This document shows, piece after piece, positions 1 through 32,000 of a DNA stretch of 32,000 nucleotides. The position numbers and the translations under genes were made by a program. Within the stretch, counting starts at the first letter, position 1. Every line of letters begins with the position of its first letter. This DNA comes from an uncultured Chloroflexia bacterium (GTDB lineage Bacteria; Chloroflexota; Ktedonobacteria; Ktedonobacterales; JADMIN01). The DNA lies in contig CAVRAI010000001.1 in assembly GCA_963718915.1 (NCBI GenBank), forward strand, positions 420,001 through 452,000. Reading direction: 5' to 3'. The notes beneath the pieces are model-generated. The model worked only from the letters and a program-made list of their open reading frames with translations. It had not been told where the DNA came from and ran no database searches.

Positions 1-66
1 CATGTACTATGGGTATGTCCTGTAGGCGCTCACACCGCCTTCAGGCACAGGCAGTCTAGGCCTCTT

Positions 67-276
67 CTAGGCTGCCTGCTCGACTTTTCCCCAGCGCTCC
101 GATTGTTGCGCCAGCTTCTCTACTTCCGCGCGGGGAATGAGTTTCACCCGCTTGTCGAGCGGATCCACCTTCACGGTAAAGGCGTTCTCCTCGATCAACG
201 CCGCCATTTTGCGCGGACTAATGCCCAGGTATTCACGTACCTCTTTGGCGGTCATCATTTCGCTGTCGGCTGTCAT
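67..276 (-). CDS. small helix-turn-helix DNA-binding protein (excisionase/MerR-type HTH), 69 aa
   Basis: Distal part of ORF-track frame 67..594(-). The ATG at 274..276 is preceded by AAGGAGGG (complement of 284..291). The product MTADSEMMTAKEVREYLGISPRKMAALIEENAF... follows the excisionase-family HTH pattern. The 106 codons upstream run through an AT-rich promoter-like stretch and look non-coding. Confidence 0.7.
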   Translation of the reverse strand: MTADSEMMTAKEVREYLGISPRKMAALIEENAFTVKVDPLDKRVKLIPRAEVEKLAQQSERWGKVEQAA

Positions 277-332
277 ATGTCCCCTGTCCCTCCTTCGCGT
301 CATGCGCACGTGTGGATGCCGATTGCTTTCAC

Positions 333-361
333 AGCATATCAGATGTGTGTCTATAATGCAA
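333..361 (-). promoter_or_regulatory. candidate sigma70-type promoter for the HTH gene
   Basis: On the minus strand this reads TTGCAT (complement of 356..361), a 17-nt spacer, then TATGCT (complement of 333..338). It lies about 55 nt upstream of the ATG at 276, in the most AT-rich stretch of this region. Pattern match only. Confidence 0.3.
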
Positions 362-921
362 GTAAGATCATCTTTGCTATTGGATACTTCTGATAGTTGG
401 CAATCAACACATAATATGAGGCAATAAGTTACGGTCGATACACGGCCAGGCGGGAGCAGGACAATACAGAAGCATCGCCTTGATGTCGGCGGCGGTTGTA
501 TAGCTTGCCATCGAGCGGTGAGCGCATTTTCAGTTGTTGACGAACTATTAACGACCGAAAGGTGTATGCGGTGGACGGTTATGTTCATGCGCATGCAGGT
601 GTGCGCTCTTCACTGGCGATGCGGCGTTGCATCGAGCAACGAATCGCGCAATAACCACGAATAATCACAGTCTCCAGCCCGATAGATAGGTGCGAGGAAA
701 ACCCATAGAAGCCCGGTAAATCCGGGGCACGGGCTGCCCAAGATCGTTAGATCACTATCGCTGGCACATATCTTGCGCGCTCTAAAACGCCGTGACGATG
801 TTTGGTAGGTATACCATCGATACCATCGTCGCTCAATCGCTTACCGGGCTACGAATGACGACATATGCATGTGCATGTCACATATGCCGCGTAGTCGGGA
901 CACTGAAAGGAGAGGACATTA

Positions 922-1194
922 GTGCTTAACATCCTTGCATGGATTATAGTGGGTGGCATCGCCGGCTGGCTGGCCAGTCTTGTCGTGGAAGGCACAGGTC
1001 TGGGCATCCTGGGCGATATCATCGTCGGCATTGTCGGCGCGCTCATCGGCGGGTTTGTGCTCTCGCTGGTATTGCCAGGCACATTCGGCTTCACTGGCTT
1101 CAGCATCGGCAGCCTGATTGTCGCCTTCATCGGCGCGATCATCCTGCTGCTCATTCTGCGACTGCTGGGCGTTGGCCGTCGCCGCACCGCGTAA
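922..1194 (+). CDS. GlsB/YeaQ/YmgE-family (transglycosylase-associated) small membrane protein, 90 aa
   Basis: GTG start at 922 with GAAAGGAGAG 8-17 nt upstream. The product is glycine-rich with 3 hydrophobic helices (ILAWIIVGGIAGWLAS..GILGDIIVGIVGALIGGF..), typical of this family. Confidence 0.9.
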   Translation: MLNILAWIIVGGIAGWLASLVVEGTGLGILGDIIVGIVGALIGGFVLSLVLPGTFGFTGFSIGSLIVAFIGAIILLLILRLLGVGRRRTA

Positions 1195-1253
1195 CGAACG
1201 GCAACAAAGTATAACGGGTGAGATGTGCTCGCCATATAACCTGTGATAGTGGC

Positions 1254-1282
1254 AAAGCCGCTGGTTCAGTGCCAGCGGCTTT
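1254..1282. terminator. perfect 11-bp stem hairpin between convergent genes (possible bidirectional terminator)
   Basis: AAAGCCGCTGG (1254..1264), loop TTCAGTG, CCAGCGGCTTT (1272..1282). It lies between the stop of 922..1194(+) and the stop of 1333..1896(-). The A/T runs form part of the stem ends. Confidence 0.5.
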
Positions 1283-1332
1283 CGTCGTCCAGGGGGAAGA
1301 TGGCGATCAGATCGAACGATCACCGTGTCATA

Positions 1333-1896
1333 TCAGGACGCGCGACGAAGAGGAGTGATGCTCACACCGAGATGGCTCAACTGGAGCAGGGCCGTGCGAC
1401 GCACCTCCTCCGCCGACTGCTCGCCCAGCAACTCGTGCCGCCAGGGATAGCCGCCCGTGCCATCGGGATCGATGGAGACACGCAGCCCGCGCATCAACGC
1501 CTCGCGCGCCGTCGTCGAGACGCACATATGCGCGAAGAAGCCGACGATCAGCACATCGTCAGACCCCTGCTGCTCCAGCCAGGAGCCAATATCCGTCCCG
1601 GTGAACGCGCCAAACACGTCTTTGACGAACTCGGCCTCCTCGCTCCGGTCCGCCAGCGGCCCCAGACCGGGCGAGAATTCCGCGCCCCATGTGCCGGGAA
1701 TGAAGGCTGGTGGTGATTTTGGTGTGACCTCGCCGGGCCTGTTGTGGTGGCGCACCCAGGCGATTGGCCTGCCTTCACGGCGCGCCTCATCCACCCGGCG
1801 CAGAATCGTCTCCAGCGCCTGGGCGTGGTTGAGTACGGGCCGGTTGCCCTCTGCTGAGAATTCGTTCTGCGCGTCGACAACGATCAGCGTTTGCAT
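1333..1896 (-). CDS. isochorismatase-family cysteine hydrolase, 187 aa
   Basis: Full ORF. The N-terminus LIVVDAQNEF and the later VLIVGFFAHMCVSTTAREA (catalytic Cys context) are hallmark isochorismatase/nicotinamidase-family motifs. Confidence 0.9.
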   Translation of the reverse strand: MQTLIVVDAQNEFSAEGNRPVLNHAQALETILRRVDEARREGRPIAWVRHHNRPGEVTPKSPPAFIPGTWGAEFSPGLGPLADRSEEAEFVKDVFGAFTGTDIGSWLEQQGSDDVLIVGFFAHMCVSTTAREALMRGLRVSIDPDGTGGYPWRHELLGEQSAEEVRRTALLQLSHLGVSITPLRRAS

Positions 1897-1982
1897 GACC
1901 TTCCTCCGATTCGGGTGTGTTGCCAGAAAATTGACGGATATCTACCGGCACAAGTATGATACCTTTCGGAGGAATACGCAAA

Positions 1983-2468
1983 ATGACCGAAAATATTTCG
2001 GATTCCCGCGCGGGCGCTCGTGCGCTGGATCGCATCGATCAACTGCTGCTGGCGGCGCTCCAGGCGGAGGGACGGCTGCGGCTGGAGGATCTCGCCCGGC
2101 GGGTGGAACTGGCGCCATCCTCGGTGCATGACCGGCTGCGGCGGTTGCAGCGCGATGGCGTCATCCGGCGCTGGACGATTGATGTCGCGCCGGAGGCGTT
2201 GGGCTTCTCGGTGCTGGCATACGTGGGGGTGCGGGCGTCGCGGCCATGCTCCGAGCTGGTGGGGACGCTGGAGCAGATCCGCGAGATCGAGGAGTTTCAC
2301 GCGGTGGCGGGCCAGCTCAGCTTCATCCTGAAGGTACATGCAATCAATACGGAACACCTGCTCCAACTCATCGAACGCCTCAAGCAGATCCCTGGCATCG
2401 AGGGCACCGAGACGACGGTGGTGCTGAAGACGCATCTCGAACGCGGGCCAGCGGTGAAGTCACCATAA
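1983..2468 (+). CDS. Lrp/AsnC-family transcriptional regulator, 161 aa
   Basis: In-frame ATG at 1983 (MTENIS...). N-terminal HTH_AsnC pattern LDRIDQLLLAALQAEGRLRLEDLARRVELAPSSVHDRLRRLQRDGVI, followed by an AsnC/RAM ligand domain. Divergent from the hydrolase gene. Confidence 0.88.
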   Translation: MTENISDSRAGARALDRIDQLLLAALQAEGRLRLEDLARRVELAPSSVHDRLRRLQRDGVIRRWTIDVAPEALGFSVLAYVGVRASRPCSELVGTLEQIREIEEFHAVAGQLSFILKVHAINTEHLLQLIERLKQIPGIEGTETTVVLKTHLERGPAVKSP

Positions 2469-2483
2469 GCGCGTTTGTGCTGG

Positions 2484-3155
2484 TCAGAGGATATTGACGG
2501 AGCGCGCGACCAGTAGGGCGATAATGGTAATCGAGATCAGCGCCTCGGACATCATCAGCAGCTTCGCCCGTGGCGTCAGCGGCGCGGTATCGGCGGGGCT
2601 GAGCGCGGTGGCAAAGCCGAACGCCAGGAAGAGATAGTCCACGAAGCCGGGCGCGAATGGTCGGCCTGTCGCCTGCTGCGGGAAGAGGAAGTCTGTCGCT
2701 GGATGGCCGTGCTGGTGGCGATGAACCGGGCCATCCCCGTCAAGCTCCCAATACCAGACGGCGAAGATGAGGATATTGCTGACCCAGAGCAGCGCGCCCG
2801 CCCGCAGCAGGCCGCCCGCCGCGAGCGCATTCTGGAAACTAGAATCGGGTAGGTGGATGACGAGCAGCGCGACCGAGCTTAACAGCGCGGCGGTCAGCAG
2901 GATCTGTATGCCAGCGCGCGTCCGGCGGGCAATATGATATTTGGGGCGCTCGAAGAAGCCGATGATAACGAGTGGTCCCAGCACCGCCACGGAGATCGCG
3001 AGCGGCAACCAGTTTGGCCCGACAGTCAGCTCCCCTGGCAGCCCCAGAAACGCCACGCCGATGGCGAACGCCGCCAGGGTTTCCAGCAGAACCTGCGGAC
3101 GCAGCCCGGTGGGAGTCGTATGGCGCCCGTCGGCTGGACGCTTCTCGGTGCTCAT
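2484..3155 (-). CDS. integral membrane protein, DUF1345-like, 223 aa
   Basis: ORF-track frame 2484..3218(-); start chosen at the ATG 3153..3155 (MSTEKRP...). Several TM helices. The C-terminal pattern FVDYLFLAFGFATALSPADTAPLTPRAKLLMMSEALIS...ARSVNIL resembles DUF1345-type proteins. Family assignment is from memory only. Confidence 0.7.
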   Translation of the reverse strand: MSTEKRPADGRHTTPTGLRPQVLLETLAAFAIGVAFLGLPGELTVGPNWLPLAISVAVLGPLVIIGFFERPKYHIARRTRAGIQILLTAALLSSVALLVIHLPDSSFQNALAAGGLLRAGALLWVSNILIFAVWYWELDGDGPVHRHQHGHPATDFLFPQQATGRPFAPGFVDYLFLAFGFATALSPADTAPLTPRAKLLMMSEALISITIIALLVARSVNIL

Positions 3156-3241
3156 GATGCCCCCTTTCGCTCGTATCCGCATTTTTATAAGCATATACGA
3201 TACACGCGATGGGAGCAAGCGGTCGCTACGTCGTCACATCT

Positions 3242-3445
3242 TCATGCGCTCGGCGCGCGACGGCGTCCGATCCCAGCGCCGACCCCGAGCAGCGCCAACC
3301 CGATGATTGCCAGAATGGGGCCGATGATTGCCCACATTGGTTGGCCACTCATACCGCTTCCCTTGAGGACGTTCAGCCCTTGCAACGTCCAGACGACGCC
3401 GACCAGCACCGCAAGCACACCGAGGATCAGCCAGGCCCATCGCAT
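3242..3445 (-). CDS. small two-helix membrane protein, 67 aa
   Basis: ATG at 3443..3445 with GAGGAG upstream on the minus strand. Two clear hydrophobic helices and a basic C-terminal tail. Same strand as 2484..3155, immediately upstream of it. Confidence 0.6.
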   Translation of the reverse strand: MRWAWLILGVLAVLVGVVWTLQGLNVLKGSGMSGQPMWAIIGPILAIIGLALLGVGAGIGRRRAPSA

Positions 3446-3695
3446 AGGAATACTCCTCTATTTCTCCGGAAGAACACATGCCGCTATGTTGCTCTACGTT
3501 GCGGGTTACAGCGCCTCTGTCGTCCTTGGCCCTGCGTTCGGAGTATAGCATAGGCCGGGGAGGGTCACCGCTATCGCGTTGTGGAGATACTCTGGCGACG
3601 CATGCTGTTTGCACGGCTGGACTGGTATGGTACACTGGCGCAAGCAACTCGTCTTGCCAGGCATCTTGGCGCCAACACAGGAAAGTGAGTCTGCC

Positions 3696-4169
3696 ATGAG
3701 CAACCAGCCACCGTACGATCAACCACCGTACAATCCTCAATACCCACCGGCGGGTGGCTATCCTCCTCAGCAGGGCGGTTATCCTCCTCAGCAGGGCGGT
3801 TATCCTCCTCAGCAGGGCGCGTATCCTCCTCAGCAGGGTGGGTACTATCCCGCGCCAGATGCGTACCAGCAGCCCCAGCCTTATGGCTACCCTGGCGCGC
3901 CAGTGGCGCAGCCCGAAAAAGGCGGCGGTTTCGCGATTGCGGGGCTGATTCTTGGCATTGTCAGTATTCCCGCTGCGCTGATCCCGATTTGCGGCTTCAT
4001 CGTTGCTGTCCTGGGACTGGTGTTTAGCATCCTTGGACGCCGCGCTCTCTCGAAGCGCACGATGGCGACGATTGGGATCGTCCTATCGGTTATTGGCTTT
4101 GTACTCTGCCATCATCAACGCAGTGGCAGGCGTCGTGCTGATGTTGAGCCAGCACTAACAAAGGTTTGA
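3696..4169 (+). CDS. proline/glutamine-rich DUF4190-like membrane protein, 157 aa as written; probable frameshift near the 3' end
   Basis: ATG at 3696 (MSNQPPYDQPPY...). GYPPQQG repeats are followed by a hydrophobic GFAIAGLILGIVSIPAALIPICGFIVAVLGLVFSILG region typical of DUF4190. The second helix breaks off at about 4105 and continues in the +1 frame (see findings). Confidence 0.75.
   Translation: MSNQPPYDQPPYNPQYPPAGGYPPQQGGYPPQQGGYPPQQGAYPPQQGGYYPAPDAYQQPQPYGYPGAPVAQPEKGGGFAIAGLILGIVSIPAALIPICGFIVAVLGLVFSILGRRALSKRTMATIGIVLSVIGFVLCHHQRSGRRRADVEPALTKV
3756..3839 (+). repeat. 4 tandem copies of a 21-bp unit (GGYTATCCTCCTCAGCAGGGC) inside the CDS
   Basis: Copies at 3756..3776, 3777..3797, 3798..3818 and 3819..3839. 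They differ at 1-3 positions and encode (G)GYPPQQG x4. Confidence 0.95.
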
Positions 4170-4183
4170 TGGCGAACAACGAG

Positions 4184-4229
4184 GCCCAGGCGCGAAGCGT
4201 TCTTCACGACCTGGGCTGTTTGTGTTCTC
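4184..4229 (+). terminator. rho-independent terminator candidate
   Basis: GCCCAGG (4184..4190) pairs with CCTGGGC (4210..4216), with an inner GAAG/CTTC pairing. It is followed by TGTTTGTGTTCTC, and starts 15 nt after the stop at 4169. Confidence 0.5.
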
Positions 4230-4278
4230 AAGATTCTGATACCAAATCCGGCTACGTTGTTGTCGTTGGGGAGCGCGT

Positions 4279-4354
4279 CGTGGCCTGAAGGCCACGGCGA
4301 ATGGGCGGAGAAATTCGCCGTAGCGTTCACGCTACGCCCTGTCCCCGAAGGACA
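4279..4354. repeat. cluster of three short tetraloop-type hairpins (REP-like)
   Basis: CGTGGCC-TGAA-GGCCACG (4279..4296), CGTAGCG-TTCA-CGCTACG (4319..4336) and TGTCC-CCGAA-GGACA (4340..4354). The 24 nt at 4313..4336 (ATTCGCCGTAGCGTTCACGCTACG) recur exactly at 19856..19879. Confidence 0.8.
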
Positions 4355-4521
4355 ACACTCCACACGAAATTGGTATGAAACGTGAATAATGGTTAGCTGG
4401 GTCGTGCCGCCCTTAAGGATGAGATCCGAGCATCCGCGCGGCACGTTCGCCACGGCGCTTCCTGGTATACCATGGCATGGCGCTTGCCTGGCACGACGCA
4501 TCCGGCGGAGCAGATAGTCCA

Positions 4522-5073
4522 TTAGGGCTTCTGCGTTTCAAGATCGGGCGTGGGGTCAGGGCTATCGGCGGTTTGCGCATCATCAGGCGCGTTATCAGGC
4601 TCATCAACAGGCGCCGCCCGCTCGGTCGCCACTGGTTTGGTGACCGCGAGCAGCAGGTATCCAGCGGTGAGTGGGAAGACATTGAGCAGCAGCACCACCC
4701 AGGCGAACGTGAAGGTGGGTTTGAACAAAATCTGGGTGGTGGGTGGCATGCGGATCATCAGGATGATAACCAGGGTGGGCACGACCAGCACGAGCCATTG
4801 CAGGCGCTGCGCCATCCGCAGCACGTATTCGGTCGATGAGTTTGTCGCAATGGAGAGACTCCGACGGTGGGCGACGGCAATTTGCAGGAAGAGATCCAGC
4901 ACCAACACGGTCTGGAGCAACGCGAGCACGATCAGCAGGTGGGCGATATCCTCTCCCGTTCCCAGCTCGCCACGTGTGAAGATACGCGCATAGATCACGC
5001 CCGCGGCTACCAGCGCCCCAATGATGGGGACAAGCGCGAGTGGGTTGCCGCGTATGCGCATCCAGGGAATCAT
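4522..5073 (-). CDS. hypothetical polytopic membrane protein, 183 aa
   Basis: ORF-track frame 4522..5115(-); start chosen at the ATG 5071..5073, preceded by GGAGGA with a 7-nt spacer. Four or five hydrophobic helices and an acidic/proline-rich C-terminal tail. No recognisable family. Confidence 0.65.
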   Translation of the reverse strand: MIPWMRIRGNPLALVPIIGALVAAGVIYARIFTRGELGTGEDIAHLLIVLALLQTVLVLDLFLQIAVAHRRSLSIATNSSTEYVLRMAQRLQWLVLVVPTLVIILMIRMPPTTQILFKPTFTFAWVVLLLNVFPLTAGYLLLAVTKPVATERAAPVDEPDNAPDDAQTADSPDPTPDLETQKP

Positions 5074-5260
5074 GCGTTCTTCCTCCGTGATCCATGTGAG
5101 CTTCGTGCAAGCCACTATGCCTCTGAATGTCTCTACGCGACCAGCTAGACGCGATCAGCGCCGACACTCAGCGTCCAGTATAGCAGACGTGCCAGGGTGT
5201 GGCACAGCCACGGGCTATCGTGGCTACTCTGAGAGCTTCCAGGTGGAGCATAAGCCCAGA

Positions 5261-6436
5261 TCAGGACGATGTGAAGGTGATGGGCAGGTTTTTGACGCCG
5301 TAGACAATCGAGCTTTCCATCCAGCGGATAAGCGCGTCGGGGATGCGGCGGATGTCACGGAAGCGGGCCGTCAGCGCTTCGAGGGCGAGGCGAGCCTCCA
5401 GGCGGGCGAGCGGCGCGCCGAGACAGAAGTGGACGCCGTAGCCGAAGGCGAGATGCCGATTGGGCGCGCGCGTGATGTCGAAGACGTGGGCATCAGTGAA
5501 CCGGGCTTCATCACGGTTGGCGGAGCCGATCCAGGCGACGACGGGCTGGCCAGGGCGCGTGCGGACGCCGCCGAGGTCGGTCTCGCCCGTGGCTGAGCGG
5601 AACATCGACTGAACCGGTGAGCGGTAGCGCAGGACCTCTTCGATGGCGCCGGGGATGAGATCGGGCTGCGCGCGCAGGCGTTCGTAGACCTCAGGCTGCT
5701 CGTCGAAGCAGAGGATAGCATTGCCAAGCAGGTTGGTGGTCGTCTCGTTGCCAGCCACGAGCAGCAGCACACAGAAGCCGATCAATTCCATTGGGGTGAG
5801 TTGCTGGCCGTCGATCTCGGCGGCGATGAGATGGCTGATGAGGTCGTCGCGTGGCTCGGCGCTGCGTTCGGCGATGAGGCTGCTGAAGAACTGCGCCATC
5901 TCGCGCTGTGCGCCCATAAAGGTCAGGCCACCATCGGCAGGCGCCACGGCGGTCGAGACGATGGCGTCCGACCAACGTTTGAAGCGGACACGCTCGGAGG
6001 TCGGAATACCAAGCATTTCGGCGATGACAATAACCGGCAGCGGATCGGCAAACTCTGTGATGAAGTCCATGCGACCAGCAGCGGCGACCGCATCGAGTAG
6101 CTCGTCGATGATCGTCGTGATGCGCGGGGCAAGCTGAGCGATGGCTCGTGGGGTGAACGCCTGGGTGACGAGGTTGCGGAGCTGGCGGTGACGCGGCGGA
6201 TCAGAGCTAATGAGGCTGGCGTTCAGCGCCGACGAGGTGTCGCGCGGGCTGCGCTCGGACGAGAAGGCCTCGTAGTCGGAGAGGGCGCGTTGCACGTCGT
6301 CGTAGCAAAAGACCGAGAGCACGCCGGAGTTGGGGTCCACCCAGGCAGGGGCGTCGCGCCGCATCTGCTCGTACCAGGGGAAGGGATTGAACGCCTGCCC
6401 ACGGGGATCGTCCGGGCGTTGTGCCGATGGCTCCAT
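5261..6436 (-). CDS. cytochrome P450 monooxygenase, 391 aa
   Basis: ORF-track frame 5261..6514(-); start at the ATG 6434..6436, preceded by AAGGAG. Heme-binding loop FGYGVHFCLGAPLAR, EVLRY (ExxR) and AGNETT (I-helix) motifs are present. Confidence 0.93.
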   Translation of the reverse strand: MEPSAQRPDDPRGQAFNPFPWYEQMRRDAPAWVDPNSGVLSVFCYDDVQRALSDYEAFSSERSPRDTSSALNASLISSDPPRHRQLRNLVTQAFTPRAIAQLAPRITTIIDELLDAVAAAGRMDFITEFADPLPVIVIAEMLGIPTSERVRFKRWSDAIVSTAVAPADGGLTFMGAQREMAQFFSSLIAERSAEPRDDLISHLIAAEIDGQQLTPMELIGFCVLLLVAGNETTTNLLGNAILCFDEQPEVYERLRAQPDLIPGAIEEVLRYRSPVQSMFRSATGETDLGGVRTRPGQPVVAWIGSANRDEARFTDAHVFDITRAPNRHLAFGYGVHFCLGAPLARLEARLALEALTARFRDIRRIPDALIRWMESSIVYGVKNLPITFTSS

Positions 6437-6637
6437 GTTCGTGTTGACTCCTTCGTTGGGGAGGATAGCAAGCGTTGCGCATGCAGGCGCCGCGATATTG
6501 CCCCGCACCGTCACTGCGCCTACTGTAGCACGTCACGAGTGGAGATGCGAAGGCCGCCATGAAGCGCGTAGGACATCAGTGCCGCATCAGTGCTGGCCGC
6601 CGGAAAATGGGCCGTGCGCGTCAGGAGACGCCTCGCG

Positions 6638-6674
6638 GAAAATGCGGAAGCCGCCCAAGCATGAGCGGCTTCCG
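6638..6674 (-). terminator. rho-independent terminator of the glycosidase gene
   Basis: 10-bp stem CGGAAGCCGC (6645..6654) / GCGGCTTCCG (6665..6674). On the minus strand it is followed by ATTTT (complement of 6638..6643). It lies 28 nt downstream of the stop at 6702. Confidence 0.6.
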
Positions 6675-6701
6675 GCTCGTATCTCTTTGTCTCCTCGTAC
6701 G

Positions 6702-8516
6702 CTACTTGATGGTTACCGCATCGAGCTTGATGTCCATCGCCGACGAGCCATCCGAGCCGATGGAGCCGAACTGATAGCCGCTTATCCCGCCGCCACCTTT
6801 GGCGGTCGCGATGCCCGTTGCCGAGCAGGCTACCGCGCCGTCAATGCTCAGGCTGAAACCGCCTTTCGTGCCAGTGCCCAGCGTGTAGTCGAGGCTGTAG
6901 GTGTGCCACGCTCCATAGAACTGCGTCGGCAACTGGCAGGAGTGCCAGTGATAGGCGCCATCGTAGACCTCAAGTTCTTTGTAGCCACTTGTCGCGTTAT
7001 AGGTGAGCCAGAGGCCGCCCGCGAAGTAGCCACGAGTCGAGCGCAGTTGCAGCAGTTGCATCATCCCGCTGCCAGAGGCGCCCGAGAGCTTCAACGCGAA
7101 GTTGACCGTCGTCGATGGCGCGCCCTGCGCCATGTCTGCTTCGATGTAGACGTCGCCTTGATGCGCGTGCTTCGCCATCTCCATCGCATACGAGCCGCTA
7201 TAGGCATCCGCTGACTCGGCCTGGAGCGTGTTGCTTCCCGCGGCCTGATGCGCCGTCCATGCGCCCGCATTGCCCGCCTCGAAGCCGTCGCCAAAGTCAC
7301 CGCGCGCTGGTGGCGTAGGAGTCGGTGGCGCCGGTGAGGTGGGCGAAGTCGGCGGGGTCGGCGTTGGCGCCGATGGCGAGGTCGGTGGGGTTGGCGTTGG
7401 CATCGAGCCAGCCGGTGGGACAATCGGCGTACTGCTCCCGCGCACCCGCGCGATTTCCCCGGCAAAGGCCGTCCAGGTTGCAAAGGGCTTCCCGCCGTTA
7501 TAGATGTCGAACAGGTCGTCGGCGCCGTAGTTGCCATACTGCGAGATGTCGTACTCCATCGCGCCCGCGAGTCCCGACTGCTCGATACTTTGCAGCGCCG
7601 CGGTTACGAACTGCGCGTCCCAGCTCCGGTCATTCATAAAGGTTGGGTTGCCCGGATCGGCATTCCACTCGGAGCAGATCACTGGCAGCGCGTGGCCGAA
7701 AATCTGCTGCACCCAGCCCGTCACCTGTTGGGCCGCGCTGGCGAACGACCCGGCCAGCGCGAGGCACTGACTGGCGCTGTTGTTCCAGCAGGGATACCAG
7801 TGATAGGTCACGAAATCGGGCAGGACACCAGAGGCCTGCATACCGATCATCACTTTTTGCAGGAAGCAGGTTGAGCCGCTCGACGTATACGTGCATTCGT
7901 TGCCCTGGTTGTTGTAGTCCGCTGGGCCGCCGAATCTGGCATTCGGATCAATCGCGCGCGCCTGCGGGACGAAGCTGTTCCAGAACGCGAGGTACTGCGT
8001 GCTGTTCACATTCTCGATGTCTGGCTCGTTCATGACTTCGTACAGTTCGCACTTGCCCTTGAGCAGCGTGACCAGGTGCAGGTCATAGGCGACGGTGTTG
8101 CGGGTGGGCAGGTTCGCGAAGCATACCGCGCCACTGTTGGCGACCGCCTGCCACTTCTGCAATTGCTCGGCATCGGAGAGCGCATGATTGTCGACCAGTG
8201 AGTTCTGGAAGAACCACGCGCGGATGATCGGCATCCCTGCCGCTTTGAGCGCGCTCTGAATGGGCGCAGCGTCGGGGCTGGTATCCATGTTGTACTGCGT
8301 GTCCCAGTTGACGCCGTCGTTGGCGCCAAAGTTAAAGCTCGGTACGCCATTCCAGAGGGTCTCGCCCGGCAGCGGTGTCGCTGCGCTACTCCCTGCCGCG
8401 GCATTGGCGGCTGGCGCTGGCAGGTTCATGGCTCCGAAGCCGATGACCGCCAGAACGACCACGAACGCTGCACGCAATCGAACGCTGATGTGCGCGTGTT
8501 TTCCCATCTGCCCCAT
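6702..8516 (-). CDS. secreted clan GH-A (GH5/GH39-like TIM-barrel) glycoside hydrolase with PT linker and C-terminal lectin/ConA-like domain, 604 aa
   Basis: The N-terminal signal peptide has an AANAAA cleavage context. YEVMNEPD (acid/base Glu context) and ICSEWN (nucleophile Glu context) are typical of clan GH-A. A PTPTPPTSPSAPTPTPP linker precedes a beta-rich about 200-aa C-terminal domain. The exact GH family is not assignable by eye. Confidence 0.8.
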   Translation of the reverse strand: MGQMGKHAHISVRLRAAFVVVLAVIGFGAMNLPAPAANAAAGSSAATPLPGETLWNGVPSFNFGANDGVNWDTQYNMDTSPDAAPIQSALKAAGMPIIRAWFFQNSLVDNHALSDAEQLQKWQAVANSGAVCFANLPTRNTVAYDLHLVTLLKGKCELYEVMNEPDIENVNSTQYLAFWNSFVPQARAIDPNARFGGPADYNNQGNECTYTSSGSTCFLQKVMIGMQASGVLPDFVTYHWYPCWNNSASQCLALAGSFASAAQQVTGWVQQIFGHALPVICSEWNADPGNPTFMNDRSWDAQFVTAALQSIEQSGLAGAMEYDISQYGNYGADDLFDIYNGGKPFATWTAFAGEIARVRGSSTPIVPPAGSMPTPTPPTSPSAPTPTPPTSPTSPAPPTPTPPARGDFGDGFEAGNAGAWTAHQAAGSNTLQAESADAYSGSYAMEMAKHAHQGDVYIEADMAQGAPSTTVNFALKLSGASGSGMMQLLQLRSTRGYFAGGLWLTYNATSGYKELEVYDGAYHWHSCQLPTQFYGAWHTYSLDYTLGTGTKGGFSLSIDGAVACSATGIATAKGGGGISGYQFGSIGSDGSSAMDIKLDAVTIK

Positions 8517-8998
8517 CCCATCATCCCTTCCTTGCGGCGCTCACTCATAAGTCAGCTCACGGACGTTTCTCGACCCATCATTCCTTGACAGGGGAAATGC
8601 GCGCCTCCTCTCTCACCTCGCTTGACCGAAGCGCTCGGCGCATTCGGCTCGATGCTGTACGCCACACAAGAGCTTCTGAGATCTCGTGCGCGCAGCAACC
8701 CAGCGCCTGCGACAAGTACTCATGCGCTAGAGAATCAGGCCTCAGTACACAAGACTGGGTACCTCAGCAGTTTTCACTACCTTTTCCGCCTGAATGCTTC
8801 AGCATGGCCCCTTTGGGCTACTCTTGCTTGCGTCGGCTCAATCAGGAAGATGCGCTCAGGTGACTGCCACAGTGGCGCTCCGTAGGATGACTTCCCACCA
8901 ATACTGTCATCCCCTAACACCAGCAACGTTGACTCACCGTTGTGGCTGGGTGTTCAGTTCCATCTCCCATAACGCCTGACTGTTGTCGAAGCATAACC

Positions 8999-9043
8999 GG
9001 GGACACTGGGGACACTGGGGACACTGGGGACACTGGGGACACT
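8999..9043. repeat. 5 perfect tandem copies of the 9-bp unit GGGGACACT
   Basis: Copies at 8999..9007, 9008..9016, 9017..9025, 9026..9034 and 9035..9043. The array ends 4 nt before the stop codon (9048..9050) of the minus-strand gene 9048..9689. Confidence 0.97.
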
Positions 9044-9047
9044 GAGG

Positions 9048-9689
9048 TCATTCGTCGGCGGCATCCTCGCGCCGCGCAAAGGCAAGTACGCGATTCCAGT
9101 ACGGAATAGTGGTCGCGATAACGGCGACGATCACCACGACAGCCGCCGCCGCGACGAGGGCGCTTACCTGCCCAAGGTCGAGCACGTCGTAGAGCGCCCA
9201 CGCGCCCAGGAACAGGGTGATCGAGATGATCGAGGGCAGCACACGCACCGGCGATAAGCCCGCCACCTCCTTGAGCACCTCCGCATTCTCTTGCGTATGG
9301 GCGTGCGTCGTGCCCCACGCTACTATGGCGAGACCGAAGGCAAGACCAGCGACAAGGAGCCAGGCTCTCTCGTTGCCATAGACGAAGTACGCCAGGAACA
9401 ATTCCGCCACGAGGAAGCCAAAGGGTACGGCCGAGTCGATCAGCGTCGGCATCCAGACATAGGCCAGCGCCTGCATCAAATACTCGTGCCAGACGAGCAA
9501 GAACGCCAGCAGAGTCGCGGTGGCCAGGAGCCAATTCTCTGGACCAAAATGCTCAGACATCCCCTCGACGCGGATGACGAGGGTTGAGAGCGCGACGCCC
9601 TGGATGATGCTTGTCAGCGTCAGATAGGCCGGGGCGAACTGCTCCCGCAGTCGCGCGGCGACCGACGTTGGTGTCTGCGGGTCACGCAT
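9048..9689 (-). CDS. hypothetical polytopic membrane protein, 213 aa
   Basis: ORF-track frame 9048..9785(-); start chosen at the ATG 9687..9689 (MRDPQTP...) with AAGGAGG upstream. About 6 hydrophobic helices. No family recognised. Confidence 0.65.
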   Translation of the reverse strand: MRDPQTPTSVAARLREQFAPAYLTLTSIIQGVALSTLVIRVEGMSEHFGPENWLLATATLLAFLLVWHEYLMQALAYVWMPTLIDSAVPFGFLVAELFLAYFVYGNERAWLLVAGLAFGLAIVAWGTTHAHTQENAEVLKEVAGLSPVRVLPSIISITLFLGAWALYDVLDLGQVSALVAAAAVVVIVAVIATTIPYWNRVLAFARREDAADE

Positions 9690-9815
9690 CCGATCAGCTG
9701 CCTCCTTCTCACCACCCAGACTGCAACGGCTCTGGTCGCATGTGGATGCACCAAGTATGGCACTTATGCGACGCGAAGGAATCACTGAAATCTTGACGGC
9801 AGACCAGCATTTCGC

Positions 9816-12434
9816 TCAAGCAGGGTTTGCCGATGTGGTTTCAAGCGCTTTTGCCTTGTTCTTAGCGTCCCGCTGCAGTTTCACTGCTTGCTGATATTCG
9901 GCAGGGGCGTTGGCTTTGGTATAGAACTCCAAAGCTTGCTCCGCATATTTGGCCGTTTCCTCAACGTCTTTCTGCACAACGAGAATGGCGCTTTGATCTC
10001 CATAGGTTGCTCGCGCCCAATATAAGCGTGCCAAGTCCAAGCGAATCTGAGGCCGGAGTTCTCGCTGCCCTTGACGACCAAGCTGAGCAAGTGTCTCCAC
10101 ATTTAACTGGATTGCCTCATCCAGAAGGGGAATGCGAAATCCTTCTGGGGCTATAGCTGCTCGCTCATACTGGATGGCACTAAACGTGTGTGCATGCGCA
10201 GCCATTTCCTGTATATTTTGACTGGGATTTGCCTCAGACGCAGATCGAGAGCGATCAGCAGCATGCGCCAACAATTCCTCACGCGCGCTTCCTTCGCTTA
10301 ACATCCCAAGAGTGTATTCACACGCGCTTAAATGGCGCAGAATTTCGGCTCGCTCTCTCGGCTGCCACAAAGATATTGGCAATGACACGTCAAGCGAATT
10401 GGCATAGGCTTCGATTGCTCGTTTGAGGATCTCATCCTTTCTCGGTCGATTCGAAGCATCCGCGCGTAGTCGACATACCTCGCCAAGAGCATGCTGAAGT
10501 CTTATCCATTGATATACATAGTCCTCGCGCGTAAACACCTCCAGCGAGGCGGTAAGTGCGTCACGCGACCCGTCGAGCATCCGACGCCGGGTATCTGCAT
10601 CTTGGGCAAACTGCGCATGGGTAAGAAGTACCAAGCCTAGGTTTTGTTGAGTCGTAGCCCAATCCTCTGGTGCCGTATCACGTCGTAGAATCCTTAATGC
10701 ATCACGGCCCTTCTTTTCGGCGCTATCCAACATGTCGACCCGCTTCCTGCGTCCCACAGTCGTTGTTGCTTCATGTCGGATGACACCAGAAAGTCTGCCC
10801 TGTATTTCTGCCCAGAATGTTGGGTCGCTCTCGCGGCTTACGACCTGAAGCGCGCCATTGAATGCATCCTCTGCCTGTTCCAAGAATTTGCGACGTTGCA
10901 AGGCGTCTGACATCTCGACTCGCCTGCTTAGTACATCTCCGAGGCCGAATTGTGCGGTTGCCCAGTCCTGCTCAGCGGTCGCACGAGTGAGATATTCCAA
11001 TGCGCTGCGATAACATGTCTCAGCCCGCTCATCATTGCCTGATCGTCGGAAAGCGTTGCCGAGCTGCACGAGCGCATAGGCATCCTTTGCTTGTACGAAG
11101 GTTTCCTGGAGTCGTGGCCAGTCGTTCATAGCAGAAGTCGGCTCAGAGTATTCAGGGACAGCGACATCCAGATAGACCTCAGCTATGGGTTCGAGCAGAA
11201 CCACGTGACCGCTATCAACTATGGCCTGACGCAGGAATCCAGCACCCTGCAATGCCTCAACGCCACGAGTCCAATCTGGATGATCAGGTGGATCCAAGAC
11301 CTTTGCCGTCGTCACGACCCGATCAAGTCGGTATTCCTGAATTCCCGCAGAGCGAAGTAGTTTCACAGCATGAAGAATCACCTTGGCTTCATTACGCAAT
11401 CGAGGGTAGACTTCATCACGCATTCGATCAACGGCCAACACGATAGACCCAGGCGTGCCATCGAATCGGCTGGCTGGATAAATGCTTTCTCCTGCTCCTT
11501 TTAGTCGTTCTAGGAGCATGTTTGCCTCAGTAGAGGTTAGATCGCCTGGTCGGATCTGGATGAGATGGTCCAACAATCCGCCGAATCGGGCTTGAGTCTC
11601 CTCAATCTCATCTTCATGGAGCGTTGCTACTACAATGAATGGGATGTGGCGCTCTTCGAGATCGAACGGAAGTCGTGCGATGAGCGATGCATTCCGCTCG
11701 TCTTGATATTTTGAGAGATCGTCAAGCCACAAGACTACCTTGGCGCGCCGTTGTTGAAGCGTTTGCCAGAGTTCGACGTAATGGAGCGGATTCTCGGGCC
11801 ACCGAACAAAGACCCAGGTATTTAGAGACGTCTCAGATTTAAGTGCTTGCCAGGCGAGGCGGGTGGTGCCAAGTAACTTACGTCCGGTCACACAGATGCC
11901 TACCTGTTCGGCAAAGTGGCTAGGGTCCGTGCGTGTAGCAGCCGCAGCCAAGGTCTTTCGAGCCAGTTCGTCAACATCTTCTCCTGTGTCTTTTTCACGC
12001 CGCGGAATATAGATAGTAGCACGATAAAACGGGATCATGCTTGGCATTGGCACAATGCTTTGTATCATACCGAGTCCAAACTCTTTGATCACCTGTTCCG
12101 ACGGACCGGCCTGTGGAGGATGACTTCTGAGATGTACAAGATACGAAATAACACCAATGCAGACCACGCCGCCAAATAACACCAATGAGTACACAGGATT
12201 TGCAAGGAGAGGCCGCGAAATTGCCCAACTTGTAGGATCAGCGAGTCCGGGAGATCCAGTTGTTGCGAAGGAAATGAGAATATTGACGAGTATACCGCCG
12301 ATGAGGATGACACCGATTATGTAGGCGAGGACATGCCAAATTGCATCGAAAAGACGCTTTAGGGGAGTAAGGATGAAACGTTGTGCAAAAGAAGGCGGCG
12401 GAAACAAAGTCGTATCGGTTGCTAGATCTCCCAT
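9816..12434 (-). CDS. membrane-anchored protein with a degenerate P-loop NTPase-like module and C-terminal TPR-type repeats, 872 aa
   Basis: Full ORF with ATG at 12432..12434. At least two N-terminal TM helices (AIWHVLAYIIGVILIGGILVNILISF, VYSLVLFGGVVCIGVISYLV). A Walker-A-like GRKLLGTT (11862..11885) has Thr in place of the Lys, followed by a Walker-B-like VVLWLDD. The C-terminal half has repeating ~40-aa units with DWATAQFGLG / EDWATTQQNLG / FWAEIQGRL signatures, typical of TPR arrays in STAND-type proteins. G+C of a counted sample is about 52%. Confidence 0.8.
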   Translation of the reverse strand: MGDLATDTTLFPPPSFAQRFILTPLKRLFDAIWHVLAYIIGVILIGGILVNILISFATTGSPGLADPTSWAISRPLLANPVYSLVLFGGVVCIGVISYLVHLRSHPPQAGPSEQVIKEFGLGMIQSIVPMPSMIPFYRATIYIPRREKDTGEDVDELARKTLAAAATRTDPSHFAEQVGICVTGRKLLGTTRLAWQALKSETSLNTWVFVRWPENPLHYVELWQTLQQRRAKVVLWLDDLSKYQDERNASLIARLPFDLEERHIPFIVVATLHEDEIEETQARFGGLLDHLIQIRPGDLTSTEANMLLERLKGAGESIYPASRFDGTPGSIVLAVDRMRDEVYPRLRNEAKVILHAVKLLRSAGIQEYRLDRVVTTAKVLDPPDHPDWTRGVEALQGAGFLRQAIVDSGHVVLLEPIAEVYLDVAVPEYSEPTSAMNDWPRLQETFVQAKDAYALVQLGNAFRRSGNDERAETCYRSALEYLTRATAEQDWATAQFGLGDVLSRRVEMSDALQRRKFLEQAEDAFNGALQVVSRESDPTFWAEIQGRLSGVIRHEATTTVGRRKRVDMLDSAEKKGRDALRILRRDTAPEDWATTQQNLGLVLLTHAQFAQDADTRRRMLDGSRDALTASLEVFTREDYVYQWIRLQHALGEVCRLRADASNRPRKDEILKRAIEAYANSLDVSLPISLWQPRERAEILRHLSACEYTLGMLSEGSAREELLAHAADRSRSASEANPSQNIQEMAAHAHTFSAIQYERAAIAPEGFRIPLLDEAIQLNVETLAQLGRQGQRELRPQIRLDLARLYWARATYGDQSAILVVQKDVEETAKYAEQALEFYTKANAPAEYQQAVKLQRDAKNKAKALETTSANPA

Positions 12435-12696
12435 ATTGTTTTTCCTGTCCTAAACTACACTGGTTAGCGCGTGTTCATTTTAAGGACTCCTTCCACCTTA
12501 TCCTGTGGATGCCTAGTATAGGCATGTATCCATCCTTTGTCAATGAGCAGCTAGGCAATGATATGTATGTCAAATATAGCAACATGCACGATTCGCATGT
12601 GGGAAGCATTGAATTGACTAGTTGCCGAAATACTTCAGCACCCACGCCGACTACAAGTGCAGGAAGCGACGCGGACACTAAGCGAATTTTGAGCGC

Positions 12697-12729
12697 AAAA
12701 AGACCCAGGCGTTCCGCAACGACCTGGGT
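12697..12729 (-). terminator. rho-independent terminator downstream of tRNA-Asn
   Basis: On the minus strand ACCCAGG (complement of 12723..12729), a 13-nt loop, and CCTGGGT (complement of 12703..12709) are followed by CTTTTT (complement of 12697..12702). It begins 18 nt after the tRNA 3' end. Confidence 0.6.
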
Positions 12730-12746
12730 TATCCTTGTGGGTTTTC

Positions 12747-12821
12747 TGGCTCCTCGGATAGGATTCGAACCTACAACCTAGCGGTTAACAGCCGCCCGCT
12801 CTACCATTGAGCTACCGAGGA
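12747..12821 (-). tRNA. tRNA-Asn (anticodon GTT), 75 nt with encoded CCA
   Basis: Minus-strand sequence TCCTCGGTAGCTCAATGGTAGAGCGGGCGGCTGTTAACCGCTAGGTTGTAGGTTCGAATCCTATCCGAGGAGCCA. Acceptor stem TCCTCGG/CCGAGGA, D-arm GCTC..GAGC, anticodon loop CTGTTAA, T-arm GTAGG-TTCGAAT-CCTAT. Confidence 0.95.
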
Positions 12822-12954
12822 ATATGGACGCGGCGCGAAGCATTCGCCATGCAGGGCCGCAGCCCAAAGTATACACCGCCACGACGGCTGGCGTCAACCT
12901 GACTGAGTGCCATTCTGTGACGCCAACCATCGTGTCTGCAGCCTGGTGCGCGGC

Positions 12955-14370
12955 TTAGCGGCTCTTCACCAACTCGCGCTTCGGCTTGGCCTGCTGCACG
13001 GGCGCGGTGGGCTTGCGCCGGAACCAGCGCTTATACTCTCCAGTCTCCCAGACATCCAGGATCATACTGGCGTTGAAGATCGACGAGAACGTGCCCGACG
13101 CGATGCCGATCAGCAGCGCCAGCGTGAACTCGCGGATGGACTCGCCGCCGAAGAGCGTCAGCGCGGCCAGCGTGAAGAGCACCGTCAGCGACGTGTTGAG
13201 CGAGCGCGTCATCGTCTGCACCAGGCTGGCATTCACCACCGTATCGAACGACTCCGCCGTCCGCCGCCCCATATTCTCACGGATGCGGTCGAAGACCACA
13301 ATCGTATCGTGGACCGAGAAGCCGATGACCGTCAGCACTGCCGTCAGGAAGAGCGAGTCTACCTTGAAGCCGAAGAAGTGGCCGAAGATCGCCCACAGGC
13401 CCAAGACCACCAGCGCATCGTGCAGCAGCGCGATGATGGCGCTGGCGCCGAACCGGAACGACTGGCGCAGGCTGCCCACCTTGCGGAAGGCAATGCCAAT
13501 GTAGAGCAGAATCGCGGCGGCGGCGAAGACCACCGCCAGGACAGCGTCGCGCGTTGTATCGCTTGAAACTGAACCGCTGACTGAGTCAAGACTGGCCGAA
13601 TACGCAGGCCCAAACTCATGAATCAACTGGCTCGTGATGGTGTTCACGTCCTTGGCGTTGTAGGCCGTCTGCGTGTTGATCTGATAGGTCTGATTGTTCG
13701 CGCCCGGAATGACATTCGTCACCTTCACCGCGTGTTGCTCCGCGGTGGGCGCTGGTGTCGCGGTAGCTGTCGGGGCAGCGGTGGCGGTTGCTGTGGCTCC
13801 AGCCGTGGCGGTCGCGCCTCCCGTCGCGCTCGCGGTGGCGTTCGCCGTTGGGGTCGCCGTGCTGGTGGTTTCGACGGGCGGCGGATCGCTCTTAGGCAGA
13901 TCCTGCAGCGCCTTGGTGATATCGCTCGTGCTTACCACCTTATCGAAGAGAATCACCATCTGCGCGGTCGGCGTCTTCGTGTCAGACGGATAGGCGACGG
14001 TATACATCGTCTTCGTGATCACGGCGCCGCTGTCCAGCTTCTGCATCCGCTTGAGCACCTCAGTCGAGACGTTTGCGCCGATGGGGTGATCGAAGGTGAT
14101 ATAGGCATAGCGGTCCGGCGCGGGCGTATTCTTCGTATCGAGTGGCCTGGTCGCCAGCACGTTCACGTCCTGCGCCTTATCTTGCGTCATAACTCGCTGC
14201 ACCTGGTCGGCCGTCACCGAGTTGCTGGCGAAGACGACGTTGACCGTGCTGCCGCCAGTGAAGTCGATACCCAGGTTCAGGCCCCAGAAGATGAGCGCCA
14301 GCAGACCCGGGACGATGACCACCAGCGAGATGCCAAAGAAGAAGTATTTGTAGCGCGTCAGATGAAACAC
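12955..14370 (-). CDS. secF: protein translocase subunit SecF (unusually long, 471 aa)
   Basis: GTG start at 14368..14370 with GGGGAGGAA upstream. The N-terminus FFGISLVVIVPGLLALIFWGLNLGIDFTGGS and the C-terminal TM bundle with FSVHDTIVVFDRIREN are canonical SecF. The periplasmic domain carries a T/A-rich low-complexity insert. Confidence 0.93.
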   Translation of the reverse strand: MFHLTRYKYFFFGISLVVIVPGLLALIFWGLNLGIDFTGGSTVNVVFASNSVTADQVQRVMTQDKAQDVNVLATRPLDTKNTPAPDRYAYITFDHPIGANVSTEVLKRMQKLDSGAVITKTMYTVAYPSDTKTPTAQMVILFDKVVSTSDITKALQDLPKSDPPPVETTSTATPTANATASATGGATATAGATATATAAPTATATPAPTAEQHAVKVTNVIPGANNQTYQINTQTAYNAKDVNTITSQLIHEFGPAYSASLDSVSGSVSSDTTRDAVLAVVFAAAAILLYIGIAFRKVGSLRQSFRFGASAIIALLHDALVVLGLWAIFGHFFGFKVDSLFLTAVLTVIGFSVHDTIVVFDRIRENMGRRTAESFDTVVNASLVQTMTRSLNTSLTVLFTLAALTLFGGESIREFTLALLIGIASGTFSSIFNASMILDVWETGEYKRWFRRKPTAPVQQAKPKRELVKSR

Positions 14371-14541
14371 CGTCTATTCCTCCCCACCGGAAATCGTATT
14401 TGTAGCGCCTGCGCGCCGGGATGTGGGCGTACCGCCGTTACAGTTGTGTAGCCAGAAAACCGCTGCCTTCAAGCATGGATGCATGTCAGAAGTGGCCAGT
14501 TCTTCTTGACAATCCGCAAGCTTTAGGCAGAAAATGCAAGC

Positions 14542-15654
14542 ATGCGTAAGACGTTCAAGTACCGCCTGTATCCCAATAAGCAGCAAAGATGCCTCCTCGA
14601 GCAGCAGCTTGACGAGTGTAGCTGGCTGTACAACGAATTGCTGGCAGCTCGGCGTGACGCCTGGGAACAACGCCTGGAGTCGCTGCGCCTCTATGACCAG
14701 CAGGCGACGTTGCCGCTGCTCAAAGCGGCTCGCCCGTCGTTGGCTACAGTGCAGTCGCAGGTCTTGCAGAACGTTGCGGTACGCATTGATCTGGCCTTTC
14801 AAGCCTTCTTCCGCCGCGTTCGTACTGGTGAGAAGCCTGGCTACCCGCGCTTTCGCGGCAAGGGGCGCTATGACAGCATCACCTATCCCCAGGTGCCGGT
14901 CGGCTGTAAACTGGACGCTGAGGCGCGGCGCGTCCGGCTGCATGGGGTGGGGCTTGTCAAGATCATCTTGCATCGCCCCTTGGCAGGCACACCCAAAACC
15001 GCCACGATCAGCCGCAGCAGTACCGGAAAGTGGTACATCTGCTTCTCGTGCGAGTGTACAGAACCGCCGCCGTTGCCAGCGACTGGCCAACAGGTCGGCA
15101 TTGATGTTGGCTTGAAGACCTTTGCGACGCTTAGTACAGGACAGGAAATTGCCAATCCGCGTTTCTTCCGGGCGGAGGAGAAAGCATTGGCACAGGTACA
15201 GCGCTCGCACAGCACACTCGCCAAGGGGACGCCAGAACGCGCCAAGCATCGCAAAGTCCTGGCGCGGGTGCATGAGCGCATCGCCTGGCGACGCAGCAAC
15301 TTCGCCCACCAGCACAGCCGCCGCATCGTTGACGGCTGTGATCTCATCGCTGTTGAAGATTTGTCGGTCAATCGGATGACGCATACCCATTGTCTTGCGA
15401 AGAGCATCCATGACGTAGCGTGGAGCCAGTTCACAGCCCTCATCGCCTACAAGGCAGCATGGGCCGGTCGGCGGTATGTCGCTGTGAACCCCGCGTATAC
15501 ATCTCAGGATTGCTCGTCGTGTGGCCATCGGCAAACACTCTCCCTTGCTGACCGCATCTATACCTGCTCCTGTTGCGGCATCGTCTTAGACCGCGACTAT
15601 AACGCCAGTCTGAACATTTTGAGACTGGGGCAACAGTCTCTGGCTTCGGCCTAG
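14542..15654 (+). CDS. tnpB: TnpB (IS200/IS605 OrfB) RNA-guided endonuclease, 370 aa
   Basis: The N-terminus MRKTFKYRLYPNKQQ is the classic OrfB start. RuvC motifs are VGIDVGLKTFA (D188), LIAVEDLSV (E272) and LDRDYNASLNI. The zinc finger is CSSCGH...CSCCG. No internal stops. Confidence 0.95.
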   Translation: MRKTFKYRLYPNKQQRCLLEQQLDECSWLYNELLAARRDAWEQRLESLRLYDQQATLPLLKAARPSLATVQSQVLQNVAVRIDLAFQAFFRRVRTGEKPGYPRFRGKGRYDSITYPQVPVGCKLDAEARRVRLHGVGLVKIILHRPLAGTPKTATISRSSTGKWYICFSCECTEPPPLPATGQQVGIDVGLKTFATLSTGQEIANPRFFRAEEKALAQVQRSHSTLAKGTPERAKHRKVLARVHERIAWRRSNFAHQHSRRIVDGCDLIAVEDLSVNRMTHTHCLAKSIHDVAWSQFTALIAYKAAWAGRRYVAVNPAYTSQDCSSCGHRQTLSLADRIYTCSCCGIVLDRDYNASLNILRLGQQSLASA

Positions 15655-15657
15655 AAG

Positions 15658-15677
15658 CTCCCGCATTTATGCGGGAG
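15658..15677 (+). other. 8-bp stem hairpin at the IS right end, overlapping the secD stop codon
   Basis: CTCCCGCA-TTTA-TGCGGGAG, starting 4 nt after the tnpB stop. The secD stop codon (complement of 15667..15669) lies in its loop. Confidence 0.8.
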
Positions 15678-17181
15678 AGTTGTCACTTCCGTTGCCAGTG
15701 GAGGCAGCGCTCGTGTCGTCGTCCCCCTCCTCAACATCTTCTGCCTCAAGCTCTGTTCCAGCAGCTGCCGCGACCGAGCTACCGCCCGCCAGCGCCAGCG
15801 ATCCCGCCCGCTGTGTCCGTCGCTCCGAGGGGCGATAGCGCGGCAGTTTGAGCGCGCTCTGCGGCAGCCCATAGAGGGCTGGATGCTGCGAGATGCCCGC
15901 GAGCTGTAGCACATGCAGGAAGTTCCGCGTCACCACCACCGCCGTGAAGAGGCTGAGCAGCACACCAAGCGCGAGGTTGATGGCAAAGCCGACGATCAGG
16001 GTTGCGCCAAAGTTATTGCCGAACCAGTACAGAATCAGACAGGTAATCAGTGTCGAGAAGTTCGAGTCGCGGATGGAGGGCCAGGCGCGTTTGAAGCCGA
16101 GATCGACGGCGGATGCCATCGTGCGGCCTGCCCGTAACTCCTCTTTCATCCGCTCGAATATCAGGATATTAGCGTCCACCGCCATGCCAATCGTCAGGAT
16201 GACGGCGGCGATGCCCGGCAGCGAAAGGGTGACGCCGAGCAGCTTGATGATGGCGAAGAGCAGCAGCGCGTAGAGAATCAGCGCGAGGTCGGCGATCAGG
16301 CCGGGCAGCCGATAGTAGACCAGCATGAAGAGGATAACCATCCCCAGGCCGACAATGGCGGCGCGAATGCTGAAGTCCAGCGCCTGCTGGCCGATGGTTG
16401 GGGCGATTTCCTGGCTGCTGACCACGTTCAACGGCAGCGGCAACGCGCCATATTTGAGCAGCGCCGCCAGATTCTGGGCGTCGGTAATGTTGCCGATGCC
16501 GGTAATCTGACCGTTGCCATCGATCTCACTCTGGATAGTCGCCGACTCGATCACGGTGTTATCAAGGGTAATTGTCAGTGGTTGACCGATGTGTTGGGCA
16601 GTATAGGTGGCAAAGTCGGTTTTGGCTTTGCCAGTAAAGGCGAAGGTGACAATCGGCTTGCCGCTACTTGAATCGAGGCCGGCAGAAATTTGATTGGTGT
16701 CGAGCTGCGCCCCGGTAAAGCGGACGGGATACTGTCCCGGCGTGACTTTGTCGCCGACCTGAACCGCAGTGGTGGCGCCAGACGTATCGATGATATTCAT
16801 TTCGCCGGTCTGACCCAGGAGGGCGCTGGCCTGTGCGGCGTCGGTGAAGCCGGGAAGTTCGACCAGCACCTTGTCGCCGCTGGCGCGCACCGAGGCTTCG
16901 CTCACCGCGAGGCCCTGCGCGATACGCCGGTTGATATTATCAACCACCTGTGGCATCACCGACTGTACGTCGCACTTGGGCTGCGCCTGCGGACAACTTG
17001 CCTGGAACACGAACTGGACGCCACCTTGCAGGTCCAGACCTTGCCGTAGCTGGAGATTATTCTGATATCCGGCAACGTTGATCGATGGCCAGTGAAACAC
17101 ACTCTGGAAGTCGACGTAGAATGCGCCCCCTGCCAGCAATAGAACGAACAGGAGAAAGAGCAAAGTCTTGCCACGACGCAT
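15667..17181 (-). CDS. secD: protein translocase subunit SecD, 504 aa
   Basis: ATG at 17179..17181 with GAGGGGGA upstream. An N-terminal TM helix is followed by a large periplasmic domain (LGLDLQGG), then a C-terminal 5-TM bundle with MAVDANILIFERMKEE. It has a long low-complexity C-terminal tail whose last 3 codons lie in the IS hairpin. Confidence 0.93.
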   Translation of the reverse strand: MRRGKTLLFLLFVLLLAGGAFYVDFQSVFHWPSINVAGYQNNLQLRQGLDLQGGVQFVFQASCPQAQPKCDVQSVMPQVVDNINRRIAQGLAVSEASVRASGDKVLVELPGFTDAAQASALLGQTGEMNIIDTSGATTAVQVGDKVTPGQYPVRFTGAQLDTNQISAGLDSSSGKPIVTFAFTGKAKTDFATYTAQHIGQPLTITLDNTVIESATIQSEIDGNGQITGIGNITDAQNLAALLKYGALPLPLNVVSSQEIAPTIGQQALDFSIRAAIVGLGMVILFMLVYYRLPGLIADLALILYALLLFAIIKLLGVTLSLPGIAAVILTIGMAVDANILIFERMKEELRAGRTMASAVDLGFKRAWPSIRDSNFSTLITCLILYWFGNNFGATLIVGFAINLALGVLLSLFTAVVVTRNFLHVLQLAGISQHPALYGLPQSALKLPRYRPSERRTQRAGSLALAGGSSVAAAAGTELEAEDVEEGDDDTSAASTGNGSDNSPA

Positions 17182-17645
17182 GGAGAATTATCCCCCTCGC
17201 TTAGTTTCTCCGGGCGACGGCCAAAGTGACTTGCTGGCCCGGATGGCGCCCATCCTCGCGCTATCCCGAAAGTTCACATCAGGTATGCTGATCCATTGGC
17301 TTCAGGAGTAGGCAAGATTACAGATAGTGGAACCAGGACATTATCCTGGCTAGTATAGCTGAGACGCGGCCCACTGTCAAATCGCGCATGACCGCCTTAA
17401 CCCGCTCTCCGTCAGGGTTGGCAGCTTCTGTCGCTGGAGTTGCTCTGACGCTGAAACGTTCGGTCTGATAGTAGGTGCGCTCGTATTCATCATAGGGTAC
17501 TACGCGACGAAGATGCTCTGGGTTCCCAACGGCAAGACATTTGGTGGGGGTGTTGGGACGGGCCTCACCCCCAGCCCCTCACCCACAGGGAGAGGGGAGC
17601 CAGAGCGTGGCTGCCACTCTGCGGACTTTCCATTGGTATCACTGG

Positions 17646-19787
17646 CTATTTCCCCACCGCCATATCATCGTCACCGTCCAGCGAGGATTCATCATTTTCG
17701 TCGGCATCGCTACTTGCCTGGTCGAGGCGTGCCGCGGTTCGGAGGCATTGCTCCAACCAATCCGACGCGCCATCGGCGATTTTGACGTCGCTGTCATCCA
17801 TCGGGCGGCTATGTTTGAATGCATTGCGGGCATTCAGCACAGAGCTAAACATCTGCTCGAATCGCGGCTTCTGGCCGAAGACATCCTGGAACAGACTCCA
17901 GTTGTAGAGGATGATCTGGGGATAATCGCTGAACTGACAATGCTCCAATTTGACTTCGAGAGACTCGAACTGGCCAGCCTCGAACGGGTTATGCTGCACG
18001 CGCTGGCTGATGCGCTGCTCAATTTTGGAGCGCGTATCGCCGGGCATGCCGCGTTTCCACGCGAGCGCGCCGAACTCACGCTCAAGGCGCAATCGAATGA
18101 TCTGGCGTATCGAGTCTTCCAGCGTGTCGATATGTGTCTCCAATAAAGCCAGCGCGCTCGTCGCCCACGTCGCCGGGGCATCCATCAACGATTGCAGCAG
18201 ATTATTGATCTCATTGGCGAGTTGCGTTCGGCGTCGTAGCGTAAATTCTTCGTACTGATCGAGTGTCCAGAGGGCGCTGTCCATGGGAACGCTCTGGGCA
18301 ACGAGGCGCGACGGCTCAATCGTGCTCAGATATTCGGACGGCGCCTGGCTGGAGATACGGCCATTCGCCCTCGCGGAGAGAAACGCCAGGTTCGCCACCT
18401 GATTGATGACGCGGCTATCTTGTCGCAGGTCATAGCGAGTCTTGAGCAATGCCTTGGGGAAGATATGATGGTACTCGAGTGTCTGGTTGCCGCCAATCGC
18501 GACCCCGTTAAACCAGTCTTGCGCATGGGCGCGTCGCGCGAGCACATACGCCATGAGCATGTAGGGTGAGTTGTTGAGTTGATCCTGTAGCTCACGCTCG
18601 GTGACGGGGCGCTTGCCAACCTTATCCTCGATGTTCTGGATCATGCGCTGGATGGGCTGATCGTTATCACGTAGCAGCGCCGCGATATCCTGGTCGAGAT
18701 TTGTCTCCGTCGGCCCAGTGTAGCGCGACCAGATCAGCGCCAAGTAGAGCCAGCGCCGCAGATCGCGTGTCTGCTGCTCGGTGACACTCTGACCAAAGTG
18801 GTCGAAGAACACCGAGAGTGGCACGAGCACATAGTCGGTCGGCATCATCGAGAGGCGATCAATCAGGCAGTTTTGGACAAGAAAGTCAATGGCTTGCGTC
18901 ATCGCGGGCCTGGCGCGGCGCCACGCCGCCTGCAAATCCTCCACACCGAGATGCTCGCGCCCGCTACGGAATAACTGGCTTAAGCGACTCTGACTGGTGA
19001 GGAGTGCGGTGAGCACACGCAGCAGGATACTGTAATCCAGTTCCCATCCTCGCTGACGGATGTGATAGAGGTAGTTGTCAAACTCTTCGGTCACGCCACG
19101 CCACCTGCTCGATACCTGCGCCAGCGCGAGATCGGCGCTATTGAGCTTTGTGCCTCCGGAGTTGATGCGGACGAAGATATGCGTGACTTCCTCGTAGCTC
19201 AGACCTTCCAGCACATTGAGGCGGTACTTGTAGCTGCGGATGTTATCCAGCGCATTGATGCGCTCATAGGCCGCGTCTCCCTCAGGAGTGCCGAACTCCA
19301 ACTTCAAATCGCGGAGAATAGTCGCCGCACCCTGGGTAAAGAGGCGCGTCAGCGAGACCCATCCAGCCTGGGCATGGTGCGCCGCGCTGGCAACCTCAAA
19401 CTTTGGATCATAGACATTGAAGACGATATCAATCGCGCGTGTCCGCCACCTGACATGCAGCGGATTTCCGAGCATCACAGCGGCGAGCGAGGTCATGCGT
19501 TGCTGCCCATCGAGCAACAGTCGCGGGCGACGGTCTGGGGCGGCAATACCTGTAAGACCAAGTGAGCGCGAGTACGGTAGATCATCAGTATCCCAGACGA
19601 GGAGTTGCCCGCTGGGGTAGTTGTGATAGAGCGAATCGAAAAAGTCGCGCACCTGGGTTGAATCCCAGACATAGGCGCGCTGCATCTCTGGCAGGAGCAG
19701 CCGTCCATCGCGAATATCCTCTACAAGCGATTGAATGCCTTTGTCTTCGGTCGTAATCACGCGATACTCCTCTGCGCAGCCATACAT
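17646..19787 (-). CDS. GmrSD-like three-domain protein: DUF262 (ParB-like NTPase/nuclease) + DUF1524 (HNH/His-Me finger-like) + C-terminal Swt1-type HEPN, 713 aa
   Basis: ORF-track frame 17646..19841(-); start chosen at the ATG 19785..19787 (MYGCAEEY...). DUF262 signatures are LLLPEMQRAYVWD and LLLDGQQR. The DUF1524-like motif is LEYHHIFPKALL...VANLAFLSARANGRIS. The C-terminal helical domain has RNAFKH (R at 17826..17828, H at 17811..17813), matching the HEPN Rx4H motif. Confidence 0.85.
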   Translation of the reverse strand: MYGCAEEYRVITTEDKGIQSLVEDIRDGRLLLPEMQRAYVWDSTQVRDFFDSLYHNYPSGQLLVWDTDDLPYSRSLGLTGIAAPDRRPRLLLDGQQRMTSLAAVMLGNPLHVRWRTRAIDIVFNVYDPKFEVASAAHHAQAGWVSLTRLFTQGAATILRDLKLEFGTPEGDAAYERINALDNIRSYKYRLNVLEGLSYEEVTHIFVRINSGGTKLNSADLALAQVSSRWRGVTEEFDNYLYHIRQRGWELDYSILLRVLTALLTSQSRLSQLFRSGREHLGVEDLQAAWRRARPAMTQAIDFLVQNCLIDRLSMMPTDYVLVPLSVFFDHFGQSVTEQQTRDLRRWLYLALIWSRYTGPTETNLDQDIAALLRDNDQPIQRMIQNIEDKVGKRPVTERELQDQLNNSPYMLMAYVLARRAHAQDWFNGVAIGGNQTLEYHHIFPKALLKTRYDLRQDSRVINQVANLAFLSARANGRISSQAPSEYLSTIEPSRLVAQSVPMDSALWTLDQYEEFTLRRRTQLANEINNLLQSLMDAPATWATSALALLETHIDTLEDSIRQIIRLRLEREFGALAWKRGMPGDTRSKIEQRISQRVQHNPFEAGQFESLEVKLEHCQFSDYPQIILYNWSLFQDVFGQKPRFEQMFSSVLNARNAFKHSRPMDDSDVKIADGASDWLEQCLRTAARLDQASSDADENDESSLDGDDDMAVGK

Positions 19788-19855
19788 CAATATCCACCAC
19801 CATTGTATCAGCAAACAGCCAGACGCTCCACTCCATCCCATCGCGGTATCTGCTG

Positions 19856-19880
19856 ATTCGCCGTAGCGTTCACGCTACGG
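19856..19880. repeat. hairpin repeat CGTAGCG-TTCA-CGCTACG with conserved 5' flank
   Basis: 19856..19879 is identical to 4313..4336 (24 nt). Confidence 0.85.
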
Positions 19881-19936
19881 TCTGCCTCGCGCACCACGAC
19901 GTATAGTGTTCGGAAGAAAAAGTAAAAGTACATAAT

Positions 19937-20025
19937 GCCGCGGCTAATCCCGCCCGATGGGTTCGCTCGGTGGTCTCAAGTGGTTACCAACCGTCCAGGA
20001 TTAGCCGTGGTCTTCAGGCCACGGC
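19937..20025. repeat. REP/BIME-like inverted pair (left unit truncated)
   Basis: GGCTAATCC (19942..19950) and its reverse complement GGATTAGCC (19998..20006) start 56 nt apart. The right unit continues into the hairpin GCCGTGG-TCTTCAGG-CCACGGC (20004..20025), which ends 9 nt before the jetC-like stop codon. Confidence 0.8.
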
Positions 20026-20033
20026 GCGCCCCA

Positions 20034-23000
20034 CTACCGCCTTGGGATGACCACCTCGTCCTCGGCGTCATCTACGTCTGGCGCGGGGGCGGCGCGCAGG
20101 TGAAGCGCCTCGCGGGCGATCAGCCCGTTGGGAAGCTGGCGCAGACGATAGGCGGTGGCGTAGTTGACGCCCTCGGAGAAGAGGTCGAGGTTGGGGCTGG
20201 CGATCACCAGGCCCATGCCCAGTTGCTGCGCGAAACGCACCACCAGGTCGGCGTTGCGCTGATCCATCCGGGCGAACGCCTCGTCGTGCATCAAGAGACG
20301 TAGCGGCGCGTTCGAGACGGCGAACTGCATCGCCGCCGCTGTCAGCAGCAGCACATAGACCGGCACGCGCTGCTCGCCGCCGCTGCCGAAGCCAGAGACC
20401 GCGCTATCCCACGGGCGCACGCGCGGATCGAGGTCGTCGCAGTGTAGCAGGGAGATTTCCACCCAGCGGCGATAATCGAGCTGCTCGACCAGCGCCTCAA
20501 CCGACGCCTGCGCCTCGCCTTTCATCTGCTCATCCAGCCAACCCGCGAAGATCGCCGTCAACTGCCCCTGCACGCCCGCGGGCATCGCATGGCCATGCTC
20601 GAGCAGCGCCGCCGCCACGGCGACATGATCGAAGGGGATATCCCCGTGGCGCGTCAGCCGCACCGAAAGCTTGAGCGAGAAGCGCGTGTTACGGGCGAAG
20701 AAGCGCGCGGTCTGTAGCCGCTCGTTCAGGCCGTTGATGATGCTGTCGGCGCGGGTCAGCTGGTCGACCAGATGGCTCACCACCTCGCCCAGAATGATCT
20801 CGCGCACGACGCGCGTCACCCGTTGCGAGAGATTTTGCTGCAACTGGTCAATGGTCACGCTGAGGAAGTTGAGCAGCAGCCGGATATCGCTAGTGCCCTC
20901 CAGCCGCGGCGCGACATTCAGCAGCCAGCCCTGCGGAGCCAGCGCCAGCGCGTGTTTGCTTGGCGAGCGCAGGCCGAAGCGGTCGTCGGCGCCGACCATC
21001 GCCTGATACTCGGCGACCGCCACGAGAAAGCCCTCCTGCTCGCGCTCGGCGGCGCTGAACGCGCGCGGCAGGTCGTCGTCGAGGCGCTGGCGGCTCTCGC
21101 GTCCCTTCATCGTCTGGCGGGCGTAGCGCACTGGATCATCCACCTGGTTGGCGGGCAGATCGAGGCTATCGGCGACCGCATGCAGCAGCGCGCCGAAGGC
21201 GGTATTGCGCTCGTTGAGCTGGTGTGTCGCCTGCTCTGCCGTCTGCGCCTGGTGGTCGCGCTCCTGTTTGGCGGCATCCTGCTGGTGCAACGCGATGCCT
21301 TTAGCGACGCCCGTCTTGCGCGCGTTTTCCTCCGCCGCCTTCAGCTGTCGCTGAAGCTGTGTGATACGCGCCTCGACATCCTCCAGACCCGCCGCCCGCA
21401 GCGCGTTGCGCGCCTGATTGAGCAGCCGCTGCGCCTCGATCACTTTCTGGTCCAGCGTATCCATCTGCGCCCGCGCCATGCCGTAGGTCTCGCTCTCGAC
21501 ATCGTGCGCGTCTTCGGCGGTGCGCACGCGCGAGTGCAGTTGTTCCAGACGGCTGCGCGTCTCGGTGATGCGGGTGATGGTATCGGCCACCGCCTGTTGT
21601 AGCGCGGCCCGCGCGCGCGCCAGCATCGCGGGATCGTCCAGCGCGGGATAGGCGGCGGTCGCGTCGTCCCAGCGTCCGCGCGCGTCGTCTTCATCGGCGG
21701 CGGCGTCCTGCACGGCGCGCCCGGCGGCGGTCAGCCTGACGGCGGCCTCTTCCTCCGTCTGGCGGAGCGACTTCATCTCGCTGCGGCGCTGCTCCACCTC
21801 CTCCAGCATATGCGCCACCTCGGAGAAAGCGCGCACCCGTCCCTCGGCCTCACGGGCTGCCTCGCGTTCGGCCTTCAGCGACGCGCGCAGGTCATCCAAC
21901 TCGCGCAGAAGGGTGTTCTGCTCGCGGGCCAGCTCCTCGCGGCGGGCGGCGGCGGCGGCCTGGCGACGCACCACGCCAATCAGCGCCTCGGCGCGGCGGC
22001 GCAATCGCACCGTTCCCGCGATATCGCCCAGACGATAGCGGCCATCCTGGCAGAGGTAGTCGCCGTTGCGAGGTGGATCCTGCACCAGCGCCACGCTGCT
22101 AAAGACGGCGTCGAGATAGCGGCGCGCGTCGGGCGAATTGGTGACCAGCACCGTGGCGAGCGCGTTTTTGATCGGCTTGCCCCCGGCTGCAGTCGACTGC
22201 AGCACATGCCAGTCCACCTCGCCACTTGCCGCCGCCCGCGCCCGCTCCAGCGGCAGCGTGGTGGTCAGCAGCGTCAGCACATCCAGGTGCTCCAGCAGCC
22301 CTTCGATGGCCTCGCCCCAAGGCACACCCTCGCGCGCCAGATCGAGCGCGCGATAGAATGGAGCGGCGGAGCCATCGGCCTGGCGCAGTCGCCCCAGCGC
22401 GTGTTCGCGCTCCGGCGAGAGTGGCGGGATTGGCTCGGTCTGCGTCTGGCTCGTCTCGTGTTCGATCTCAGCCAGCTTCGCCTCGACCTCGGCGATACGC
22501 ACCTCCAGCCGGGCGGCGCGGGCGCTGGCTTCATGCACCGCCGTATGGGCGCGATCCAGTTCCTCCTGGCAGTTCTGCATCAGCGGCGGCAGCGCCATGG
22601 TGCTCGGTTCCTCACCGGGCGTCCGGCCCAACACACCGCCGGGCCAGCGGTTGACCATCCGGTCCCACCGCGCCCAGAGCGCCTGCCGCGCTGATTGCAA
22701 GGCTCGTTGCGCCGCCTCGTGCTGGGTGCGCGCCTCTCGCTCGTCCTGGCGAGCGTCGGTGGTCGTGCGGCTGGCCTCCACGATGCGCTTGGCATGGGCG
22801 TCCAGCCCGGCAAGCTCGCCATCCGTCGCGACCCAAGCGCCATGCAGCACGTCGGCCAGAATCTGGTCGCCCGGCTCGGCGATGTTCTGCTTCCAGGCAT
22901 CCTGGAGCGTGGCAGGCAGGGCGCCCAGCGCCTTCGCGCCACGGTCGCGCAGTTCGGAGAGACGCGCCCGCGCGCTTTCCTCCTCGGAGCGCAGATGCTG

Positions 23001-24203
23001 GCGGGCGGACGCCACTGACGTTTCCGAGCGCTGGAGCCGCTCTTGCGCCTGACGTAGCTCGCGCTCGGCCCGGTCTTGCTCGCGTTGGGCCGCATCGACT
23101 GCCTCATTGGCGTGGGCCACCGCCTGCACCACCTCGCCCTGGTGCAACTGCTGCAGCGCGTCCAGTTCGCGGCGGTTCGCGCCCTCCTCGGCGTAGGCGG
23201 CCTCTTCGCTGACCTCGGCCTGGCGCGCCTCCGATTCGGCCTCGCGCAGCTTCGCCTCAGCCGTGGCGAGCGCCTGGGCGGCGTCATCGCTGGCCCACTG
23301 CGTCCGCAGCCAGGTCATGCCGGCATGGGTGAGCGCCGCCTCATGGTATTTGCGCCGCGCCTCGACCACGCCGCCAAGCATCGCGCTCAGCTTGCCATAT
23401 TCTTCGATGTCGCGATGAATCCGCTGGATGCCTTCCAGTCCCTCGACCAGCCGCTCCAGGTGGGGGCGGTCGACGATGGGCAGGAAGTGGCGGACGACGC
23501 CGCTGGGATCCGAGACGAGCGCATCGTCCACTTTGAGGCCGAGCATGCGGTGTAGCACGTCGTAGAGCGCATCGTAGCGGCGCTGCCAGTCGGCGCCTTC
23601 GATATTGAGCAGCCGCCGCGCCACCAGCCGGTTATAGTCCTCGGCCTGGGTGGCGTTGAAGACCGCGCCGCCGGTATTGACGAATGTCTCGTTGCGCGCG
23701 CGGAAGTCCTGCATCTGGAGGGGCGCCTGTCCCTGCGCCGTGACCTCCAGAAAGGCAATCTGATCGAGCATGGTTGGCAGCGCGTAATACCACGGGTGCG
23801 AAGAGTGGGGAGTCGCCGCCGCCGCCGCGCCATAGACCCAGCGCCCCTCGCCTTCGTGCTCGATCTCCACCGCGCAGTAGCCGACGGTGCGCTGTCGCCG
23901 CCAGCCTTTATTGGCGTGCTCGATGCCGTGCGGATCGAAGAAGAGGATCGTGTTACTGAGGGTGCGTTTGCTGGTGCGCCCGCCCTCGCGCGCGGCGGCG
24001 TTGAACTGTTTGTTGGAAGTGGGGAAGAGCGCCCAGTCTATCGCGTCGAGAATCAGCGACTTGCCGGAGCCGTTCTCGCCGATGATGGCGAGCATATCGC
24101 CCATCACGTCGAGAGTGGCGTTTTCGTGGCCGTGCCAGTTAATCAGGCGGATGCGGCGAATCCACGCGCGTCCCTGCGGTCCCTGTGGCGCCCGACTGCT
24201 CAT
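20034..24203 (-). CDS. jetC: SMC-like ATPase of the JetC/MksB type, 1389 aa
   Basis: The N-terminal head is IRRIRLINWHGHENATLDV...IIGENGSGKSLILDAIDWAL (Walker A at 24057..24080). It is followed by about 900 aa of A/E/R/Q-rich coiled coil. The C-terminal head has SGGEQ (signature), LLMHDEAF (Walker B, D at 20283..20285) and GLVIASP. The start overlaps the upstream stop in ATGA, with AAGGAGG upstream. Confidence 0.85.
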   Translation of the reverse strand: MSSRAPQGPQGRAWIRRIRLINWHGHENATLDVMGDMLAIIGENGSGKSLILDAIDWALFPTSNKQFNAAAREGGRTSKRTLSNTILFFDPHGIEHANKGWRRQRTVGYCAVEIEHEGEGRWVYGAAAAATPHSSHPWYYALPTMLDQIAFLEVTAQGQAPLQMQDFRARNETFVNTGGAVFNATQAEDYNRLVARRLLNIEGADWQRRYDALYDVLHRMLGLKVDDALVSDPSGVVRHFLPIVDRPHLERLVEGLEGIQRIHRDIEEYGKLSAMLGGVVEARRKYHEAALTHAGMTWLRTQWASDDAAQALATAEAKLREAESEARQAEVSEEAAYAEEGANRRELDALQQLHQGEVVQAVAHANEAVDAAQREQDRAERELRQAQERLQRSETSVASARQHLRSEEESARARLSELRDRGAKALGALPATLQDAWKQNIAEPGDQILADVLHGAWVATDGELAGLDAHAKRIVEASRTTTDARQDEREARTQHEAAQRALQSARQALWARWDRMVNRWPGGVLGRTPGEEPSTMALPPLMQNCQEELDRAHTAVHEASARAARLEVRIAEVEAKLAEIEHETSQTQTEPIPPLSPEREHALGRLRQADGSAAPFYRALDLAREGVPWGEAIEGLLEHLDVLTLLTTTLPLERARAAASGEVDWHVLQSTAAGGKPIKNALATVLVTNSPDARRYLDAVFSSVALVQDPPRNGDYLCQDGRYRLGDIAGTVRLRRRAEALIGVVRRQAAAAARREELAREQNTLLRELDDLRASLKAEREAAREAEGRVRAFSEVAHMLEEVEQRRSEMKSLRQTEEEAAVRLTAAGRAVQDAAADEDDARGRWDDATAAYPALDDPAMLARARAALQQAVADTITRITETRSRLEQLHSRVRTAEDAHDVESETYGMARAQMDTLDQKVIEAQRLLNQARNALRAAGLEDVEARITQLQRQLKAAEENARKTGVAKGIALHQQDAAKQERDHQAQTAEQATHQLNERNTAFGALLHAVADSLDLPANQVDDPVRYARQTMKGRESRQRLDDDLPRAFSAAEREQEGFLVAVAEYQAMVGADDRFGLRSPSKHALALAPQGWLLNVAPRLEGTSDIRLLLNFLSVTIDQLQQNLSQRVTRVVREIILGEVVSHLVDQLTRADSIINGLNERLQTARFFARNTRFSLKLSVRLTRHGDIPFDHVAVAAALLEHGHAMPAGVQGQLTAIFAGWLDEQMKGEAQASVEALVEQLDYRRWVEISLLHCDDLDPRVRPWDSAVSGFGSGGEQRVPVYVLLLTAAAMQFAVSNAPLRLLMHDEAFARMDQRNADLVVRFAQQLGMGLVIASPNLDLFSEGVNYATAYRLRQLPNGLIAREALHLRAAPAPDVDDAEDEVVIPRR

Positions 24204-25048
24204 GCGTCGCCTCCTTCGTCGTCATCATCATTCTCGGCGAGATCGTCATGAGCCACCAGCCCGGCGGGCGGTAGGAAGCGGTCGATCAGGTCGGTGAACT
24301 CGTAGACGCCGCTGAAGTCGCGCTCGTCCAATTTAAACTGCTCGCCGGGCAACTGGCGGTCGTCGGCGCCGATGCGGCGAATCAGCCGGTAGCGCTCGAA
24401 GGCGGCAAACGCCTGGTAGAATGCCCGCTGGTTGGCGCGCACGCGCTGGGCGGCGCTCGCCCGCACCGGGGCGGACGTTTTGGCGCGGCTGGTGGTGGCC
24501 GTCGCGGTTGCGGTTGCGCCTGACGCGCCGCGCTTGCGGCTGCGGGAGGCGGGCTTCTCTTCCGCCAGTTCCTCATCATCTTCGGCGTCGGCCTCGCCAC
24601 GGGTCGCCAACGCCTCGTTGATGATCGCCTCGTCGAAGCTGAGCCAGGGCGAGAGCCGCTGCCCCTCCTCGGCGACATAGCGGAAAAGCTCGGAGAAGCG
24701 GAAAACGGTGGCGGAGTCGCCCGATTCGAGCAGGCGCACGCTGCGATAGGCGCGAATCAGGCAGGCGTAGGCGGTCTGTTTGCGGGCGGTCAGCTCGAAG
24801 ACATCGGCCACCAGTAGCTCGCGCTGGCGTGGCGCGGTGGGCCAGTAGGCGCGCGCCCAGCGTCCAAGGCGCAGTTCCAGCCGCGCGCCCAGCTCATCCT
24901 CGAAGAAGCGCTGCTCGCCGATGTAGTGCTGCGTGAGCCAGAGAAACTCGTCGGGCGACTCATCCTGCAGGATCGCGGCCTGCTCGATCAGCATGCGCCG
25001 CACCCGTCGCGCCAAATCCTGCTCGCGTTGTCCTGTGTATGTTGGCAT
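24200..25048 (-). CDS. JetB/MksE-position protein (DUF4194-like by architecture), 282 aa
   Basis: ORF-track frame 24200..25111(-) opens with TTG. I prefer the ATG at 25046..25048, preceded by GGAG. The product is helical, with an internal low-complexity insert (EADAEDDEELAEEKPASRSRKRGASGATATATATTSRAK) and an acidic tail. It is translationally coupled to the SMC-like gene. Family assignment rests on position, size and a loose motif resemblance. Confidence 0.6.
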   Translation of the reverse strand: MPTYTGQREQDLARRVRRMLIEQAAILQDESPDEFLWLTQHYIGEQRFFEDELGARLELRLGRWARAYWPTAPRQRELLVADVFELTARKQTAYACLIRAYRSVRLLESGDSATVFRFSELFRYVAEEGQRLSPWLSFDEAIINEALATRGEADAEDDEELAEEKPASRSRKRGASGATATATATTSRAKTSAPVRASAAQRVRANQRAFYQAFAAFERYRLIRRIGADDRQLPGEQFKLDERDFSGVYEFTDLIDRFLPPAGLVAHDDLAENDDDDEGGDA

Positions 25049-25158
25049 GTGTGTCGTCTCCGGTTGATAGTCGCTACTGATGTTGCTGGCGATAATAGGC
25101 TCTTTGCCCAATGTAGCAAGGGCCGAGTAATCCGGCGCTGTTTGTCCTGGGTTTCCGT

Positions 25159-25260
25159 GCCGCAGGCTGAAGCCCTGCGGCTAATCCCGCACGTTCAGCG
25201 CGCTTGCCGCCAGCATGCGGATACCGAACGGTCAGGATTAGCCGCGGCATTCATGCCGCG
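25159..25260. repeat. complete REP/BIME-like inverted pair
   Basis: Left unit: hairpin GCCGCAGG-CTGAAGC-CCTGCGGC (25159..25181) running into GGCTAATCC (25179..25187). Right unit: GGATTAGCC (25235..25243) running into the hairpin CGCGGCA-TTCA-TGCCGCG (25243..25260). The two 9-mers start 56 nt apart, as at 19942/19998. Confidence 0.85.
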
Positions 25261-25295
25261 AAGGTGGAGCACCACTCCTCGCGCCCATTCGCCCC

Positions 25296-27335
25296 CTACC
25301 GCCCCGGTGGCGTGCCGCCCGCATTGCGCCGCCCGAGAATGCCAAAGGGCCAGCGCCGTCCGTTCTGGTCTGCTTGCCCGGACTGCGGCTGCGAATCGTC
25401 CAGTGGCGCGGTCTCTGGCGCGGCCAGTGGGTGCGTGCCTGCCGAGCCGAGTGAGATGGCAGGCAGCGGGCGCGTACTCTGGGTCGGCCCATCCTCAGGG
25501 CCAGACAAATCTTCCAGCGGGATGGTGGCGGGCGCCTCACCCAGCACCTCAGGCGTCGTCGGCGAGGGACTCGTCGGCGCCACACGCACACTCCCGCCGC
25601 CGCCCATTCCGCCTCCGCCACCAGCGGCCACCCGGCGCATCGGCACGTCGCGGCTGCCACTGGCGATGGCGCTCAGTTGGGCAGCGGCCTCGCGGGCAAC
25701 GTGGGTCACATCGACGGCCTGCTGGCGGGCGGCGGTTGTCGCGCTGAAGCGGTAGTTATCCATCTCGACCTCGAATCCTGGCCCGGTCAGCAACGCCCGC
25801 CGAGTCATCCCCGCGCCGGGCGCCTGAATGCGCAGCCCCAGCCGCCGCAGTGGCGAGCTATCGCGTGGCAGCCAGAGGAACGATGCCAGCAGCCGCAGTT
25901 CATCGAGCGATTCAATATGGGCCAGTCCCGCCGCAGAGCCTGACGCGATCAGCCGCTCGATCAGCCGAGCGCGCGCGTCTTCCAGCTCGCGGATGCGCGG
26001 ATCGTCGTCCGGCTGCCAGTTATCGGGCGTCACCAGCACGGATGGCGGCGGCGGCGGCGCGGGACGATGGCGCGGTCGGATTGACTTCTGCCAGATATCG
26101 TCGTCGACCAGCGGCAATGGCGAGCCGCCGCGATGCTCCAGCCAGCGCTCCAACCGTACCCCCGCGTCGCTGGCGGGCGGCGACTGCACCCAGAGTCCGG
26201 CATGGACCGCGCCTGAGGCGTTCCAGAGATAGGTACGCGCGCGCGCCGTCGCCTCCGCGCCACCCTCGGCCAGATCGCGCGCGCGCCGCAACAGCGCCGT
26301 AATCGCCTGCGTCTGTTGTAGGCGGAGTGAGATCGCCGCGTGGATGCGCTCGGTGAGATCGACCAGCGCCAGGCTGATGAGCCGCGCGCCCTCGCGCCAG
26401 GAGCCAGGGCCGCTCTCCGCCATGAAGCGCTCGAAGTTATCCAGCTCGCGCGCGACATCGCGCACGACGGCATCCAGCCGCTGATGGCGCTCGTCCTCAG
26501 TCTCGCCCAGGCCGACGCTCCACTCCTCCTCGCGTTTGCGCAAGACATCCTGCAACTGGTGGACGTTCTCGCCCGCGTGGCGCTCATCGCGCAGTGTCTC
26601 CAGCCGCTCGCGCACTTTGGCGGCGCCCTCGGAGGCGACCCGGAAGAAGCGCTCGTGGAGGACGCCCAGGCGGTCGGCAATCTCGGCGAGAATCTCCGGG
26701 TGATCGCCGTCTACTCGCAGCGCGCGTAGCTCGCGGGCGAAGTCGCGCGACTCCGTGTTGATGCCGTGGAGCGCCTGACGCAGCGACTGCCACGCCGAAT
26801 GACAGCGCAAGGGGTCGGAGTCCTGGTAGCCCAGTTCTTCGAGCAGGGTATCCAGCGCGGCGATAGCCTGAGCGAAGTAGTTGGCGCTGAGGCTGATATA
26901 GCGGCGACGCAGCGCGCGCTGAATCTCATCCCAGTGGGGCAGGAAGACACGGAGTGATCGCGCCAGGGCATAGTCGCGCTCGACCCGCCGCCGCAAGCCA
27001 TCGCGCTCGGCGCGTTCGGGGGCGAGGCCGCCGTCGACCGCCTGCCAGCCCTCGAGTTGGCGCAACACCTCGACGATCTCGGCGCGTGGGTCGTCGCCAT
27101 TGGGCTGGCCGCGATAGCGGAGGACGGCATCGAGGTCGGCGGCCAATTCATCCACCGAGACGCCGACTCGTCCCTGCGCCTCCTGCTCGCGGAGCGACGC
27201 CACCAGAATCGAGCGGCGCATCTGGCGCACGCCGCCTTCCTCGCCGACGAGGGCGCGCAGAAACTCTGGCGGCCCGGCAATAAGCGCCTCGGCCGCCCGT
27301 GAGATCGTTTCTATGCGCTGTGCGTCGGTGGCCAT
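25296..27335 (-). CDS. large alpha-helical protein in the JetA/MksF (kleisin) position with a disordered G/P/S/T-rich C-terminal third, 679 aa
   Basis: Full ORF with ATG at 27333..27335, first gene of the co-directional cluster. About 500 aa of R/E/L/A-rich helical sequence are followed by PRHRPAPPPPP and a GGGGGMGGGGS...PTSPSPTTPE tail. No catalytic motif is visible. The role is inferred from gene order only. Confidence 0.55.
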   Translation of the reverse strand: MATDAQRIETISRAAEALIAGPPEFLRALVGEEGGVRQMRRSILVASLREQEAQGRVGVSVDELAADLDAVLRYRGQPNGDDPRAEIVEVLRQLEGWQAVDGGLAPERAERDGLRRRVERDYALARSLRVFLPHWDEIQRALRRRYISLSANYFAQAIAALDTLLEELGYQDSDPLRCHSAWQSLRQALHGINTESRDFARELRALRVDGDHPEILAEIADRLGVLHERFFRVASEGAAKVRERLETLRDERHAGENVHQLQDVLRKREEEWSVGLGETEDERHQRLDAVVRDVARELDNFERFMAESGPGSWREGARLISLALVDLTERIHAAISLRLQQTQAITALLRRARDLAEGGAEATARARTYLWNASGAVHAGLWVQSPPASDAGVRLERWLEHRGGSPLPLVDDDIWQKSIRPRHRPAPPPPPSVLVTPDNWQPDDDPRIRELEDARARLIERLIASGSAAGLAHIESLDELRLLASFLWLPRDSSPLRRLGLRIQAPGAGMTRRALLTGPGFEVEMDNYRFSATTAARQQAVDVTHVAREAAAQLSAIASGSRDVPMRRVAAGGGGGMGGGGSVRVAPTSPSPTTPEVLGEAPATIPLEDLSGPEDGPTQSTRPLPAISLGSAGTHPLAAPETAPLDDSQPQSGQADQNGRRWPFGILGRRNAGGTPPGR

Positions 27336-27668
27336 GATGTTATTCCCCGCGCCACGGCGTCACGCTGAACCGCTCCATGCCTGCTCCCTCAGGAGTGGAA
27401 CCATCCGGGCGCCACTTGGAACATTTGTCGCCAGCCCAGGCGGCAAGCCGTGTTCCTGAAATCGAGCGTAGCATAGCACAGGGCGGCTGTTACAACGCGA
27501 AATCGCTTGCCAGCACGCCCAAAGGTACCACGCGACGAGGGGGTGATTTGGGGCAGACAGAGGAGCTATTACCGGAAATGTCGGCGGCGAAAAGAGCGCA
27601 ATCGCGCCATGACAAAACTGGCCCCAACTGGGCCGGGTTCGCTTTGGGCTACCTTCGCGGCATGATGT

Positions 27669-27917
27669 GGTTTTACAGATTACCAGGGACACCACGCGGC
27701 GGTACGCGGGCGGTTGAAACCGCGCCTGAGCGGCCTCGCTACGCTCCGCCACGAAACCCGCCTTCGCGGGTTGCAGAATTCCGCTCGTCACCGGGTATCC
27801 CGCTTGGGACACGATCTGGGAAGTCCGCGCAGGCGGACTTGGTGGCCGCAGGCCCTAAAGGCGCGGTTTCAACCGCCCGCGCTCTCGCGTCTGTCCGTCA
27901 TAATTTGTAAAACTGCT
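27669..27917. repeat. about 250-bp element with about 58-nt imperfect terminal inverted repeats (MITE-like or long structured hairpin)
   Basis: A 22-nt perfect inverted repeat: CGCGGGCGGTTGAAACCGCGCC (27705..27726) and GGCGCGGTTTCAACCGCCCGCG (27860..27881). The arms extend outward to GTTTTACAGATTA (27670..) and TAATTTGTAAAAC (..27914). The interior holds the hairpins AACCCGC-CTTC-GCGGGTT (27755..27772) and AAGTCCGC-GCAG-GCGGACTT (27821..27840). Confidence 0.75.
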
Positions 27918-27941
27918 TCAGCCGCCAGCCAGCCCAACGCA

Positions 27942-27969
27942 GAATTAGCCGTAGCCTGAAGGCTACGGC
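27942..27969. repeat. single REP-like unit
   Basis: GAATTAGCC (one mismatch to GGATTAGCC) runs into the hairpin GCCGTAGCC-TGAA-GGCTACGGC (27948..27969). It lies 26 nt downstream of the stop of the minus-strand gene 27995..28843. Confidence 0.8.
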
Positions 27970-27994
27970 TTGCTGGTATAGGGAAAACGAATGG

Positions 27995-28843
27995 CTAGTA
28001 GCGCAGGTCGAGGTCGATGCCCACGTCATGGCCCATCTTGAGCACTTCGAGGCGATGTGACTCCACCAGTTGCTGGTCGCGCGCGTGCATCGCGGTGCTG
28101 GCCCAGGCGCGTTCGCGCGGACGCCAGAGCAGATGCTCGACGAACATCGGCCACATGCTCGCGGTAATCTTTTCGACCATATGCTTCGTCTTCTGGGTCG
28201 CGCGCGTCAGCAGCAGCTTCTCGTAACAGACGCCCGCGCCGTGGTGGATGCCGTCGTCGATGGCGAGCCGCGTGCAGATCTCGGCGAGGATAGTGCCGGG
28301 AGCCGCGCTGGCAATCTGGTGGAAGCGTGGGATCACGAGGCCCTCATAAGCGACCTGGAGCAGCCAGATTTTCTCCTCGATGGTATCTACTTCCATCGCC
28401 AGTTTGGAGAGCTTTTCCAGGAATGGATCAGGCTCGCAGGTGCCGCCGACGGTATCGGAGAGCTGGAGCCACGCCTCGAAGTGACGCGCCTCATCCTGCG
28501 CCATCGTCGAATAGTAGAGCTTGGCCTCCGCGTCGGATGCGTCGGCGAGGAGTTGCACCGAAAGCTGGGCGGCGATCATGTCCGCCTGAAGCTGCTGTGT
28601 CACGACCGAGCGCCACATCGCCAAGCGGCGTTCCTGTTTCTCGGCGGAGCCGCGTCCCTCAGGCACTCCAGGAATCTTGCCCCATGAGAGCTGCCGGACA
28701 TCCCATGCCTGCCGCTTGGCGAGTCCGTAGAAGCGTTTCATGCCTTCCGCGGTCTGTGCGCTGATGTTTCCGGCGTCTATCCGTGCAGCCTCTACTTCTT
28801 CCGGCGCAACCGCAAAGGCGTTATCTGTTGCCTCAATCGCCAC
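27995..28843 (-). CDS. ferritin-like di-iron carboxylate superfamily protein, 282 aa
   Basis: GTG start at 28841..28843. Two metal-ligand-type motifs, MAQDEARHFEAW (ExxH) and AIDDGIHHGAG (DxxH), sit in predicted long helices. The specific family is not assignable by eye. Confidence 0.7.
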   Translation of the reverse strand: MAIEATDNAFAVAPEEVEAARIDAGNISAQTAEGMKRFYGLAKRQAWDVRQLSWGKIPGVPEGRGSAEKQERRLAMWRSVVTQQLQADMIAAQLSVQLLADASDAEAKLYYSTMAQDEARHFEAWLQLSDTVGGTCEPDPFLEKLSKLAMEVDTIEEKIWLLQVAYEGLVIPRFHQIASAAPGTILAEICTRLAIDDGIHHGAGVCYEKLLLTRATQKTKHMVEKITASMWPMFVEHLLWRPRERAWASTAMHARDQQLVESHRLEVLKMGHDVGIDLDLRY

Positions 28844-29245
28844 GCTTTATCCCCTCTTCCTGGTCATCTTGCCGTGTGAGCGCCGCCTGCCACAGCCCGC
28901 AGCTGCGGCGTCCGCTGTACTGAACTATACCAGATTCGCCAATAAGTGCCGTCTGCGCCACCCAAAACGCTCCGACTGACTCATTAATAGAGAGCGTCAT
29001 CGGGCCAACAGTTTCACGTCTCTGCCATGATTGCCTCATGACTGCGTCATGAATACGCACGAATAGTCCGCATCGTCGCGGAGCCTTCACCTCATGTATA
29101 AGGAGAGGTCGCGGCGATTTTACCACCTTCCCCACATTCTGTCATCACAATGGCATCACGAGCTAGACAAATTGTGCCACACTACATGACATGGGCGATA
29201 TCCACCTGCGTATTTTCAGGTATTTGTTGGAGGGAAATTGGACAG

Positions 29246-30103
29246 ATGACAACCCTACGCTTCGGAATCAAGACCGCACCCCAGCATACGACCTACGACG
29301 ATATGCTGCGCGTCTGGCTGGAGGCCGATACCGTTCCGATCATCGAACATGCCTGGCTCTTCGATCACTTTACGCCGCTCGGCAACGATCCGACCGGGCC
29401 GTGTCTGGAGGGCTGGTCGCTGCTGGCGGCCTATGCCGCGCGGACGGAGCGGCTGCGCGTGGGGCTGATGGTAACCGGGAATACCTACCGTCACCCCGCC
29501 GTCCTGGCCAATATCGGCGCGACGCTCGACCACATCTCGCACGGTCGGCTCGATTTTGGCATCGGCGCGGGCTGGAACGAGTTGGAACATGAGATGTACG
29601 GCATCCCGCTGCCACCGCCCGGCGAGCGCATTCGGCGGCTGGGCGAGGCGTGCGAGCTAATTCGGCGGCTCTGGACCGAGGAGACGGTGACCTATGATGG
29701 CCGCTATTACCAGTTGAAAGAGGCGCGCTGCGAGCCGAAGCCCATCCAGAAGCCCTATCCGCCGTTTGTGATCGGCGGCAGTGGCGAGCAATTGACGCTG
29801 CGGGTGGTGGCGCGCTACGCCGACATCTGGAACTTCGTCGGTGGGCCAGTTGAAACGTTCTCTCACAAGAGCGCGCTGCTGGATAGCTACTGTCAGGAGA
29901 TTGGCCGCGACCCGGCAGACATCGAGCGGTCGATTCAGATGCTCGTCGCGCCAGATGACATGGCCGCGAGCCGCGACGCGATTCGCCCATACATCGCCGC
30001 GGGCGCAACCCATATCATCCTCAATCTGCGCGCGCCGTATCCCGAAGGCATCGTGCATCGGCTGGCGGAGGAGGTAGCGGGGCCACTCGCAGCGGAGCAG
30101 TAA
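29246..30103 (+). CDS. LLM-class (luciferase-like) F420-dependent oxidoreductase, 285 aa
   Basis: ORF-track frame 29150..30103(+); start at the ATG 29246, preceded by GGAGGGA. MTTLRFGIKTAPQHTTYDDM..., WLFDHF, RLDFGIGAGW and PPFVIGGSGE are typical of the TIGR-type F420-dependent LLM subfamily. Confidence 0.88.
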   Translation: MTTLRFGIKTAPQHTTYDDMLRVWLEADTVPIIEHAWLFDHFTPLGNDPTGPCLEGWSLLAAYAARTERLRVGLMVTGNTYRHPAVLANIGATLDHISHGRLDFGIGAGWNELEHEMYGIPLPPPGERIRRLGEACELIRRLWTEETVTYDGRYYQLKEARCEPKPIQKPYPPFVIGGSGEQLTLRVVARYADIWNFVGGPVETFSHKSALLDSYCQEIGRDPADIERSIQMLVAPDDMAASRDAIRPYIAAGATHIILNLRAPYPEGIVHRLAEEVAGPLAAEQ

Positions 30104-30153
30104 GCGCAGGATGGTGAGGAGGCGCATAGCCGCGTTTGGTGTAGGGTGGGCAT

Positions 30154-30183
30154 GCCGCAGGCTGAGAGCTATGCGGCTAATCC
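30154..30183. repeat. single REP-like unit (reverse orientation)
   Basis: The hairpin GCCGCA..TGCGGC (30154..30177) runs into GGCTAATCC (30175..30183). It lies between convergent genes. Confidence 0.75.
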
Positions 30184-30228
30184 TGTTCGCTCAGTATCCT
30201 TGCTAATGGCGAACGTGCGATTCTGGCC

Positions 30229-31131
30229 TTATCGCGGCTCTCGCCATCGGTCGCTTTCAGGAGATTCTTCATATCGGCGCTCTGGCGTGATGATGAAGCA
30301 GCGGTCCGTCAGCAATTCAGTGCGCTGGGAGAGCGTGAGAGCAGGCTCGCTGGATTCGCTCTCACCAAAGAACACAGCGGTTTCGGCAACCTTGTCATCT
30401 TCACGAATATCGTCCTCGCCATCTACGTTGTAGTAGTAAGCGTCTTGGGTCACGTAATCGCGGCGAAAATCGGTTCCCCACTGCGAGTTGTGTCCCCAGC
30501 CATGAGATTGATCAACGGCTTGACGATTGTTTCGAGTGTAAGCCCAATAGAGCCGTGAATTCTCGGCGATATCTTTGCGGATGAAATGCTCGCCACCGCG
30601 CACTCGTACTCCAGCACGGCAAAAGAGCATATGCCCCAGGAGGAAACCGGGCCAGATTATCTCGACAAGGCTGATTGGTTCATCAGGATCAGGCGCCTGC
30701 TCAACATCAACTATCTCATGGTAGAACGGATGGAATGTAGAGTGTTCGGCTTCCTGCATTCCCAGCGAGCGCATCCACTCATTGCGCTCCTCTATCTGAA
30801 TCGCTGGAAGCCACCCTTCATTGTACGCGGCGAGTGGGAATGTCGTCCGGTTCCTAACTGGTTGGAAGGGGAGCAGGAGCATGTCGCTCACGCGCGAGAG
30901 CGCGTAGAGATGTTCGAGGCAGGTGTAATAGTTATCGTCCCCTCCACTGCATGCGTCAGGCTGTTCTTTGCCCCAAAATATCGCCTCGGCGCTCCCATAG
31001 GATTGGAGCACGCTCATTGTAACCGCTGCTTGTGGTTGCCAGGGCAGTAGAACGTCATGATACGCATCGGCGCCTTCGTATTCCACAAGTCGGTGAAAAA
31101 GCGAGCGGAATGAGAAAATAGCAGCGACCAT
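30229..31131 (-). CDS. hypothetical protein, 300 aa, low-GC orphan
   Basis: ATG at 31129..31131 with AGGAGA 5 nt upstream. Soluble, rich in W/Y/H/E, with no motif I can assign. G+C of a counted 60-nt sample is about 50%, against about 63% in the adjacent aldehyde dehydrogenase. Confidence 0.7.
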   Translation of the reverse strand: MVAAIFSFRSLFHRLVEYEGADAYHDVLLPWQPQAAVTMSVLQSYGSAEAIFWGKEQPDACSGGDDNYYTCLEHLYALSRVSDMLLLPFQPVRNRTTFPLAAYNEGWLPAIQIEERNEWMRSLGMQEAEHSTFHPFYHEIVDVEQAPDPDEPISLVEIIWPGFLLGHMLFCRAGVRVRGGEHFIRKDIAENSRLYWAYTRNNRQAVDQSHGWGHNSQWGTDFRRDYVTQDAYYYNVDGEDDIREDDKVAETAVFFGESESSEPALTLSQRTELLTDRCFIITPERRYEESPESDRWREPR

Positions 31132-31223
31132 CGCGATCTCCTGGGATGCCAGTGGCTAGCGGACTCCAATACGCTAAGGCATCCCAGATTATACCCTAAT
31201 AACTGCACGCTTTGTACGCTGAT

Positions 31224-32000
31224 CTACGGTTCCTTCGTCTCTCCACGTGCGATGAAATACCAGGGCTTGACGGGCGTGTCTGTCAGGTCGTGCATCACGT
31301 GCTTGATCTGGGTGTAGTCCTCCAGCGCGTAGAACGACATGTCTTTGCCGAAGCCGCTCTGCTTGTAGCCGCCGTGGGGCATCTCCGAGGCGATGGCGAT
31401 GTGCTCGTTCACCCAGACTGTGCCCGCCTGGATGCCCGCCGCCATGCGGTTGGCGCGGAAGACATCGCGTGTCCAGACCGACGCCGCCAGCCCATAGTCG
31501 GTATCGTTCGCCAGCGTCAGCGCCTCGGCCTCCGTCTCGAACGGCAGCACGCACAGCACCGGCCCAAAGATTTCCTGCTGCACGACTTCCGCCTGCTGGC
31601 TTTGGGGCAGCAGCACCGTCGGCGCGTAATAGTAGCCATCCGAGAGCGCCGTATCGGTTGGGCGCTCTCCGCCCGCCAGCACCTGCGCGCCCGCCGCCCG
31701 GGCCCGCTCGACGAATCCCTCCACCCGCTCGCGCTGTCTGGCCGAGATAACCGGCCCCATCTCGGTCGCCGGATCGTCGGGTAGCCCCATGCGAATGCTC
31801 TTCACCAGCGAGACAAGCCGCTCCAGAAACGCATCCATCACCGACCGCTGGCAATAGACGCGCGTCGCGGCGGTACAGTCCTGGCCGGAGTTGATATACG
31901 CGCCCATCACCGCGCCGTGGGCCGCCGCATCGAGATTGGCGTCCTCGAAGACGACGAACGGCGCCTTGCCGCCCAGCTCCAGGTGTAGCCGCTTCACCGT
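31224..32000 (-). CDS. NAD(P)-dependent aldehyde dehydrogenase, C-terminal 258 codons (5' end outside the window)
   Basis: The frame is open to the window edge. [10 protein letters not shown], the catalytic-Cys context [10 protein letters not shown], and the C-terminal [13 protein letters not shown] are canonical ALDH-superfamily motifs. Confidence 0.9.

Follow-up and report, generated by a model that had tools for sequence, protein, structure and literature searches.

Our analysis of a 32,000-nt window (the whole stretch of DNA examined here) suggests, with a probability that we put at roughly 0.65, that three of its genes, here called A, B and C, encode an old, nuclease-less chromosome-folding complex of type II Wadjet descent, and that the DUF262 gene following them is an unrelated neighbour. 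The kleisin-like A, the KITE-like B and the SMC ATPase C would form a strongly diverged type II JetABC motor without JetD, passed on vertically in a clade of uncultured Ktedonobacterales at a fixed chromosomal site by secDF. The interest of the locus lies in this triad, and not in the coupling to a nuclease that a sequence-only reading of the same DNA had proposed.

In the ORF listing of the window, four genes lie co-directionally on the minus strand: A (25296..27335, 679 aa), B (24200..25048, 282 aa), C (20034..24203, 1389 aa) and the DUF262 gene (17646..19787, 713 aa). The longest ORFs of B and of the DUF262 gene begin earlier; the start of B was set at MPTYTGQRE from the N-termini of its homologs, and that of the DUF262 gene by a 100%-identical 713-aa database protein. 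Nearly all details of the sequence-only reading were confirmed, among them the shared orientation of these four genes, the ATGA overlap of two of them, the motifs of the ATPase, the spacer with REP-like repeats and the lack of a JetD.

Relatives of the A, B and C proteins

The reference for our comparison was type II Wadjet, JetABCD-II (TIGR02677/02678/02680/02679), as represented by nvJET-II of Neobacillus vireti (PDB 9QE0/9QE1). By sequence, C is an SMC-like ATPase of the JetC-II/TIGR02680 type and a full-length relative of type II JetC, with the same long coiled coil: it matches PADLOC JetC2 at 8e-72 over its full length, coiled coil included, can be aligned end to end with Neobacillus JetC-II, and has 9qe0_A, JetC, as its best PDB sequence match. 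Unlike type II JetC, however, it reaches only 167 bits with TIGR02680, under the 463-bit cutoff. The ATPase motifs reported earlier were located at residues 42 (GENGSGKS), 1274 (SGGEQ) and 1303 (LLMHDEAF), and Walker A, signature and Walker B are invariant in all loci covering the relevant part of C. Also as reported, the B and C genes share an ATGA overlap, through which C is predicted to be translationally coupled to B, and AAGGAGG precedes the start of C; the distance was determined as 6 nt.

B, an acidic protein, is probably a KITE of one lobe, akin to the second lobe of the tandem KITE JetB-II, with all of its family matches lying under curated thresholds. PF09661 (DUF2398) was matched below threshold by 24 of the 30 B-family members, residues 7-60 of B mapping to profile positions 193-247 of 363, and the PADLOC matches of the family were to JetB2 models only (23/30 and 6/30 members). 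Comparison by hhalign with three Streptomyces TIGR02678 proteins gave E 4.7e-5 over 149 columns (B residues 2-164 aligned with 208-384); in mismatched controls E was 0.3-0.7. The AF2 model of B was poor (pLDDT 47), and Foldseek found no match with it. Type II JetB is a tandem KITE of 363-441 aa, in contrast to B, which has 282 aa and can be aligned with only one of the lobes.

For A, a medium-confidence model points to a kleisin-like protein with a JetA-II-like fold. A has no match in Pfam, NCBIfam or PADLOC, and a profile search run exhaustively over 1.84e9 proteins returned its own family and nothing beyond; its 142 homologs, 54-94% identical, are all from Ktedonobacterales. In the AF2 model (pLDDT 67), a helical domain at the N-terminus is followed by a long bundle and, at the C-terminus, by a winged-helix-like module of helices and strands. 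The model's sole significant Foldseek match in the PDB is 9qe0_E (E 3.9e-6, TM 0.21-0.28), a 495-aa chain of the Neobacillus Wadjet-II JetABC entry, with the runner-up at E 0.12 and MukF weakly present. It is this one fold match, with no sequence signal beside it, that links A to JetA. Unlike type II JetA, A is unrecognisable in sequence, about 180 aa longer, and ends in a disordered tail: some 530 conserved residues are followed by about 150 disordered, proline-rich ones carrying the conserved motifs TRPLP and GRRxWPF..GRRN. A conserved tail with such short motifs could recruit an effector.

The A-B-C gene order, the ATGA coupling of B and C and the ribosome-binding site match those of Wadjet operons; for the gene order the sequence-only reading had said so, and its placement of the triad among Wadjet/Mks-like systems holds, with the type II-like character now specified by the JetC2 match of C, the sub-threshold JetB2 and DUF2398 signals of B and the 9qe0_E fold of A. 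Like MksBEF and MukBEF, the triad combines an SMC protein, a kleisin and a KITE and has no nuclease; unlike them, it falls outside the MukB/E/F and type I/Mks sequence families, for which MukB_N at E 0.007 was the sole signal; when A and B were compared by hhalign with the type I-like JetA and JetB of Rhizobium and Methylobacterium, no significant match emerged. Because its affinity is to type II, the triad would be a condensin lineage independent of MksBEF/MukBEF.

Inheritance and probable role of the triad

A genome scan, which returns carriers only, yielded 45 loci with C, all of Ktedonobacterales type, as are the 120 B homologs listed of 284. Measured as best-segment tblastn values, the identity of C exceeds that of SecD and SecF in 14/14 loci and tracks both (r = 0.92 and 0.94). 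In the window secD (15667..17181, minus strand), a conserved neighbour downstream of C, comes with a promoter-like site of its own, likewise conserved (17380..17352, TTGACA-17-TATACT). C adjoins secDF in 18 of 25 species-representative loci, with secD no more than 700 bp after C in 12 and 1.3-6.7 kb after it in the other six, and synteny at the site is fixed across 58-97% identity. The GC3 of the triad (81-84%) is similar to that of secF and other neighbours. Unlike the compact mobile operon of type II Wadjet, exemplified by a Streptomyces plasmid, the triad is vertical and sometimes dispersed: L002 and L003 have A by itself, B and C occur without A in five loci (L014, L017, L018, L026, L048), and C is alone amid housekeeping genes in four (L019, L031, L041, L045), while B and C are adjacent wherever both were detected.

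Moreover, the triad differs from type II Wadjet in having no JetD (TIGR02679/DUF2399). As the sequence-only reading had noted for this locus, searches with Pfam, PADLOC, tblastn and phmmer found no JetD/Toprim ORF in the window, nor in related loci, and none of the 45 loci showed a JetD within 10 kb. Since the other genes of the window include those for a P450, a glycosyl hydrolase, SecDF and a monooxygenase, the window is no defence island. The upstream gene described as ferritin-like is present (27995..28843), its matches to MiaE and R2-like proteins all being sub-threshold.

Conservation, synteny, lineage restriction, dispersal and the lack of JetD at these loci are easier to reconcile with a domesticated condensin of the MksBEF/MukBEF kind than with mobile defence genes, and in its chromosomal, housekeeping-like behaviour, too, the triad resembles MksBEF/MukBEF. 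The sequence-only reading had itself cautioned that nuclease-less condensins exist, which we judge to be the correct reading of the triad. A C dimer would be bridged by A, with B on the middle of A, and the ATP-driven ring would extrude DNA loops; because the triad has no nuclease subunit, it is likely to fold and segregate the chromosome, like MksBEF and MukBEF, and probably does not cleave plasmids. Nuclease loss has been put forward as the path leading from Wadjet to MukBEF/MksBEF (bioRxiv 10.1101/2025.03.10.642339, section 11).

We consider it unlikely that the triad is still a Wadjet directed against plasmids or phages, whether through a nuclease (JetD/MksG or another) encoded elsewhere or without cleavage, by silencing or mis-segregating plasmids. 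Its closest characterised relatives are defence systems, A has a conserved docking-like C-terminal tail, and an unlinked nuclease is conceivable because genes of the triad, such as A, can be unlinked. Defence systems, however, evolve fast and move horizontally; conservation above that of SecD and SecF, the fixed synteny over 58-97% identity and the restriction to a single lineage are atypical of them, and no JetD turned up within 10 kb in the 45 loci. That the three proteins do not form one complex, C being a repair ATPase of Rad50/SbcC type that works by itself and A and B conserved neighbours unrelated to it, is highly improbable. In favour of this reading, A belongs to no family recognisable by sequence, and C is found by itself in some genomes and weakly matches the head motifs of Rad50, RecF and SbcC. 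Against it, C matches JetC2 along its entire length, coiled coil included, B is coupled to C, adjoins it in all loci where both were detected and gives JetB2 signals only, and the fold of A matches JetA-II only.

The DUF262 gene and its insertion

By sequence, the 713-aa protein is a GmrSD/BrxU-like DUF262-DUF1524 protein with, probably, a Swt1-type HEPN domain at its C-terminus. Pfam gave GmrSD_N (1.2e-24) and GmrSD_C (25.6 bits, cutoff 23), and the motifs are DGQQR at 93, HH at 440, NQVAN at 462 and RNAFKH (Rx4H) at 654. While the GmrSD-type assignment made earlier stands, the HEPN part of it is weakly supported, PF18731 HEPN_Swt1 falling below threshold (E 0.004), with PADLOC PDC-M34B at 1e-15. 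The nearest PADLOC family is HEC-05 (6.5e-44), which corresponds to BrxU, a defence protein acting stand-alone, and the best PDB match is BrxU (7P9K). Like BrxU, GmrSD and HEC-05, the protein combines the DUF262 DGQQR and a DUF1524 His-Me motif in a single polypeptide, encoded by a single accessory gene found in varied contexts; unlike them, it carries at its C-terminus an extra, PDC-M34B-like domain, some 180 aa long and containing the Rx4H motif. The architecture is common (>3,000 homologs), and full-length relatives among the matches listed are mostly labelled Chloroflexota. It would act independently, as an autonomous type IV restriction-like defence gene of GmrSD/BrxU type.

Between C and secD, the gene forms an insertion of its own whose presence varies among strains. 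Alignment of both flanks with L005, L024, L037 and L007 gives approximate boundaries of 17604..19933 (minus strand, about 2.33 kb); the insertion has 57% G+C, and the DUF262 gene is the only one it carries. The contrast in composition seen before was borne out, with 67-70% G+C in the triad vs 57.5% in the DUF262 gene. Among 25 species-representative loci whose sequence extends 3 kb or more downstream of C, the gene was absent from 25/25. Some of these loci are from relatives no more distant than the carriers, the nucleotide identity of C being about 92% in both groups. Nothing occupies the C-secD slot in 12 loci; elsewhere it holds unrelated TPR, GT87, hydrolase, nitroreductase, Mrr_N and Schlafen-like genes. 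An ortholog 86% identical (P0268) occupies the same slot in eight metagenome contigs of one narrow clade, and the DUF262 gene, co-directional with C, has been kept there in two lineages about 8% apart. Its homologs of 57-79% identity lie in four unrelated contexts, none with an SMC triad; apart from the P0268 clade, then, the gene is not syntenic with such triads. The gene would have arrived with the 2.3-kb insertion in a variable spacer, and the earlier caveat of separate acquisition and mere neighbourhood proved apt, given the insertion polymorphism, the composition and the contexts of the homologs.

The proposed nuclease swap, in which a JetABC-like motor would sense foreign DNA and pass it to the adjacent DUF262-DUF1524-HEPN nuclease as a substitute for the missing JetD, could appeal to the co-directional position 246 bp downstream of C, to the slot kept by P0268 and to the frequency with which GmrSD-like genes sit, in the same orientation, inside other defence systems, but it is hardly credible, as the gene is missing even from equally close relatives, its slot is empty or otherwise filled, its homologs never adjoin an SMC triad, the insertion that carries it is discrete, lower in G+C and preceded upstream by REP-like elements, BrxU-type proteins act alone, and JetD activation requires specific protein contacts and cannot be exchanged even from one Wadjet type to another.

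The REP-like repeats reported for the C-DUF262 spacer (19788..20033) were recovered as a 25-nt inverted pair just 3' of the C stop (19938..20010; arms 19938-19962 and 19986-20010) and as an enrichment of the motif GGATTAGCCGC, with 6 copies in the window vs 0.95 expected. The repeat just after C is found in L024 and L037 as well and is part of the native intergenic region. A second REP-like inverted pair with the GGATTAGCCGC motif lies at 25177..25245, within the 247-bp spacer between A and B.

The three genes and their relatives

Gene C (20034..24203, minus strand; a 1389-aa ORF) carries the ATPase motifs GENGSGKS, SGGEQ and LLMHDEAF in the window protein, and the motifs are unchanged in all related loci whose sequence covers them. 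It overlaps gene B in an ATGA and has an AAGGAGG 6 nt 5' of its start; ORFs, overlap, AAGGAGG and motifs were all found as the sequence-only reading had described them. C matched the PADLOC JetC2 profile PDLC00553 at 8e-72, with residues 104-1347 aligned to profile positions 94-1322 of 1361, and its closest solved relative in the PDB is JetC (9qe0_A) from 9QE0, the Wadjet-II complex of Neobacillus vireti. Although the match to the type II ATPase profile is full-length, the top NCBIfam match, TIGR02680, reached 167.5 bits, far under the cutoff of 462.85 bits. The MukB_N signal was weak (E 0.0073, 16.5 bits against a 23-bit cutoff). Judged by its sequence, gene C is related to type II JetC along its full length. 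A search of the plasmid collection returned distant C-terminal matches only, which supplied our reference type II operon, the remaining operons being type I-like.

Gene B (24200..25048, minus strand) is a 282-aa ORF whose start was set by the N-terminus MPTYTGQRE, invariant in 30 homologs. Default-threshold scans of Pfam, NCBIfam and PADLOC gave no match for B. When the family was scanned member by member at relaxed thresholds, 24 of its 30 members matched Pfam DUF2398, below threshold and always through residues 7-60, which align to positions 193-247 of the 363-position profile, and the only PADLOC families matched were two JetB2 models, also sub-threshold. Alignment with hhalign to three Streptomyces TIGR02678 proteins gave E 4.7e-5 over 149 columns (B 2-164 on 208-384), compared with E 0.3-0.7 for mismatched control pairs. 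Type II JetB is a tandem KITE protein of about 360-440 aa (388 aa in Neobacillus) with four winged helices, whereas B, at 282 aa, aligns to one lobe and is probably a single KITE lobe reduced from the tandem form. This reading is drawn from the length of B and its alignment range, as the AF2 model (pLDDT 47) is too poor for showing winged helices and returned nothing meaningful in Foldseek.

Gene A (25296..27335, minus strand; a 679-aa ORF) matched nothing in Pfam, NCBIfam or PADLOC, even at E = 10 and member by member. A HMMER profile search of 1.84 billion representatives returned 27 proteins, all of A's own family or fragments of it, and hhalign against Streptomyces JetA-II (DUF2397/TIGR02677) was not significant. 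The AlphaFold model (pLDDT 67) comprises a helical N-terminal domain and a long bundle of helices, together with a disordered linker and, at the C-terminus, a module of helices and strands. With this model, Foldseek gave one significant match in the PDB, the 495-aa chain 9qe0_E of the Wadjet-II JetABC entry (E 3.9e-6, probability 1.0); the runner-up had E 0.12, and MukF chains were weak matches at ranks 28-35. From the chain lengths (495 aa for chain E, 388 aa for JetB and 1371 aa for JetC) we infer that chain E is the JetA kleisin. The modelled fold suggests that A is a probable kleisin, diverged past sequence recognition, which acquired a motif-bearing tail. The tail (25296..25760, minus strand; residues ~530-679, about 150 aa) is disordered and proline-rich, and its short, family-conserved motifs (TRPLP, PTxPL and a terminal GRRxWPF..GRRN) could serve as a docking site for a partner protein.

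Neither A nor B matched MukE/MukF, DUF3375 or DUF4194; hmmsearch of the PDB with their profiles gave noise only (HflX, Scc3), and hhalign against type I-like JetA and JetB of Rhizobium and Methylobacterium was not significant (E 0.14-0.33). A type II Wadjet operon also has the JetD Toprim nuclease (DUF2399/TIGR02679), whereas the triad operon has none. Pfam and PADLOC revealed no Toprim/JetD ORF in the window, a Streptomyces JetD-II query gave no match by tblastn and phmmer in the window and the fetched Ktedonobacterales loci, and no Toprim, DUF2399 or DUF2220 family appeared in the precomputed Pfam contexts of related loci. The closest description of the triad is a JetABC-II-like set, strongly diverged and missing JetD, and we take it to be a nuclease-less SMC complex derived from type II Wadjet. 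The earlier proposal of a Wadjet-like triad lacking JetD stands to this extent, with C placed by JetC2, B by sub-threshold JetB2/DUF2398 matches and A by its fold; the replacement effector proposed along with it is not supported. For annotation, the failure of Pfam, NCBIfam and PADLOC to detect A and B at default thresholds is a warning, since such systems show up as a lone 'JetC' beside a chance neighbour.

Inheritance of the triad

All A and B homologs with a taxon label are from Ktedonobacterales (Chloroflexota), the former 54-94% and the latter 72-96% identical (120 listed), and with C as the query, GTDB species genomes yielded 45 Ktedonobacterales-type loci. The order ferritin-like gene-A-B-C-secD-secF recurs in relatives with C 69-96% identical. 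In 12 loci secD lies no more than 700 bp after C, and in six more the two are separated by 1.3-6.7 kb of variable DNA. The ferritin-like gene (27995..28843, minus strand; 282 aa, with sub-threshold matches to MiaE and R2-like oxidases) is a conserved upstream neighbour of A in at least eight loci, at 58-97% identity. In best-segment tblastn comparisons C had a higher identity than SecD and SecF in all 14 loci compared (on average 78%, 69% and 65%, respectively), and its identity co-varied with those of SecD (r = 0.92) and SecF (r = 0.94). The three genes are also found apart: two loci have A alone amid metabolic genes, five have B-C with no A within 10 kb, and deeper-branching Ktedonobacteria (C 48-59% identical) have a solo C flanked by ThiF, Fpg, histidine phosphatase or XseA.

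Some loci have peculiarities of their own. On a 5.07-Mb Ktedonobacterales contig (L001), a Bro-N gene of phage/mobile-element type (12149..13051) lies between A and B. Two different triad loci (L004 and L028, whose C proteins are 96% and 71% identical to that of the window) come from one MAG, SMAG_U2012, which holds either two paralogous triads or a mixture of two species in one bin. Two further loci (L044 and L048), in which C is 81-89% identical, carry a 'Proteobacteria' MAG label, probably through bin contamination.

Base composition had been taken to argue for separate acquisition of the triad and the DUF262 gene, and the triad is indeed richer in G+C (67-70% against 57.5%), in agreement with that part of the argument. 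A foreign, high-G+C triad was considered and rejected: the excess arises at codon positions 1 and 2 (the proteins are Ala/Arg/Glu-rich), while GC3, at 81-84%, resembles that of secF and other neighbours, and the triad is therefore not compositionally foreign. We likewise rejected a defence island, the remaining genes of the window being metabolic or housekeeping.

The triad is confined to one lineage, keeps a stable position, is more strongly conserved than a Sec component, has dispersible genes and lacks a nuclease. These traits all indicate a triad that behaves as a housekeeping complex and not as a mobile defence operon, and from this evolutionary behaviour we infer a role in chromosome organisation or segregation. 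The alternative that survives best is a defence system whose nuclease is unlinked, or which acts without cleavage. The closest characterised relatives of its motor are indeed defence systems, yet type II Wadjet is a compact, horizontally mobile and patchily distributed operon, of which the plasmid-borne Streptomyces TIGR02677-02678-02680-02679 cluster is a mobile example, whereas the triad is lineage-restricted, syntenic with secDF and dispersed in some genomes; we regard a defence role as unlikely. Much less likely again is that A and B do not belong with C: against the lack of a sequence family for A and the genomes in which C occurs alone stand the fold match of A, the JetB2-type signals of B and the coupling of B to C.

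Proposed mechanism and evolutionary setting

A housekeeping complex of this kind would resemble the MksBEF and MukBEF condensins, which consist of SMC, kleisin and KITE subunits and no nuclease, the assignments of A as kleisin and B as KITE being tentative. At the same time, the triad does not belong by sequence to the MukB/MukE/MukF or MksB/E/F families (type I-like DUF3375/DUF4194), sub-threshold MukB_N being the only signal. In the proposed mechanism, C would dimerise via its hinge. A, contacting C with its N-terminal domain and a C-terminal winged helix, would connect one C at the neck to the other at the cap, and would also dimerise two motor units. B would bind central A, probably as a homodimer of single KITE lobes, and ATP turnover would drive loop extrusion on the chromosome. 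Homologies or fold matches, B-C coupling and intact ATPase motifs are observed features of the genes, while assembly and function of the triad are predicted from them.

It has been hypothesised that MukBEF and MksBEF arose from domesticated Wadjet, and that nuclease loss may lock Wadjet into chromosome segregation (bioRxiv 10.1101/2025.03.10.642339). The triad fits this scenario, with type II as the start, and looks like an independent example of it, with features that include invariant motor ATPase motifs, conservation of C above SecD and genes freed from staying linked. If confirmed, it would be a second natural case of a DNA-shape-sensing immune motor turned chromosome organiser.

The DUF262 gene, the C-secD slot and other elements

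The DUF262 gene (17646..19787, minus strand) encodes 713 aa, its start confirmed by a 100%-identical 713-aa database protein. As in GmrSD/BrxU type IV restriction enzymes, a DUF262 NTPase (GmrSD_N PF03235, 1.2e-24; DGQQR at residue 93) is combined with a DUF1524 His-Me finger (GmrSD_C PF07510, 25.6 bits against a 23-bit cutoff; EYHHIFP and NQVAN motifs, HH...NQVAN). The top PDB match is BrxU 7p9k_A (5.6e-10) and the top PADLOC family HEC-05 (6.5e-44), which corresponds to BrxU, a stand-alone GmrSD-like defence protein. The description of the gene as a DUF262-DUF1524-HEPN nuclease holds for its first two domains, and the third is a probable HEPN: the C-terminal domain clearly matches PADLOC PDC-M34B and contains RNAFKH (Rx4-6H), while its match to PF18731 Swt1-HEPN is sub-threshold (17.8 bits against 27.5, E 0.004). 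A homolog, P0365, has a precomputed PF18731 match. In another contig (L057, 4549..7911), a 61%-identical homolog directly follows a DUF1156 protein and a DUF499 protein with HEPN_Swt1, so a Swt1-type HEPN recurs near this nuclease family. The protein would be expected to act as a BrxU/GmrSD-like, NTP-dependent His-Me nuclease against (modified) foreign DNA.

Alignment of both flanks with the nearest relatives lacking the gene (L005, L024, L037 and L007) placed homology breakpoints near 19933 and 17604, defining an insertion of ~2.33 kb (57% G+C, GC3 70%) with only the DUF262 gene inside. The gene is absent from 25 of 25 species-representative loci with at least 3 kb of sequence downstream of C. 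An 86%-identical ortholog, P0268, occupies the same C-secD slot in eight metagenome contigs, where C is 91.8% identical to the window at the nucleotide level but the DUF262 gene only 83%. As C is also about 92% identical in three loci without the gene (L005, L024, L004), the P0268 contigs are no closer to the window than these, and by sequence comparison the DUF262 gene is a fast-evolving accessory gene that is polymorphic for presence and absence. The DUF262 family is large (more than 3,000 matches; among those listed, full-length relatives of roughly 700 aa mostly bear a Chloroflexota label). Homologs of 57-79% identity lie beside helicases, in a DUF1156/DUF499 cluster, between beta-oxidation genes and near FecCD transporters, and none lies beside an SMC triad.

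These observations bear on the idea that the DUF262-DUF1524-HEPN nuclease replaces JetD as the effector of a Wadjet-II-like motor, which could apply to a narrow clade only (the window and L052-L054) and, if true, would be a new defence architecture. Equally close relatives lack the gene, and JetD activation is contact-dependent and fails even between Wadjet types, which lowers the chance that an unrelated nuclease could casually take its place; we find the swap hardly credible. Its wider form, in which the C-secD slot is a plug-in site for alternative effectors, perhaps docked via the A tail, could draw on the Mrr_N and Schlafen-like genes found there in other genomes, and deserves equally little credence. 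Elsewhere the slot holds a TPR protein, a GT87 glycosyltransferase, a Schlafen/AlbA_2 protein, hydrolases, a nitroreductase or an Mrr_N protein, and from these contents it is a variable spacer and not a dedicated effector position. When the C-DUF262-secD region was scanned for promoters and terminators, the conserved secD promoter was the only one to emerge, and no consensus promoter was seen for the DUF262 gene.

The 246-bp spacer between C and the DUF262 gene had been described as full of REP-like repeats, and it does contain a REP-like inverted pair with the motif GGATTAGCCGC, present in six copies in the window against 0.95 expected. The palindromic elements lie at 19940-20008, 25177-25245 and 30173-30183, forming intergenic inverted pairs about 58 nt apart, and the C-secD spacer is pieced together from such elements in a mosaic that varies between close relatives.

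Beyond secD, a solo IS605-family TnpB element (14442..15685; TnpB ORF 14542..15654, plus strand, with HTH_OrfB_IS605, OrfB_IS605 and Cas12f1-like TNB domains) forms a clean insertion in the secD-secF interval. It is absent from L005, L037 and L052 and undetected in L007, while L024 has a 98.9%-identical copy at this position. A 386-aa ORF on the minus strand (14374..15534) is probably a shadow of this element. The Rfam scan of the window found a tRNA only (12750..12821). Just past secF and this tRNA, an 872-aa ORF (9816..12434, minus strand) with weak TPR matches has a GC3 of 48% against 70-84% in its neighbours, and may be foreign DNA.
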